DNA of 64,000 nucleotides from a virus. Its lineage: Duplodnaviria; Caudoviricetes. The stretch covers positions 96,001-160,000 of the IMG/VR virus record IMGVR_UViG_3300033067_001757, one strand, 5' to 3'. The notes below the pieces were generated by a model. That model saw nothing but the letters and a program-made list of their open reading frames with translations, made no database searches and was not told the DNA's origin. Both the position numbers and the translations under genes were made by a program. The number at the start of each line of letters is the position of its first letter. Position 1 is the stretch's first letter. Of the stretch, positions 1-64,000 are shown piece after piece.

Positions 1-292
1 AAGCAGAATCCGTCTTATAACTACCGGTTGATGTATTAAAGTTTATTATCTGAACGAGACTCGACGTATTAAAATATGATGCAGTAAGAGCATAGCTTGC
101 TGATAATGCGTATGACGCTGACTGAGCATAAGAACTACTTAATGAACTGGTATTATTTATACCAGTAAGTCCCGAACCATCCCCGTAATAAGTCATGGCC
201 CTAACGACAGAAGCCGAAACAAATGTTTCAGCTTTTACCGATTTATAATATGCGTCAGCATCCCTTCTGTTTAATCCTGTGAATCCGGACAT
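1..292 (-). CDS. Partial (runs off window) Ser/Ala-rich tail-fibre-like structural protein
   Basis: Hand translation from ATG at 292: MSGFTGLNRRDADAYY...YYGDGSGLTGINNTSSLSSSYAQSASYALSASYALTASYFNTSS..., open to base 1. SASYA repeats as in neighbouring fibre genes. Confidence 0.7.
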   Translation of the reverse strand, partial: MSGFTGLNRRDADAYYKSVKAETFVSASVVRAMTYYGDGSGLTGINNTSSLSSSYAQSASYALSASYALTASYFNTSSLVQIINFNTSTGSYKTDSA

Positions 293-298
293 CTGATA

Positions 299-2146
299 TT
301 AGTTTGTTTCCAATATTACCACTTTCAATGTACTGTTTATAGTGAATGATGTTCCGGTTACTTTGATATCCTTGATAACAAATTTCTTTGTGTTACCACC
401 GGTTATCGTAGTGTTTCCGATAGTGATAGTACCCGATTCATCATAATACGTAACAGTAACCGTTGTAAACGGATTCTCGGCTACGAACATTGCGTTCTTG
501 AAAGTCTTGGCCCATTGACCATAACTGTCTGTTCTATTCCCAACTCTCCAGTATGATTGTTGAGCATCTGGATTAACCAGGTGTAATCTTCTTTCATATG
601 GCCCTGCAAGCAAATCAACTCCGTAATCGTCTTTATTAAGACTATCGGGTATGTTGAGCGCACCCTGTGGTGCCATGAAAGCTTCTATTGCTTTCTGCCG
701 GGCCGGGTTGATATTCTTCGCTAATAACTGAGATTTAAGAAATTGTCCATTAGCATTATTAGGTAAAAGCTTTATCTGTGCATTGTAATTGACCAACGTT
801 ACAGGGTTTACTACCACTCCATATTTTGCGACAGGAAACCTTATAGTATCAGCAACATCTATGGCATCATGTATATAGGAGATTCCACCGGTGCCGACAG
901 TATATTTATTGAATAATCTCATTGAGATAATGTTTCCATCATTGATGCTGGTGCAAAAAATATCTATACCGAGACCCATTGATTTCATAGGCAACGCAGC
1001 ATTTGTTCGCTGATCGTATGAAGAGTAACGTTGCATCATGGAGCCATCAGTCTCAGTACGAGACCAGGGTTTTTTGATTGTAGCAGTCACTTTACTACCG
1101 TCATAGTCTATTGGCGTGTGACCACCATTACCCTCTTTGATCCCGTCGTTTGGATAATTCTTCATTACATAATCCAGGTCTGAATAATCATTCCCCACAT
1201 TGAAAATGATCGGCCATGGGGAAATACTCTTTATCAACGCCCACAATTTATATCTAAAAGTTTTCCACTGATCGTCTGAAATATTATATTTTGGATCAAG
1301 CGGATCAGCTTTATATGGTTTAATATCACCCGTTGATCCCTCAGCCATATTCCAATACACAACAATATCACCATAGCCAGCATCAATTATATGCTGCTTT
1401 ATTTTCCTGTAAGCAGTATCCATCAACTTCATATAGATTGGATTCATATAGTCTGGATATAATGTCTCCTGGAACGCAGAATTAGTACCGGTAGGTTTTT
1501 TGGTATTTACTTTTGCTATGTTATATGGTGCCAGATAAAAGAAATCAGGTACACTCGGGCCTGTGAATATTTGTATACCAGCTTTTATACCACCTGTTTT
1601 ACAAGCAGCAAGTTCCTCATCGAGTGATGTCCAGTTCCACATTTCAGGTGTAATCCATATTTCAGATAAGTCCGTTGAAATGTTTGCACCTTTCAGATCG
1701 GGAAAAAGAGTCTGTACATTCTTTAGTGTTGTACGTCCATAGTTAAAGTATCCTACTGATGTTGGTTGAGAGATTATTACTTTTGGTATGATAGAATCGC
1801 ACCAACCTTTAGTGATATCATAGTGTGATGAAAACGATGTGTCTATACTAAAAAGAATATAAACAGGAGTATAAACCGTATCAAATTTTATATACCACTG
1901 ATATTTTCCGATTCGCGGATTTATCTCTGCTCTCGGTCTTTCTGTAAGCTTTCCATTTATTAATAATGGTTTCTGAACAGTATCAAAATTGTATTTGTAT
2001 GACGTATCGGGAACCGTTATCTGAACTGTGCATGGTACTTTAACTGTGTCGGATTGTGATATAGGAATTATGTTCCCTTTTGTGGTAGTTTGAGCAAAAG
2101 TTACTGTGCTGAATATAAGCATCAGTATGAAAAATATATTTTTCAT
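299..2146 (-). CDS. Signal-peptide-bearing glycoside-hydrolase-like (clan GH-A/GH42-like TIM barrel) protein
   Basis: Sec-type signal MKNIFFILMLIFSTVTFA|Q. WNWTSLDEEL...PDYMNP...YWNMAEGSTGD pattern. Full-length similarity to 28611..30497. Confidence 0.55.
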   Translation of the reverse strand: MKNIFFILMLIFSTVTFAQTTTKGNIIPISQSDTVKVPCTVQITVPDTSYKYNFDTVQKPLLINGKLTERPRAEINPRIGKYQWYIKFDTVYTPVYILFSIDTSFSSHYDITKGWCDSIIPKVIISQPTSVGYFNYGRTTLKNVQTLFPDLKGANISTDLSEIWITPEMWNWTSLDEELAACKTGGIKAGIQIFTGPSVPDFFYLAPYNIAKVNTKKPTGTNSAFQETLYPDYMNPIYMKLMDTAYRKIKQHIIDAGYGDIVVYWNMAEGSTGDIKPYKADPLDPKYNISDDQWKTFRYKLWALIKSISPWPIIFNVGNDYSDLDYVMKNYPNDGIKEGNGGHTPIDYDGSKVTATIKKPWSRTETDGSMMQRYSSYDQRTNAALPMKSMGLGIDIFCTSINDGNIISMRLFNKYTVGTGGISYIHDAIDVADTIRFPVAKYGVVVNPVTLVNYNAQIKLLPNNANGQFLKSQLLAKNINPARQKAIEAFMAPQGALNIPDSLNKDDYGVDLLAGPYERRLHLVNPDAQQSYWRVGNRTDSYGQWAKTFKNAMFVAENPFTTVTVTYYDESGTITIGNTTITGGNTKKFVIKDIKVTGTSFTINSTLKVVILETN

Positions 2147-2168
2147 ATTATAAATTCTAATTTTATAT

Positions 2169-3722
2169 TTATAAACTTGTTATTGTTTCCCACACAGCTC
2201 CGGTATAGATACATAACTTATGTAATGTTAAATCGTACACAATTAGTCCCTCGGCTGGAGAGGTAATTGCATTTTTTTGCGTAGTTGTCATCCGTGGAAA
2301 CAGAAATCCTTGGGTAGTACTTGTAACATCAACGATTGATGTGGCTGCAGGTGTTGGTGTACCAAAACCTACTCGACCATCCGCTTTAAATGTTACTCTA
2401 TCTAATTCTGTTGCTAATGTTGTTCCTGTAGAACCGGTATTTGCTCCTCTTATCACAACATCTCCTGTACTTCCGGTACCTGTACCAAGACCACCTACCA
2501 GATATAAGTTACTTCCAGAAATATCTGTACCACTTCCGATTACCGCCCTAATTGTTCCTGGTATTGTTGTTGCCAACGCATTACCATAAGCGGTGGGTAA
2601 GTTGTTATTTATAACCGTTAAACCATTTGTAGTCGCTGAAATGTTTGTAAAAAAAGTAACGTTCGGATAATTTCTCCCATATATCATACCTCCACCTCCA
2701 TTCATTCCAACTGATATGGAAGCGGCAACTAAACCAGGAAATCCAGTACCATTGTTAGAAGCTATAGTTATTGTTCCACCATTTCCGGTTATAACAGCGG
2801 TAGGTGCCGATCCTAAACCGGCTGCTGTAACTTTAAATCCAGAAATACCTGCAACTTGTGCATCAATCAAATTACCAGTAAATCCACTAGCCGCATTTAC
2901 ACCAAAACCTGATCCAGACGGATTCCATCCTGTTGATGTTGTACCCGCTGGTTCTATTAGAAATAATGGCTTTGTAGTAGTAGATGAACCACTTGAATAC
3001 CATGATCCTGAGAATACTGCTACAGGAGTACTAACTCTACCGTTCCCAGTCGATATCAATGTTCCATCAAATCGCGATGAACCAGACACAAGTAATGCAT
3101 AACTTGAACTCACACTACCAGATGGAACACCATCAATATAAACAGTCGCACATAAAGATGCTGTACCAGCCGTTTCTACTATGGTAAATGGCTTAAACGC
3201 TGCTGATGCAACTATAGGACATTGACCCGGTGTAGTGATTGTAATTGATGAAGTGGCCACCATAAATAATGCCCCGGCGGAACCACCGCCTAAAGTCACA
3301 GTCCGGCTTCCTATACTCATATTGAAAGCTGTAGCATTTGTGCTTCCACACATTTGATATCCTAAAACTGCGGTTGATGCAAAACCTGTATTAAATGGGT
3401 GTGTTACAGTACCGTAAGTAAACGTACCCGCTGAAGTAATTGTTAAATTAGCAGCAACTGTTACCAACTGATTGAAGTTAAATCCACCACCGATAGTTAA
3501 TGTTGATGAAACTCCTGTAAGAGTTATTCCAATACCGTTAGACACAGTCAATCTCCCGGTCGAATCAACAGTAAACTGTGTAGGGCTATTAGGTTTATTC
3601 GGATTGAATATTCGCAATTGCTCAGTGAGACCAGTAAGCGTTACCCTCTGATTAAATGTCTTTCGCCCCTGAACTAGCTCGTATCCTGATGGAACACCAT
3701 TAAATAATTCACTATGTGTCAT
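2169..3722 (-). CDS. Tail fibre / beta-rich virion protein
   Basis: Gly/Thr/Ser-rich. C-terminal GFGTPTP..VDVTSTTQGFLFPRMTTTQKNAITSPAEGLIVYD module, typical of Bacteroidota fibre-like proteins. Confidence 0.65.
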   Translation of the reverse strand: MTHSELFNGVPSGYELVQGRKTFNQRVTLTGLTEQLRIFNPNKPNSPTQFTVDSTGRLTVSNGIGITLTGVSSTLTIGGGFNFNQLVTVAANLTITSAGTFTYGTVTHPFNTGFASTAVLGYQMCGSTNATAFNMSIGSRTVTLGGGSAGALFMVATSSITITTPGQCPIVASAAFKPFTIVETAGTASLCATVYIDGVPSGSVSSSYALLVSGSSRFDGTLISTGNGRVSTPVAVFSGSWYSSGSSTTTKPLFLIEPAGTTSTGWNPSGSGFGVNAASGFTGNLIDAQVAGISGFKVTAAGLGSAPTAVITGNGGTITIASNNGTGFPGLVAASISVGMNGGGGMIYGRNYPNVTFFTNISATTNGLTVINNNLPTAYGNALATTIPGTIRAVIGSGTDISGSNLYLVGGLGTGTGSTGDVVIRGANTGSTGTTLATELDRVTFKADGRVGFGTPTPAATSIVDVTSTTQGFLFPRMTTTQKNAITSPAEGLIVYDLTLHKLCIYTGAVWETITSL

Positions 3723-4195
3723 TAAAAATCTCCTGCTTTTGTAACAACACTCATTCTATCTTGTACACCAGCGAATATAGATTGAGTAACCTTTATTTTA
3801 TAACCAGCATTTACTATCAAACCACCATTATTACCAATTGATACTACTGTACCGGCGGTATTCGTATAAGTTCCATTGACAAAATCAAAAAATCCATATG
3901 CACCCGCTACAGTATTAGAAGCTGCCACACTTGTGATAACACCTTCCGCAATTAAACCTATATTAGCATCCGATGCATCTGTTACCCATATCCTGGCAAC
4001 CATGGTACCCGATAAAGCCGCAGCTGTAGCCTGAGCTGAGGTCCATCTGATCCAATCTACACGGGTACCATTAGTACCTGCGGTAAGTAATGTAACTAAT
4101 GTTCCAGAACCATCTCTGGCTGTATTAGCTGCTGCAATAACTGCGGCTGGACAATTGGGTACTAATGGAAATATTGGTGAAGTATTCGCGGCCAT
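3722..4195 (-). CDS. Small virion structural protein
   Basis: 157 aa, AANT.PIF...DGSGTLVTL.TAG.NG.RVD pattern. Translationally coupled within the fibre cluster. Confidence 0.55.
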   Translation of the reverse strand: MAANTSPIFPLVPNCPAAVIAAANTARDGSGTLVTLLTAGTNGTRVDWIRWTSAQATAAALSGTMVARIWVTDASDANIGLIAEGVITSVAASNTVAGAYGFFDFVNGTYTNTAGTVVSIGNNGGLIVNAGYKIKVTQSIFAGVQDRMSVVTKAGDF

Positions 4196-4197
4196 TC

Positions 4198-4425
4198 TTA
4201 GCTAGCTTTTAATTGAAAGAATAATAATATGCACATCAACGCGTTATCGACACTTACTCCTTTAGCTGTTGCTGATTGAATATATTGATCAATCGACTCA
4301 TAGGTAGAATTGACCATTGTAAGTAGTCCTTCTTTGGTTTTTTGGCATTCAGGAGTATTAGCATACATTTCACATGCTATCGATGTCAACAGATTATCAA
4401 TCTGACTTTGGTATTGTAGTTCCAT
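4198..4425 (-). CDS. Hypothetical protein
   Basis: 75-aa ORF tightly packed in the operon. Confidence 0.55.
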   Translation of the reverse strand: MELQYQSQIDNLLTSIACEMYANTPECQKTKEGLLTMVNSTYESIDQYIQSATAKGVSVDNALMCILLFFQLKAS

Positions 4426-4430
4426 TATGA

Positions 4431-6467
4431 TTAAAATAAATTGTAATAACTATATAATTTGTTTCCAGAAGAATTATTATCTACATATGTCTTTACAGCA
4501 TTCTGAGAAGGATACAATGTATTGGAAGTACCAAGAGTTGTAGTGGTACTCTTATTACTAACATCTTCCTTCAACGCAAGTGAGGCTGATACCGAACCCG
4601 ATAATAAATATATACTCGATGAAGTATTTGTAATCCTAAGATCGAATGAAGTACTTGCCGCATAATAAGACGAAGTGAACGTATTATAACTCGAACTCAG
4701 AGAAAATAATGACGAAGAATCATTTGATATTCTGGAATTGAATGAAGCAGAATCGTTATTAATACTTGAACTAAGTGTATTAAAAGAACTCGTGAGTGTA
4801 TAATAGGGAGCATATGAAGCGGTGTATGCATAGCTGGAACTAAACGCCCATGAAGCACTTACTGAAGCACTGGATGATACTGCATACGAAGCACTCAAAG
4901 CTTGTGATGCATATGACGAGGTACCGAGTAAACTTCCAGTAAATGATTGCGCTGTTACGCTACCTGTGACATACAATGATCCGGAAACATATACAGATCC
5001 GGTGATCACCTCATCTCCAAAAAATCTATTACTACCTGTAGTAACAAACGATGCGGTATCTATAGATTGACCGGTGCTTCCTGTTGGAATTGTTATGCTG
5101 CCACTATTATCAGCAAATATTCCATTAACCGATGCTACTAATACCGCTGTGGCGTCTGGTAAATAAATAGTATGATTAGATGTTGTAACTTCATTAGTCA
5201 AGAATGTTTTTATGCTACCACTACGAACATAAATACCTTTAGTGGATATTCTACCATTAGCATCGAGACCAAAAACATAACCGTCCGGATCATTAGTCTT
5301 TAAAAACGCATCTGCTTCTATGCTCGCAGTAGTAGTGTTACCAATGTTAGTAACGCTTTGTAAATCTTGCAGAGAACCGGTTGCAGATGATGTAAAATTT
5401 CTTATACGGTCATCGAAAGATGCTGAATCAATATTATATGATGCAGTTGTTACAAATGAAGATGTATCAAATGAAACGCTGCCACCCGAACCTGTAACAA
5501 CCCATGATAATACACCGTTAGTATTTTGTATAGTTGTGGTACCACTTCCGGAAGCATTTGGCCAAACATATGACAATCCTGCTATCGTAAACGTCCTAGT
5601 ACCTGGTACATATTTAAATTGTGCGGAGCCTTTAGATAATTCTTTAGGATTTGCAGTATATAAAGGAATCTGATTTACCCTTTGGATACCGCTGACTTTC
5701 TGTGTTATATAATAGTTAGAACCTGAAATAGATTCATATACAATATCGTCCGTACCCATTACCGGTGTTTCGGTTTGCTGTCCGAATAATAATCCTTTAT
5801 TAATTGAACCTGTTACAGGAATAACAATCTGAGGATCAAACTCAGCAGTTTCATTGGCATCACTCGTTCTCGTTAAAATAACAGGTGCTGTGGAAGAACC
5901 TGTTTGTGATAGTGAATACGGTCCGTTCTGCAAAGAAGATGTTTGATTCTTTACAAGTACACGATCATTTAGTGACAATACAGCACCGTCGACAGACGGG
6001 AAAACAAAATTTAAAACACTCGTCAGCGTGGCTCCGATACCTGAAGAACCATTATTGTATATGTAACCACTCAGCGACGATGTTGTTGCTGCTACAACCG
6101 TAATAGGTGTAATACCATACGATGAAGTATTGATATTATTGATCCTATCATTAAACGATGCAGAATCAGAATAATATGAAGCAGTTAGAAGATAATTAGA
6201 TTCACTGGTAAATACATTACGTATCTGTAACAGAAACGATGATGAATCAATATAGTACGACGACGTTAAAAGATACTTAGATTCGCTTTGGAATACATTA
6301 TTGATACGAACATCAAAGGAAGAACTATCCGTTCTGTATGAGGCTGTAAACGCATTAAATGATGAGGTAGAGGTATAACCAATCACATTACCCTGGAAAC
6401 TTCCTGAGAAACTCCCGGTAAACGACCCTGATAACGGTTGCTCTAACTGTGATGAATTGATTAACAT
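4431..6467 (-). CDS. Fibre / head-decoration-like structural protein
   Basis: DSASF/SASYA repeats. VDGAVLSLNDRVLVKNQT..NGPY domain common in phage fibres. Confidence 0.65.
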   Translation of the reverse strand: MLINSSQLEQPLSGSFTGSFSGSFQGNVIGYTSTSSFNAFTASYRTDSSSFDVRINNVFQSESKYLLTSSYYIDSSSFLLQIRNVFTSESNYLLTASYYSDSASFNDRINNINTSSYGITPITVVAATTSSLSGYIYNNGSSGIGATLTSVLNFVFPSVDGAVLSLNDRVLVKNQTSSLQNGPYSLSQTGSSTAPVILTRTSDANETAEFDPQIVIPVTGSINKGLLFGQQTETPVMGTDDIVYESISGSNYYITQKVSGIQRVNQIPLYTANPKELSKGSAQFKYVPGTRTFTIAGLSYVWPNASGSGTTTIQNTNGVLSWVVTGSGGSVSFDTSSFVTTASYNIDSASFDDRIRNFTSSATGSLQDLQSVTNIGNTTTASIEADAFLKTNDPDGYVFGLDANGRISTKGIYVRSGSIKTFLTNEVTTSNHTIYLPDATAVLVASVNGIFADNSGSITIPTGSTGQSIDTASFVTTGSNRFFGDEVITGSVYVSGSLYVTGSVTAQSFTGSLLGTSSYASQALSASYAVSSSASVSASWAFSSSYAYTASYAPYYTLTSSFNTLSSSINNDSASFNSRISNDSSSLFSLSSSYNTFTSSYYAASTSFDLRITNTSSSIYLLSGSVSASLALKEDVSNKSTTTTLGTSNTLYPSQNAVKTYVDNNSSGNKLYSYYNLF

Positions 6468-6468
6468 A

Positions 6469-7692
6469 TTATGCGAACTTGCCTACGGCGTATACTTCCC
6501 AGGTTGATATAAATGAAAATCCTACTTCTGCAGGATTGATAACAAGAGTGCAGGTGTTGTCACCGTTATCAACGAAACTTACAATACCATTTGGCTCCAG
6601 TAATTGTCCATTAACAAAGAATTCAAACTTACTAACATCGGTAGGAGGTAAACTCGGAGTCGGTGATGGTAAGAATGATGCTGGGAATATAGCAGTTGTC
6701 GTAGTAACAGTAGTTGCCAATACCATTTTATTAGTATTAAGATATGTAAGAATATTAGGATCAATAGTACCACTACCACCACCTGCCGATCTCGTTGGTA
6801 TGGGATATGAAACAACACTACTTGCTTTACCGATATTTGCAGTAGTGATATCAATACCACCTACCACCTCTGTTTTGAATACGACCTGAGCTTTTGAAAA
6901 GAATCTTTTATAGTCCGTGGTTAAGAATTTATTTATTGAGTCTGGAATAACATATCCATTCAGGACGATATTAAACTGAGACATAAACTTTCTATCATCA
7001 CCTTGCTCTATTTGTTGTGTAATTGGCATTGCATCTATACGGGCCTGGTAAGTGAATTTATTAGGTTGGCCCCAGTAGGAATCTGAACGATAAAAAATAT
7101 CTTCGATGATGCGTAAGATATCTTCCATCATATTGGTATAAATCACACATGTGAATGTAAGCTTATGGTAATCCGGTACAATGAACGATCCGTATTCTTC
7201 TACCGGTACCCGATTGGTGAGTACTGAGAAAGTGTCATAAAAATTTTTATTTGAATAACGCTTTTTATATATCTGATAATTATGAACTTTATTACCGTCA
7301 AGTTTATTACCCAGTTCCCGGTTCTTTTCAATGTTATCAAGCTTCACCGATATTACCGGGAATAATACCTGACCTTCTTTATCTCTGAAAGCACCATCTC
7401 GTTGAGCGGATTTCCAACGCTCAGGTGCCGCATAGATAACAGGGATATTAATCCTTGTACCTTCTTCTATAACCGAACATTTTATTACCTCTTTGAAGTA
7501 ATACATAATCCCATCAACAATATCCTGGAATCCGTTAGAAATATCCTTTATGTCTTCTCCTCGTAACGACACATCATTACCCCTCTTAGATACATCAACC
7601 GGTGGTTTACCTAGTTCTGGTATATAAGGATGGATATTGTTATTGGTTATCTCAGCTTGAGATTTAGGGATGTTCTTTATCGTTTCGGGCAT
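6469..7692 (-). CDS. Tail terminator / sheath stabiliser, T4 gp15-like
   Basis: IPVIYAAPERW...FPVISV motif; position after gp13/gp14-like genes. Confidence 0.65.
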   Translation of the reverse strand: MPETIKNIPKSQAEITNNNIHPYIPELGKPPVDVSKRGNDVSLRGEDIKDISNGFQDIVDGIMYYFKEVIKCSVIEEGTRINIPVIYAAPERWKSAQRDGAFRDKEGQVLFPVISVKLDNIEKNRELGNKLDGNKVHNYQIYKKRYSNKNFYDTFSVLTNRVPVEEYGSFIVPDYHKLTFTCVIYTNMMEDILRIIEDIFYRSDSYWGQPNKFTYQARIDAMPITQQIEQGDDRKFMSQFNIVLNGYVIPDSINKFLTTDYKRFFSKAQVVFKTEVVGGIDITTANIGKASSVVSYPIPTRSAGGGSGTIDPNILTYLNTNKMVLATTVTTTTAIFPASFLPSPTPSLPPTDVSKFEFFVNGQLLEPNGIVSFVDNGDNTCTLVINPAEVGFSFISTWEVYAVGKFA

Positions 7693-8180
7693 TATCTGCT
7701 CTTAATTATATTTAATTTGTTGTGTTTAGTTAAGTGTGACTTGCATATTATTGACCATGACTCACCATATAATTGACTATCTTCTTCCAATGAATAGTCT
7801 GGATTTTTACCCATTATTCGTTGATTAACTATAGTATTATCAACTTCAAAATAATTTTCTTCCCACAGGATTATATCCCCCTTCTCTGGTACCAGATTAA
7901 GTTCAATGAGATCTGCTTGTAAGAAACGAAAATCTACCTGTTGTGTTGTAGTTAAACCAGTTTCAATGTATGGTGAATCTGGATCTTCCGGTACAATTGA
8001 ACATACGAGAAGAATAGGCTGATGATAAATTTTATTCTTTGATTCACCGAATACATTTACGTTTGTTTCTCTTAGAGACAGTTTATAATAAATAACTTCT
8101 TGAGAGATTATTTTACGCATCACCTGGCGGTTATGATGACGAAAAAAACTTTTTGCTTTAGGTCCTGTATATAGTGGCAT
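7692..8180 (-). CDS. Head-closure / neck protein, T4 gp14-like
   Basis: VIYYKL...NVFGES..K...PEKGDIILW pattern and synteny. Confidence 0.65.
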   Translation of the reverse strand: MPLYTGPKAKSFFRHHNRQVMRKIISQEVIYYKLSLRETNVNVFGESKNKIYHQPILLVCSIVPEDPDSPYIETGLTTTQQVDFRFLQADLIELNLVPEKGDIILWEENYFEVDNTIVNQRIMGKNPDYSLEEDSQLYGESWSIICKSHLTKHNKLNIIKSR

Positions 8181-8186
8181 ATTAAA

Positions 8187-9356
8187 TTATCCAATTATTA
8201 TAGGCATCGGAAAATTTACCAAAGTATCTTTCATATTAGACGCCTCCTGAGCCTTCATTTCCATTTGTTTTTGTCTACTCGTACTGTCTAATGTTTCACG
8301 CAAACTTGTAATCAGTTTTTCCTGATCGTTAGATGCCTGAGTTAAAAGATCAGTACCGTTGACATTTATTTCCGTTCCGGGAAATGGTGTACCTGAATAT
8401 GTATTTCTAATGTTACCGAGTATTTCTTTAGCAACGGCCAAACCATAATCGAATATCCATTTACGCCCAGGTGAATTAATCTGTGAATAATTAATTTCAT
8501 CATAAGGAACATTACTAATGTTAGTAACGAGACTTGTACCAGAATTTCTCACCAGACTACTTCTTTCCGATTGTTTAATATAAGTAAACCAAAGTTTCTT
8601 ATCGTCATATATCGGCACCGGAAATATCCTGAGCTTATTGTTTATTAGTTCAAATGTAAATGCGGACTTGCGTATCTGATCATTAAATTCAATAGCTTGC
8701 ACACGAAGTACATCAGCATACGCCGGCATCAACATAAAATTAATAGCCGGTGACAAGTTACCAAATCCGAACGATTGCATCAAATCCTGCAGTCCTATAC
8801 CAGTACCAGCATAAGGATCACCAAATCTATTTACAGCAGGCGTACCTTCATAGAAGATTCTTTTTATCTCAATAGTGTCACCCGGTTGTAAAGATGCTGA
8901 TTGACTGGCCCAAAAATCAAGATCGTAAAACTGTTGACCAGGTATCATCTGCAATGAACCTGAATAGTAATTTATATTACCTCCGGAACCGACCTCTGAA
9001 CCATAATCTTTCGCAATACGAAGTAAATTTGCAAAGTTGGGCTGGATTAATGTGGTATTCAGATTGCTGCCGGTTGAACTACCTTCCATAGAAAGATAAT
9101 TCTCACGAATCTTATACTCATATAATTCTTTACCATATACAGTAACAGCATCTTCTAAAGCTGCATAGAAATTGATATCCTGCAACTCCACTTCCATGAT
9201 AGGATAACCTAATCTTCTTGCTCCGAATTTAGCAAACTTCTGACCAGCAATCTGAAATTGAGGATCATCATCATAGTACCCAAAAGGAGTATTCCCACTT
9301 ACTGGTAAGAGGGATACATCTTCATTATAATAAAGTATTTCTGTTATCGCTGCCAT
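8187..9356 (-). CDS. Neck (head-tail adaptor) protein, T4 gp13-like
   Basis: RRLGYPIMEVEL N-terminal motif and WIFDYGLAVAKEILG.IR C-terminal motif. Confidence 0.75.
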   Translation of the reverse strand: MAAITEILYYNEDVSLLPVSGNTPFGYYDDDPQFQIAGQKFAKFGARRLGYPIMEVELQDINFYAALEDAVTVYGKELYEYKIRENYLSMEGSSTGSNLNTTLIQPNFANLLRIAKDYGSEVGSGGNINYYSGSLQMIPGQQFYDLDFWASQSASLQPGDTIEIKRIFYEGTPAVNRFGDPYAGTGIGLQDLMQSFGFGNLSPAINFMLMPAYADVLRVQAIEFNDQIRKSAFTFELINNKLRIFPVPIYDDKKLWFTYIKQSERSSLVRNSGTSLVTNISNVPYDEINYSQINSPGRKWIFDYGLAVAKEILGNIRNTYSGTPFPGTEINVNGTDLLTQASNDQEKLITSLRETLDSTSRQKQMEMKAQEASNMKDTLVNFPMPIIIG

Positions 9357-9360
9357 TGTA

Positions 9361-9370
9361 TATAAATATC
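9361..9370 (-). promoter_or_regulatory. Late promoter motif GATATTTATA (representative of at least 14 copies)
   Basis: Coding-strand ATATTTAT a short distance upstream of structural-gene starts; full list in findings. Confidence 0.75.
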
Positions 9371-9372
9371 AG

Positions 9373-10068
9373 TTAGGCTCTCAATTCAGAAAATACCTTA
9401 AGGATGTCTTCTACTATTGGATGACGATGATTAGTTTGGAGTGATACTGTTGCGAATCCGGGAATATCCTTCATATGCTTGTAAAGTATGTCAAAACCAG
9501 AATCGGCCTTTTTCTTCAAATCTATCTGGGCTGAGTCACCACAGATAACAATCTTCGATCCGATGCATAAACGACCCAGAATAAGCTCTAATTGATTCTG
9601 TGTAGCATTTTGCGCCTCATCGACTATTACGAATACTTTTGAAAAGTTCCATCCACGAAGAAAACCGATAGGAATAACTTCGATGAGACCATCTGAAATA
9701 AGCTTATCGATATTTTGCTTGGTATCAAGACGATACATATTTGCATATACAGGGTCGCTAAATGGTGCCATTTTATCATCTTTACTACCTGGTAGAAATC
9801 CGATGTCTTCTCCTGCTGTGATTGCGGGTCTTGCGATGATAACTTTTTCAATACCGTCTGAATGTTTATGTAAACAATCGAGTGCTACCTGCGCGGCAAG
9901 TAAGGATTTACCGGAGCCGGCTTTACCTTTTATAACTGTGACAGTATTGTTGAGAATTATGTCTTTGGCTACTTTTTGTTCTTCGTTAAGAGAGAGATTA
10001 AATTTACGTGGAGTCTTTGGTATTTTCTTTTCTTTATAAACCTGGTCACTATGTGGTTTAGAACTCAT
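9373..10068 (-). CDS. phoH: PhoH-like ATPase
   Basis: GKAGSGKS Walker A, ARP...IGFLPG, RGWNF, IVDEAQN, GDSAQID, RHP motifs. Start moved to ATG 10068, downstream of the late-promoter motif. Confidence 0.92.
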   Translation of the reverse strand: MSSKPHSDQVYKEKKIPKTPRKFNLSLNEEQKVAKDIILNNTVTVIKGKAGSGKSLLAAQVALDCLHKHSDGIEKVIIARPAITAGEDIGFLPGSKDDKMAPFSDPVYANMYRLDTKQNIDKLISDGLIEVIPIGFLRGWNFSKVFVIVDEAQNATQNQLELILGRLCIGSKIVICGDSAQIDLKKKADSGFDILYKHMKDIPGFATVSLQTNHRHPIVEDILKVFSELRA

Positions 10069-10105
10069 GAAATATTGGTTTGATATAAATATCAATCACG
10101 AGACA

Positions 10106-10684
10106 TCAAGCTAAAACTTTTCTATATCGTCCATCGGAACCTTTCTCAATATCCTTTCTTTTACGGAGATTATCACACCTTTCCTGATACTTATCTCGAC
10201 CTTCTTCACCGTAACGTTCAATAAACCAATCCAAAGAAAAGCGACCCTTGGCCTTTTGTTTTTGTAATTCTATAGATTCCGGTCTATGTTTCTTCCCATA
10301 CATTGCATTATTTTCACCACTGCTTAATATACTTTGATTCTTAACGAACTCATAATACTTATCGGTATCGCGTAATCCATCCCAAATATCTCCACCATCT
10401 TCTGTTTGATACATACTATTATATCCTTCTAACACTGAATTATATTCTAATATATATTTCAATTCTTTCGTTATTGCTTCTTCAATTGTATCAGCTTCAT
10501 CAATTATTTCTTTGATCATATTGTCCCAGCCATATTTTCGAATAGCATTATATAAATGCCATTTTACATCTTTGGTAGATCGATATTTATGTGATTTCAT
10601 TCTGTCGTAGAAATCGTTTGTTCTACCGATGTATACCTTACCGTTGGGAGATGTTATCTTATAAATTACAAAATTTGGATTCAT
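10106..10684 (-). mobile_element. Free-standing GIY-YIG homing endonuclease with NUMOD3-like motif
   Basis: VIYKITSPNGKVYIGRT and GENNAMYGKKH; sits between capsid gene and phoH. Confidence 0.85.
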
Positions 10685-10728
10685 AGAATTCGGATTTTTA
10701 TTTTAATTGAGTTTTTAGGAAGAGAGAT

Positions 10729-10760
10729 AAAAAAGAGCAAGACGTAATGCTTGCTCTTAA
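10729..10760 (-). terminator. Intrinsic terminator after major capsid gene
   Basis: Minus strand AAGAGCAAG-cattacgt-CTTGCTCTT followed by a T run. Confidence 0.8.
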
Positions 10761-10780
10761 TTTTATAAGGAAAATTAGGG

Positions 10781-12418
10781 TTATAGTTTGTCCAAATCGG
10801 CAACGTAAACAGCCCCAAAAAATTCCGCGCGGGTTACCTTCTTAGCGTAACGAGTTGACAACCCTTTACGTGGAGTGAAAGTTTCAGGATCAAACAATGT
10901 CGGTGTCATCACCAGCGGTACATACGTTAAGTATGAAGCTCCACATTCAAGGAACGATCCACCTTTGTAACCCATTAATATGGTGTTTGAAGTCATATAA
11001 GGGTTGATTATAACGTCCCATTTGTTTGCGATGTTACCTGCTTTGTAAGCGCCCATTGCGTACTTATCGCTCTTTCCATCAGTGCTTGCTGCATATCCAG
11101 AGATAGACTCAAGGATTACAGAAACCTCCGGTGAAATCATCACTTTATTCGCCTGACCACGTACAGTCTTCTTTAAGATCTGACGAGATACTGTCTGCAT
11201 CTTGGTACCAAGTGTTTTGAACCACTCACCCTGGGTGTTGTAGTAACCACCTGCACCTGCTGCGGCCTGAGACCATGTAGCTGTATTCTTGTTATAGAAT
11301 ACGTTAGATACACATGACCAGATTTCATAAGTATTAACAGACGCTTCGATCATATCAAGAATCTCAAGGTCAATCTCCATAGAGATGTATTCGCTTAACA
11401 CCGAAGTGATTTCAGCTTCTACATCAATACTTTGATAAGCGTTGATATCCTGCGCACCTTCTGCAGTCCATTTACCTTTTACTTTTCTGGTTTTAGCGGC
11501 CACAGCTTCTGAACGGAATTCCATGTTGAATTCTGGAATAGAGTTAGAACCAGTTAAACCTCTTGTAGCGGTATCTTCAAAATCACCACGAGCATTATCG
11601 GTAGGTTGTTTTGAGTAGTAAATAGTCGCTGAACCTGATCCAAGACCCAACTGACCAGCAGTACCTGAAACGATGAACGTTAAGGTATCGGTTGTTGTGT
11701 TATAAGAAGAGAATTCTGCGAACAAGTTAGATTCAGATACACCTGAGCCGGTAAGTACAAATGAACGCGCTCCTACAGTATCCATACCAGGTACAGCAGC
11801 GGCAGCGGCAGTAACACTTAACTTCCTTAAGAAACCAGCTTGTGCAGATGCACTGTAGTTACCATTGAAGTTGATGTCAGCAGCAGAAGCTGTTGTAGTA
11901 GTGAAAGATATTGACGAGGTATATTCGTTGATAGAGAATCCCCAACGGCCAGCGCCATATAAACCACCGAAAGCTGGTACGTTCTTAGTAGTGGTAGTAC
12001 CATAAACACTATCACTCGAGTTGAAACGTGAGTTACCACTTAAAGATGGTTGGTTAGTACCATACTTAAATTCAAGATAGAATACCATACCTGTTGGTAA
12101 TGGCATCGGCTGTAACGATACAAATTCTTTTGAAGGAATGTCAGCGAATACTTTACGCACCAACGGTAACGCAACGCCTGCCCATTGTTCACCAGAACCT
12201 ACTGTGAATGTACCACCGGTACCAGTCTGGGTCTGTTCAACGAACAATTGTTTTGCTTGATTCTCAAGCATGAGAACCATGTTCTCTTTAGCATATTTTT
12301 CCTGAAGGTCTTTACCTTTCAAAAGGCCGGTCTTTTCCCATTTGGGCATAAGCTCCTTAGCTCTTTTTAACTGATCCTGGAATGCTGATTCCGGATTATA
12401 TAATTTTTCTATACTCAT
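10781..12418 (-). CDS. Major capsid protein, T4 gp23-like
   Basis: KWEKTGLL..LENQ, LPLVRKVF, VSLQPM..PTG.VFYL, AKTRKVKGKWT.E.AQD, FTPRKGLSTRYA motifs. Confidence 0.95.
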   Translation of the reverse strand: MSIEKLYNPESAFQDQLKRAKELMPKWEKTGLLKGKDLQEKYAKENMVLMLENQAKQLFVEQTQTGTGGTFTVGSGEQWAGVALPLVRKVFADIPSKEFVSLQPMPLPTGMVFYLEFKYGTNQPSLSGNSRFNSSDSVYGTTTTKNVPAFGGLYGAGRWGFSINEYTSSISFTTTTASAADINFNGNYSASAQAGFLRKLSVTAAAAAVPGMDTVGARSFVLTGSGVSESNLFAEFSSYNTTTDTLTFIVSGTAGQLGLGSGSATIYYSKQPTDNARGDFEDTATRGLTGSNSIPEFNMEFRSEAVAAKTRKVKGKWTAEGAQDINAYQSIDVEAEITSVLSEYISMEIDLEILDMIEASVNTYEIWSCVSNVFYNKNTATWSQAAAGAGGYYNTQGEWFKTLGTKMQTVSRQILKKTVRGQANKVMISPEVSVILESISGYAASTDGKSDKYAMGAYKAGNIANKWDVIINPYMTSNTILMGYKGGSFLECGASYLTYVPLVMTPTLFDPETFTPRKGLSTRYAKKVTRAEFFGAVYVADLDKL

Positions 12419-12454
12419 TGTTTTTTATTGTTTTTTTTTTTGGGTTGTTTGTTT

Positions 12455-13531
12455 TTAGTTTAGTCCCGCCAGTTCTGCCCATCTTGCGATCTGCGATTCA
12501 TTTAAGATTCCACCGGTTGCTACCTTAGCGCTCTTAGTTGAAGTGCCTGCAGATTTAGATGCCATTCCTAACGCTTCTTTGATATTGGTTTTTTTGTTTG
12601 TTTTTGCTTTGTAAGCTCCTGATAATGCTTCGTGAATAACTTTCGCTTCTTTCACTGTTGTAGCTTTATCGAACGCTTTGATTACTTTGATTTTTTCAGA
12701 CTTGTCAAGGTTGCACTCTTTAAGAATTTTGTTCATATAAAGAAGCTGTGCAGTAAGAAGGTTACCCTCGTTTACTTTTTTAACCAACGTGGTTACAAGT
12801 TTTTTTGATTCTTGTAATTCGGCTTTAATTTCTTCGTTCTCTTCCTGCATATTGGTAGGTAACGTATCGTGTTTACCGAAATGTTTACCACCAGGTTTAA
12901 CAGATGAAGGAGAGATTTCATCCTTGTAGAACTTCATGAATGCATTGAACTTGTCACCAAGTAAAGTCTTCAATTTGTCCAACTTAGATTTGTCGAGTTT
13001 GATATCTTCAGCCTCATCAACTTCTTCAGCATCTTCTTCGGGTGCTTCTTCTTCATCTTCACCTTCAGATAATTCACTTAACAATTGATTGATGGTAGCA
13101 TCTTCGTCAAGATCAGAATCGTCTTCAACTTCTTCCGAACCGTCTTCCTGGTGATCAGCGTTTTTCTTTTTTGCTTCATCCATGTCTTCGGTATCGTCAT
13201 CATCACCTTTTTCTTCTTTTTCGATCTCGGCCAGGATAGCATCAATGTCAATTGATTCATCCATATCATCTTCATCACCATCTGGTGCAGGTTCGTCATC
13301 ACAATCGTCAGCAGCAGCTTTTTTCTTTTCGTCGATTTCAGTTTCGTTCAAATCTGTTGATTCTTCCATGTCTTCTTCCTCATCGGCATCTTCTGCTAAC
13401 TGAGAGTTCAAAAGGTTATTCAATTCAGGTTCAAAAGTTTCCAAAAGAGATGCTCTTGCGTTTTCGAGTGCGATTTTTTTAATACTGTCAGCGTCAGCGA
13501 TGGCGCTTTTTAATAATTCGTGTTTAGCCAT
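12455..13531 (-). CDS. Prohead scaffold/core protein, gp22-like
   Basis: Highly acidic and helical; lies between protease and capsid genes. Start taken at MAKHELL (ATG 13531). Confidence 0.75.
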   Translation of the reverse strand: MAKHELLKSAIADADSIKKIALENARASLLETFEPELNNLLNSQLAEDADEEEDMEESTDLNETEIDEKKKAAADDCDDEPAPDGDEDDMDESIDIDAILAEIEKEEKGDDDDTEDMDEAKKKNADHQEDGSEEVEDDSDLDEDATINQLLSELSEGEDEEEAPEEDAEEVDEAEDIKLDKSKLDKLKTLLGDKFNAFMKFYKDEISPSSVKPGGKHFGKHDTLPTNMQEENEEIKAELQESKKLVTTLVKKVNEGNLLTAQLLYMNKILKECNLDKSEKIKVIKAFDKATTVKEAKVIHEALSGAYKAKTNKKTNIKEALGMASKSAGTSTKSAKVATGGILNESQIARWAELAGLN

Positions 13532-13698
13532 TTTCCTTAATAAGTTTTTAGGAATATCTACGCCTATTAGAGAGGTGTAATGTGGGATTATGTGTCTTTC
13601 GAGCAAGTGATTCTTTATAGACAAAGAATATTGTAGTTCTTACTCTTTAATAAATATCATGTACATATATGAAAAATATGAATTTTCCAAATATTTTT

Positions 13699-14364
13699 TT
13701 AAGCAGTCTTTTTCTTATCACCAAACATACATGAGCAGGCACCTGAATTCTCACAGATAAGATCATGTATGATTTCATCGATTCTATTGAAGTGGTGTAA
13801 TGAAGTATTGATGAGGGTATGATCTAATCCTTCCATCAAAGACATATTACTGCCTTGCGTACTCTCAAAACTCACGAGATCCCAAGTTAACAAGGCATAA
13901 TCGTCTTGTACTTCCATGGTATTCTCATCAAGCTGTTCTACAGTACCCATACCACGAGAGGAGATGCCAACCGGTATCTTTCTGCGAAGTAAGCCGGCGG
14001 CAATACGGCCAGCGGGAAATTCAGGTCCATCAAGTATCTCAATATCACCGTATACATCGTCGCCTTCCCAGAAAATATTCTTGATATTATGTGATACGTT
14101 TTTAAGATTTACAACATTTTCGTTGCTATGATCAAGCTCACCAAGTGCTCTGTTGGCCTGCACCATCGTCTCAGCATATTTACCGACTTCTCGTTCAAGT
14201 ATAGGACGTGGATAAATACGACCGTTACGGTTCTTCGCATTGGCTCGTTGAAGCAATACTTTCTTTAAGATCATTGGTTGACCTTCACGCGATGTAGCTT
14301 CAGTCAACTGTTGAGGACTTAATACTAATTCGTAATATTCTTTAAGGGGTTGGAGTTGTTTCAT
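13699..14364 (-). CDS. Prohead protease, T4 gp21-like
   Basis: NRNGRIYP, ALGELDH, VSH, GISSRGMG, WDLV motifs. Confidence 0.93.
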   Translation of the reverse strand: MKQLQPLKEYYELVLSPQQLTEATSREGQPMILKKVLLQRANAKNRNGRIYPRPILEREVGKYAETMVQANRALGELDHSNENVVNLKNVSHNIKNIFWEGDDVYGDIEILDGPEFPAGRIAAGLLRRKIPVGISSRGMGTVEQLDENTMEVQDDYALLTWDLVSFESTQGSNMSLMEGLDHTLINTSLHHFNRIDEIIHDLICENSGACSCMFGDKKKTA

Positions 14365-14376
14365 TGTTGTTTTTTA

Positions 14377-16545
14377 TTAGGAAGTCTTTTCTAATTTGTC
14401 TCCCAGCTTATCAAATAAATCTTGGTCAACCCTATTTTGTGTATGTGTATCAAATTTTTCTCCATTTTTTCTAACGGTAGTGAATGAATGTTTTCCTACA
14501 CTATTTCCTTTTGTTTTTTTACCCCAATAAATAATATCTACAATAGGATTGCTACCTTTTTTAGAATCAATATCTGAATCATATTTATTCAAGAAATCAA
14601 TAATTTCTTTTTTAGCCGGTTTCACTTCAACATTTGATTCTTCATTTACAACCGGTTTAATATCCTGTATGCTATCAATTTTTACTTCCTTACCCATTTT
14701 ATCTTTACCGAAAGCATGATCGTTACCAACACTGGTTAGAGTAAGTTCACCATACTTTTTATGCATTACTTTAGTTCCCGCTGATAGATTCTGAAAATAG
14801 AATCCTGATTTAAGTTGAAGTTCTTCATTAGTCTTACTTATCTTACAGTCATCAGGTGCATATGAATTGAATACTTCAATACCGGTATCACCAAGCTGGT
14901 TTACCAGGTCCATAACTTTATCATGTGTCTCCTGGCCGCGTTTCTTCAATGAATCATTATCACTGGTCTCATAGTACCAATCATAACGCTTCATTAAGTC
15001 ATTCAATTCATTTTTTTTTACCGTGGGGCCTTTGATGTCCTGCTCGTAGAGTTTCTTACGGATTATTTTCTTGAGTGATTCGCGGAGAGCTTCAGATGGT
15101 TTACTTTGATTATCAATCTCACCAGCAAGTTTATCGACATCAATTCCTCTGAGATCAATGATCATTTCCTGGCTTTGTCTGAAAGCTTTGGCAATAGTTT
15201 TAAGTGAGTGCGCTGCTACTTTACCATCTCTCGATGATGCTTTAGCTGCTGAATAATGATTTTTTACATCAGCATCTACAAGAAATGTAACGCGACCATA
15301 AGTACCTTGATTGAAATGTAATATTTCATCACCGCGTTGTTTTAGAGTTTTTAGTTTATCTAATGAGAAAGGATATACTTTTGGTTTTATACTCAGTGCT
15401 TCTGAAATGTTTGATTCATCTACAGCTTTCTCCTTCGGAAATATCTTATCAGCAAGTGTAGCAAGACCTTTATCCAAATCAACTACTCTATCATGAGTCT
15501 TTGCATCAGATGGATTCTCGAAATATAATGATGTAACACCCTGATTAGTTTTTGTCATGGTAAGTTTATCGCCTTCGGTAAATGACAGTTCGAATGTTCC
15601 ATCTTTTGATTTCTTACCGGATTTTACAGTCTTCTTTATCTGTAATTTCTTATTTGGATCACTATGGTCTTCGACGGTAAATGATACCTCTTTACCTTTA
15701 ACGGGTTTGTCAACTGATGAGAAGATGGATTCATCTATACCAGTCTTATCTAGTTCTGAATAATACTTTGGATTTTCTGCAAGATGATCAAGTGCTATTT
15801 CAGCAGCAATCTTCGGATCGGACGTATGTTCCATTTCATGTTTCACACCTTTCTTGAACTCATCTCTATCAACATCGTTGATACTAAGTTTATCACCCTT
15901 ACCACCTTTAAGTTTATTTCCCGGAAAAGGTTTTTTACCCTCACTAACAACCTTCATCTCACCGGGTCCACCTTTCATCATCTTAACACCTTTAGGCTTT
16001 GTGGCCTTCTCTGCAGATCCTTTAGGCGTCTTCTTATCTTTCTCAATACCTTTAACCGGCTTAACAGCATTGTCCTTATCAACAACGTTTGTCTTGCTTG
16101 CGTTTATCTCAATCGGTTGATCGGTACGCTTGGTTGGTTTCTTTGTTTTCAACAACAGAAGCCTGGTATAATAGATAGGATCAGATTCAATATTTTTTAG
16201 CGCTTTAGCACGAGCTTTATCGATATCAGGTTCTTTCATATCATCAAGCTCATGTCTCCATCCTTGCTGAAATTCGTAATCATTAGCATGATCCTGGTCA
16301 AGCTTTGGTTTCTTTGTAGCTTCTGTCAACACCTTTATAGAGCCAAGCAAATCAAATGATTCTTCTTTGGCTTCGTTGATATCGAATATATGACCACGGT
16401 TTTTCAACTGAACTATAGTCTGGTCATAAGTATTGGTATTGGTAATAAATGACGATAACTCTTCATCCCTTCTTATTTGAAATAAGAATTGACTCTGAGA
16501 CATTTCTTCGTTTAATACTTTCTGATATAGTTGTTGTGGTGTCAT
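14377..16545 (-). CDS. Probable internal head protein with DUF5661-like repeats
   Basis: GVKHEMEHT.DP..A.EIALDHL.E.P.YY plus a degenerate second copy; many (L/I/V)xE sites. Confidence 0.55.
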   Translation of the reverse strand: MTPQQLYQKVLNEEMSQSQFLFQIRRDEELSSFITNTNTYDQTIVQLKNRGHIFDINEAKEESFDLLGSIKVLTEATKKPKLDQDHANDYEFQQGWRHELDDMKEPDIDKARAKALKNIESDPIYYTRLLLLKTKKPTKRTDQPIEINASKTNVVDKDNAVKPVKGIEKDKKTPKGSAEKATKPKGVKMMKGGPGEMKVVSEGKKPFPGNKLKGGKGDKLSINDVDRDEFKKGVKHEMEHTSDPKIAAEIALDHLAENPKYYSELDKTGIDESIFSSVDKPVKGKEVSFTVEDHSDPNKKLQIKKTVKSGKKSKDGTFELSFTEGDKLTMTKTNQGVTSLYFENPSDAKTHDRVVDLDKGLATLADKIFPKEKAVDESNISEALSIKPKVYPFSLDKLKTLKQRGDEILHFNQGTYGRVTFLVDADVKNHYSAAKASSRDGKVAAHSLKTIAKAFRQSQEMIIDLRGIDVDKLAGEIDNQSKPSEALRESLKKIIRKKLYEQDIKGPTVKKNELNDLMKRYDWYYETSDNDSLKKRGQETHDKVMDLVNQLGDTGIEVFNSYAPDDCKISKTNEELQLKSGFYFQNLSAGTKVMHKKYGELTLTSVGNDHAFGKDKMGKEVKIDSIQDIKPVVNEESNVEVKPAKKEIIDFLNKYDSDIDSKKGSNPIVDIIYWGKKTKGNSVGKHSFTTVRKNGEKFDTHTQNRVDQDLFDKLGDKLEKTS

Positions 16546-16548
16546 TGT

Positions 16549-17091
16549 TTATTTAAATAATTTTGCTATTAGTTCTTGTTTGTCTTCTCTAAAATCATCG
16601 ATCTTATATTCAATATCCTGGATCAATGTTGACGCATCAGATGCGTCTCTTTCTATAACCTGATATTTATCTGACAGATCGCTGAATTTATCAGATGATT
16701 GTTTATCTCCTTCGTCATCGTAATCAGCAGACATATCATCAAGCTGGTTATACATTTTACTGGTGATATCATCGAGTTTTTCACCGGTTAATATTATGTT
16801 CTTGATCTTCTGAGGATTCATAATAATATCTTCCAGGGTCAAATTAGATATAATATTCATATACTTCTGCAGACTATCTTGATAACCTTTCAGTTTAGCC
16901 TCGGCGTCCTTATAAATAGATTCTCGTTTCTCCGGAGTATACGATACTGATTCCTTAATCCGCTTCTTCTTTTTCTTATGTCCACCAACAAAGTTCGCTG
17001 GGCCATAATTCTGTTCACCGGTACCGGGTGTAAATGAAGCTCCACCAACACCTGTTCCAGTCATCTCACTAATCTTTTTTCTCTGCATCAA
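16549..17091 (-). CDS. Hypothetical head-module protein
   Basis: 180-aa ORF in the head operon. Confidence 0.6.
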   Translation of the reverse strand: MMQRKKISEMTGTGVGGASFTPGTGEQNYGPANFVGGHKKKKKRIKESVSYTPEKRESIYKDAEAKLKGYQDSLQKYMNIISNLTLEDIIMNPQKIKNIILTGEKLDDITSKMYNQLDDMSADYDDEGDKQSSDKFSDLSDKYQVIERDASDASTLIQDIEYKIDDFREDKQELIAKLFK

Positions 17092-17920
17092 ACTCTTTTA
17101 AAAGCTCGTAATAACTTAAAAGATTATGTACTTCCTTATCGGTAACGTTCTTACCAGGTTGTATTTCTTTAATGAATGATAATACTTCATTAAGTTTAAC
17201 TTTCCTTACCTCATCTTGCATATCTTTAATATGTTTCTTCAATTGTTTTTTGACAGTGACAAACTCAGTATTTACATACTCCTTCAGTTTGTCAGTTGAA
17301 GACATATTATTAATATACTCTGCAAGTAGTGATTTTTGTTTAGTATCAAAGTCCTGGTACTTCTCGTTGAATTTCTTCAACATTATTTTATAAACCAGTG
17401 CTCTGGTACCTTTATCATAAGTGGAAAAAGCTTCCAATAGTTCGTCTTTCAATTCGGTAGATACCGGAGCTGATATGGCTTCGAGGATTGTTATCTTACA
17501 ATCTGAATATTTTTGAGGATCGACATATTCCGGTTGATCCATCTCAAATAACATATAAATAGATGCCAACATCTTGTAATTACTTACATTAGCTTTGAAG
17601 AATTCATCAATATTATAGTGCTCTTTAATAGCGGCCACCAGATCATATTTCTGCTTTTTTAAAGCGGCTTTATTTAACTTCCGGTATGATTCAACAGATG
17701 CATTTATTAAAATATCTGCTTTCTGCTCGGTCAAATGTTTGGCTGAGGTTAATGCATTATAAATCCTGTACTCTTTACATATCTCAGTGTTATTGAAATA
17801 CTTCTTGAGTATACCGACAGCTTTCGACTCTTGGTTTTTCAGTGTATCAGATGTGATCTGTCTTACCAGGAGTTCAAACAGAATAGCGGAATTTTTTAGC
17901 TTGTTGTGCTTGGGCTTCAT
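17069..17920 (-). CDS. Hypothetical helical head-module protein
   Basis: 283-aa ORF after the portal gene, preceded by the late motif. Confidence 0.65.
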   Translation of the reverse strand: MKPKHNKLKNSAILFELLVRQITSDTLKNQESKAVGILKKYFNNTEICKEYRIYNALTSAKHLTEQKADILINASVESYRKLNKAALKKQKYDLVAAIKEHYNIDEFFKANVSNYKMLASIYMLFEMDQPEYVDPQKYSDCKITILEAISAPVSTELKDELLEAFSTYDKGTRALVYKIMLKKFNEKYQDFDTKQKSLLAEYINNMSSTDKLKEYVNTEFVTVKKQLKKHIKDMQDEVRKVKLNEVLSFIKEIQPGKNVTDKEVHNLLSYYELLKEFDAEKKD

Positions 17921-17945
17921 TTAGTTTATTATCTATTATAAATAT

Positions 17946-19826
17946 CTATATGATGACATCATCCTGAATTAATCGCTCGTCAAGCAGTCCTTCATCCTCT
18001 TTTAAATGTTCATACAGAACAATTTTCCTCGGTTTAAAGATGCTGGATAACATTTCTTTATGTGTATCCTTAGCGTTTTCCAATGCCATAGACTTTGGTG
18101 TATTCTTGAATGTTATACCTTTCTCACCTTTATCATGTGTACCTTTCTTTCCTGTTGGATCACGTCCAAATGCTGATTTATCGGTTGTATAAATTGATGC
18201 TTTCTCTTTAGGTCTGCCGGGGCCGGGTATATTTTCTTTTTCATCATACCCATCAGGTACTTCGCCAGTATTACCTAAAGAATTTTGTTTGTAGATGGAC
18301 GCCAAATCATGCTTGGTACCATAAGAAACACCTGATGCTGCAGGATCATTACCTTCTTCTTTAATCTGAGAGTATCTAAATCTTCTTGAGGCATCTTCGT
18401 TAATAAGATCGCGTTGCTCATTAAGCTCGTCTTCACTCATGTTAAGAATCTTATCAGCTAACCAATCGGTTGATACCATCTGGTAGTCACCTTCGGTAAT
18501 ATTTTTGATCAGATCAAACTTCTCTTTAAGGAGTGCAATCTTTTCCTGTTCGTATATAATTGACGGATTATTAAGAGAAAGTTCGAAGTTCAAACAACCA
18601 TCTTCGAAGCCTTGAGTATACAAATGTGTGATACCGATTTTCTTCAGTTCACTTACAATGGTTCTTTGTATCTGTTCTACAGTACGACTAAAACGAACAT
18701 CAAGTGATGATATGGTTGATTTACCATTCAGTTCGTCTGAATAATTAAGGAACGCTTTAGGTACCTTCAATGCGGCCAGCATCTTATCGCGGATATATTC
18801 AACGTCTTCTATGCCGGCATATTCTAAGCCCTTGGCCGTATCAATTTTAGTAGTATTATCACCCGGACGGATAGGAATATAATAATCCTCCAGCATGTTC
18901 TGCACATTAAACTTCAGATTGTAGTCACCTGTTTGAGGATCTACAAACGGAGTCTTCTTCATTTGATTAATGGAGTTCTGTACGAATGCGTTTACTTCGG
19001 AAGGTGGGATATTACCAACGTTAATATAGAATACACGTCTTTCGGGTGCTCTCATGATTCTGTGGAGCAACATAGCGTCTTCGAGTAGACACAACTGTTT
19101 ATAAAGCTTCCTGGCCGGTTCAATATACGCACGACCATATGGTAGATAATTGGTATCTTTCAGCAGTCTGAAGTGTGCAATTTCATATTGTTCGAACGTG
19201 ATACTGTTCCTGCCGGTAGCAGTAGTTCCTCCGGAAAGAGAAATAGGATCATATCTGAACCTGGTATAATAAGGGTTATCCGGGTCCATTCCTTCTTCGC
19301 GTACCATATCATATACCGAGAGAGGTTTACAATTGGATATCCCTAGTAGTTCGGTGATTTTGAGATGCATGTAAAAATCTCCATATTTACACATGGAGCG
19401 AATCCACATAGGAAGGTTGAATTCTATGTTCAGGATATTGTAATAGAGATCGTATAATATTTTCTGAATCTTATCATCGCTGCTGCGAATAGATAACATC
19501 TCATCAGATTCACCCTTTAAAGTACATTCCTCGGATAATATATCCAGAACTGACGAAATGATACCATCGGTGTCCATGTTCTCGTAATCAGCATATAATT
19601 GCAATCTGAGCGTCTGGTAATTGAGCATAGGATTGAACTGTTGGTTCGATCCCATACGATACATTCTTGTAAACCTGTCGACTAAAGAGTTTGTTTGGAG
19701 ATTACCGAATGCCTGGATATTTTCAACGTCGGCAACCTTTAATTGTTTACCTCCGATATTGCGAATTATTGTACCAGTTGCGAACAATCTGCGTAAACGT
19801 GGGAAAAATGTTTTATCGATCGCCAT
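17946..19826 (-). CDS. Portal protein, T4 gp20-like
   Basis: LLEDAMLLHRIMRAPERRVFYINVGNIPP, EDYYIP.R and ALKVPK motifs. Confidence 0.95.
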   Translation of the reverse strand: MAIDKTFFPRLRRLFATGTIIRNIGGKQLKVADVENIQAFGNLQTNSLVDRFTRMYRMGSNQQFNPMLNYQTLRLQLYADYENMDTDGIISSVLDILSEECTLKGESDEMLSIRSSDDKIQKILYDLYYNILNIEFNLPMWIRSMCKYGDFYMHLKITELLGISNCKPLSVYDMVREEGMDPDNPYYTRFRYDPISLSGGTTATGRNSITFEQYEIAHFRLLKDTNYLPYGRAYIEPARKLYKQLCLLEDAMLLHRIMRAPERRVFYINVGNIPPSEVNAFVQNSINQMKKTPFVDPQTGDYNLKFNVQNMLEDYYIPIRPGDNTTKIDTAKGLEYAGIEDVEYIRDKMLAALKVPKAFLNYSDELNGKSTISSLDVRFSRTVEQIQRTIVSELKKIGITHLYTQGFEDGCLNFELSLNNPSIIYEQEKIALLKEKFDLIKNITEGDYQMVSTDWLADKILNMSEDELNEQRDLINEDASRRFRYSQIKEEGNDPAASGVSYGTKHDLASIYKQNSLGNTGEVPDGYDEKENIPGPGRPKEKASIYTTDKSAFGRDPTGKKGTHDKGEKGITFKNTPKSMALENAKDTHKEMLSSIFKPRKIVLYEHLKEDEGLLDERLIQDDVII

Positions 19827-20833
19827 TAAATTATTTTATTTTTATATTTCCAAACATATCCGTAGGCTTGTTTGTATTCACCTTTACACGATTTGATAAT
19901 AGCGCTTGTATGAAAATTCAATTCCTTTTTTACTTCAGCCATTGAATTCCATTCTTTAATATAATCACCTGTGATAGAATACTGTAACACCGGCTTCATC
20001 TTGACCTTGTGTCCATTTTTATAAGCCTCACTATGATAATTTGTTTCAGTATAAGATGGTGGGAACCACTTGAGTGGATCGGAATATCTCCACAGATATT
20101 TCTTGAATGATTTTTCTTTTCCTCTACAACATTTCAATATTGTTGATGCCGAGATATCTAATTCAACTTCAACATCGCTTGCCGATGTCCATTCCTTTAT
20201 AAATTCACCGGATAAACTATATTGTTTGATCGGATTCTTTTGTGATTGAGATCGTTGTTTAGTGAATTCCTTATCATACCATTTATTATCGTATGATGGT
20301 TCAAACCATAATTCAGGTGATTTATATCTCCATACATATCCATATACAGCAGGTGTTTTACCTCTACAACAACGCGTTATTCTACTATCAACAGAATCAA
20401 AACCTCTGAAATATATATTAGCATCTGAAGCTGATTCCCACTCCTTAATCAATTTACCACTCTTAGAATATTGTAGAACAGGTTTTTTACGAGTTTTTGA
20501 CCTTCTTGCTATTATCTCGGGTGTATGAGCCTTAGCTATTGATTCTTTAGATAGATTCTCCATTCCATCTCCTCCATCAGTCATATTAACTAGAGGTCCG
20601 GTACCAATATCATCTCTTCCCCATAATCTTATCATAGAAATTTCACGTCTCCGTGCTTCATCATATGATATATTTTCAAGAAGGAGTTCTACTCTATATC
20701 CAACCTTATTTACTATCTTACGCCAATGATCATTTCTATTATGTTTAGAATAAGCTCTCGAAATGTTCTTCGCTATTCCAACATAAAATACCGTTTGGGT
20801 GTCTAATCGTATGTGTTGATATAAAAATGCCAA
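19826..20833 (-). mobile_element. GIY-YIG homing endonuclease with three NUMOD1-like repeats
   Basis: FLYQHIR...FYVGI, LVNMTDGGDG, and three KPV.QYS..G..IKEW.S repeats. Lies between terminase and portal; TTG start. Confidence 0.85.
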
Positions 20834-20886
20834 TTGTACTGTTTAGTGTATATATAAATATATTAGAGAGGTTCAGAAAAACGCTA

Positions 20887-22479
20887 TTAAAGAAGCCATG
20901 AGATATCTTCCATTTTTCCATTAACATTTTGAAGATATGGATTAACAAAGTTCTTCTGTAACATAGGTGCTGACATGGGTGTAAACTTTTGAATACCGGC
21001 CATGGTAGCCCTAGTCATATCGACACTATTATTACGCTTTTCAATAGCGCTATCGCGTAAATACATACCAATAGCATATGGCATAATCAAGTCATCATTG
21101 AAGCCCTGACGGGCCTGTGGTTTAGCATTCTTCCATATAAATGTCTTCATTTCGGAATGTATCCTGCGAGACCTTAATTTAATAGAACGATCCATTGTGT
21201 ACTGCCTGAATGAATGTAATACCAAGGGCCTGGTTTTGGTACTCATTGTAAAGCCTGCTGTCATTTTAGAGATGTCGTTCTCATAATTCTTAGCCAGGTA
21301 AGCAGTTATATCAGTGCTTTCACCTTTTGGAGAATAAAATATATTTGAATATTGGAGATCAACTACCTCGGTAGTAGTAGTTTCACCGATGCCGGTATTT
21401 TCACTTATTAATAAAGCGCTGTTATAATCAATAGCCACTGATACAGCGAACTTGGCCAGCAATTTTGGTGGCATATCACCTTTATACTCAGCCACCTGGT
21501 CTCCTGTAAATATATCTACAACCTGTATAGTCGAGGAATCGTTACCATCTCCCCGGGCAGTATCAAGTATAACCATATAACTTCTGTTTGGAATAGGAAA
21601 CTCCCATATCCAGAAGTCTTTGGAAGGCCCCCTGGTCTCTATCGGGTCTTCGATTAAGTCTTTATAGTAATCGACATCATCAGGTTCAAAATAACCATCT
21701 CCAGATTGATTGAATTCACAATCGCACTCCTGAGCAGCCATCCTTTTACCAAGTTCTTTATCTTGTTCATCCCTCCATTTTTGATCGTGACTCGGATGTA
21801 CATTCCATGGTAACGTTACCGGTACAAAAGCGTTCTCATTTTGTTCAGCTTCTTCCCACTTTTCATGGAAATATCCACCTGCGCCGTTCGGTGTCGACAG
21901 CATTACGCACTTACCACCAGTAGCCAGAATCTGCAATGCTGAAGCACATGTCTCATCAGCATCCTTAATGAACGCTGCTTCATCTATGATCAGGAAGTTG
22001 GCCGTTTTGGAACGCGTAGCATCTTTACTTCCAGCCACAGCTTCGGCTTTAGAACCGTTACTAAGCCTGAGCATTGACTTATTATGTTCCACATCAGCAC
22101 ATCCTTCTTTTAACCACGCCGGCAGGTTATCATATGCGAATTGTATTTTTAAGATTACGGCTTTGGCCTTATCTCTATCCGGAGCCACGGTAAGAACAGA
22201 GAAATCCTTCTGGAATATCATCTTCCATAAAGAATATGCTGCTAATAAAGTGGTGATACCAAGCTGTCTGGACTTTAATATTATTGTACGGTCATGTCGA
22301 TTAACAACATGGAGTAATTTGTCCTGATATAGGTAAACGTTAAACAGTACTCGTCCAAAATCTGTTGTTTGGATGAATACGAAGTTTTTTAAGAAGAATA
22401 TCGGGTCAGATGCACAACGTAGATATATACTTCTTTGTAGTTCTTTCGCAGTAGGGGGTTGTTTCTTTACTTCAGGCAT
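20887..22479 (-). CDS. Terminase large subunit, T4 gp17-like
   Basis: KSRQLGITT Walker A, IIDEAAF Walker B, STPNG, DTARGDG.D.S and NDDL nuclease motifs. Confidence 0.95.
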   Translation of the reverse strand: MPEVKKQPPTAKELQRSIYLRCASDPIFFLKNFVFIQTTDFGRVLFNVYLYQDKLLHVVNRHDRTIILKSRQLGITTLLAAYSLWKMIFQKDFSVLTVAPDRDKAKAVILKIQFAYDNLPAWLKEGCADVEHNKSMLRLSNGSKAEAVAGSKDATRSKTANFLIIDEAAFIKDADETCASALQILATGGKCVMLSTPNGAGGYFHEKWEEAEQNENAFVPVTLPWNVHPSHDQKWRDEQDKELGKRMAAQECDCEFNQSGDGYFEPDDVDYYKDLIEDPIETRGPSKDFWIWEFPIPNRSYMVILDTARGDGNDSSTIQVVDIFTGDQVAEYKGDMPPKLLAKFAVSVAIDYNSALLISENTGIGETTTTEVVDLQYSNIFYSPKGESTDITAYLAKNYENDISKMTAGFTMSTKTRPLVLHSFRQYTMDRSIKLRSRRIHSEMKTFIWKNAKPQARQGFNDDLIMPYAIGMYLRDSAIEKRNNSVDMTRATMAGIQKFTPMSAPMLQKNFVNPYLQNVNGKMEDISWLL

Positions 22480-22877
22480 TACTTACTTTGTAGTGACTCA
22501 GTATAGCGACGGAGTAGGATGTTTCCTTTGGCATAGGCTTCTATCTCCATCTTCTTTAAATGATCGGAACCTTCTGAATATGATGAAGATTCTCCGAGTT
22601 TTTCGGGATCAAGGTCTCCACGTCTGTCCTGATGAGAATGAATAAATTCGTGGGCTGCTGTGCGAAGTACGTCTTTGGGATGCCGACCATTGCAGTATAG
22701 TGTAACTACATTATCGTCTGGAGAATAGTGACCTGTTTTATCAAGGATATCATCTGGATCATTGTCTTCCGACAAAACCACCTTCGGATATGGCTTAATA
22801 TCCATACCATTTTCATGGATGAACCTCGCTAATTCAACAATATGTTTTGTAAGTGATTTTTTATTCTCCGGACTCAT
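22479..22877 (-). CDS. Small zincin-like (HExxH) protein
   Basis: DVLRTAAHEFIHSHQ...EIEAY. Confidence 0.65.
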   Translation of the reverse strand: MSPENKKSLTKHIVELARFIHENGMDIKPYPKVVLSEDNDPDDILDKTGHYSPDDNVVTLYCNGRHPKDVLRTAAHEFIHSHQDRRGDLDPEKLGESSSYSEGSDHLKKMEIEAYAKGNILLRRYTESLQSK

Positions 22878-22920
22878 TGATAATATTTGTATATATAAAT
22901 ATCAATGGGATAGTGAAAGG

Positions 22921-23433
22921 TTACTGATCCTCTTCCTGATCGTCTGGTTGGTCTTCCTGTGGAGTTTCTTCGTCACCAGATGGTGCTTCTTCTTCGGGAG
23001 GTGTATTACCCTGGCCGGCAGGCTGTGTTTTAAGTAGATTATTGATATAATCCAGCGCTTGTTGGTATTCAGACTCGGTACCGATATCGTATTTCTTACC
23101 AGATATCAATACAGTAAATGCATCGATAGGTTTGAACTGATCGGGAAACCTTAACTGTAATGGTGAAGGGTTATATTTGAGATCAAAAAAGGATCCGTTC
23201 TTCATTACAATGCGAAACGTTGTAGGTTTCATGCTAATAATCTTAATATCAGTCACAACTTGTCTCAATTCTTCTTTAGCTGCATCTGAAGAACCTTGTT
23301 TACTCGTCAATAAATCTGTCAATATACCGGTTACTTTAGGCGAACCAGACATAATCTTCTCCATATCAGATTCAGATTCGATCTCTTTTACTTCTTCCTG
23401 GAGAATTTTTTTAAATATTGACAACAGTTTCAT
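22921..23433 (-). CDS. Hypothetical protein (possible head cargo)
   Basis: 170 aa, KKILQEE N-terminus and acidic tail. Confidence 0.6.
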   Translation of the reverse strand: MKLLSIFKKILQEEVKEIESESDMEKIMSGSPKVTGILTDLLTSKQGSSDAAKEELRQVVTDIKIISMKPTTFRIVMKNGSFFDLKYNPSPLQLRFPDQFKPIDAFTVLISGKKYDIGTESEYQQALDYINNLLKTQPAGQGNTPPEEEAPSGDEETPQEDQPDDQEEDQ

Positions 23434-24044
23434 TACGTTGTTTTAAGGTAATTCATCAATACACCGCTTATTGTAGCGATATCTATATCGATTTGTTTGA
23501 GATGTTCTTCACTGAGGTTACGGCTATTTTTAAAATCAATACCTACAATACCAATAAACGTATCTTTTATAGTGATTATAGGGAACATATAACTATCAGT
23601 TACACTACCGTCTGACAGAATGTTAGTAATACCATACTTTGAATTTGTATCATTATGAGTATTACTATTTATGTGATTTCCATCGTACAATTTGTTTATA
23701 GTACGACTACATAAGCTTACCGGTAAACCTTGAAACTGATACTGACATGAAGGAAATCCCTCTTTCAATTGTTCATAAACCATGGTAAACTTCTGTATCG
23801 ACTTACCGGTAGGGTAAAAATACCCACCATTATGAAACTGTATAAGCCATACACGGTCAGCATTGTATGAATCTTTGATGTTTTCAAGCTTGTCTATGAC
23901 AAGACTGTTAATTTCCAAAGATTCCTTAAGAGGATCATTTTTCTTATTCTTCTTGGCTTCAAGTCTATTTTTAAATAAATCAATAGAAATAGGGCCAATA
24001 ATTGATGTGATAATGACAACTATTACACTAACAACTAATTCCAT
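23433..24044 (-). CDS. Holin, T4 gpT-like (single TM + GAF-like domain)
   Basis: N-terminal hydrophobic helix, then ADRVWLIQFHNG...FIGIVGIDF GAF-like domain. Confidence 0.6.
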   Translation of the reverse strand: MELVVSVIVVIITSIIGPISIDLFKNRLEAKKNKKNDPLKESLEINSLVIDKLENIKDSYNADRVWLIQFHNGGYFYPTGKSIQKFTMVYEQLKEGFPSCQYQFQGLPVSLCSRTINKLYDGNHINSNTHNDTNSKYGITNILSDGSVTDSYMFPIITIKDTFIGIVGIDFKNSRNLSEEHLKQIDIDIATISGVLMNYLKTT

Positions 24045-24090
24045 GCTAATAAATATCTTTCAAAGATTAAAAATTAATAAATAAAAATAT

Positions 24091-24318
24091 TTATTTCTTC
24101 TTAGTCTCTGCTATTTTTTTAGATTTTACTTTAATGTTAGGTTTAGCACGATCAATTTTAGCAGCGAACTGCTTCTTTGCTGTCTTACCGCGACCCTTAT
24201 CGAGTACTGCAGGCTTGGGTTTTTTGGCTTTAGAGTCAGTAAATTTTTGAGCTACACCGGATTTAGCAGCTTCTTTTAGAGCTTCTTCGAATATTTCTTT
24301 CGCGATTTGTTTTAACAT
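24091..24318 (-). CDS. Small Lys/Ala-rich basic protein (possible DNA-condensing internal protein)
   Basis: Start at MLKQ (24318), downstream of the late motif; very basic. Confidence 0.55.
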   Translation of the reverse strand: MLKQIAKEIFEEALKEAAKSGVAQKFTDSKAKKPKPAVLDKGRGKTAKKQFAAKIDRAKPNIKVKSKKIAETKKK

Positions 24319-24343
24319 TATGTATAAGTTGTATGTATAAATA

Positions 24344-24922
24344 TCATGCAAGGAACCGTTCCTTAACTTCTTGCAGTTCTTTTTTCATAGATTCTACCAA
24401 TTTCTCCATATTAATATCACCATCCAGATCCTGGATATCTCCATTTTCGCATATAACCTGCTCTTTTTGAGATGAAGCCATCGCTTCGATAAATTGCTCC
24501 GCTTCGTAGAAATCAGTCCGCATATTGGCTCTAATGATGTTCTGCATGTATGCTTCATACTTACCTTCACGTTTAAGCTGAGATTCATACTCGGTAACAC
24601 AGTTAAAACAACGCTTATGTATAGGATACATGATTTTATCAAACCTGGTCTTCATAGATCCTTTACATACCGGGCAGGATAATGGTATTCTGAGTAATGC
24701 TTTAACATCATCAAGCTTTGTGAAGGTTTCTTTTAAACCATCTTTGATGGTCCAGGTTCTACCATCTTCTTCCCAGACATCACCTTCGTTGTGATCCGAT
24801 GTGGTTCGCTGGTAACCCACTTGTGAAATAGTAGCATCACCATATTTCTTGGCAACGATATTTCGTATACGTTGTACGTCAGACTCTTTGAAGGTCTTCT
24901 TGAGTAAGGTTTCTTTAGGCAT
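24344..24922 (-). CDS. Hypothetical zinc-finger protein
   Basis: CPVC...CFNC pair; GDVWEEDGRTWTIKDG. Confidence 0.6.
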   Translation of the reverse strand: MPKETLLKKTFKESDVQRIRNIVAKKYGDATISQVGYQRTTSDHNEGDVWEEDGRTWTIKDGLKETFTKLDDVKALLRIPLSCPVCKGSMKTRFDKIMYPIHKRCFNCVTEYESQLKREGKYEAYMQNIIRANMRTDFYEAEQFIEAMASSQKEQVICENGDIQDLDGDINMEKLVESMKKELQEVKERFLA

Positions 24923-24926
24923 GGTT

Positions 24927-25526
24927 CTATACTATATCGAGGTTATGTTTCCAGTAATCCTTATCAAATGATTTGATCACTCTTTCCATTAATTGATTGG
25001 AAGATTCTAGTGGTCCTTCCGCATCAGGTTTTAATATCTCAATTACTGAATTGATTTGATCAGGAGTAAAGCTGGCTGGTAGAAATTTCTTAATTGAGGA
25101 TTCATCTTCCTCAGCTATGGCTTTCAATAAGCCTTTAGAGGATGATTCAAATTGAGAAGGAATTAATTCTATCTTTAAATTGATAAACTTGTCGAAATGC
25201 TTTGTGAATGATTCTTTTCTACCAGAAGCCTCATCAATAGCAATGTAGTATTCATCGGTGGGATGTTTCAACATCTTATTATAAACATACATCAAGGCCG
25301 TGGTATCTTCCGATTGTTCAATGTGTATGTTTGTAGCGAACTCGGAGCTTAATAACATTTTCCATAGATCAGCCTTATCATCCTGTGATATCTGATCAGT
25401 TTGATCTTTACCGAGCACAATAACCACTTCGTAAATATTTTCACGCCTGGTAAGATATTGAGCAGTATTGAGATGTTGAACAACTGGGGGATTAAATTTC
25501 CCGGGAAAAAAACATATACCTTTCAT
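24927..25526 (-). CDS. Cytidylyltransferase-like (HIGH-fold) protein with degenerate motif
   Basis: FFPGKFNPPVVQHL in place of GxFxPxHxGH. Confidence 0.6.
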   Translation of the reverse strand: MKGICFFPGKFNPPVVQHLNTAQYLTRRENIYEVVIVLGKDQTDQISQDDKADLWKMLLSSEFATNIHIEQSEDTTALMYVYNKMLKHPTDEYYIAIDEASGRKESFTKHFDKFINLKIELIPSQFESSSKGLLKAIAEEDESSIKKFLPASFTPDQINSVIEILKPDAEGPLESSNQLMERVIKSFDKDYWKHNLDIV

Positions 25527-25540
25527 AGTATATATAAATA

Positions 25541-25771
25541 TCAGGATACAGTCTTAACTAACTCATACCCAAAACGAACAGTATTACGCAACTGTTTAAG
25601 TAAATCATTAGTAAGTATTATGACCCCTGTTTTCTCATCATTTCCAAGTACTGTCTGATGTACTTCAATATAATGAATAATTTGTTCCAGACTACCAAAA
25701 TGATATGAATCCGGATCGGTATACATATATTGAGAGGAAGTGGCTCCTTCTGGATATAAATCGTTGATCAT
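25541..25771 (-). CDS. Hypothetical protein
   Basis: 76-aa ORF in operon. Confidence 0.5.
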   Translation of the reverse strand: MINDLYPEGATSSQYMYTDPDSYHFGSLEQIIHYIEVHQTVLGNDEKTGVIILTNDLLKQLRNTVRFGYELVKTVS

Positions 25772-25774
25772 GTG

Positions 25775-26305
25775 TTAATCCTTTAAAAGTTCGGCCTTAA
25801 AACTTGAAATCGATGTCTTGATACACGGTAATATCTCAACCACTTCACCGGTACTTTCGTCCAGAACCTTCACCGGCTTCTTGATAGTTTTTAGATAATC
25901 TTCCCGATCTTTTATTTGATCCTTCAGATCACTCAATTTATGTTGAAAATCATTCCATACAGTATCGTTGCAGGCTGAATAATCATATGTCGTTCCAGTC
26001 TCGGCCAATGTAAATACAGTACCGTTCTTACTGGAATACTTTTTACCATCATCAGCATTCTTTTGAATTTCGTCGCGTACCAATGATGAAAAACCATTCT
26101 TACCCATATCATCAGTACAGGATTTCAAAGCTTTATAAGTATCTTCTACATATTTGAATGCTTCAACGATATCGACAGCATTTACCTCACCATCCATTAT
26201 TTTCTGATAGAAATTAGCGGCTGTTTGAGCTGCACCTTGTTTTGATACGACTACCGGTGCGGAGTATTTTGTTTTGTCGAGACTGAATATTAAATCTTGT
26301 GTCAT
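25775..26305 (-). CDS. Hypothetical protein
   Basis: 176 aa, GTTYDYSACND..W followed by a coiled coil; coupled to primase. Confidence 0.6.
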   Translation of the reverse strand: MTQDLIFSLDKTKYSAPVVVSKQGAAQTAANFYQKIMDGEVNAVDIVEAFKYVEDTYKALKSCTDDMGKNGFSSLVRDEIQKNADDGKKYSSKNGTVFTLAETGTTYDYSACNDTVWNDFQHKLSDLKDQIKDREDYLKTIKKPVKVLDESTGEVVEILPCIKTSISSFKAELLKD

Positions 26306-27246
26306 AATGATAATTTTAATTGCATGATCTTGGTCAGAGACAGCTTCTCTGCTGTATGTATATTATTTGTAAAATTCTCGAAGCCCATCTCTCCTGGATC
26401 CTTATATCCTTTTAAGTCTACCAGATATACCTGTTTACCATAAGTAATAAAAGTCTCACAATGTTTAAGAGCCATCTTAATGGCATCTGGATCGAGTGCT
26501 ATATAGAGTTTTTTGACCTTGGAATTAATGAGCTTCTTCATCAGGTTCTGAGTAATGGATTTACCCAGCAACGGTATAGCATTCCGTTTAATTGAAAACA
26601 TATCGAATACTCCTTCACATAATACAATAGGAGCATCCCAGTTAATGTTCATCTCGTTAAAAACGATATCACGGCTTACTTGTGGATATTTGTATTTTAA
26701 CCAGGTGGTTTCATCAAATGATCTTCCTACAAAGAAGTTCATCTTACCGTTACAATCGTATGAAGGAATGATTATTCTTTCGGCATACGGACCGTCATCA
26801 CAGTATCCTATCTGATACTTTACAATGTCTTCCGATGTAATACCACGTCTTTTTAAATACACCCGGGCATGTTTGGCCAGTATATCGGATGATTTGGCTT
26901 CAGGTAAGAAAACATACTCCGCTGGTAACAAGCCATCAAAAACCTTATAATCAGCTTCATTAAGGTCAGTTCGTACAATAAGCTTATCAAGCTTATCAAC
27001 TACCTCTCTCGAGGCCCCCATACGCCTTAAAAGGCTGCGAACCTTTTTACCGGAAGCATTACAAGCCCAACAGTGCCATTTATTCTGTCCTTCTGAATCC
27101 GTAACAATATCAACTTCAAGACGTTTGTTACCATTTCTGGAAGAATTACAATCTGTAAAAGGACAGAAGTACTTTCTGTTGGTTTTTGTAGATTTCTCAC
27201 CACCGCGTAGAACTGTATCGAGGAGACCGGATAGGATGTTTTCCAA
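26302..27246 (-). CDS. DNA primase (Zn finger + TOPRIM)
   Basis: CPF..C...WHCWAC, RIIIP, LCEGVFD, ALDPDA, KDPGE. TTG start preceded by AAATAAAGGTT. Confidence 0.9.
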   Translation of the reverse strand: MENILSGLLDTVLRGGEKSTKTNRKYFCPFTDCNSSRNGNKRLEVDIVTDSEGQNKWHCWACNASGKKVRSLLRRMGASREVVDKLDKLIVRTDLNEADYKVFDGLLPAEYVFLPEAKSSDILAKHARVYLKRRGITSEDIVKYQIGYCDDGPYAERIIIPSYDCNGKMNFFVGRSFDETTWLKYKYPQVSRDIVFNEMNINWDAPIVLCEGVFDMFSIKRNAIPLLGKSITQNLMKKLINSKVKKLYIALDPDAIKMALKHCETFITYGKQVYLVDLKGYKDPGEMGFENFTNNIHTAEKLSLTKIMQLKLSL

Positions 27247-27251
27247 AACCT

Positions 27252-27812
27252 TTATTTAATTATAAGTCCTCTACCAACAAGATAATCAAACCATTCTTGT
27301 AATTTTTCATTAACCTTATCTTCAGCATCATGATCTCTCTTTTCGATGTATAATTTGTCAGCGGCTAAAGACATTTTATATTTTGTATCATCTATATTGT
27401 GAGTAAGAATAGTAAAATACATTCTATTCTTTTGACCATCAAAATCTCTTTTATCTGTAGGTACCTTATCATCACCAAACACTTCAAGTCTATCAGGATC
27501 TTTTTCTTTAAGAAACTGATTAACTGCTGCTATTACAGTATAAATGATTTTCATTAAGTGACTGAGTGGAACTGTCTTATGCTTTTTAGTATTATTATCA
27601 CTATATGAATATCCAACGTTATACACTTTACGAGAGGCTTTTTCAAACTTTATCTGTACCTTGTCACCGTCTATATCATCAAAATAAGCTACAAAATCAA
27701 ATACTTTCGGTATAAATTCAAATTCGGTTTGAAGAGGTTGATACCTTTCTCCTATCTCGGTAATAATTTTGCCATATCTCTGTTTGGAGATTTCTAAATT
27801 CCATATTGCCAT
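27252..27812 (-). CDS. Hypothetical protein
   Basis: 186-aa ORF downstream of a host-type promoter. Confidence 0.6.
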   Translation of the reverse strand: MAIWNLEISKQRYGKIITEIGERYQPLQTEFEFIPKVFDFVAYFDDIDGDKVQIKFEKASRKVYNVGYSYSDNNTKKHKTVPLSHLMKIIYTVIAAVNQFLKEKDPDRLEVFGDDKVPTDKRDFDGQKNRMYFTILTHNIDDTKYKMSLAADKLYIEKRDHDAEDKVNEKLQEWFDYLVGRGLIIK

Positions 27813-27820
27813 AAGTTCTA

Positions 27821-27852
27821 CAAATATATGACAAGTTCTCTAAACTACCAAA
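27821..27852 (-). promoter_or_regulatory. Bacteroidota sigma70-type promoter for the primase operon
   Basis: Minus strand TTTG-N20-TATATTTG. Confidence 0.7.
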
Positions 27853-28295
27853 TCCTTTTTAAAAAAATGGCCAGATATGTTATTATTATATGAGTTATCA
27901 GATTCAAGTACTCGGTGAAGTATCTGATATTTTATCTCAAAATAGGTGAGCTGCTTTTTTGAGAATGCTATTTCGAGTATCTCTCGTTTGAATAAAGAAG
28001 GTCCTAAAGACTTGACTTCCTCTTTGAGAACTGGTTCGCTTGAATAATATGTTTTCCAGTCACTCTCCTTTACTACCTTTTTCTTGGAAAGTTTCTTCCC
28101 AGGCTTCTTGAGAGCAGCCTGAGCTTCAAGTTCTTTCTTACCAAGTTTGATGTTTCGTGTCGAATGAATATTCTTCTTACCAATGTAGAACTTACCATCG
28201 GGACTATCTAACGATGTAATCTTATACACAAAACCTATTGCACCTTCTGGGAACTGATCAATATGATCTACAATGGATCCGCTGTAATGCCACAT
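27840..28295 (-). CDS. Short GIY-YIG-like nuclease
   Basis: GFVYKIT...FYIGKK...ESDWKTYYSS...FKREIL...YNNNISG. Confidence 0.7.
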   Translation of the reverse strand: MWHYSGSIVDHIDQFPEGAIGFVYKITSLDSPDGKFYIGKKNIHSTRNIKLGKKELEAQAALKKPGKKLSKKKVVKESDWKTYYSSEPVLKEEVKSLGPSLFKREILEIAFSKKQLTYFEIKYQILHRVLESDNSYNNNISGHFFKKDLVV

Positions 28296-28323
28296 AAACT
28301 TTATTTCTAATAAATATCAGAGA

Positions 28324-28611
28324 CTACATGTCCCAGCGAATAAGGAAATTACTATCGGTATCCTGAGAGAGTGGAATTGGTTGAGAGAACTTAGCAATAG
28401 CCAGTAGTTCTTGTGCATCATTATAGAGACCTACGGTGGTAACATAAGGAGTAAATTCTGAACCTGTTACGAATTCTTTTACCTGACCGTTACTACCTGA
28501 ATAAATAGCAGATTTATTGTACGTATAATTAAACTCATATTCTTTGACAGAACATTTTATATTCTGCTCATAAAGAACCTGTTCGTTTTGAAAGCTTATA
28601 GTGAAGTCCAT
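28324..28611 (-). CDS. Baseplate/fibre-anchor C-terminal domain (separated half of a split gene)
   Basis: PYVTTVGLYNDAQELLAIAKFSQP matches the C-terminus of 32022..33059. Confidence 0.65.
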   Translation of the reverse strand: MDFTISFQNEQVLYEQNIKCSVKEYEFNYTYNKSAIYSGSNGQVKEFVTGSEFTPYVTTVGLYNDAQELLAIAKFSQPIPLSQDTDSNFLIRWDM

Positions 28612-30497
28612 TATTGTTTTGATGTATTTAGGAATTCAATCATCTGGAATATCGTATTACTACCACTTACATATTTAAGCGTAAAATCAGATCCAGATGT
28701 ATGTATACCACCCCAAGGGAAATTTGTTACATTGATACTGGCACTTACCCACGTTCCTGTATTTGAATTTACAAAACTCTGAGATGATCCTGAATATGTA
28801 AATGACCAGGCACCGCTTCCGGTATCACACCAAACGATTGACATTGAAACATTGTTTGAACCGGAAATAAACAAAGGATTCTCAAATCTAAAATACATCT
28901 CCCTGCTACCACTACCGACTAAATCAAACTTACGGGCATACCGACCATAAATACTTGAACTTACACCTACTCTATAAGCACCTAACGATGTAAAACTAGC
29001 GCTGATCTGAGTCATATTTAACTCGTAATTCTTCGGTACGTAATATCCAAAATCGTTATAATAAAGATTGTTATTTCCGAGCGAAGTATAATTAGCTCCT
29101 AATGAACCGGTAGCATATGTGTAAATCGCAGTTACCCGGGCTTGATTAAAGTATCCATTTATAAAGCGCTTATTGATAGTCCACTCTTTAAAATCGATAC
29201 TTTCACTTCCAGCAAGTACACTTGCTGTCATGTTATTATAACCAGTTACATCTGCCGGCGCTAATAAAACTCCATAACTCGCTGTTGGGAATCTTTCTTC
29301 ATCTGCATAATCGATTACATCCCTGAAAACCAATAATGCCCTGTTTGATATGTATGCATTTTTTGGTCCGGCATATAATCTAAATAAGTTTGCAGCTCGG
29401 TTACCAAGAGAAGTGGCCCACGGTTGAGGGAAATTAAACATACCGAGCCCACCTGCTATCGCATTTATAACAATCAACCAACTTTGTTGATTTGGTGCAT
29501 ATCCACTCGAAATATCTGTATCTCTATCTCCATACTCAGCACGACTTCTGAAATAATAATGTGGAGTATTTGCTATTTTCTTATTTCGATTATAATATAT
29601 AGTTTGCCCATCAAAAGTATAATCATGACCAAGATTACCTTGTTTGATAAAAGACCTCGGATATAATCCGGAAACATGTTCACTGTCACCTGCATCATTA
29701 CCTATATTTAGCATCAATCTCAAAGATGATGTAGCTTGAGTCAAATATTTTGACGCAGATGCCCATGACCGTTTTCTATAATCCTCCCAATCACTTCCAC
29801 TAATAGTAAAAGATGATATTACGGGAGTACCTTTATATGGATCTTCGTCGCCGGTTGTACCTTCTGCTATTTGCCAATACAAAAACTTATCTTTTACAGA
29901 TTGTGAATATGCTGCAAATTCAGCAGTTAAGTCTTGTAAAAATCCAATAAAATGATTCATATAATACGAAGATGTGTAAACAGGCCATGGTCCATTTATA
30001 CTACTACCTGTTGTATTAAATGTTCCAGAACCCGATAATACCCAATTCGGAGAATTCTGACCAACGTAAAACTCTAATCCAAAATAAATACTTGCAGATG
30101 TAAATACTGCAATTCTGTTTCTCAAATATGTCCAGTTATACGAACCTGAAACAGATGATACATCGCTCCAGTTAACTGTTAAATGAAACCCTGACAAAAT
30201 CAGACCGTTGTTTATAAACTGATTTATATTTGTAGATGGCATTGTACCAAATCCCCAACTTCCTAATACATTCGGATCGAAAGATGGAATTACCTGGTTC
30301 CATGTAGGCATATGACTATGACTTATATTTGGTTTTACCTGAACGTAAGAATATAAACTCGATGTATTCAGTACCCTATTTGAATAAGGTATAACCAAAT
30401 CTACACTCGTAGCACTAGATGATGCTACCAATTGACCAACTGATACTGATGAAGATATATCAGAAAAAGTAAATAGACTACCCGATCTTCTCATCAA
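28611..30497 (-). CDS. Virion-associated glycoside-hydrolase-like protein (paralogue of 299..2146)
   Basis: VNWSDV...GSYNW, YWQIAEGTTGDEDPYKG, DVIDYADEERFP..YG. No signal peptide; located in the baseplate cluster. Confidence 0.55.
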   Translation of the reverse strand: MMRRSGSLFTFSDISSSVSVGQLVASSSATSVDLVIPYSNRVLNTSSLYSYVQVKPNISHSHMPTWNQVIPSFDPNVLGSWGFGTMPSTNINQFINNGLILSGFHLTVNWSDVSSVSGSYNWTYLRNRIAVFTSASIYFGLEFYVGQNSPNWVLSGSGTFNTTGSSINGPWPVYTSSYYMNHFIGFLQDLTAEFAAYSQSVKDKFLYWQIAEGTTGDEDPYKGTPVISSFTISGSDWEDYRKRSWASASKYLTQATSSLRLMLNIGNDAGDSEHVSGLYPRSFIKQGNLGHDYTFDGQTIYYNRNKKIANTPHYYFRSRAEYGDRDTDISSGYAPNQQSWLIVINAIAGGLGMFNFPQPWATSLGNRAANLFRLYAGPKNAYISNRALLVFRDVIDYADEERFPTASYGVLLAPADVTGYNNMTASVLAGSESIDFKEWTINKRFINGYFNQARVTAIYTYATGSLGANYTSLGNNNLYYNDFGYYVPKNYELNMTQISASFTSLGAYRVGVSSSIYGRYARKFDLVGSGSREMYFRFENPLFISGSNNVSMSIVWCDTGSGAWSFTYSGSSQSFVNSNTGTWVSASINVTNFPWGGIHTSGSDFTLKYVSGSNTIFQMIEFLNTSKQ

Positions 30498-31368
30498 TTA
30501 GTTTATATAGTTCTTGTACGGCTTTGAATAAAAGACCAATACTATTACTATTGTCCAGAACATTGTGATCCTTGGTAGCGATATATTCATGTGTATCATC
30601 TGCTATGATACCAATCTTAAATTGCCCCTGATGCTTCTTGTAATTATAACTGACAACATTAAGATTGTTAATGATATCAAGTGCGCTTGATGAAAATGGT
30701 AGAATGTTTTCTTTAAATTGTCTGGCTGATAGTTCATAAAAAGCCTGTGCTCTTACATCTCCGGTAAATGATCCTGAACCACTCACATTGAACGCCACGT
30801 TGTTTGACGAACCGCTTAGTACCAATACTACACCAGTCGGATATGTAGTCACAGATGTTGAACTACTGATAATCTGATATCCATTGGCCGTACTCGCCGA
30901 TATCTGGGCCAGTGTAACAAATTCATTAGATGATATCGCATTATTACCTGCAACTCTACCATTGAATGAACTGCTTCCAGATATAAGTAATGAAGCACTT
31001 ATTATTTGATTACCTGTAAATATATTTGACCCTGTACTTGCGAATGAAGCCGAGCTCACCAGATAGCTTGCAGTAAAAGAATTATAGTTGGATATTTGAG
31101 TTAAACTGGAAGTATTGAAGTAAGAGGCTGTTACTGCCAGATTTGCAGACGATGCACTTATCGCATATGAACTTGTAGTACTTCTGGAAGCTGATACAGC
31201 ATAACTCGCACTATAAGCATATGATGATGATATTAAAGATTGACTAACAAAAGCACCTAATCCGTTAAGCACATCATTCAGATGGCTTCCAGATATTGAT
31301 TTGTTACTATTTTGAATGATATATATGTTTATATCATCTATGACTTCCTGTAATGTAATGTATGACAT
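30478..31368 (-). CDS. Tail spike/fibre with C-terminal intramolecular chaperone (peptidase S74-like)
   Basis: SARQFKENI...GIIADD...LFKAVQEL C-terminus; SASYA repeats. Confidence 0.75.
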   Translation of the reverse strand: MSYITLQEVIDDINIYIIQNSNKSISGSHLNDVLNGLGAFVSQSLISSSYAYSASYAVSASRSTTSSYAISASSANLAVTASYFNTSSLTQISNYNSFTASYLVSSASFASTGSNIFTGNQIISASLLISGSSSFNGRVAGNNAISSNEFVTLAQISASTANGYQIISSSTSVTTYPTGVVLVLSGSSNNVAFNVSGSGSFTGDVRAQAFYELSARQFKENILPFSSSALDIINNLNVVSYNYKKHQGQFKIGIIADDTHEYIATKDHNVLDNSNSIGLLFKAVQELYKLIDEKIG

Positions 31369-31384
31369 TTAAAAAATATTGTGC

Positions 31385-32020
31385 TTATGAAAATGAGTCA
31401 CCGAATGAATCACCAAAATCTCCTTGTTGAATGAAATTATTTCCAAATATATTTTGATAAAACTGGCTTGTTATTACCACCAAACCCTGACTATAAAATA
31501 TGTTTCCAACAAAATTATATGGTTCAGTAAAACGATCTACCAGGTTACCTTTACTATCGTCAATAATATCATACAATGACGACGATATGTTGAAGGTCCC
31601 TTTCTTAATAGCGTTGCCGTATATTCTTTTAGGAATCGAAACGACCTTTATAGTCTCCCCCGAACCGGTAGGAAAATACTTGCTCATATCATTCCACTTT
31701 CTATTATCATCATATGAACCAGATGCCCGGTAAACGGATGCTGATTCATAATTGTTACTTCTTAGTAAAGTGCTGTTATCAATAAATGATCCACTGAACT
31801 CCTGATAGAACATGTGATTGATCGTATTGAAAACAAGCTTGCTGTACTGATTGTTTTCTTGTGCATCATTATCAGGATCAAATAAAGATTGGTCTCTAAC
31901 CCCGGTATATACAAAAATATTATTCGTTGACAAAGAACCAGAGTCAAAAGACCAATGCTTATTAGCTGTATACGGTAGAACAAATACGTCTGATTTATTT
32001 ATTCTTTTAAATGCAGACAT
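31385..32020 (-). CDS. Baseplate/fibre-anchor protein, N-terminal part
   Basis: DDSKGNL...VGNIFYSQGLVVIT parallels 32022..33059; ends GDFGDSFGDSFS. Confidence 0.6.
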   Translation of the reverse strand: MSAFKRINKSDVFVLPYTANKHWSFDSGSLSTNNIFVYTGVRDQSLFDPDNDAQENNQYSKLVFNTINHMFYQEFSGSFIDNSTLLRSNNYESASVYRASGSYDDNRKWNDMSKYFPTGSGETIKVVSIPKRIYGNAIKKGTFNISSSLYDIIDDSKGNLVDRFTEPYNFVGNIFYSQGLVVITSQFYQNIFGNNFIQQGDFGDSFGDSFS

Positions 32021-32021
32021 A

Positions 32022-33059
32022 TTAGAATTCCAGTTTTACCCTAAGCGTTAAAGTTTTTGTGTAGTCTTTCGGTAAAGGTTTACTCAGTTTAGCAATGGCC
32101 AACAATTCATTCATGTTATTATACAATCCGATAGTTGTAGGATACGTCTGAGGATTATTAATCAATGTTGCGTGAAGTAAATTTCCGTTATCATCAATTA
32201 TAGATGGATTGGTTGTATGATTCAACTGACCATATTTAACATGTACATCAAAGAATTTTGCAGTTACTGTCTCTTCGCTTTTCAATGAAAGACTACCGCT
32301 CTTTTGCAACGCTGAAAATAATATCTTATTATTCAAACTTACTGTAGAAGTATATAACGGACTCGCAGTTTCATCTAAAGACATGCTGATACCACCATTT
32401 GCATATGTAAACGCTAATGCTCGTGGATTTAGGATAATCGTACCGAGATCAGGATAAACATAGCCGTATGAACCGCTGTTTGTCTGTATCGAACTGGTAT
32501 TGTAACTATGCCCGTTTGAGCCGCTCACAAGATTAAAGTATCTGTTACCATTAATATAATTGGTAACTGTTGAATCACCACTATCGTCGGTCAAATAAAT
32601 GCTTGCCGAATTATTGACAAGCTTCATATTCAGAGAACCCAAATTAAGACTTTCTTTATACCTGCTTCTATTGAAATTAATAACAAAAATATCTTTAGAA
32701 TCACCGTTATTACCACCGAAATTAAACACACTACCCTCATCACCGTAAATCATATTCCTGTACTGGCCGTATATATCCCTGGTAGGAGTATTTTCTTCGA
32801 GATGACCGTTAAATGGTGCAGAACCAGAGCCTGATATGTGACCGTATGCAATACCGAACTGAACTTCAGAACCACTGGTATCGTAGATACCATTGTAAAC
32901 CTGTAGATAGAAATCTCCACTAACTTCTGCTTCTTGTAAGGAAGAAGAATTGAAACTGCTGCTATTTAGAGTATAAACACCACCTGTGAATGTCGGTGAT
33001 ACTAAAGTTTCCGAACTTATAATTACATCACTATTTGGATCAAAAGGTATAAAAGACAT
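32022..33059 (-). CDS. Baseplate/fibre-anchor structural protein
   Basis: TYPTTIGLYNNMNELLAIAKLSKP C-terminal motif; lies in the baseplate block. Confidence 0.65.
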   Translation of the reverse strand: MSFIPFDPNSDVIISSETLVSPTFTGGVYTLNSSSFNSSSLQEAEVSGDFYLQVYNGIYDTSGSEVQFGIAYGHISGSGSAPFNGHLEENTPTRDIYGQYRNMIYGDEGSVFNFGGNNGDSKDIFVINFNRSRYKESLNLGSLNMKLVNNSASIYLTDDSGDSTVTNYINGNRYFNLVSGSNGHSYNTSSIQTNSGSYGYVYPDLGTIILNPRALAFTYANGGISMSLDETASPLYTSTVSLNNKILFSALQKSGSLSLKSEETVTAKFFDVHVKYGQLNHTTNPSIIDDNGNLLHATLINNPQTYPTTIGLYNNMNELLAIAKLSKPLPKDYTKTLTLRVKLEF

Positions 33060-33066
33060 TCTTAAA

Positions 33067-33714
33067 TTAGTTTTTTGTTACGATTAATGGAATTGATATA
33101 CGAGCTCCGCTGTCTCTTCCTTGAACAACTATAGTTGTGCTTAATTGGGTTAAAGTTGAACCAAACAATGTATCGATAGTTGTACCAGTCAATGTGAAAG
33201 ATGTTCCTGTCTGTGTTTTACTCACCGATGTACCGGAAGTAAAATTCGTCGGTGTACTTGAATCCGGTTCATTGATTCCGATGCCTGTAAATGTAGAAAG
33301 TATTCTCGCATCACCAACCATTACTGTATATCCTCTCGGTTCGTATGTTGATACTGATCCCAAATAATTTAATGTCTGTGGTGTAATTACAATAGAAGCA
33401 CCTTGCTTCAATGTTATTGACGCAAAACCAACATTGATTACCGGCATTTTACTCGTACCTCTTGAAAGCGTTACAAGCTTATATTTCATCACCTGAGTTT
33501 CATCGGGGTATGCTTCCGATAATGGTTGGGCTTCTATGGCCTCACCAAAGAAAGCGGAACCTGACGGGTGATCTGGTCGGTATAATGTATAATCAACCTC
33601 ATCATCTGCCAAGGCAAACTGTGTTATTGCAAAATCACCTGTTGCCAGGCGTTCTCTTCCTTTCTTTGTTAATATCGCGTCGATGGTTACTAAACCTTGT
33701 GACAAAAAGCCCAT
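33067..33714 (-). CDS. Baseplate structural protein
   Basis: IDAILTKKGRERLA..F.ITQFALADDEVDY motif (tail-collar-like N-terminus). Confidence 0.65.
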   Translation of the reverse strand: MGFLSQGLVTIDAILTKKGRERLATGDFAITQFALADDEVDYTLYRPDHPSGSAFFGEAIEAQPLSEAYPDETQVMKYKLVTLSRGTSKMPVINVGFASITLKQGASIVITPQTLNYLGSVSTYEPRGYTVMVGDARILSTFTGIGINEPDSSTPTNFTSGTSVSKTQTGTSFTLTGTTIDTLFGSTLTQLSTTIVVQGRDSGARISIPLIVTKN

Positions 33715-33755
33715 AGTGTATAATTTGTATATATAAATATTAGCTGATGGTACTT

Positions 33756-36700
33756 TTAATTAATCACCAGTACCGGCGACAGCAGTTTAGATTTCAGAGG
33801 CCCTACAATATCTGGTATTCGTTGTCTGATATCTAAGTCCAGGTTATAAGGAATAAGCTCACCTGATGAGGTCTTACCTTCTCGTTTATTGAAATTTAAC
33901 ATGACGCTGGTCTCGTCTGGTACTTTTCTTAATACTGCGAATCTGCTTGTTGAAAAATCGGCAGAATTTATCTGTTGATTTAACACCACACTCAAAGGTG
34001 TCGTAACTACTGGTATTGAACTCACTGAAGTGATAACCGGATCAACAATCTGAACTATTTCATAGAAAGTAGCATTGAGAGTAAAGAATGTACCAAACCT
34101 CACCAAATCACCTACTTGAAACGAAAAATCATAATCAATCTCACTATAGTTTGATGATACGGATGATCCGGATGATGAAAAAATAGTATTGTTGTAAAAA
34201 AGTGAAGCTGAGTTATTAAATATCAAAGTTTTATTATCGGTATTGAGTGAAAAGATTGCCGGTGACGTTGTGATAACATCGTATGTAATCGGTACAATCG
34301 TTGAGTTTATTTTATCATACACTTCAAAATATCCATCAGAAGGAATTGCGATACGTATATCATCACATTTTGCAAACGTCAGATCAATATCCAGGAAATA
34401 CAATTTTAATCTAACTTCATCACCTTGCTGCAAGCTTATCTGATAATTATTTAAAACACATTTTACTGATAACGCGGCTTCAGACCAGGTAGGATCACCG
34501 GTTCTGCTATCGAACCATACGAAGCTTTCAGCAGCATTAACCCAGCAAGGATGATTAGGTATTGATACAATTTGAAATGTTGTTTTAGCAAGATAATTCC
34601 ATGCGGAACCGTTCTTCTTTTCTAAAACTCCAACAACCTTAAACGATGAACCTCCATTATCAGGATTAGGTGCTTTAAATGTAAATGGAAGACTTACATT
34701 TATATTATAAGTTGATTGACGAGGTGCTGTAAAAGCAATAAAATTATCAACACCGTCTTCAGCTCTTACGATACTACTTGTAAAATCTGTAGTTATATAA
34801 CCATCGGACGTATTCGTTGTAAAAGGTAGAAATCTATCCATAGAATACCATGCGGCACCATTTGGATTCTCGGTCATATTAGAAGTCGAGCCATTGTATC
34901 CTACTACAGGGCCGGAGAAAGAGAATGGTATTTGTGTTGGATAATACCAATTAGAAGGTACACCATTAGACAAAGCAAAAGATGTCAATGACTGCAACGT
35001 ATTATTTAAATACCAATGTCCGGTTGTCTCTAAACTCACATCCTCGTTTCCAACAGTTTCCCATCTGAGTGATGATGTCGATATTGCTTTAAATCCGAGG
35101 CTTCCTGTTATAAAAAAACGAGGATTCAAATAATCAAATTGCATGGTCTCATTTATCTCCCGGTAAATAATTGGTGTAAATGAATAACCGCCTACAAATA
35201 TGTTCTGAACACCGTTCAGGTTATGCTGATTAGTAGGATTTAAAGGATCCAGTAAAGAAACAGCAGTATCCGTCGATGATTTAAACGTATTCTGCACTTC
35301 AAACAAGTTGGCATTGGCCTTTGTGAGTGCAATGACGGAACCTGACTGATTGATAAGATACTTGATATTAACCCACGACTTATCGTAAATATTCAGATTC
35401 TTTTCATTCACTTCACTAACCCACGCAAACTTCTCAACATTGAAATCAATAGCAGCATTTTTACCATATGAGTAGTCACCCGGAGTATAGAAATTATACA
35501 GTTTGCTGGTACTCTTAGAACCATCATATCTTGGTCGCAGATAACTCTGTAAAGAATAATTTGAATCTTGCGTATCAGTTTCACCGACAATAGATGGATT
35601 ATTTACATCAATCTTTTGAAACTTTAATGATTTACGTGAACCGCTTACCACATTTATAACAGGGTTGAAATCAGAACGAACGAACTTTTCATAATCACCT
35701 GCATAAGGAGACAACTGATTATAAGGATTTACATTTTTATCAATGAAATCATTCTTATAATCTATAATGGAACCCGATAGTTCACCAGTGAAGAAATCAG
35801 AACCGTTACCATAACTGCTTGTATAAACACTGTCCGATGTTAAAGTATAACCACCTATTGACGCGGTATAATTATGATAATCTTCAACTGTAGTTACAGT
35901 ATTCTTAACTTTAGGTCTCTCTAAAATAGGAGATTTTATCGTTAATCCGGTTAACAAGTTTGAACGAGCTGGTACATAATCCTTTATCATCTTGAATAAA
36001 GAGTTATTAAAGAAATTCACTACCCTGATATAGTCTCTGTAATTTGTTTTGTCGGTATACTTGTTACGGTATTCTTTATTCAGGTTTGAAAGACCTGTAT
36101 ATGAATCATTAAAATCTTCGGATGGATCACCGATAAGATCATCGATATTGATGGTTTCACCATATTCCGCGATAACATCTTTATTCACTTCGTTCTGTGG
36201 TGAAAAAGATGCATCAATGAGATGAATATCTTTTGTTAGCTCGACTTCAGGCTTATCTTCCAGGCATAAGAACGGAGATAAAACACTGCCGGTAATAACA
36301 TTATCAACAATCCTCACTTTCTCTGTTACAGGATTTGAATAAACAGCATTAGGAGTATTTGTATAGTAGAACTCCGTGAAAGGCTCATAATTGATCTTGT
36401 CTGGAAAATTATACAGGCTGGCGCTGTTTATAGAAATAACATACGAGGAACTAAAACTAGATGAATCACCGTATAAAACAGTACCGTATATACCATATCC
36501 GTAACCCAGCATATTGGTAAATGAACCCGATGAAAAGTGAATATTATGATCGGGATGTACCGATGATAACGCTCCGGTAGGATAATGGTTGTACGTTAAT
36601 AAATTATTACCCAATGGAAACCTCGCAGCTAGATCATTATAGGCCGAACCACTATCATTACCCTGAATAGATTCAGGATTTAATATGTGACTGTTAAAAG

Positions 36701-39089
36701 CTGATTCGGATAATGGTGCAGACCAATATCTGAATTCCTGCAGATGGCCTGAGAAACCATTAGAACCTGTACCACCGAGATATAAATTCTTAATACTCGA
36801 TGATGTACCATAATCACCCCAAGCGTAGTTATACGATGAGCTTACAGATCCTGAAACATACAAACTTGCTGAAGCCTGGTGACCAATACGACCACTTATT
36901 TCATTCTTTACAAATACATCATAGTACTGTTCTTCAGAATAATGTGCTGATAATTTACTGTATCTTCTACGTAACATAACGTTCCACCAATCTGTATCAC
37001 CTTGTGAACCTGTTACAAACAGTGGTAACGATACCGAAGATGAAATATAGCCAGCAGAACCAGATAAACTGAAAATAACATTACCGTAAGGTAACTGATT
37101 TACAGGTGCATAATTTATAGTTATACCAAAAGATGGCTGGTTACTACCACTGGCTATAACCGAAAGAATAGAAGAACTATAGTTTGTTGTAAATTTATCA
37201 GGTTTAAATCGGAATTCTATTGTATCAGGTACAACATCAAATACACCGTATTTATATGCATTTTGTGTAAGTGGTGCCCATGGTAATTTTATGTAAGAAC
37301 TACCACTATTGTACAATGCATAAGTAAAACGATCAAAATTATACTCAATGGTCTCAGATGATTTATCTGCACCACCATATTCATTCACGTCGAGTATCGT
37401 TGAAGGAATACCGAAAGCTGTAATAAGAGATTTCAGGCCCCGCGTAGTACCCTTGGATTTTAAAAGATAAGGAGCGTTATGATATATTCTTTTTAATATC
37501 TCTTTATAATTGTCTTCTCCTGATATCTGTAACGATGAAGTGACCAACGTTTCATAAGAAGATGTTACCGGATTATAACTACCTGAGCTATCAGTTCCTA
37601 AAAAATAACGATAAATATCATCATTACTTTTAGAGTTATAAACCTTGATACCCATGTTCTGTAGAGCATAGAAAACTACATCCTTGGATATGCCGGTATT
37701 TAGATTGTTCTTATTCTTATAAAGATCGTTGATAGATTTTATGTAAACCCATATATTGTCAAAAAACTGCCCCACCATATTAAGGAAGGTCAGGTAAGGT
37801 TGATTATTGGAATCTACTGCAATAAATTCTGGCACAGATAAAACAAGAATATCTTGATTCTGTTGATCAAATAAACTCGCTGTTGAGATTTGTCCACCAT
37901 AGTTGTTTGAATTGTAATCATCGGTACCTAACCAGGTTGTAGCTTCGGTAGATGCGATTGGGTAAAGAGAATAAGGAAGTGATCCGGATTTGGGCCATGC
38001 AGTACTTTCAGAAGCGTAGTACAAATAATTATCGTAACCATCAAAGTTTTGAATGATATCATTGATACTATTCTGTAAAGTAAAAATGCTGGAACTTACG
38101 TTTCTGGCAATATTATAATTAGTAACAGATTGAATTGATTCTATATCACTTTGATAAGATTCAATCAATGAAAGTTTATACTTAAAGTTTAAAAGTCTCT
38201 CCTTTGCCGATGAGTAATGTACAAAATTATTATAGTCGGTATAATCGATGTTTACTGATACAGAACGATCATTAATCTTGTTTAGAAGCTTCTGATAAGT
38301 AGCTACATCATTATTAGCCAACAATCCGTCTATAGTAATATAATCGGAAGTTCTTATAGAATTATGGTCCTCTTCTATATCAAAATTAGCACCCTTTAAA
38401 AACTTGGGTTTAACCTCTTGTATTTCGGGGAATATGTCAACTGAGTAGATATATGATTCTGATAATTCCTCAACTATCCAGCAAGTATTCTTTAAATCGA
38501 ATTCGGATGGTAGTGGTTTATATAACTTAATAAGAATAGAATAAGGATCAGTATTTTTATCCAAAACTACTTTTACAGCGTTTACCTGCTTATTGTCACC
38601 AAAATTTAAAAGGAAATCTTTATAATATGGAGATGACTGAAATTCATAAATGAAATTCAAAGTACCTGTTTCAATATCACTGTTTGATAAGACATTACTC
38701 GAAAGTCTCAGTTCAGTTCTATCAGAAGAAATTTCCTTAATAAAGAATGGTCTGTCTTTTAAATCAGTTATCTTCTTCCTGTAGAAATTATATTCGATAT
38801 TATATTTACCAACAGTATAACCCAAGGATTCGATATAAGCACCCGGGTTCAATTCTACGACATCAGTCAATGACTTATCATTAGCACCCTTGCTACCAGG
38901 TACTTTGAAATCGACCATTTTATAATCAGAAAATATAAGGTCGCCGTTCTCAGTATAAAGATGAGCTTCAATAAAGTCACCAGCTTCACCAAAATTTCTA
39001 ATGAAATCTTTCGACGCTATAAGTGATTGATCTAAAGTATCAAATTTCTTAAACTCCTTATCTGTTATTCTTTCTACTGATAATACCAT
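33756..39089 (-). CDS. Large baseplate wedge/hub-associated protein
   Basis: 1777 aa; KSKGTTRGLKSLITAFG (gp7/P2-gpI-like) segment and a LamG-like FSGHLQEFRYW segment. Confidence 0.65.
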   Translation of the reverse strand: MVLSVERITDKEFKKFDTLDQSLIASKDFIRNFGEAGDFIEAHLYTENGDLIFSDYKMVDFKVPGSKGANDKSLTDVVELNPGAYIESLGYTVGKYNIEYNFYRKKITDLKDRPFFIKEISSDRTELRLSSNVLSNSDIETGTLNFIYEFQSSPYYKDFLLNFGDNKQVNAVKVVLDKNTDPYSILIKLYKPLPSEFDLKNTCWIVEELSESYIYSVDIFPEIQEVKPKFLKGANFDIEEDHNSIRTSDYITIDGLLANNDVATYQKLLNKINDRSVSVNIDYTDYNNFVHYSSAKERLLNFKYKLSLIESYQSDIESIQSVTNYNIARNVSSSIFTLQNSINDIIQNFDGYDNYLYYASESTAWPKSGSLPYSLYPIASTEATTWLGTDDYNSNNYGGQISTASLFDQQNQDILVLSVPEFIAVDSNNQPYLTFLNMVGQFFDNIWVYIKSINDLYKNKNNLNTGISKDVVFYALQNMGIKVYNSKSNDDIYRYFLGTDSSGSYNPVTSSYETLVTSSLQISGEDNYKEILKRIYHNAPYLLKSKGTTRGLKSLITAFGIPSTILDVNEYGGADKSSETIEYNFDRFTYALYNSGSSYIKLPWAPLTQNAYKYGVFDVVPDTIEFRFKPDKFTTNYSSSILSVIASGSNQPSFGITINYAPVNQLPYGNVIFSLSGSAGYISSSVSLPLFVTGSQGDTDWWNVMLRRRYSKLSAHYSEEQYYDVFVKNEISGRIGHQASASLYVSGSVSSSYNYAWGDYGTSSSIKNLYLGGTGSNGFSGHLQEFRYWSAPLSESAFNSHILNPESIQGNDSGSAYNDLAARFPLGNNLLTYNHYPTGALSSVHPDHNIHFSSGSFTNMLGYGYGIYGTVLYGDSSSFSSSYVISINSASLYNFPDKINYEPFTEFYYTNTPNAVYSNPVTEKVRIVDNVITGSVLSPFLCLEDKPEVELTKDIHLIDASFSPQNEVNKDVIAEYGETINIDDLIGDPSEDFNDSYTGLSNLNKEYRNKYTDKTNYRDYIRVVNFFNNSLFKMIKDYVPARSNLLTGLTIKSPILERPKVKNTVTTVEDYHNYTASIGGYTLTSDSVYTSSYGNGSDFFTGELSGSIIDYKNDFIDKNVNPYNQLSPYAGDYEKFVRSDFNPVINVVSGSRKSLKFQKIDVNNPSIVGETDTQDSNYSLQSYLRPRYDGSKSTSKLYNFYTPGDYSYGKNAAIDFNVEKFAWVSEVNEKNLNIYDKSWVNIKYLINQSGSVIALTKANANLFEVQNTFKSSTDTAVSLLDPLNPTNQHNLNGVQNIFVGGYSFTPIIYREINETMQFDYLNPRFFITGSLGFKAISTSSLRWETVGNEDVSLETTGHWYLNNTLQSLTSFALSNGVPSNWYYPTQIPFSFSGPVVGYNGSTSNMTENPNGAAWYSMDRFLPFTTNTSDGYITTDFTSSIVRAEDGVDNFIAFTAPRQSTYNINVSLPFTFKAPNPDNGGSSFKVVGVLEKKNGSAWNYLAKTTFQIVSIPNHPCWVNAAESFVWFDSRTGDPTWSEAALSVKCVLNNYQISLQQGDEVRLKLYFLDIDLTFAKCDDIRIAIPSDGYFEVYDKINSTIVPITYDVITTSPAIFSLNTDNKTLIFNNSASLFYNNTIFSSSGSSVSSNYSEIDYDFSFQVGDLVRFGTFFTLNATFYEIVQIVDPVITSVSSIPVVTTPLSVVLNQQINSADFSTSRFAVLRKVPDETSVMLNFNKREGKTSSGELIPYNLDLDIRQRIPDIVGPLKSKLLSPVLVIN

Positions 39090-39418
39090 TATATTGACCC
39101 TTGTGTCAGGGTGAAGATTTGATTTTTTAATGAAACATTTTCTAACCTTAAATCTGATATCTCATCTTGTAAATCGGTAAAAGAGATACCTATATATTCC
39201 GAACTTTTGTTTATCAACTCAAGATGTGAATTACTACCTGAAAGTGGTATAACATAAAATAATTCCTCATAATCATCAAAAAAAGAGGATACGGTCGATT
39301 CCGGTTTCTCAGCTATTATACTATCTTTTGGAACGAGTTGATTGAACTCAGTATCCACAACATTTTTGAATGATGTGCGACCAAATATTTTACGTTGTAT
39401 CAGTGCTTTCTCCGACAT
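39089..39418 (-). CDS. Hypothetical baseplate-cluster protein
   Basis: 109-aa coupled ORF with a C-terminal coiled coil. Confidence 0.6.
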   Translation of the reverse strand: MSEKALIQRKIFGRTSFKNVVDTEFNQLVPKDSIIAEKPESTVSSFFDDYEELFYVIPLSGSNSHLELINKSSEYIGISFTDLQDEISDLRLENVSLKNQIFTLTQGSI

Positions 39419-40518
39419 TACTGTTTCACTTTAAAGAAATACTGATCATCAAAAATAATTGATGAACCGCTGATGATTGTTTTAATAAGTATTTTATAAT
39501 ACCTCTCAGGTTCAAGTCCTTTCATATAAACATCAAAATAATTACTAGTAGAATCTGCACTGATCTTTGTATAAACAGTATCAAAATCTATAACGGGTAA
39601 ATTATTTTTAGCATCCTGTATAGAAAAATAAGATGCACTTGGTAGATACTTCGTAACTGTATACAATGAGGAGGTGGAAAATGATCTTACCGGAAACTGT
39701 TCTCTCACATTTAACCTGAATCTGTATACCTCAGTATCATTAAAATCTTCCTTATTATTCGAAATAGAAACTCTGATATCCTGGTTTGTAATTGGAGTTC
39801 CTGATGCAGTTGAAATGTTGTAAACGGAATCATCCCATCTGAATTCTAACACTGGTGGGTAAATCGTATTGGTATCTCTGGAAAAATATGCCAGTTTATA
39901 TGCATAGTCTTCATCAAATTCCATTGATCCAGAGTTTCTCAATATGAATCCGTTGTTTGTAAGAGAACCTGACAGCATGGCCAAAACAGCACTTGTGACA
40001 TCCAACGAAATATCTTTCTCAGTGTAAACACCGAATGATTGAGTTGCTACATAATTTGAATACCAATTCCCACCACCAGGGTTACCAGATGTTGAAATAG
40101 CTATTACATTCGCCGGGAATGAACCCGTCATCCAGGCATTTGAATTATTAGCGTTCCGATAGGTCCAGCTTACTCCGTCAATAGTGATAGGATAATTTAA
40201 ATACCGCCCGGTACCCATATCCCAACTCTGATATAAAGGATTAGCAATAACAGTATAATCGGTCGGTAAATCGGATGCATCGGCTAAAAATATTCTAAGG
40301 AATGCTTTAAACTGATTAGATCTCACAACACTTGATGAAACATAGTGTAGGTCTGTGTCTGAAAACTTTATTAGAGAACGCGCTACAGTCGATTCATTTG
40401 AAAACAACGCACTGGCTTGTTTGGAAAGTTCAAGTATAGGATCCATCCCGGTATTGGCAGTCGGTGTTTCTGAGTAAATTGTGGCATCTTGTGATGCAAA
40501 TATTTTATATACAGGCAT
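39418..40518 (-). CDS. Structural protein with DNRLRE/CBM96-like domain
   Basis: DATIYSETPTANTG...RSLIKF...DVTSAV...NNGFILR...P.LE pattern. Confidence 0.55.
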   Translation of the reverse strand: MPVYKIFASQDATIYSETPTANTGMDPILELSKQASALFSNESTVARSLIKFSDTDLHYVSSSVVRSNQFKAFLRIFLADASDLPTDYTVIANPLYQSWDMGTGRYLNYPITIDGVSWTYRNANNSNAWMTGSFPANVIAISTSGNPGGGNWYSNYVATQSFGVYTEKDISLDVTSAVLAMLSGSLTNNGFILRNSGSMEFDEDYAYKLAYFSRDTNTIYPPVLEFRWDDSVYNISTASGTPITNQDIRVSISNNKEDFNDTEVYRFRLNVREQFPVRSFSTSSLYTVTKYLPSASYFSIQDAKNNLPVIDFDTVYTKISADSTSNYFDVYMKGLEPERYYKILIKTIISGSSIIFDDQYFFKVKQ

Positions 40519-40528
40519 TGATTTTATT

Positions 40529-42403
40529 TTAGTATGTCACAATCCTTCCTTGGATATCGTTGTTAGGAAATCTCACTTCAAAACAAGCAGGGTCAATACT
40601 GTTGTAAATTACACCCGACCTGGTAGCACCATCAATATCGTAAGCAAAATCACTGTAACCAGACTCAGCACCGTATTTGTTAATGATCTTCACTTTATTC
40701 ACACTCTGAACACCTTTAATTTTACCGATGATATTATATATTTCTGAAAGAATAATACGCTGCCCTATCTGCCAGTTATCGATTTTAAAATGATCTTTAA
40801 CAGCATCAAGACATAACGACAATACTTCCCTGGAGTTAAATGCTGGTAAAACTATGATCTCAAAATTGACACCAATGTTGATATAAAAAGCGTTTTTAAT
40901 ATTGATTGCATCATTGGATATACGATAGTATTTTATATAGGTTTTTATATTTTCCTTTATAGCCAAAGATGCATTTGTAAGCCTTTTGTTGACATCATAT
41001 GACAAAACATATAAGCTCAAGGCTAATGGATTATTGTCAATGAATCCGCTGTTATTTGATGCTATATCTTGTGTTATATAAGCCTTTGCCACAGTACCGA
41101 ACTTTGCCGGCATAGACAGAACCCTGATAACATGGTCTTCAGGTGTAACACTTCTCATTTGAGTTGGAAAACTTGCAACGATCTTATTCCTCAAATCCTC
41201 AATACTATCACCGTCTCCACCACCAGATGATGGTTTCTCATTATTGAATATTACTGTGTTCTTAATGTAATCCAATAAACCCTGATTCAATACACTCGGT
41301 GTTATTGATACAGTATTTACATTATACTCATATGGTTGAGAAATATCATTCGAAGGAACATTTGTTTCAACACCACCGCCTGATAAATATCTAATGGTTA
41401 GTGTTGTGTTTGACGGTGCAATACCATAATCTTTTGTATACAGAAAATTAGAAGGATCATACGCCTTATTCATCTTCGATATGCTATCAACGATTCCCAT
41501 ACCAACGTTATCTGAATTGGGAATAATAACCTCATCCGGATCAGTAACGACACCAGAACCAAATTCCAGGTTCAATTTATCAACAGCATCAAACCTTGCA
41601 ACAAATCTTCTTTGTACCTTCTGTAAACGAAGTATGTATGGTGTATCATTGTTGTAACGACTTAAAAAAGGATCATTAAGATGGTTATTGTGTACTTCTT
41701 CAAATATGGTACTCTGGGCCAGATATGGTACTTCATACCATTTGTTTCCATCACTATCTACGACATCGAGAATTTGAATTATCTTATTGTCCTGTAACGT
41801 TATCGAACTGAATTTCTTAGCATCTCCGAAAGTGAAATCTTCTGATTTTATTGTACCGGCAACAGCTTTAACCGTCTTCTTTAAAAGATAATACTCTGGT
41901 TGATCACCATTAATAGAATAAACAGAAATATCAGTGGGGTCTGCAGAAGAGGAAAAACTAAAATCAACCAGGTTCTGAGTAACAAAGATCACATTCGAAT
42001 TTGTCTTTGATTTTATTTTAGCTTCCTTCTCTACGATAAGACAATAACTATAATCAGGTGTTGATACGCTGGCGCTGATAAGTGCAGGTATTTGCTGATA
42101 TACATCGATGTCCACCACTGCTGTTGAAGTAACTTTAGGGAAATAACCATGAGCGTATGCCTCAGCTAATAAATTATTTTTCTCTTGAGCATATGCACTA
42201 AAATTCTCTTGTATATTCTTGTCGAGATAAAATGAGAGGTTATCACCTACTGCGGCTACATGTTCCATGAACATAGTACCGGGATCAGCTTCACCAAAAT
42301 CGTTATACGTAGTGGGAAAATATGTTTTTGTATACTCCCGTAACATAGACATGAATCCTGTAAAATCCCTCGATAAATATTTTATTTCTCTTTTATTTGT
42401 CAT
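40529..42403 (-). CDS. Baseplate wedge subunit, T4 gp6-like
   Basis: YLSRDF, LEFGSG, GGGDGDSIEDLR and QMRSVTPED motifs. Confidence 0.85.
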   Translation of the reverse strand: MTNKREIKYLSRDFTGFMSMLREYTKTYFPTTYNDFGEADPGTMFMEHVAAVGDNLSFYLDKNIQENFSAYAQEKNNLLAEAYAHGYFPKVTSTAVVDIDVYQQIPALISASVSTPDYSYCLIVEKEAKIKSKTNSNVIFVTQNLVDFSFSSSADPTDISVYSINGDQPEYYLLKKTVKAVAGTIKSEDFTFGDAKKFSSITLQDNKIIQILDVVDSDGNKWYEVPYLAQSTIFEEVHNNHLNDPFLSRYNNDTPYILRLQKVQRRFVARFDAVDKLNLEFGSGVVTDPDEVIIPNSDNVGMGIVDSISKMNKAYDPSNFLYTKDYGIAPSNTTLTIRYLSGGGVETNVPSNDISQPYEYNVNTVSITPSVLNQGLLDYIKNTVIFNNEKPSSGGGDGDSIEDLRNKIVASFPTQMRSVTPEDHVIRVLSMPAKFGTVAKAYITQDIASNNSGFIDNNPLALSLYVLSYDVNKRLTNASLAIKENIKTYIKYYRISNDAINIKNAFYINIGVNFEIIVLPAFNSREVLSLCLDAVKDHFKIDNWQIGQRIILSEIYNIIGKIKGVQSVNKVKIINKYGAESGYSDFAYDIDGATRSGVIYNSIDPACFEVRFPNNDIQGRIVTY

Positions 42404-42406
42404 TTA

Positions 42407-42808
42407 TTATACGAATTGGATTGTTACGGTGTCTTCTTTTTTGTTTATTGAATATGCAAGCTGTAAATTGATGGTATGACGATCATCATCTGTTAAAATA
42501 TCAAGCGTTGATATTTCAATCTGCGGAATATACCTTCTAATTCTATCACTGATAATATCTTTTAGTTGCTCTACCGATGTCATCTGTTCAAACAATGAAC
42601 GTTTCAAATCGGCACCGAATTCAGGATTAAATGGTCTTTCTCCACGATTGGTTAAAAGGAAATTTATAAGATTCGATTTAACCTGGTCCATGGTAGTATA
42701 TGTGGAATTAAAAACATTCGTCCCACTAAATGGTAATGAAATTCCGATACCGATGTTCGGCTTTAAATCATCAACCTTTATCTTATACTCTTGCCGGTTA
42801 CGAAACAT
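42407..42808 (-). CDS. Baseplate wedge / sheath initiator, gp25-like
   Basis: NLINFLLTNRGERPFNPEFGADL motif. Confidence 0.9.
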   Translation of the reverse strand: MFRNRQEYKIKVDDLKPNIGIGISLPFSGTNVFNSTYTTMDQVKSNLINFLLTNRGERPFNPEFGADLKRSLFEQMTSVEQLKDIISDRIRRYIPQIEISTLDILTDDDRHTINLQLAYSINKKEDTVTIQFV

Positions 42809-43221
42809 TATTCTCTTTCCAGTATTGCTTTATAAATATCTGATGACATATCGATATCAAATGGAACGTCTAAATTTTCAGGTAAAGTCCCATTCAAAGG
42901 ATCAACGGTGCCGATAGGTCTAACTACAGCTTTATGAGTATATGTACTTGAATCATGTTCATTTACTCTACTCTTCCTTATCGCATTAAAATCAACAGAA
43001 GGAGCCTGTTCTTTGATTACACGCTTCTCAGCTTTGTTAATGAATGTGTCTGATTGCGTAGGTGATAACCCTTCGGTAATCACTTTAGCCAACAGCAATT
43101 TTATCTCCCTAAGATCCTTTTTCAGCAATCCTGGTAATACTTCTTTAAGTGATTCTTTCACTTGTGTTTGAACGATTTCTTTAATCAGTTCTTTGAATAG
43201 ACTTAATTCTTGAGATGTCAT
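42808..43221 (-). CDS. Hypothetical protein
   Basis: 137 aa, late motif upstream. Confidence 0.6.
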   Translation of the reverse strand: MTSQELSLFKELIKEIVQTQVKESLKEVLPGLLKKDLREIKLLLAKVITEGLSPTQSDTFINKAEKRVIKEQAPSVDFNAIRKSRVNEHDSSTYTHKAVVRPIGTVDPLNGTLPENLDVPFDIDMSSDIYKAILERE

Positions 43222-43242
43222 GTTGTGTATATAAATATTAGA

Positions 43243-44148
43243 TTAAGATGTTTTATTCAGTATCGATTTCAACTCATCTATCAATTGTATAGATGTTGAA
43301 ACTATACTCGGTGCGGTTTGTTGTACTAGTTGGTTGGTTATCTTTTCGTATGCCCGGCCAATAAGTTTTCGAGTGTCAAACTTTTCAACTTTCAATAAAT
43401 AGCTTTTACCATCTTCAGAAAAGAAGTCCTCAGATACTGAATCATTTCCAGCGGATAGTAGATCCTGACTGATCATACTTTGTGCTTCGCTGTCTGAAAT
43501 ATTATTTCCGCTATTGCTTTCATCAGCGACTTTAACCTGCACTCTGAGATTATCAAAGCGACTGATTAATGATGCTAATGATGCTTGATTGGATGCCAAT
43601 TGGGTATCAACAATCTTAGCATATTGGGTAAGCATATCCTTTAAGAATACAATCTTGATACCTTTCTTGAAAACTTCAAACGCAGCTTTGGTGACAGGGT
43701 TAGTTGAGATCAAAACTTCCTGGATATCCAATACCTTTCTTAGAACTTTAATCGTTTCGTTGATTGTGTTCAGGGTATTTACACTGGATTGTAACAGATG
43801 TAAAGTAGTTGTTACCGAATCAATGTTTGATTGAATACGTTGCTGTTGCAGGCTTAATACGTTAATGTCTTCGGGTTTTACCGTGATGACTATATTGCTT
43901 CCAATAAGCTCTATTTTAGCCTTATTATCGCTTGATTTGGCGATATTATCAACCAGTTTGGTGATCTTAGTCTCAATATTGGTAGTAACGATATTAATCC
44001 GGGACAAAACCTTCTTAAGGGACGCTCCTATAGGATTTTGTAGTGTAGAGGTCACATTATCCGAAATATTGGTAACAACAGATGCTGGAGCATCATTGGT
44101 GCTCGATAAAGTGTTTTTTAAGCTATTTACGGTGTCCTGGGTCAACAT
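43243..44148 (-). CDS. Hypothetical coiled-coil protein
   Basis: 301-aa coupled ORF downstream of spike genes. Confidence 0.6.
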   Translation of the reverse strand: MLTQDTVNSLKNTLSSTNDAPASVVTNISDNVTSTLQNPIGASLKKVLSRINIVTTNIETKITKLVDNIAKSSDNKAKIELIGSNIVITVKPEDINVLSLQQQRIQSNIDSVTTTLHLLQSSVNTLNTINETIKVLRKVLDIQEVLISTNPVTKAAFEVFKKGIKIVFLKDMLTQYAKIVDTQLASNQASLASLISRFDNLRVQVKVADESNSGNNISDSEAQSMISQDLLSAGNDSVSEDFFSEDGKSYLLKVEKFDTRKLIGRAYEKITNQLVQQTAPSIVSTSIQLIDELKSILNKTS

Positions 44149-44603
44149 TACAATGAAAAAGTTACCTCTGATTTTATTTTACGAACATTCTTCTGGATAT
44201 TACTGATATCTAAGCCTAATTTTTGTGCTGCAGCAATGATCATAGGAAGATCAACTACACCAACACCCACTCCCACGGAACCACCAAGAGTTGATGAAAA
44301 AGATGACAGCGCAGTTAAAATTTGATTGAGGACATCTTCAGTAGATTGCCCTTTCGCGATTGGTTGTATATCACCTTTACTTGATAAACCAAGTTCAATT
44401 CTTGGAGAGTTTAGAATGAATACATTATCCTTAGTATTATTACCTTTAGTTCCTACGTTTATGTGAAAACTACCACCGGTAGAAAAACCGATAGTCTTAT
44501 TGGCCATAACATATACACCATCATTTTTAGCGTTTAACACCAAACGATCAGATGATAATATTACCTGGTTAGAATTAAACTTATTGAAATCTATAAAAGA
44601 CAT
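44148..44603 (-). CDS. Baseplate spike C-terminal (beta-helix-like) protein
   Basis: QVILSSDRLVLNAK...FILNSPRIELG...PIAKG pattern of gp5/gp45-like spikes. Confidence 0.55.
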   Translation of the reverse strand: MSFIDFNKFNSNQVILSSDRLVLNAKNDGVYVMANKTIGFSTGGSFHINVGTKGNNTKDNVFILNSPRIELGLSSKGDIQPIAKGQSTEDVLNQILTALSSFSSTLGGSVGVGVGVVDLPMIIAAAQKLGLDISNIQKNVRKIKSEVTFSL

Positions 44604-46244
44604 TTATACAATCAGTTTAATCGCTTTTTCATAACCTGCAGATTTAGCTAATATTGATTTCTCAGTTGGTGTTGAACCCCACCAGGATTTAATATAAAGT
44701 TTTGCAAACTCTTCCGATGTTTCTATTTTAGAGAATCCTTTTCTTGTTAAAGCATCTGACATAAAAAGAATACCGTCGTGTTCACTCGCAAACGCGGCAA
44801 ATGCCCTAACTCTCACTGAATCCTTTAATATATACTGTCCTACAAAAGAAATATTATTGGTACCCTTACCCCATCTTGCACCATCTGTTTGAACACCATA
44901 ATGGTTATAGTGACCACCAGTTATAAATCCACCACGAGCCTGCTCATTTATTGCAACTGCTAATACGCTTCTCGCTACGCTTAAATTGAACTTACCCTGT
45001 TTATACAACTCTGTAACAATACTTACATAGTCAGTAATTGATATTTTAGTTTGCTGATATGAAATAATCTGTAAATCTTTGTACTTACCATTTGCAATAC
45101 TCTTTTTTATATCGTCCATTTTTGCGTAAATTTTACCGGAACTATCCGTATTTGTTGATGTTGTTATATTAAATTCTGAATTGAGTCTGTCGGTTGGATT
45201 ATCTTCACCTATCAACACAACGTCTTCCGTTTCTTTGAAAAATTGATTCTCATTATCTGGGAGAAAGTCAATCTCTTCATTGATACTGGATGAACCAGTA
45301 ACAGGATTGACGTTAGATGTTTGATATGTAACAGGTGCCGCGTCAACTATTTGTTCAGAAGAGAAATCTTCAACGATAGAAATTTTATCGTTCTTCGGTT
45401 CTACATATTTCGATTTAGGTTTAGCATTAACCTGCTGATGATATGAATCAAAATTATTATTACCGGGAATGAAATTTATACTCTGTCCGGATAACATGTA
45501 TAATGATGATCCATCTTTGTCTATGTCCTCAAATACTGGCAACCATGCATCATCGGTGGTAACTTTCTGACCATTACGAATAATAAGCAATGGGTTGTTG
45601 TCAGCGCCGTCCCACGGTGTTTTCATTGTAGAATTGGATGATCCCATTCTTATCGAGTTACCTGTACGACCTTCGATTGTTCTGTCGCCGGGAGAATGAA
45701 TAAGCTTCCGAACCTGGCCAGTTTCTTTAAACCTTATACCTGTAGCTGAAGCATTTTTATCACCGGAATTATTGATAACACCTTGCTGAGAATTCTGGTA
45801 CGATTCGCGTTTCGCGAATTGCGAATTGTTGAACGTGTGATCAGGTACAGCGTTATGTTCAGGTGAATCCCAGGTAGAAACAATATCATCGTAGTAATAC
45901 GAAATCTTATAATTCGATTTTGGATCCTGATTCTGATAACTGGATGCCGGTACGATTCTCACCATCTCGTTTACAACAGGGAAAAATCTATCGTTAGACT
46001 TCAACGGTCTGGCTATTACCGGTGGCCCAGCTTGTAACATGTTGTTTAGAACTACCCGGCACTCAATCGTTCCAATAGCTTCATATCCACCATAACGGTC
46101 AAAACGCTCTTTATCACTGTCATCATATAACACAAATTCTACCCTGGCAACAAAGCTTTCTTTAAAATTTGGTTGGGATGGTGAGTAATTACCTGCTCTA
46201 TGCGAAACAATTGCCTGCGTTCCGGTTTTTATTGATGTTTCCAA
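44604..46244 (-). CDS. gp5-like baseplate hub/spike N-terminal protein with C-terminal lysozyme-like (GH73-like) domain
   Basis: FPVVNEMV OB-like segment and GDRTIEGRTGNSIRMGS. C-terminal AINEQ...NHYGVQ...RAFAAFAS. Confidence 0.55.
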   Translation of the reverse strand: METSIKTGTQAIVSHRAGNYSPSQPNFKESFVARVEFVLYDDSDKERFDRYGGYEAIGTIECRVVLNNMLQAGPPVIARPLKSNDRFFPVVNEMVRIVPASSYQNQDPKSNYKISYYYDDIVSTWDSPEHNAVPDHTFNNSQFAKRESYQNSQQGVINNSGDKNASATGIRFKETGQVRKLIHSPGDRTIEGRTGNSIRMGSSNSTMKTPWDGADNNPLLIIRNGQKVTTDDAWLPVFEDIDKDGSSLYMLSGQSINFIPGNNNFDSYHQQVNAKPKSKYVEPKNDKISIVEDFSSEQIVDAAPVTYQTSNVNPVTGSSSINEEIDFLPDNENQFFKETEDVVLIGEDNPTDRLNSEFNITTSTNTDSSGKIYAKMDDIKKSIANGKYKDLQIISYQQTKISITDYVSIVTELYKQGKFNLSVARSVLAVAINEQARGGFITGGHYNHYGVQTDGARWGKGTNNISFVGQYILKDSVRVRAFAAFASEHDGILFMSDALTRKGFSKIETSEEFAKLYIKSWWGSTPTEKSILAKSAGYEKAIKLIV

Positions 46245-46622
46245 TTAAGCTACTCCAATTGCTTTACCTGTTATCGCTGCATTTTCTGCAGAAAGTTGTT
46301 CTGATAATTTGAGAAGCTGATCACGCTCATCATCTGTCATATTGGTATCACCGGTTTCTTTACCGCGATCTAAACCTTTCTGGATGATTCCGACCATATC
46401 GATCAATAGTTTATCATTTTTGATACCGGATTCTACATATGAATGAACAAGTGGAGTAACCCTCAAACCATCATTGAGATTACCTGGTTGTATCAAGTTT
46501 CTGAGCTGCTCTATCATAGAGTTAAGCTGGGTCTCTTTGTTCTTGGTTCTTTCATAAATTTCCTTCAGTAGATCACTGTATTTCTTATTCCCAAAAACCT
46601 TTGTATCGAAATCGGTAGCCAT
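46245..46622 (-). CDS. Hypothetical helical protein
   Basis: 125 aa, late motif upstream. Confidence 0.6.
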   Translation of the reverse strand: MATDFDTKVFGNKKYSDLLKEIYERTKNKETQLNSMIEQLRNLIQPGNLNDGLRVTPLVHSYVESGIKNDKLLIDMVGIIQKGLDRGKETGDTNMTDDERDQLLKLSEQLSAENAAITGKAIGVA

Positions 46623-46634
46623 ATATATTCATTT

Positions 46635-47414
46635 CTAATAAATATCAATATCCTCGGTTATCAAAGCACCGTTTAGATAGTAAACCTTCAATTGTTGTTT
46701 AAAGACATCTTTAAAGACCTTAATGACCCTGGTGATATTAGGAGTGGTTTGATTAGTGATCTCGCGTAGAATGAGATATATGTGCTGTTTATTAAGAATA
46801 TCCAAACTCTCTCTCTTACTGAATATGTTCAGTATAGCGTGAACGATCTCCTGGTCTTTTTCCAATGGAAATAACTCGAGAATATTTTTAGTTATGTATC
46901 CACAAAAAGCTTCTACAAAATCAAATAGTTCAGCATCATCACCTGAATGTAAGATGTCAGAATAGACTTTTTTATCTTCATCCACATCGTCCAGAGGTGC
47001 TTTAGACTTAAGAGTCTTATAGTTTTTATTGTTATACTGAATGAGGTAACGCTTGGCTACGGTGCCAAAATACGAGTATGCTGCTCCTTTTTCCTGATCG
47101 TAGTTGTGTAGTTTCTCCAATAGAAAAACGTTCACTTCATGATTCAGATCAAGTAAATTGATCCCTTCCGTGTAGTAAAACTTGAAAGTATTTATCAGAT
47201 TCTCAGCCAGCTTAAAGAAGCTATGTTTGATTTTAGTTTCAAACAATATATTTCTACGGTCGATACAATCGCAAGTCTGGAACTCTACGATGGCGTCTTC
47301 TGTATCCTGATTAAAATAATTTCTACTCTGTTTTCTCTTGCGTTGTCTTAGTTTACCTGATTTGGTATAAATGTCTAGGTCGAGTACGGGTGTTTCTTTT
47401 TTCTTTCTTGGCAT
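46635..47414 (-). CDS. Phage late sigma factor, T4 gp55-like
   Basis: NYF...KLAENL...EKLHNYDQEKGAAYSYFGTVAKRY region-2 pattern. Start taken at MPRKKK (47414). Confidence 0.75.
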   Translation of the reverse strand: MPRKKKETPVLDLDIYTKSGKLRQRKRKQSRNYFNQDTEDAIVEFQTCDCIDRRNILFETKIKHSFFKLAENLINTFKFYYTEGINLLDLNHEVNVFLLEKLHNYDQEKGAAYSYFGTVAKRYLIQYNNKNYKTLKSKAPLDDVDEDKKVYSDILHSGDDAELFDFVEAFCGYITKNILELFPLEKDQEIVHAILNIFSKRESLDILNKQHIYLILREITNQTTPNITRVIKVFKDVFKQQLKVYYLNGALITEDIDIY

Positions 47415-47540
47415 TGATCCTTTCTTGTGATTCTTAAAATTGTGCTGTGTGTCATTTGCTTGTCTGTTGTATCTTCGTATTATTATCGAGATGCACACTT
47501 ATAATGTGCTGAAAAACAATCTTATAATTCTTCTGTTGGT

Positions 47541-47849
47541 CTATTTTGCAGCTTTTGCTGCACTCTTGTCCTGGTTGTAATTAATTGCATATCCGCTGAG
47601 TATTAATTGGATGTCGTTCATTTTCTTGAAATAAACTCCAATCTCATCGTCACTTTCGAAACCTGCACGTACTTTAGGATCCTTTAAAATCTCATCGCTT
47701 TCCTTGATGTACGTTGTGATCCTAGTTATGTAATCATCCTTAAATAGGATATCGTCTTCGTAGATTTCAACCTTTCTTAAAAGGTTTCTGATGATAAAGC
47801 CAGCCACTGCCAGCGCTGTGAATAGTACTGCTATAATTATAATTTCCAT
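47541..47849 (-). CDS. Membrane-anchored hypothetical protein
   Basis: N-terminal TM helix. Confidence 0.6.
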   Translation of the reverse strand: MEIIIIAVLFTALAVAGFIIRNLLRKVEIYEDDILFKDDYITRITTYIKESDEILKDPKVRAGFESDDEIGVYFKKMNDIQLILSGYAINYNQDKSAAKAAK

Positions 47850-47850
47850 A

Positions 47851-48627
47851 TTATACTGATAAGAATTTTTTTAGGAGTTTATTTGATGATTTGGGCTTAA
47901 CTGAAGCCCCTTCATTCAGTGGTTGTCTATCATTTTTAGGAACATCGGGTATAATTCTCTTTATATTCTGTTGAATAGGCTTTTTTAGCAGGTCTCCTTC
48001 GATTCTAGCGGCCATAAGGTCTCCCTGGTGGATTATGTAGGGAAGATTGCTACGCAGCTTGTATTCCTCTGAGAATGCTACATAATACCCCTTATTCCCT
48101 TCTTCGTATAAACCATCGTGCAATTTGATACCCAAATATTCGTTTTCGGTCAGATTGATACCGAGTGACTGCAAGATGAACAGACTACGGTCCTGTATCT
48201 TCATAAAACTGAGTAATGGGTTACTCTTGAACTTCTCTCCGCGGTTCTTCTTGTGCCATTCCGAATCCTGGTCAATATACATCTCATGTTCTTCTGATCC
48301 GAACTTACCGAGATCGTGGTTTATGGCTACCATAGCAAGTTCTTCATCTGTAAAATCGATTATAGCACCCATTTCAGACCATATATCCTTCACTTTGAAG
48401 GAACACTCATACACTTTTAAGATGTGAAAAATATAGCCTCCTAAAAATGCTGAATGATATGATGTTTTTGATGACGCCGGCATCATTGCTATCCTTTGTG
48501 CATACTTATCGTAAAAAGTATAAATCTTACACCATCTATTAGTATCGTCGTGAGTATCCGGTATAAAGTTTTTTAATATTTGCAAAAACTTCGTCCAATT
48601 TTCTTCTATCAGTTCCGCTGTCAACAT
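47851..48627 (-). CDS. HD-domain phosphohydrolase
   Basis: HSAF.GGY..H, NHDLGK, HDG, HQGD motifs. Confidence 0.85.
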   Translation of the reverse strand: MLTAELIEENWTKFLQILKNFIPDTHDDTNRWCKIYTFYDKYAQRIAMMPASSKTSYHSAFLGGYIFHILKVYECSFKVKDIWSEMGAIIDFTDEELAMVAINHDLGKFGSEEHEMYIDQDSEWHKKNRGEKFKSNPLLSFMKIQDRSLFILQSLGINLTENEYLGIKLHDGLYEEGNKGYYVAFSEEYKLRSNLPYIIHQGDLMAARIEGDLLKKPIQQNIKRIIPDVPKNDRQPLNEGASVKPKSSNKLLKKFLSV

Positions 48628-48633
48628 TTGTTA

Positions 48634-49518
48634 TTATTTTTTAGTTCGATGTATTACGGCAAGTTTTTCTATTCTTTCCATCATATTGCTATTTTTTTGC
48701 TTTAGTATATTATTACAGTATGATTTTAAATCCTCTATGTGATACAAAGAATGTTTGTATATAAAGATTCTCCCTTTAGTTGTATATCTTTTTTTCTTAC
48801 AACAGGCAGTAATTTGAGATGGATGAATTCCCAAATATTTACCAGCGTCAACAGCCGACTTCCACTCTTGTAAAATTTCACCAGTATTAGAAAGCATCAA
48901 CACTGAAATAGATCGATCATTTTGTATATTAATATGTCCTTTTTTAGAATTTATTTCTCGTTCAATCATTCTATCTGAACAGTGTTTTTTAATATCATCA
49001 ATAAGATTGAAATCTTTCTTATATAGCCATATAAAACCACCACCCGTCTTACTTCGATTAGAACAACTTTGATAAATACTAGCACTACTAATATTTAAAC
49101 TTCTGGTCGCTTCTCTTATACCATCCCAATGTTTTATTACTTTACCGACAGTAGAAATTTGTACGATTGCTATAGAATTTTTCCTTGCTATAGACTTTAA
49201 GGTTTTTGAATCATGTGAACCATTGCTACCGGGATACCGTATGTTCATCATTTTTATATCGCAATCTGTATATAATTCCCAATAAAGTATTTCGTAATCA
49301 TTTAAAGTTTTTTGATCTACATCATGAGGTAATTGATGTATGATATCAAATGAATGATTAGAAGCTCCGTGTTCAACTAAACTATTAAACAAAAACTTTT
49401 GTCGTTTACACCTCAACGTTGAGTACAAGTAAAATCGTCTTGATATATCAGTACTTTGTCCAATATATACTTTACCTGTAGGAGAAGTTACTTTATAAAT
49501 ACCTGTTATTTTAGGCAC
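48634..49518 (-). mobile_element. GIY-YIG homing endonuclease with two NUMOD1-like repeats
   Basis: GIYKVTSPTGKVYIGQS; GTG start. Confidence 0.85.
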
Positions 49519-49609
49519 CTATAAAACTTTCTTTTCTTAGAGATGATATAAAAGCATTGATATTGTCAGAGAACTTATTCCAGTTCCCTTTAATAAGGTC
49601 TTCAGTCAT
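49511..49609 (-). pseudogene. 32-codon remnant resembling the HD gene N-terminus
   Basis: MTEDLIKGNWNKFSDNINAFISSLRKESFIGA* versus HD start MLTAELIEENWTKFLQILKNFI. Confidence 0.6.
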
Positions 49610-49614
49610 ATTGG

Positions 49615-49846
49615 ATTAAATATTAAATTATTACTATATAATAGTATTAACTTTTACTATAAATTTATAATTAAGTATTACTATATTATTAAATTAATTT
49701 ATTATATATAAAATATTAAATACTATAAAAATAAATTAATATTATAATATATTTAGTAAATTAGTTATATAAGTATTTACTATTAATATTATATATTCAG
49801 TACTATATTATAGCCATCGCCCGTACCGGGCACCTACTATATTTAT
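49615..49846. other. AT-rich origin-like element with TACTAT repeats
   Basis: Near-pure A/T tract at the strand switch. TACTAT at 49632, 49655, 49679, 49721, 49778, 49801 and 49835; GC hairpin at 49819-49831. Confidence 0.45.
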
Positions 49847-49860
49847 TGTTAAGGACAATG

Positions 49861-49892
49861 CAAAATTAAGTAAAATATAGATAACTTCCAAA
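49861..49892 (-). promoter_or_regulatory. Bacteroidota sigma70-type promoter (leftward: HEG/HD/sigma operon)
   Basis: Minus strand TTTG-N20-TAATTTTG. Confidence 0.75.
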
Positions 49893-49930
49893 TTTATTTT
49901 TAATTAAGTTATATACTTCTACAAAATAAA

Positions 49931-49962
49931 TTTTATTAATTCAAAATTAAGTTCTACATTTG
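49931..49962 (+). promoter_or_regulatory. Bacteroidota sigma70-type promoter (rightward)
   Basis: TACATTTG -7 element at 49955-49962; TTTT/TTTA at the -33 position. Confidence 0.65.
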
Positions 49963-50154
49963 CAATTCAAATAACATAATATTTCAGACTTTCTTATAGA
50001 TCTTACTGGTCCCCGTAACGGGGAATTACCTAGTTTATCCCGGAAGAAAAAGAAGTCCATTAAAAAGAGCTCCGTAACGGAGCAAGGTAATGGAAAGCTT
50101 ACATCCAAGGATATTCAGAATTCTCTTAAACTCAGATTTACTAATCACAAATAT

Positions 50155-50592
50155 GTGATCAGTAATGCTTTTATATTTCCCGGAGGGTGGGAGTCAGATT
50201 TCTTTTCAGTATCCGATGCCGGATACCTTTACGAAATAGAGATCAAGGTATCTAAGAGTGATTTTAATGATGACTTTAAAAAGAAGTCTAAGCATACTTT
50301 GCTGGAATCTGCTGAGCAGGAACATAATGAATTGAGGCCGAATAAATTTTTTTATGCTGTACCGAGGGGTCTTTTACCCAGTTTCTCGATACCGACTTAT
50401 GCGGGACTGATTGAAGTGAATAACAGGAATGAGCAGGCAGTGGTGATTAAAGAAGCTCCGTTCATTCATCAGACGAAGCTCTTGGAAAAATATAAAACGA
50501 AACTCTTGGATAAGTTCTGCTGGCGCTATAACGATTTATTGATGCGTCACTATGAAGACCAGGACCTTGAATTTGAAGGTGAAGGAAAATAA
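50155..50592 (+). CDS. PD-(D/E)xK nuclease-like protein (MmcB/DUF1052-like)
   Basis: WESDFF...YEIEIKVSKSDF..D..K...PNKFFYAVP. Frame is open upstream to 49975, so the true start is uncertain. Confidence 0.7.
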   Translation: MISNAFIFPGGWESDFFSVSDAGYLYEIEIKVSKSDFNDDFKKKSKHTLLESAEQEHNELRPNKFFYAVPRGLLPSFSIPTYAGLIEVNNRNEQAVVIKEAPFIHQTKLLEKYKTKLLDKFCWRYNDLLMRHYEDQDLEFEGEGK

Positions 50593-51065
50593 TGAAACGA
50601 ATACTCCAGGAAGAAACAAAGTTTTACCGGAAGCTCAACTACTCAGACTTTCGTTACGGAATGAGAGAAGCAATTGCTTTTGCTTTGGTTCCGGATGGTA
50701 ATAGTGATTTGGTTGAGTATTATGGGATGGTGCAGACGGATCCTACAAACGGCTTACATAAACCTCACTGGATATACATTTTGGTCAATCCGTCAACACC
50801 TGGTATATGTAAGATTGGATACACGACACTCACTGTTTACGAACGCGTGAGACAAATAAATTCCGCTACTGGGGTCATAATGCCGTGGTATCCGGTATTT
50901 ATCTACAAGTGTCCGAATGGAAAAATGTTGGAGCGTGATATACATCAGTACCTGGAAAATATCGGACTGAGGATAAATGAAAAGCGCGAAGGATTTAGTA
51001 TTCAGTCAACCGAGGCTATCAAGATAGTAGAAGAATTAGGAAAGAAATATAAGTATAGTACCTAG
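50592..51065 (+). CDS. T5orf172/GIY-YIG-family protein
   Basis: WIYILVNPSTPGICKIGYT...ERVRQINSATGV..P...LERDIH...REGF. Confidence 0.8.
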   Translation: MKRILQEETKFYRKLNYSDFRYGMREAIAFALVPDGNSDLVEYYGMVQTDPTNGLHKPHWIYILVNPSTPGICKIGYTTLTVYERVRQINSATGVIMPWYPVFIYKCPNGKMLERDIHQYLENIGLRINEKREGFSIQSTEAIKIVEELGKKYKYST

Positions 51066-51107
51066 ATACAATAAAATGCTTTTATAATACATAAACACTA
51101 TAATCAA

Positions 51108-51521
51108 ATGAGTAAACTCAAAAAAGTAATCTTCGAATACGAAGACAAAACATTATCAGCATCTGACGTTCAGGCCGAGAAATGGCAGCAGAATTTTACA
51201 GAAATGCTTGGCTGGGCCGATTGTGAGAACAACAATAAGTTTGTCAGTAATCCGGTAGCATTTGAAGTTGGCGAGGTTTCGGATAGCAGCGCCGCGACTG
51301 CAATTGAAATTGAGGAGCTGAAAGAAAAATATATTGCTACTATCGAAAAGTTGCAAGAAGATATTATAGATCAGATTGAAAAATATGAAGCGCTCCAAAA
51401 GAAATTCGATGCATTGGTACAGGAGACAGCCATTATACCACAACAACCAATCCCTGCTGAACCTATAAAGTTATCAGCGACACCGGTACCGGAAAAATTG
51501 CCTGCAGCTAAAAAGAAGTAG
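51108..51521 (+). CDS. Hypothetical coiled-coil protein
   Basis: 137-aa ORF. Confidence 0.6.
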   Translation: MSKLKKVIFEYEDKTLSASDVQAEKWQQNFTEMLGWADCENNNKFVSNPVAFEVGEVSDSSAATAIEIEELKEKYIATIEKLQEDIIDQIEKYEALQKKFDALVQETAIIPQQPIPAEPIKLSATPVPEKLPAAKKK

Positions 51522-51555
51522 ACAAATCAACTCAAAACAAAACAAAATAAAGGTC

Positions 51556-52275
51556 ATGAAAACAGGATACAAAGGTACCGATGAGAATATGTATTGTCGC
51601 GGTGCCAAATACGAAATCGGAGTTGATTACAGGAAACCTGAAAAAGAAAATCCAAGATGCTGTACAGCGGATGGATTTCATTATTGTAACAAACTGGTTG
51701 ATGTATTTTCCAGAAAGAGTAATAACGGTAAGAACAGGTTCTTTGAAATAGAGGTACTTGGAAACTTTACAGATTCAAATAGTGAATCTATAACCACGGC
51801 TTTCAGAATAATACGCGAACTTTCTAAAGAAGAGATTATTAAACATATTATAGAAGATAATCTCATGTTGAGCACAGTAAGGAAGTTACAAAATAATAAT
51901 CCTTACGCTATTGTTGCCGGCAGCGTTTCACTATACCTGCAGGGTATTAAACTAAAAAGATTTTCTGAATCCAAAGCGTCTGATATTGATGTTATTCTTC
52001 CTTTCTTTTCTCTGTTTGAAGGAAGTCAGACCGAAAGCAATTTCGAACGAACTAAACCATCTGACAACGACTTTGACTGTGTAGTAACTGTGGATAGTTG
52101 TAAGATTGATATTATAATTAATCCTAAAGAACCATACTCAATAGTGGAACATGATGGGTTTAATTATAAGGTTGCTCGGATTGAAGAGACGCTGAAAGCT
52201 AAACTGAATTACTCGGCTAAGGGTGGTGAAAAGCATAAAAATGACATCATGGAGATGCTGGGTATAAAAAAATAA
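51556..52275 (+). CDS. Two-domain protein: GYKG..CR...GFHYC phage domain fused to a nucleotidyltransferase-like domain
   Basis: N-terminal GYKG...CRG..YEIG...GFHYC...RFFEIE. C-terminal IVAGSVSL...SDIDV Pol-beta-like motif. Confidence 0.6.
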   Translation: MKTGYKGTDENMYCRGAKYEIGVDYRKPEKENPRCCTADGFHYCNKLVDVFSRKSNNGKNRFFEIEVLGNFTDSNSESITTAFRIIRELSKEEIIKHIIEDNLMLSTVRKLQNNNPYAIVAGSVSLYLQGIKLKRFSESKASDIDVILPFFSLFEGSQTESNFERTKPSDNDFDCVVTVDSCKIDIIINPKEPYSIVEHDGFNYKVARIEETLKAKLNYSAKGGEKHKNDIMEMLGIKK

Positions 52276-52291
52276 AAATACAATATAATCT

Positions 52292-53221
52292 ATGAAACTC
52301 CAGGCAATATCAGTCTGCGTAAACTATTCCGATTTCTTCATACATAGTGTCTTAGAAAATAAGAAGCTGTTTGACAAGTGGGTGGTAGTCACAGATAAAA
52401 ATGATATAAATACAGAACAGCTATGTAAAGATCATGGTCTTGTTTGTGTCAAGACTGACGTATTTTATACCCGTGGCATATTCAATAAGTTTGCCGGGAT
52501 TAATGAAGGTCTGGTAGAAATAGACAATGATGCATGGGTATTGTTTCTCGATGCCGATATGGTGTTACACGAACAGACAAGAAGGGTATTAGATTCTTTA
52601 AACCTGGATGAGACTTTTATCTATGGAATGGATAGACTCAACTGTGATGGTATACAGAGATGGAATGAATTTAAACAGAGCCCTGGGATACTCAAAGATT
52701 ATTGGTTATTACATTCAGCAGGTTTAGAATTTGGTGCCAGACTTGTACATCTGTACGGATACGAAAAAGGTGATGGTAAGTTTGCGGGGTGGGGTCCTTT
52801 AGGATTCTTTCAATTGGCTCACAGATCTCAATTTGAATCATATCCAGAAAATAGTTTAGGCGCGGATCATTGTGATTTACTATTCACCAGGCACTGGCCC
52901 CGGGATAAAAGAATGTTGATACCGGAGTTGTATGCTATTCATCTTGAAAGTGAGAATGCCTATAAAGGTATCAACTGGCGTGGAAGAAAATCAGCACCAT
53001 TTGTTGAGCCTGTCATCATACCTGTTGAAGAATCGGTCGTAGAAGAAATATCTCAAGATGAATCGGTACCGTCTACTGTGGTAAACGAAATACCACCCGT
53101 TATAAAAAAAAAGTTTGCCAGGAGACAAGTTTGTAGATGGTTCAAATTGATAGTAAGATTTTTCAAATATTGGTTTTACACCATTACCGGATGGTTTACC
53201 ATTCATCCACCGAAATATTAA
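52292..53221 (+). CDS. GT-A fold glycosyltransferase (GT2-like)
   Basis: SVCVNYSDF, FNKFAGINEGL, WVLFLDADMV (DxD), GFFQL, D..F. Confidence 0.75.
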   Translation: MKLQAISVCVNYSDFFIHSVLENKKLFDKWVVVTDKNDINTEQLCKDHGLVCVKTDVFYTRGIFNKFAGINEGLVEIDNDAWVLFLDADMVLHEQTRRVLDSLNLDETFIYGMDRLNCDGIQRWNEFKQSPGILKDYWLLHSAGLEFGARLVHLYGYEKGDGKFAGWGPLGFFQLAHRSQFESYPENSLGADHCDLLFTRHWPRDKRMLIPELYAIHLESENAYKGINWRGRKSAPFVEPVIIPVEESVVEEISQDESVPSTVVNEIPPVIKKKFARRQVCRWFKLIVRFFKYWFYTITGWFTIHPPKY

Positions 53222-53264
53222 AAATAAAAGTTATGACATTTGATATTGAAGGATTTAAAATAAA

Positions 53265-53296
53265 TTTGGAGAACTTATTTAAGTTCTATAATTTTG
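53265..53296 (+). promoter_or_regulatory. Bacteroidota sigma70-type promoter with inverted repeat in the spacer
   Basis: TTTG-N20-TAATTTTG; AGAACTT-attt-AAGTTCT at 53270-53287. Confidence 0.75.
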
Positions 53297-53316
53297 TTGT
53301 ATAATAAATAAAGGTT

Positions 53317-53802
53317 ATGGTAATAGCTGTTACGGGACACCGCCCGGACAAACTTGGTCGTGAGTACAACATGAAAGGTCCTTACTCAGAGTATATCTCT
53401 AACGAATTCGATAAGATAATAGAGGCTTATAAACCGGAAGCCGGTATATCCGGAATGGCCTTGGGAGTTGACACCTTGTGGGCCATATCTTGCCTCTACC
53501 ACAATATTCCTCTTATAGCAGCGGTACCATTCGAAGGTCAGGAATCAGCCTGGCCAAAGAGTTCCCAGAGGGTTTACAGACAGATATTAGATCATAATGA
53601 AACCCAAGTAGTGTATGTATGCGAACCAGGTTATGAAGCGTGGAAAATGCAGCGACGCAATGTTTGGATGATCGATCATGGTGATATATTGGTGGCTGTA
53701 TGGGATGGTTCGTCCGGTGGTACCGGGAATTGTGTAAAAGCTGCAGAGAAAGTCAAAAAGGAGATCATCCGTATTGATCCAAGGTTAGCGGTTAAATATT
53801 AA
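53317..53802 (+). CDS. SLOG-family (YspA/DUF1273-like) protein
   Basis: AVTGHRP, SGMALGVD, RRN..MID, AVWDGSSGGT motifs. Confidence 0.85.
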   Translation: MVIAVTGHRPDKLGREYNMKGPYSEYISNEFDKIIEAYKPEAGISGMALGVDTLWAISCLYHNIPLIAAVPFEGQESAWPKSSQRVYRQILDHNETQVVYVCEPGYEAWKMQRRNVWMIDHGDILVAVWDGSSGGTGNCVKAAEKVKKEIIRIDPRLAVKY

Positions 53803-53822
53803 ATAAAACACAAATAAAGGTC

Positions 53823-54641
53823 ATGAACAAACTCGATAAACAAGATTTATCCTTCGCGGTATCACGTCTTCCATCCGAACTGAAAAAGATAATGAAGCTA
53901 CCAGAATGGCAAAATGCCATCTACGTTGGTGGTGGATACATCCGAGCTGTGGTATCTGGAGAAAAGATCAATGACATTGACATCTTTGTTAAGAGTAAGA
54001 AGGATGGAGAGTTACTGGCTTTGAAGCTTGCTGATATCAATAAGGTCAAAGTGCATACATCAGACAATGCTTTTACTGTAAAGACCAGACCGATAGCCAT
54101 CCAGATCATTCACCGCTGGGTCTTCGATAAACCAGAAGACGTTGCAAACAGCTTTGACTTTACTATATGCTGCGGAGTAATATACTTCAATAATAATCAA
54201 TGGAACTCATTCACCGATGAACGATTCTACCAGGATCTCGCTGGTAAGCGTTTGGTCTACCGTCAGCCAATAAGAAATGAAGATAATGGTGGATCACTGC
54301 TCAGGGTCCTGAAATACTACCAGAGAGGCTACCGCATTCCTCTCGATTCACTCGGTGCTGTTATAGCCCGACTCTTGAAAGATATCAAACCAGAAGCAGT
54401 AAACATGACGTGTGAATCTGATGTAGCCAGGGTGATCACAGGATTACTCCGTGTAGTCGATCCGCTTGTCGATCCGACCCATGAAGCTCATCTGCCGGCG
54501 CAGGATGTAACGATGAGTAGTGAAGAAGACCTGCAGCTTCTTGAAGAAGAAATAGTACCGGAACATATCAAAAAAGCTCTGGCTCACTCTAAAACAGAGA
54601 ATGAAATTGTGTATCGAGAACGTAATGAAATCGCAGAATAA
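53823..54641 (+). CDS. Nucleotidyltransferase (poly(A) polymerase/CCA head-like)
   Basis: VGGGYIR...NDIDIF, FDFTIC and RVLKY..RGY motifs. Confidence 0.8.
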   Translation: MNKLDKQDLSFAVSRLPSELKKIMKLPEWQNAIYVGGGYIRAVVSGEKINDIDIFVKSKKDGELLALKLADINKVKVHTSDNAFTVKTRPIAIQIIHRWVFDKPEDVANSFDFTICCGVIYFNNNQWNSFTDERFYQDLAGKRLVYRQPIRNEDNGGSLLRVLKYYQRGYRIPLDSLGAVIARLLKDIKPEAVNMTCESDVARVITGLLRVVDPLVDPTHEAHLPAQDVTMSSEEDLQLLEEEIVPEHIKKALAHSKTENEIVYRERNEIAE

Positions 54642-54664
54642 ACAATAAAAACAAAATAAAGGTT

Positions 54665-55516
54665 ATGATCAAAGACGTATTCGTTTTAAGTAAGAATGCA
54701 TGGCATTCAAAACTCATGAAGTACATATGGAATTTAAACTACAGAGACTTCTCTCACATGTGTCCGTATTTCTGGCTTAGTGTGTTTAATGTTATTGCGT
54801 TTGTTCCGGTATTTATAGGGAAGAGTGTGATAGGTAAAATATTTACATATTCTCGTTCCCGGTTTGGCGATTATTTGGAGAAAAAAGAAAAACAATGGGC
54901 TCTGGATTATATTGAAAAATTGAAAAATGATCCAAAAGAACTTGTAAAATTATCCAGATTATCAACTAAGAAATACAACGATATTTTGTATTATAGGAAT
55001 TTAAATTTCAGTTCACTTGGAAGTAATTTTTGGAAAGAACTTTATCGTCTAAGAGATTCGTATAATGATGAATTGAGTGAAAAATATGAGATAAAATCTT
55101 ATCGTAAGGAAGAAAAAAGTCTGACCAATAAAGAACGAATCAATAAACTACTAAAAGTTGTTAAGCCTATATCAAAGGCCATCCTTTACATAATATCTGC
55201 AGCAGGTTTGTTCGGTGTAGGTATGTTACTAATGTATCTTTTTATTTTACTCGCAGGAATACCTGGTTCAGATTGGTTGAATTTTGCAACCGTAATCGGA
55301 TATTGTATAGTTGCAATAATATGTTTTTTACTTCTTTGCGGTGGAATCTATCTCATTAAAGAACATATCAATGAAAATATTAAGAATGGTTTCGTTACAT
55401 TCTTTTCTACAATAGCGCAATCAATTGGATGGTTAGTTAAAAAAATAATCGGCGCTGTATCATTCCTGGTAATGATGCTTAAAGATAGCTGCCCGGCTAT
55501 AAATTGGAAAGATTAA
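54665..55516 (+). CDS. Membrane protein, hypothetical
   Basis: Several hydrophobic helices; CPYFW and CPAI.W ends. Confidence 0.65.
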   Translation: MIKDVFVLSKNAWHSKLMKYIWNLNYRDFSHMCPYFWLSVFNVIAFVPVFIGKSVIGKIFTYSRSRFGDYLEKKEKQWALDYIEKLKNDPKELVKLSRLSTKKYNDILYYRNLNFSSLGSNFWKELYRLRDSYNDELSEKYEIKSYRKEEKSLTNKERINKLLKVVKPISKAILYIISAAGLFGVGMLLMYLFILLAGIPGSDWLNFATVIGYCIVAIICFLLLCGGIYLIKEHINENIKNGFVTFFSTIAQSIGWLVKKIIGAVSFLVMMLKDSCPAINWKD

Positions 55517-55521
55517 ATTTT

Positions 55522-55722
55522 ATGACACTAAACAGTATAGCAGAATGGTACTTTATCTTAGGTATCATCACAACAATTATCGGAGTATACCGTGGCCTGA
55601 GAAATAAACAGACAGTAGAACCAGATGAACTCACTGTATTCAGTTGGTTTATTCTATGGTGGATATGGTTACCCTGGCTCGGGTACCGGTTGTTTGTGAC
55701 TAAAATTTTAAAGAAAGCTTGA
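55522..55722 (+). CDS. Small membrane protein
   Basis: Two hydrophobic segments; ATG at 55522. Confidence 0.55.
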   Translation: MTLNSIAEWYFILGIITTIIGVYRGLRNKQTVEPDELTVFSWFILWWIWLPWLGYRLFVTKILKKA

Positions 55723-55723
55723 T

Positions 55724-56011
55724 ATGAAAAAGTACTTAGCTTATCGCGATGTTGACCCTGAAGGTGACGCCTGGTCTGAAAACAGTTTCCTGTTTCAAAA
55801 CGAAGAAGATGTTGCAAACTTCTTTAAAGAAGATAATCCGGACCTGATTGACATTTATACAGACGAGGATGACCGGCAAATATTCAATTTTGAAGTTACA
55901 AAAAGTAACAGTGGACGAATAAGCTGTGTATCATTCAATACTCAGTATGCAGGTGAGGTAATGATTGTTGAAATGTATGGAGGGTATTTGATAAAACGAA
56001 TTAATTTATGA
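55724..56011 (+). CDS. Hypothetical acidic protein
   Basis: 95-aa ORF in operon. Confidence 0.55.
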   Translation: MKKYLAYRDVDPEGDAWSENSFLFQNEEDVANFFKEDNPDLIDIYTDEDDRQIFNFEVTKSNSGRISCVSFNTQYAGEVMIVEMYGGYLIKRINL

Positions 56012-56337
56012 GCACAGTAACAGTAAACGGACGAACATTCGTGCATAACGGAAGTATTTCAATATCCAATGGAAAGATTATCGTTAATGGTAAAGATGTC
56101 ACACCGGAATCTAAAAATATAAACATCATTGTAAACGGGAATATTGATCACATAAAGGTTGATAGTTGTGATCATGTAACTGTTACCGGCAACGCAGAAA
56201 GCGTTGAAACAATGAGTGGTGACATCAATATCAACGGTGATGTGAATGGATTTGTAAAATCTATGTCCGGAGATATAAAATGTGGTCATGTATCCGGTAA
56301 AGTTTCTACAATGTCTGGAGACATAAAGAATAAATAA
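56008..56337 (+). CDS. Beta-solenoid protein (DUF4097-like repeats)
   Basis: Three V.(T/S)MSGDI repeats. Confidence 0.65.
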   Translation: MSTVTVNGRTFVHNGSISISNGKIIVNGKDVTPESKNINIIVNGNIDHIKVDSCDHVTVTGNAESVETMSGDININGDVNGFVKSMSGDIKCGHVSGKVSTMSGDIKNK

Positions 56338-56338
56338 T

Positions 56339-56701
56339 ATGACGTTCAACTCAATAATAAGTTACTTACCATCAAGCCGGGATAGAACATACGTTACGAT
56401 AGATCAAATCGAGGAAGAGTTTCCAGATTTCATCGACAAAATAGAAGAAATTTATACCGATTCAGATTATAGTTCAGTTTCTAAGAATATCGCCAAAGGA
56501 GTATGTAGTCAGCTTGAAATATGGGAGAATATATCCTGGAAACAGTTCGATATGATCATGAATATGTATAAGACTCCACCGAGAAGGAATAAAAGAGGTT
56601 CAAGTTCTAATAGATCGTTTGGGTGGGATTTCCCTACTGGCAATGAAAAAATGGAAGATTATGTTCATTTCGGTATAAACTTTAAAGGATTGAGTATATA
56701 A
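56339..56701 (+). CDS. Hypothetical protein
   Basis: 120-aa ORF in operon. Confidence 0.55.
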   Translation: MTFNSIISYLPSSRDRTYVTIDQIEEEFPDFIDKIEEIYTDSDYSSVSKNIAKGVCSQLEIWENISWKQFDMIMNMYKTPPRRNKRGSSSNRSFGWDFPTGNEKMEDYVHFGINFKGLSI

Positions 56702-56712
56702 TCGACCTGATT

Positions 56713-56883
56713 ATGAGCAGAAAAGATGATGTTTTCTTTAGTTTTCCATCAATAATATTCACAAAATGTACCAATACGCTCACAAAAGAGGCTAAAAAGA
56801 CCTTCAAATGTGAGTGGGATAAGTACTATACCGTAACATTTGCCTGGCTGTTTTGGGCCTATACAATAGAATATACACCGTAA
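56713..56883 (+). CDS. Small hypothetical protein (56 aa, not in ORF track)
   Basis: Hand translation MSRKDDVFFSFPSIIF...FAWLFWAYTIEYTP fills the operon gap. Confidence 0.5.
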   Translation: MSRKDDVFFSFPSIIFTKCTNTLTKEAKKTFKCEWDKYYTVTFAWLFWAYTIEYTP

Positions 56884-56893
56884 AACTTTTAAT

Positions 56894-57130
56894 ATGTCAC
56901 CAATATTTTTTTATTTTCTCGGATTTATAATTTCTTATGTCTCAGGTAAGCTATTAAGAAATTACACTAAAGAAAACGAATGGGAAGATGTACGTATGAC
57001 GCTTTTATTAGCAATATTCAGTTGGGTAGGATTTATATGTATTTTACTAGCATCGATCGCGATACTGTTACAACCTGTATTAAAAAAGTTCCGCATTAAA
57101 TATTCAGATAAACCACCAAAATGGTTATGA
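56894..57130 (+). CDS. Small membrane protein
   Basis: Two TM helices; ends KPPKWL. Confidence 0.6.
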   Translation: MSPIFFYFLGFIISYVSGKLLRNYTKENEWEDVRMTLLLAIFSWVGFICILLASIAILLQPVLKKFRIKYSDKPPKWL

Positions 57131-57540
57131 CCAACGCCCACCTATTTCTCGATGATGTTCGTATGCCAATTGATGTAGAGAAGTACATTAATCCGGTAGA
57201 ATTAAGACCACTTTACCGGTTAAAGCCGTGGATTATAGTAAGAAACTATCGGGAATTTACTGAATATATAAAAAAGAATGGTCTACCAGGTACTATTTCA
57301 TTTGACCACGACCTGGGCGAAGATGAGGCTGAAAGTATGGTTTCTGAAGGTATATCCAAGAGAAAGGCCCGGGAACACAAGAAAACAGTTAAATCCGGAT
57401 ACGATTGTGCTAAGTGGCTTGTAGATTATGTTATTGAGAACGAATTAATACTACCAGACATCTTATGTCATAGTATGAATCCGGTAGGTAAGGAAAATAT
57501 CCTGATGTTATTTGAAAATTATAAACGATTTATGATATGA
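57127..57540 (+). CDS. Cyclic-phosphate-processing receiver-domain protein
   Basis: LFLDDVR.P, VRNY.EF, ISFDHDLG, GYDCAKWL and HSMNPVG..NI motifs. Confidence 0.8.
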   Translation: MTNAHLFLDDVRMPIDVEKYINPVELRPLYRLKPWIIVRNYREFTEYIKKNGLPGTISFDHDLGEDEAESMVSEGISKRKAREHKKTVKSGYDCAKWLVDYVIENELILPDILCHSMNPVGKENILMLFENYKRFMI

Positions 57541-57570
57541 CTGTCCGTTTTTAAGATCCAATACCCAGGA

Positions 57571-57600
57571 GCCCGGTGGAACATTCCATCCGGGTTTTTT
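57571..57600 (+). terminator. Intrinsic terminator between convergent genes
   Basis: GCCCGG-TGGA-acat-TCCA-t-CCGGGT followed by a T run. Confidence 0.75.
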
Positions 57601-57601
57601 A

Positions 57602-57985
57602 CTACCACGCCCTGCAGGACCAGTATCTTGCTTTAGTACGCGGTCCCGGATCTTTACAGTTATGTCTGGCCCTGAATGAAGCTCTTCGTTCCGGGTTGTT
57701 CTTTTTAATATTCATTCCCTTCTGACCAAAGTTGACTTTTACAACTTTACCAGTAGCAGGGTTCTTTACATATACCTTAAACTTTTTTACATCACCCTGC
57801 ATACGTTTACCTAATTGTACAGTATGTCCCTGGTATTCAGCTTCCAACAATGACGGATCAGTAATTTCTTTTAATTGTTGCTTATACTCCTTTATAAACT
57901 CGGTGAACTCTTGTATGTCATAAATATTTTCAAGATCATATTCATCGATACCGTCATCCTTTTTGTTCGAACATTGGCTACTCAT
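57602..57985 (-). CDS. Small basic phage protein (KVNFG...SFRARH.C...YWSC..W family), late gene
   Basis: Conserved C-terminal motif; acidic leader ending LLE; late motif at 58000-58009. Confidence 0.7.
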   Translation of the reverse strand: MSSQCSNKKDDGIDEYDLENIYDIQEFTEFIKEYKQQLKEITDPSLLEAEYQGHTVQLGKRMQGDVKKFKVYVKNPATGKVVKVNFGQKGMNIKKNNPERRASFRARHNCKDPGPRTKARYWSCRAW

Positions 57986-58585
57986 ATTAATATTTTGTAT
58001 ATAAATATGGCTGGTGTCCGTTACGGACTTTAGTTGTATATACAAATATCTATTAGACTGGTATGATCTGCAGGGTTTTCTTCTACACTAATTTTGCCGG
58101 ACAGAATTTTTTCTGAAAACAGAATTTCCATTCAGAGAACTTCTGTACACGAATTTACCCCATTTTAAGCCCCATACGGGCCTGTTTTTGTTTATTGATA
58201 TGAATGTACCGGAGCTTTGCTTTGCGGTCAATGGTGCCGGGATAACGCTTAAATGGACACAATGTCCATATTATTGTCCAGGTACGGTGATGGAAATATC
58301 TGTCATTAAGTCGTTACTTTAGGGTTAATGAATGAATAAGCCGTCATTATCTAACTTATTGATATATACGTATATATTGAAGGGTTACCGTGGAACGGGC
58401 GGTGAAGTGTAAACGAACCTGCCCACTCCCCTACCTGGTTAAAGTTTTGTTAAGGTACAATAATTAACACTTTTTTTAGAAATAAAATAGTAAAGAAAAA
58501 TTTTAACATTTCATTTGAAAATAATTTATTATAGAACTTTTGAGATACCTAGTAAGATTTCATTAACAAATTTTTAACAGTTAAC

Positions 58586-58618
58586 TTTGTTCGGCTATCA
58601 AATAAAGTTCTACATTGC
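58586..58618 (+). promoter_or_regulatory. Host-type early promoter
   Basis: TTTG-N21-TACATTGC, with AAGTTC immediately before the -7 element as in the other rightward promoters. Confidence 0.6.
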
Positions 58619-58639
58619 ACTATCAAATTTTATTAACCG

Positions 58640-58669
58640 TTCTGCATCTCACAACAATAAGATGCAGGA
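58640..58669 (+). promoter_or_regulatory. 5'-UTR hairpin with CACAACAATA loop
   Basis: 10-bp stem TTCTGCATCT/AGATGCAGGA. Confidence 0.7.
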
Positions 58670-58684
58670 CACAAAACAAAAGTT

Positions 58685-59266
58685 ATGAAACAGGAAATTA
58701 AAGTTAGGTTGGTAGGTAAAAATGTAAAGCAGCATACCATAACTAACGAAGGTTCAGTAAGTGTAAACAGGCAGGTTACTGATATTGCAGTTCTGCTTTG
58801 TTTAGATGCAACCCAATTTGAAAAGCTGCCAAAAGTTGAGGTTGTTTACAATGGTGTAACACATTCTTTCAACATGGTGAAAGATGCCGCAAAATTATCT
58901 TTCACTTTGTTGCTCGAAATTGGTAAGGTATTGTTTTCTAATGTTACCACTTTTGAAGGTCGTACGGAACAAAGCAGTAACCCTATTGCATTAGCAATAC
59001 TTGTACCTTTTAAGTACAAGGAAAAAACCGTGTCATATGAAGCATACACTAAAGCCATTAGTGTAAAGTTTTCCGGTCTCAAAACATTGGTTAAACACGA
59101 GCAAAACAAAGCAGCTTTTTTAGATACTGCTTTTAATGCTACTGTTTCTATTGCCAAAATTGCGAATAGCGAATATTCAAAAATCGCTAAAGGTGCAAAG
59201 GAAATTGCCGCTAAAGGTTATGCTGCTGCCATTGCTGCAAACCGTTTGCCCGTTGCTACTGCTTAA
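58685..59266 (+). CDS. Hypothetical early protein (193 aa)
   Basis: Clean ORF with AAAAGTT-ATG initiation context; no recognisable family. Confidence 0.75.
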   Translation: MKQEIKVRLVGKNVKQHTITNEGSVSVNRQVTDIAVLLCLDATQFEKLPKVEVVYNGVTHSFNMVKDAAKLSFTLLLEIGKVLFSNVTTFEGRTEQSSNPIALAILVPFKYKEKTVSYEAYTKAISVKFSGLKTLVKHEQNKAAFLDTAFNATVSIAKIANSEYSKIAKGAKEIAAKGYAAAIAANRLPVATA

Positions 59267-59274
59267 TTTTTGAT

Positions 59275-59449
59275 AGGGTTACAATACAACAATTTTGCAG
59301 CCCTTAATTAGTTATTAGTTAGCGTTTATTGTGAGTATGGTTTGAACTTGTGCAATACAACAATTTTGCAGCAAGTTGTTAAACGCTCTTTTACATAGTT
59401 TGTTTATAGTCTAATTTAAGATGCCGCAATACAACAATTTTGCAATGGC
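59275..59449 (+). repeat. Three hairpins sharing CAATACAACAATTTTGCA (loop TACAACAATT)
   Basis: Exact 18-mer at 59282, 59353 and 59427; flanks differ but base-pair in each copy. Confidence 0.85.
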
Positions 59450-59649
59450 TTTATACTGTTTACATTGTACATATCTTTTACAAAAATTAAAGGTAAAGTA
59501 CACTAAAAAATGTTTATAGTAAACTCGAAAGTAAACGATAACAAACAGGTATGTACTAAATTTGTGCAGCTATCTTTTTTGAATAGCGGGAGCAATACAT
59601 TAAAACAATTATGTACCCGTGAAAAAAATTTAAACTACTGCGTAAACTA

Positions 59650-60465
59650 AACTTCCGTTCCTTCATGTTTCTACATGGTGTATCATATAACGGATTGATG
59701 TTTACAAAGTGATAAGGTTTAAATCGTGTGTATCCCAGTACGCACATTCATAAAACATTAGCTTAATCAATAACAGCACAAACGTACATAAGGCCATCGT
59801 GATACTGTTGATCAGGTAAGAGGTATGTCTATACCCAGCCAGGGATACGTGTGTACATTCGTGTGCCCATACTCCCACTTGTGCTACCTGGAACGGTCAT
59901 AAAGCATCTACCTTAAATGGTTGGTTTTGTAGTTTGATGCTTACACGTTTACATGAAAACTACACCAAAGCGGGTACGCATACGCTGAGGATACCGGATG
60001 AGTCCGGATAATATATGCCCATGAACGAATTGTTATACTTAGCATTCGCATGGATCAAAACTATAAGTAAGTACATTCACTACCGGAACCATGTACAGTA
60101 CACCAGGTTAACCGGTTCAACGTCCGCGGCATCATGTGCTTCGGCGCTTTTGTTATATCCCAACATAAATGACAACCATCGTTAAGCAGTATAATTCACA
60201 GGCAATTGCGTAAGCCCTGTACTTAAAATCGTAAGTCTTAGCACATACAGTCATACTCGGGATCAATGGGCAACGACGTAGCTATCCCCCTCACGGGTTT
60301 GGTTAGGAGCTTCGTATGGCTCCCCCATTGCGGCAGGTAAGGTAAACATGTGTAAACCGGTAACCAACCCGTTACATGCATAAGCCCTTACCAAATCAAC
60401 CGGTTGCGTAATACCTGTCCCTTCATAGACAGTTAGATAGACTCGCAGTCTGTCCCGGTTGCTAA
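59650..60465 (+). ncRNA. Candidate large structured non-coding RNA
   Basis: No credible ORF, raised GC, multiple nested stems (see findings); boundaries approximate. Confidence 0.4.
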
Positions 60466-60480
60466 CTAAAAATTAAGGTT

Positions 60481-60603
60481 ATGCGACATCTAAAACTGTA
60501 CAGGCAAATCAGGTTATGGGAACTGAAGATAACTAAAATGAGTTCTCTGCATAAGGTAATGTGGAAAGCTGAATGGTTTAAGCACAGGCAAGCGATACAG
60601 TAA
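60481..60603 (+). CDS. Small basic protein (40 aa, not in ORF track)
   Basis: AATTAAGGTT-ATG; MRHLKLYRQIRLWELKITKMSSLHKVMWKAEWFKHRQAIQ. Confidence 0.5.
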   Translation: MRHLKLYRQIRLWELKITKMSSLHKVMWKAEWFKHRQAIQ

Positions 60604-60688
60604 GTTATCTTCCTTTCAGACGTACATACATATCAAAACAACATTCACGGGCTTAAATCGCCTTAAAATCGCTAAATCAATAAAGGTC

Positions 60689-60811
60689 ATGTACATTCTC
60701 ATAGTTCCGGTACTGGCAGCCATTAAGATTATACTTGTTATCCTGCAGAATCCAAAGGTAGATTTGGAATCAGGTAATTATGATGTTCTGCCAAGTAATA
60801 TACCGGTGTAA
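60689..60811 (+). CDS. Small membrane protein (40 aa, not in ORF track)
   Basis: AATAAAGGTC-ATG; MYILIVPVLAAIKIILVILQNPKV... Confidence 0.55.
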   Translation: MYILIVPVLAAIKIILVILQNPKVDLESGNYDVLPSNIPV

Positions 60812-60835
60812 TCAAAAAACAAATAAAGGTCATGT

Positions 60836-60869
60836 AAGGAATGTTGGCTTAGGTTGGCATTCCTTTTTT
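60836..60869 (+). terminator. Intrinsic terminator
   Basis: AAGGAATG...CATTCCTT followed by TTTT. Confidence 0.7.
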
Positions 60870-60922
60870 ACTTCACATTCAATCACTTCAATAAAACGCC
60901 CGTATCCGGGTAAAGAAAGGTC

Positions 60923-61186
60923 ATGGAAAGAGCAATTGTAATCCCGATGCCAACAGTACTTGGCAAGATAGACTTAAACGCAATCAACCAGCGTGAGCAA
61001 CAGGCTAAGAAGGCCAAACGTGTGTTCATTAATGAATCTCGTGAGAAGGCTGAGGAATTTAATGAAACCTTGGACCGAAAGAAGAAACAGGAAAACCTTC
61101 ACAAAGACCTGCAAAGAGCTTTCTCACGCAGACCTGGTGCCACTGTTACAGATGATCATGGCCATCTGGTGATCAAATTAAGTTAA
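60923..61186 (+). CDS. Hypothetical protein
   Basis: AAAGGTC-ATG; 87 aa, VLGKIDL motif. Confidence 0.65.
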   Translation: MERAIVIPMPTVLGKIDLNAINQREQQAKKAKRVFINESREKAEEFNETLDRKKKQENLHKDLQRAFSRRPGATVTDDHGHLVIKLS

Positions 61187-61307
61187 ATGCCCTACAGGGC
61201 ACTTTTCCACTCGGTCCCGGTACTACTCGTAACTGATATAGGCCGGGGCTATTCTATTAAACGTCCGTTACGGACAATTAAAACGCCCTTATAGGGCAAT
61301 TAAGATC

Positions 61308-61718
61308 ATGGAAACAGGTACAGTATTAAACCAGCAAGAGTTATTCCTACTCGTTAAACAGGAAGCTGAGAACTTAAAAGTACATGCTACACAGGAAGAG
61401 CTGTCTAATTTGAGTTTTGATAAATTGGGTCCTTTAAACGCTGATGCATGTGTATACGGATTGATGACTGGTTGTTGTTACAGTACAAGAGCTACTGAAC
61501 TTATAAACTTATGCTGCGAAAGAGTTATAAGTGATGATTCTGGTGTAAGCAGCAGCAGAGTATTGAATAGATCACCAAAGACATCAATCAGAACGTCATA
61601 CTGGTCACCAATAGAAGTTTACATTGCTCAGGAAGGACAGTTGATTAGTAACAACAAATCCCTCATATCCTTTCTTAAGTCCGAAACAGATACTCTAACC
61701 TTTAACGAAGCTATATGA
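61308..61718 (+). CDS. Hypothetical protein
   Basis: 136 aa, CVYGLMTG.C motif. Confidence 0.65.
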   Translation: METGTVLNQQELFLLVKQEAENLKVHATQEELSNLSFDKLGPLNADACVYGLMTGCCYSTRATELINLCCERVISDDSGVSSSRVLNRSPKTSIRTSYWSPIEVYIAQEGQLISNNKSLISFLKSETDTLTFNEAI

Positions 61719-61870
61719 ACCACATCACACTCCTTCAGGCACAAAACAGGATCAACTACTTAAACGGTATAATCTCCATTCTTGGTACCCGGTTGGCTCA
61801 TAAATACGTATTGGAACTTGACAACCTGGTTGCATACATCGAAACACTTAACTGGGAGCTTGGCTATTGA
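61715..61870 (+). CDS. Small hypothetical protein (51 aa, not in ORF track)
   Basis: ATGA overlap with the previous gene; MNHITLLQAQNRINYLNG...WELGY. Confidence 0.55.
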   Translation: MNHITLLQAQNRINYLNGIISILGTRLAHKYVLELDNLVAYIETLNWELGY

Positions 61871-61910
61871 AGAAATCCGGTCAGTATTCGAAGCAAACCG
61901 TAGGATGGTT

Positions 61911-61941
61911 GAGGGCATTAGCTTTCAGCCCTCTTGTTTTT
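61911..61941 (+). terminator. Probable intrinsic terminator
   Basis: GAGGGC...GCCCTC followed by TTGTTTTT. Confidence 0.55.
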
Positions 61942-62355
61942 CGGTAAAAAAGCATTAATGAAGCGTTTTGGTATTAACATTTCATTAGCACTGTTTTATT
62001 TGTTAATATATATCCAATTTTTATGGATTTATTTGGTGGTTTGCACGGGAGGGGCAGCTTCCCTCCCATCCGGTCGGTCGCACCCTACGGGGTATGTTAT
62101 GATTTGTAGACCTGTTATTCCATAAATGTTATTTGTATATACAAATGTTTCCCACTTTTTACCACAAAATCCCACATAGGTATGGTTTATAGTATGTTTG
62201 TATATACAAATATAATAGTTCTTCAACATTTCGTACACACTCGTTAGCATCGTTCCAACAAGTTCAGAATAATATTTGTTTAGCCCCGGCTCCCGATGCT
62301 CCGGGACATATCACCTTATTACACTCACCTTTTAAATACCCGTAATGGGATTTCA

Positions 62356-62559
62356 ATGAATCACTTTGAACATAAAATGTATACTTCCCTTCGCAGTCAG
62401 GGTATTGAACAGGAAATTGCCGCTAAGTCATCTTCTTTATTGTTGGCAGTATTGGCAAATGTTGCTATGATCAGGGAAGATGGGAAGCCTTGTGTGTTTA
62501 TTGGTATCTCGGATGTAGATATTGAAAAGATAATTAAGGCTTTACAATCTTTAAAATAA
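62356..62559 (+). CDS. Hypothetical protein
   Basis: Start taken at MNHF (62356); the track start at 62296 is also possible. Confidence 0.55.
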   Translation: MNHFEHKMYTSLRSQGIEQEIAAKSSSLLLAVLANVAMIREDGKPCVFIGISDVDIEKIIKALQSLK

Positions 62560-62566
62560 TCTCAGT

Positions 62567-62899
62567 ATGCAAGAGATACATTCATATGATTGCAGTAAGC
62601 AATGTACAGGATTATACATTGATGTGAACGGAACAGGCAGAGAATACAATGTATTACTTTTAGTACAGGCTTATTCCAAACGTAGCCGGAAAGGAAAGAT
62701 TGTTGTATCTACCAAACCATTCCCGGATTGTATTAAAGTAAAACGTGAAGATTGGGAAAGAGATATAAAGCATTATAATATCGTTGATTGGAATAATTAT
62801 ATCTGGCCGGTTTTTAATACTGCTCATATCACTCTTGCTTTTACCAGGTTTAAAAATAAGAAATTGTATATCCGTGTAATTCCTAATACTAAATCGTAA
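62567..62899 (+). CDS. Hypothetical protein
   Basis: 110-aa ORF in operon. Confidence 0.55.
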   Translation: MQEIHSYDCSKQCTGLYIDVNGTGREYNVLLLVQAYSKRSRKGKIVVSTKPFPDCIKVKREDWERDIKHYNIVDWNNYIWPVFNTAHITLAFTRFKNKKLYIRVIPNTKS

Positions 62900-63282
62900 T
62901 GAATATGCAAATCATAACTCTTTCCAATGGTAAACGTGTTGCTAACTTCAGCAGCCCACATCCTTTTGTTTTTACAGATGGTAGTATTTTACCAGGTGTA
63001 TCAGAACGAGATGCTTTGTGGTATGCTGTTACCTTTATAGAAGACGATCTTGGTAATGGTGATATCAAACTTACATTTGATATTACAGATGCTATATGGA
63101 ATCTTATGATCAGATGGAATGAAGCGTGGGGAGCTAAAGAAGTCGATGTTGTATTCTGTCCTTTACCGATGATCATCGCTTTACATAATTGGGGATACAA
63201 TGTCCGTAACAGTCCTTTCAGATGTATCCGTATTGAAGATCGTATTAATAAACTCGTTTCAATTGATAAACAAACACTTTAA
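62899..63282 (+). CDS. Hypothetical protein
   Basis: 127 aa, RVANFSSPHPF.FTDGS; coupled start/stop. Confidence 0.65.
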   Translation: MNMQIITLSNGKRVANFSSPHPFVFTDGSILPGVSERDALWYAVTFIEDDLGNGDIKLTFDITDAIWNLMIRWNEAWGAKEVDVVFCPLPMIIALHNWGYNVRNSPFRCIRIEDRINKLVSIDKQTL

Positions 63283-63294
63283 ATCATTATTGTT

Positions 63295-63540
63295 ATGAAA
63301 GCTCTTGCCTGTTTTGGAAAAATAATATCTCCTTACTTTGCGTCTCACAATACACCGGAACAGATATTGTATTGGTTTCAGATTAACTTTTATTCATGTT
63401 TATCTGTCAATGAACCTTCCAGTTGTACCTTTGAGTTAGATGAGAGTAAAGAATATATTCTCATATATGGTGATGAGGATCATATTGAGATAAATATGAT
63501 GAATATTGTCGCGGTTGACCTTGATTTAAATCCTTATTAA
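63295..63540 (+). CDS. Hypothetical protein
   Basis: 81-aa ORF in operon. Confidence 0.5.
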   Translation: MKALACFGKIISPYFASHNTPEQILYWFQINFYSCLSVNEPSSCTFELDESKEYILIYGDEDHIEINMMNIVAVDLDLNPY

Positions 63541-63563
63541 ACAAACATTTTAAAATAAATACA

Positions 63564-63851
63564 ATGACACAAGAACGAATCAATAAGTATTTCCAATCTT
63601 CACTGGGCCAACAGTTGGATATTCTTTATTCAACATCTGATGACAGAGTATTCATCCGTTATCACGAAGAAGCTGTAAAGCATACAGAAGGTTTACTCGA
63701 TCACGGAACAGCACCGCTGGTAGACAAGACTATTGAAACCTGGTATCCCGAAGAAGATGATGAAGAAAACGAAAGGAACCTCATGAGAGAAGAGTCTAAG
63801 CGCAGGACCTTAACCGAAGATGAAAGGATTATTTATAATATTTTCGATTAA
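63564..63851 (+). CDS. Hypothetical protein
   Basis: 95-aa ORF in operon. Confidence 0.55.
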   Translation: MTQERINKYFQSSLGQQLDILYSTSDDRVFIRYHEEAVKHTEGLLDHGTAPLVDKTIETWYPEEDDEENERNLMREESKRRTLTEDERIIYNIFD

Positions 63852-63868
63852 CAAATAAAATAAAGTTT

Positions 63869-64000
63869 ATGACACAACCAACAATGTTAACATTTAACAA
63901 CAACGCTGAATTAAAATCAGAGCTATTATCAAAATTGAAACATCATCAGGAACTTGATACCTTCATACAAGGTACATGGTTAACTGATGAGAAGGTTGAA
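63869..64000 (+). CDS. Partial hypothetical protein (runs off window)
   Basis: AATAAAGTTT-ATG; MTQPTMLTFNNNAELKSELLSKLKHHQELDTFIQGTW... Confidence 0.6.
   Translation, partial: MTQPTMLTFNNNAELKSELLSKLKHHQELDTFIQGTWLTDEKVE

Follow-up and report, generated by a model that had tools for sequence, protein, structure and literature searches.

A predicted 0.8-kb structured non-coding RNA within an exchangeable gene cassette of a T4-like phage

The stretch of DNA considered here (64 kb, termed the window) corresponds to positions 96001-160000 of a phage record in IMG/VR, which is 187 kb long. The phage carries T4-type capsid, portal and terminase genes, and the nearest match of its capsid protein, at 47.5% identity, is found in the Flavobacterium phage vB_FspM_immuto. 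All genes at 50-64 kb of the window are located on the + strand, and many of them open with the start motif ATAAAGGTCATG, which tracks gene orientation genome-wide. According to the annotation of one relative, the few kb upstream of the tract described below harbour a YpsA/DprA-like gene as well as a Gad2-type anti-defence gene, the latter approximately 5 kb away. Given these two genes, and the + strand genes with their start motif, the neighbourhood is an early or accessory region. The 64-kb window contains no tRNA genes; the 17 tRNA genes of the genome are found more than 125 kb away.

The locus is marked by the longest gap in the 187-kb genome that is devoid of ORFs of at least 70 aa (1656 nt). 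The gap follows an orphan gene of 193 codons and comprises, in this order, an array of hairpins with a shared loop, a conserved structured tract, a terminator-like hairpin, a module that also occurs in loci with an alternative cassette, a lineage-specific insert and a slot for variable small genes (Table 1). The 193-aa protein is the only one of its kind among 5.8 billion proteins. No match was obtained with Pfam, PHROG or PADLOC, and the AlphaFold model (pLDDT 40), too poor to be of use, has no recognisable fold. In relatives the protein is 91-92% identical at a nucleotide identity of 84-85%, and since protein identity thus exceeds nucleotide identity, the ORF represents a real gene.

Table 1. 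Coordinates of the features at the locus, in positions of the window.
Feature	Position	Strand	Basis or remarks
193-aa orphan gene, cassette A	58685..59266	+	ORF call; upstream partner of the tract
Hairpin array, UACAACAAU-like loops	59267..59620	+	loops at 59282, 59353, 59427, 59475, 59596
Conserved structured non-coding tract, cassette A	59380..60158	+	conservation versus L129, L133, L136, L142; covariation
Multi-branch domain	59627..59725	+	closing helices 59627-59647/59700-59725 around 59654-59694, 59664-59677
Hairpin H13	59726..59745	+	4 compensatory pairs
Hairpin 59822-59835 and branched hairpin 59838-59884	59822..59884	+	compensatory pairs
Candidate pseudoknot region	59902..59963	+	AAGCATC 59902-59908/GATGCTT 59936-59942 crossing GTAGTTT 59929-59935/AAACTAC 59957-59963
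Inner helix 15 of the pseudoknot region	59910-59921	+	AU to GC in 3/6 sequences
Hairpin CCGGA-UGAG-UCCGG	59994..60007	+	invariant in 6/6 sequences, within a 31-nt invariant block
Hairpin H18	60019..60053	+	4 compensatory pairs; like fold in all lineages from two sequences
Hairpin H19	60082..60116	+	2 compensatory pairs; closing stem kept
Terminator-like hairpin 60121-60146 and U-rich tail CUUUUGUUAUAU	60121..60158	+	right edge of cassette A
Module common to cassettes A and B	60159..60331	+	94-97% identical in type-B loci L130, L141
Lineage-specific insert	60332..60462	+	131 nt, TTGC on either side
40-codon ORF, variable gene slot	60481..60603	+	start context ATTAAGGTTATG resembles motif ATAAAGGTCATG

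A reading of the sequence alone had proposed a large, ORF-free and highly foldable non-coding RNA of raised GC content and of no assignable family, starting at 59650. Several of these features are borne out by computation. No ORF of at least 60 aa is present in 59267-60922 under translation table 11, and the reassignments TAG=Q, TGA=W and TAA=Q each open no long frame. The GC content amounts to 0.40-0.47 across 59650-60549, compared to 0.29-0.36 just upstream and a genome mean of 0.367. It thereby matches the level of the phage's tRNA arrays, which make up the other long gaps of the genome with a GC content above 0.41. Moreover, each of the helices listed in that reading was located at its given coordinate. 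The postulated foldability did not survive: the energy, set beforehand as a refutation test, is no better than that of shuffled sequences for the whole tract (MFE z = -0.24 on the + strand, +0.28 on the - strand). Perfect 7-bp stems number 12 in the tract versus 6.8 +/- 3.2 in dinucleotide shuffles, 26/300 of which reach 12, and 7 versus 5.8 within 59650-60331. Only two 150-nt windows stand out, namely 59600-59749 (z -3.7) and 60350-60499 (z -3.3). Helices found in one sequence, the basis of the original proposal, are thus no better than chance.

The lack of an assignable family was confirmed by an Rfam cmscan of the whole window, which yielded 0 matches at gathering scores. At E-values up to 10, the scan of 59200-61000 returned a single chance match to a snoRNA (E = 2) and none to the group I/II intron models, and the search of six related loci was likewise without a match. 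The intron reading was also dropped on account of the flanks: an undamaged gene terminates on one side (stop at 59266) and a gene begins on the other, so that the two are not the halves of a split gene. A blastn search of the phage GenBank collection found no match.

Relatives of the locus were reached through the downstream 136-aa protein, which has relatives at 55-78% identity, and through a spurious 59-aa ORF called inside the tract. IMG/VR searches with flanking and capsid proteins retrieved only distant phages of at most 52% protein identity, none of them syntenic, and when viral, metagenome and genome contigs were scanned for exact copies of invariant blocks of the tract, only L133 was recovered again. 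The related loci are designated type A (L129, L133, L136, L142) or type B (L130-132, L141); in addition, L138 is 96.5% identical overall, and L137 and L139 are identical to the window. The comparison comprises five lineages from metagenome contigs, which are 75-97% identical. Given that the lineages are few and close and their sequences mosaic, the compensatory changes described below are not independent events.

Homology among the type-A loci extends from the 193-aa gene to 60331 in every relative and resumes at 60598-60623. Within this range, 59380-60331 is 87-97% identical to relatives, compared to 76-85% for the flanking genes, with the exception of L136, where identity drops to 75% in the 5' half of 59501-60150. 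The conserved sequence includes 16 invariant blocks of 12-35 nt each (338 nt in total), and the variable stretches are hairpin stems altered on both sides. No ORF is open in all lineages, and L136 harbours frameshifting indels. The only recurrent ORF (59510) displays variable sites distributed 8/9/7 over the three codon positions, i.e., no codon pattern. An antisense role of the invariant blocks against targets in the phage genome was considered and rejected, as 12-mer matches occur at about the estimated chance number.

RNAalifold predicts 255 pairs for the alignment, 44 of which carry a compensatory change. A strand-neutral helix set was assembled from the 125 pairs predicted on both strands, the structure being derived from the alignment itself. 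In this set 32 pairs are doubly changed, versus 14.4 +/- 2.5 in shuffles (0/500 reach 32) and 0-5 in controls with a slid structure; further pair types are not raised in the same test (44 versus 42.9 in shuffles). Since the structure had come from the alignment, the test was repeated on a structure for which only the sequence of the window had been used in the prediction. Doubly changed cells that still pair then account for 66/84, versus 47/124 in slid controls chosen to pair in the window (Fisher 8e-9, calculated on cells that are not phylogenetically independent), and relative to single changes, double changes are about four times as frequent as in the controls (ratios of 0.69 versus 0.17). 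Within 59650-60331, 25 pairs show compensatory change, compared to 1-6 in controls. When the lineages are folded separately, like hairpins emerge from unlike sequences, e.g., H13, H18 and H19. The segment 59738-60040 is nearly invariant, and covariation therefore says little about it; its alignment-shuffle z is only -0.8 to -1.4.

The homologue comparison, suggested at the outset as a check, thus indicates that most of the tract is under selection for base-pairing. The conservation and compensatory changes at 59380-60331 support a conserved non-coding structured element of the RNA type. The initial proposal of a large non-coding RNA holds in this respect; it does not hold as to a single unit, since the region falls into three parts. 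Likewise, the tract indeed runs on from the hairpin array, but the structure begins upstream of 59650. With most hairpins kept in related phages, we consider it very likely that the tract specifies a new structured non-coding RNA of approximately 0.8 kb, as predicted by comparative analysis.

The array is continuous with the tract, although it lies upstream of the coordinates first proposed. Six hairpins with differing stems bear the loop motif UACAACAAU, and the repeats have a period of approximately 72 nt and are 72% alike, their stems being unlike. At A2 columns 111-128, 4/4 pairs are compensatory and yield four different stems; the stems at A2 columns 59-76 and 233-252 also covary, and the alignment-shuffle z of the array is -5.3. 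In the literature, the loop motif matches only primers and siRNAs. Its reverse complement resembles the binding consensus of the T4 protein RegA. This idea was dropped, as the likeness is on the wrong strand and a hint from a protein atlas scored only 0.81. No RegA homologue was found in the genome, a weak negative since the control genomes of the search were also without a match.

Downstream of the array, helices 7-12 of the multi-branch domain include 9 pairs with compensatory change, and single-sequence folds produce matching hairpins in 4/5 lineages. At the site of H13, L136 carries an unrelated stem sequence in the same place. The two hairpins that follow show compensatory pairs at A2 columns 486/497, 503/544, 505/542, 506/541 and 518/527, and their inner stem is swapped in L136 for another stem that pairs. 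The crossing helices further downstream had been put forward as a pseudoknot or switch. One of them, TGTAGTTT/AAACTACA, gains two compensatory pairs in L129; the other one, AAGCATC/GATGCTT, is invariant and thus without covariation. The invariant helix receives mild support from L136, which carries an insertion of 16 nt in the loop and whose own MFE fold employs the helix. A pseudoknot is possible at this site. Further towards the 3' end, H19 is subject to replacement of its interior in L133 and has gained an inner hairpin in L142.

The hairpin at the right edge of cassette A folds at -10.7 kcal/mol, and its upper stem includes 2 compensatory pairs. It is weak (-6.8 to -10.7 kcal/mol) and is not listed by a consensus scanner; with its U-rich tail it may nevertheless act as a terminator. 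The adjacent module comprises a -35-like hexamer, aTGACA (60169-60174; TTGACA in relatives), which is followed after 15 nt by TATAAT (60190-60195). The latter is present in one of two module subtypes and absent from the subtype of L129, L136 and L141. The 3' part of the module forms a leader with a three-way junction (60264-60330), where CAATGGG/CCCATTG enclose a variable arm and GGAGC/GCTCC. Every relative adopts a like fold, the variable arm covaries, and GGAGC/GCTCC is invariant. In relatives, a canonical gene start follows at most about 15 nt after the module and opens a small gene of 65, 115 or 52 aa. The module is single-copy in the 187-kb genome, as one hit each was returned by an nhmmer profile built from the tract and by a covariance model built from the leader. 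It probably serves as promoter and structured 5' leader for the next variable small gene, and it looks like a joint where cassettes recombine.

In the window, the leader is extended by the insert, which occurs only here, in the identical contig L137 and in L138, and is absent from L129, L133 and L136. No other copy was detected in the genome or in related loci. The insert folds at -40 kcal/mol (local z -3.3) and contains a GGTAAGG/CCTTACC hairpin as well as CAACCGG/CCGGTTG around two hairpins. These helices had been counted as part of the non-coding RNA; they are located as described, but are confined to the insert of this lineage. The insert is situated in the leader of the 40-codon ORF at 60481.

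Comparison with the type-B loci delimits the unit to which the tract belongs. Types A and B share nothing between a left edge at about 58581/58634 and a right edge at about 60132/60140, the latter falling inside the terminator-like hairpin. On the basis of this lack of homology between the edges, the exchangeable unit amounts to approximately 1.5 kb of gene plus tract. It looks like one transcription unit. Cassette B comprises an unrelated gene of 229-249 aa, followed by 1.1-1.4 kb without genes. The latter stretch contains 10 compensatory pairs versus 0-1 in controls (L130 versus L141, 88.5% identical). No shared-loop hairpin array was found in cassette B, no homology between the tracts of A and B, and no second copy of the tract in the genome.

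Covariation is symmetric between strands and thus tells neither apart, and G-U counting between the strand models does not decide the matter. The energy of the alignment is -180.6 for the + strand versus -175.1 for the - strand, and the alignment-based z favours the + strand in 59525-59737. Together with gene orientation, start motifs and the U-tailed hairpin, the alignment energy and z-scores lead us to read the tract on the + strand. An RNA product, rather than a site on the DNA, is further suggested by the abundance of different nested helices and by the raised GC content.

Taken at a probability of roughly 0.55, our preferred interpretation is that 59380-60158 represents a conserved non-coding RNA of cassette A, approximately 0.8 kb in length, which likely works with the protein of the cassette as a ribonucleoprotein (RNP). 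The unit would consist of a promoter region, the 193-aa gene, the hairpin array with the shared loop, the structured tract and the terminator-like end, such that the RNA takes up two-thirds, on the 3' side, of a transcription unit some 1.5 kb in length. The structured RNA might stay part of the mRNA as a long 3' region, or processing of the mRNA might yield it as a stable species. RNA and protein would be inherited and swapped as a pair, the RNA possibly acting as a scaffold or partner of the protein in early infection. The RNP reading is suggested by the exchange of RNA and protein only together, by the pairing of a protein with about 1 kb of structured RNA in cassette B as well, and by the sixfold display of one loop motif in cassette A. 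Against it can be held that the link is one of co-inheritance only and that the protein lacks a recognisable domain or fold.

The main rival, which we regard as unlikely, is that the tract acts purely in cis, on mRNA stability or as an insulator. It would then be a long structured 3' UTR that shields the mRNA from 3' exonucleases or insulates transcription, followed by a structured 5' leader through which the stability or translation of the next gene is adjusted, with neither a separate RNA nor a partner in trans. Such an arrangement is consistent with the position of the tract between a gene and a terminator-like hairpin in one cassette, with the three-way junction 10-15 nt before the start of the next gene in relatives, and with the many hairpins that are simple local stem-loops. 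Yet, simple protective hairpins would require neither ~340 nt without any variation, a large share of which RNAalifold leaves unpaired, nor a length of approximately 0.8 kb with a multi-branch domain and covarying closing helices. Furthermore, about 1 kb of sequence of this kind is retained in each of the two cassette alleles.

A functional element at the level of DNA is quite improbable. Here, the locus would be a replication origin or a recombination hot spot, the inverted repeats forming DNA hairpins or cruciforms and the conservation reflecting protein-binding sites on DNA. The equal covariation on both strands would suit this as well as the - strand or single-stranded DNA, homology breakpoints cluster at 60132/60140, 60331 and 60598-60623, and gene shuffling at elements composed of promoter and stem-loop has been described for T4-type phages (PMC2839356). 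However, more than 20 different helices, some of them nested or of medium range, are spread over 0.9 kb, and the locus lacks iterons and an AT-rich unwinding region and has a raised GC content; moreover, in helices common to both strand models G-U cells number 13 on the + strand versus 6 on the - strand.

That the tract is neutral intergenic DNA or the remnant of a decaying gene, with helices arising by chance, is largely refuted and carries very little probability. The single-sequence statistics are at chance level, as such DNA would have it, and gene callers in L130 and L133 extend an ORF of 143 aa (from 60267) into the 3' end of the tract; yet the conservation of the tract exceeds that of the flanking genes and paired sites change together. 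The remnant idea was rejected, as the 143-aa ORF is an upstream over-extension of a real 115-aa gene with a canonical start after the tract, and in L129 its frame closes after 8 codons. Least probable of all is a cluster of tiny genes, or of genes in another genetic code, for although ORFs of 46 aa (59510-59650) and 56 aa (60015-60185) exist, the 59-aa ORF is called in L129, L133 and L142 and the phage is rich in small genes, none of the ORFs has the phage start motif or is common to all lineages, and the indels of L136, the even spread over codon positions and the closed frames under recoding speak against translation.

The predicted RNA of cassette A can be compared with several known systems. 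To our knowledge, only few classes of large structured non-coding RNAs have been described. They have repeatedly proved unusual, examples being ribozymes and RNA-only cages. GOLLD and ROOL are usually encountered in phages or prophages of Lactobacillales or of the rumen, often beside tRNA genes. Both are large, ornate non-coding RNAs, which are often borne by phages or prophages (PMC12286853). The tract resembles them in being phage-borne, non-coding and several hundred nt long, with many covarying helices interspersed with strongly conserved unpaired stretches. In contrast to GOLLD and ROOL, the tract and its relatives match no Rfam model. The tract belongs to a lytic T4-like phage, the nearest cultured relatives of which are Flavobacterium phages, and does not adjoin tRNA genes. 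It is inherited jointly with a protein gene as part of an exchangeable cassette and is known from five close lineages only.

RNAs with repeated motifs that titrate or accompany a protein constitute a second group, which includes the sponges CrcZ, RsmZ and CsrB and the ToxI-type antitoxins of type III systems. ToxI-like RNAs are composed of tandem, near-identical repeats of about 34-45 nt beside the gene for an endoribonuclease of the ToxN/AbiQ type. Similarly, a single transcript of cassette A would show the UACAACAAU loops repeatedly and is linked to a single protein gene. Yet the array consists of hairpins with unlike stems instead of near-identical tandem units, no model for ToxN, AbiQ or another defence protein recognises the 193-aa protein, and neither most of 59650-60158 nor cassette B displays the repeated motif or the array, respectively.

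The candidate RNA stands outside Rfam, has been maintained through compensatory changes, shares its cassette with an orphan protein and stems from a little-studied group, the T4-like phages nearest to cultured Flavobacterium phages. The second cassette allele is unrelated in sequence and yet likewise structured. Interchangeable cassettes of an orphan protein and an RNA of about 1 kb at one early site might constitute a new class of phage RNPs, a proposal that we consider possible but doubtful. If it were true, the RNA would found a new family of large structured RNAs of the size of GOLLD and ROOL, and the RNP modules would perhaps serve host takeover or counter-defence, the latter being suggested by the Gad2-type gene 5 kb upstream. 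If confirmed, the locus would provide tests of function with a clearly delimited transcript, a possible partner protein and allelic variants that occur naturally. As to method, the near-zero folding z did not exclude conserved structure, and it was the homologues that settled the matter.

[quoted passage not shown] PeSLs are short, number approximately 50 per genome and are concentrated in hyperplastic regions (PMC2839356). The segment 60121-60200, with a terminator-like stem-loop and sigma-70-like hexamers amid small orphan genes, may be of similar make-up, and it coincides with the site of A/B exchange between close relatives. As expected of PeSLs, replacement breakpoints are located here (60132/60140) and also at 60331 and 60598-60623. 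Unlike PeSLs, which form a repeated family, the module has no further copies, its two subtypes do not share the -10 hexamer, and the 0.8 kb of conserved structure upstream is left unexplained by such elements. Sigma-70-like sites in the region amount to 6 versus 9.0 expected, a count for a promoter type that may not be that of the host. Boxes of the Bacteroidota type, TAnnTTTG, are present at 58582 and, as an invariant copy inside the tract, at 59557.

Between the window and its close relative L138 (comparison range 58988-62055), the tract at 59501-60480 is 100% identical and the downstream genes are 98-100% identical, while the 193-aa orphan gene and the hairpin array share only 82-85% identity. 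This step in identity suggests that recombination has recently left a joint near 59500, within cassette A.

The lineage-specific, structured 131-nt insert is bordered on each side by TTGC (60328-60462), an arrangement like that left by target duplication or by joining at microhomology. Neither the genome nor any of the fetched loci holds a further copy of the insert.

The tract itself harbours a Bacteroidota-type -7 promoter box, TAAATTTG, which could mark an internal RNA start near 59570. Alternatively, the same bases could serve as one strand of an invariant long-range helix, formed by 59551-59567 and 59776-59789. Elsewhere in the genome, two other long stretches are devoid of ORFs of at least 70 aa; in contrast to the studied tract, both are AT-rich, with a GC content of 0.28-0.30.

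Features in and around the non-coding tract and elsewhere in the genome
Feature	Coordinates	Location
-7 promoter box, Bacteroidota type	window 59557-59564	inside 19-nt invariant block of tract
Start motif, directly ATG TAA (one-codon "gene"), then 13-bp hairpin with T-run	window 60823-60875	
Second ATG-TAA copy, same start motif, hairpin after	L130, about 5255-5275	within cassette-B non-coding tract
Stretch without ORFs >=70 aa, 1074 nt	genome 23900-24973	outside window
Stretch without ORFs >=70 aa, 942 nt	genome 10212-11153	outside window

Two of the related contigs call for comment. Bases 1-29 of L133, an ENA contig carrying cassette A, are sequencing-adapter-like (CTTCCCTACACGACGCTCTTCCGATCT) and do not align to the phage; they are therefore a contig-end artefact, and they were excluded from the alignment of the tract with its type-A relatives (A2). 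L141, a 26-kb ENA contig with the alternative cassette B, encodes an IS1595-type transposase, a phage-integrase-type gene and a Laminin_G/toxin-receptor-binding-like gene at 1-4389, just upstream of syntenic early genes; all three are absent at the corresponding place in the window's phage.

The motif ATAAAGGTCATG, the last bases of which constitute the start codon, occurs genome-wide in 41 copies at no more than one mismatch, those in the window spanning 51547-63871. In every case its strand is the coding strand of the region, i.e., minus below genome position 96 kb and plus above 147 kb. The motif sits too near the ATG to serve as a Shine-Dalgarno site. The ATG-TAA copy of the cassette-B tract, together with its hairpin, is present in both L130 and L141.
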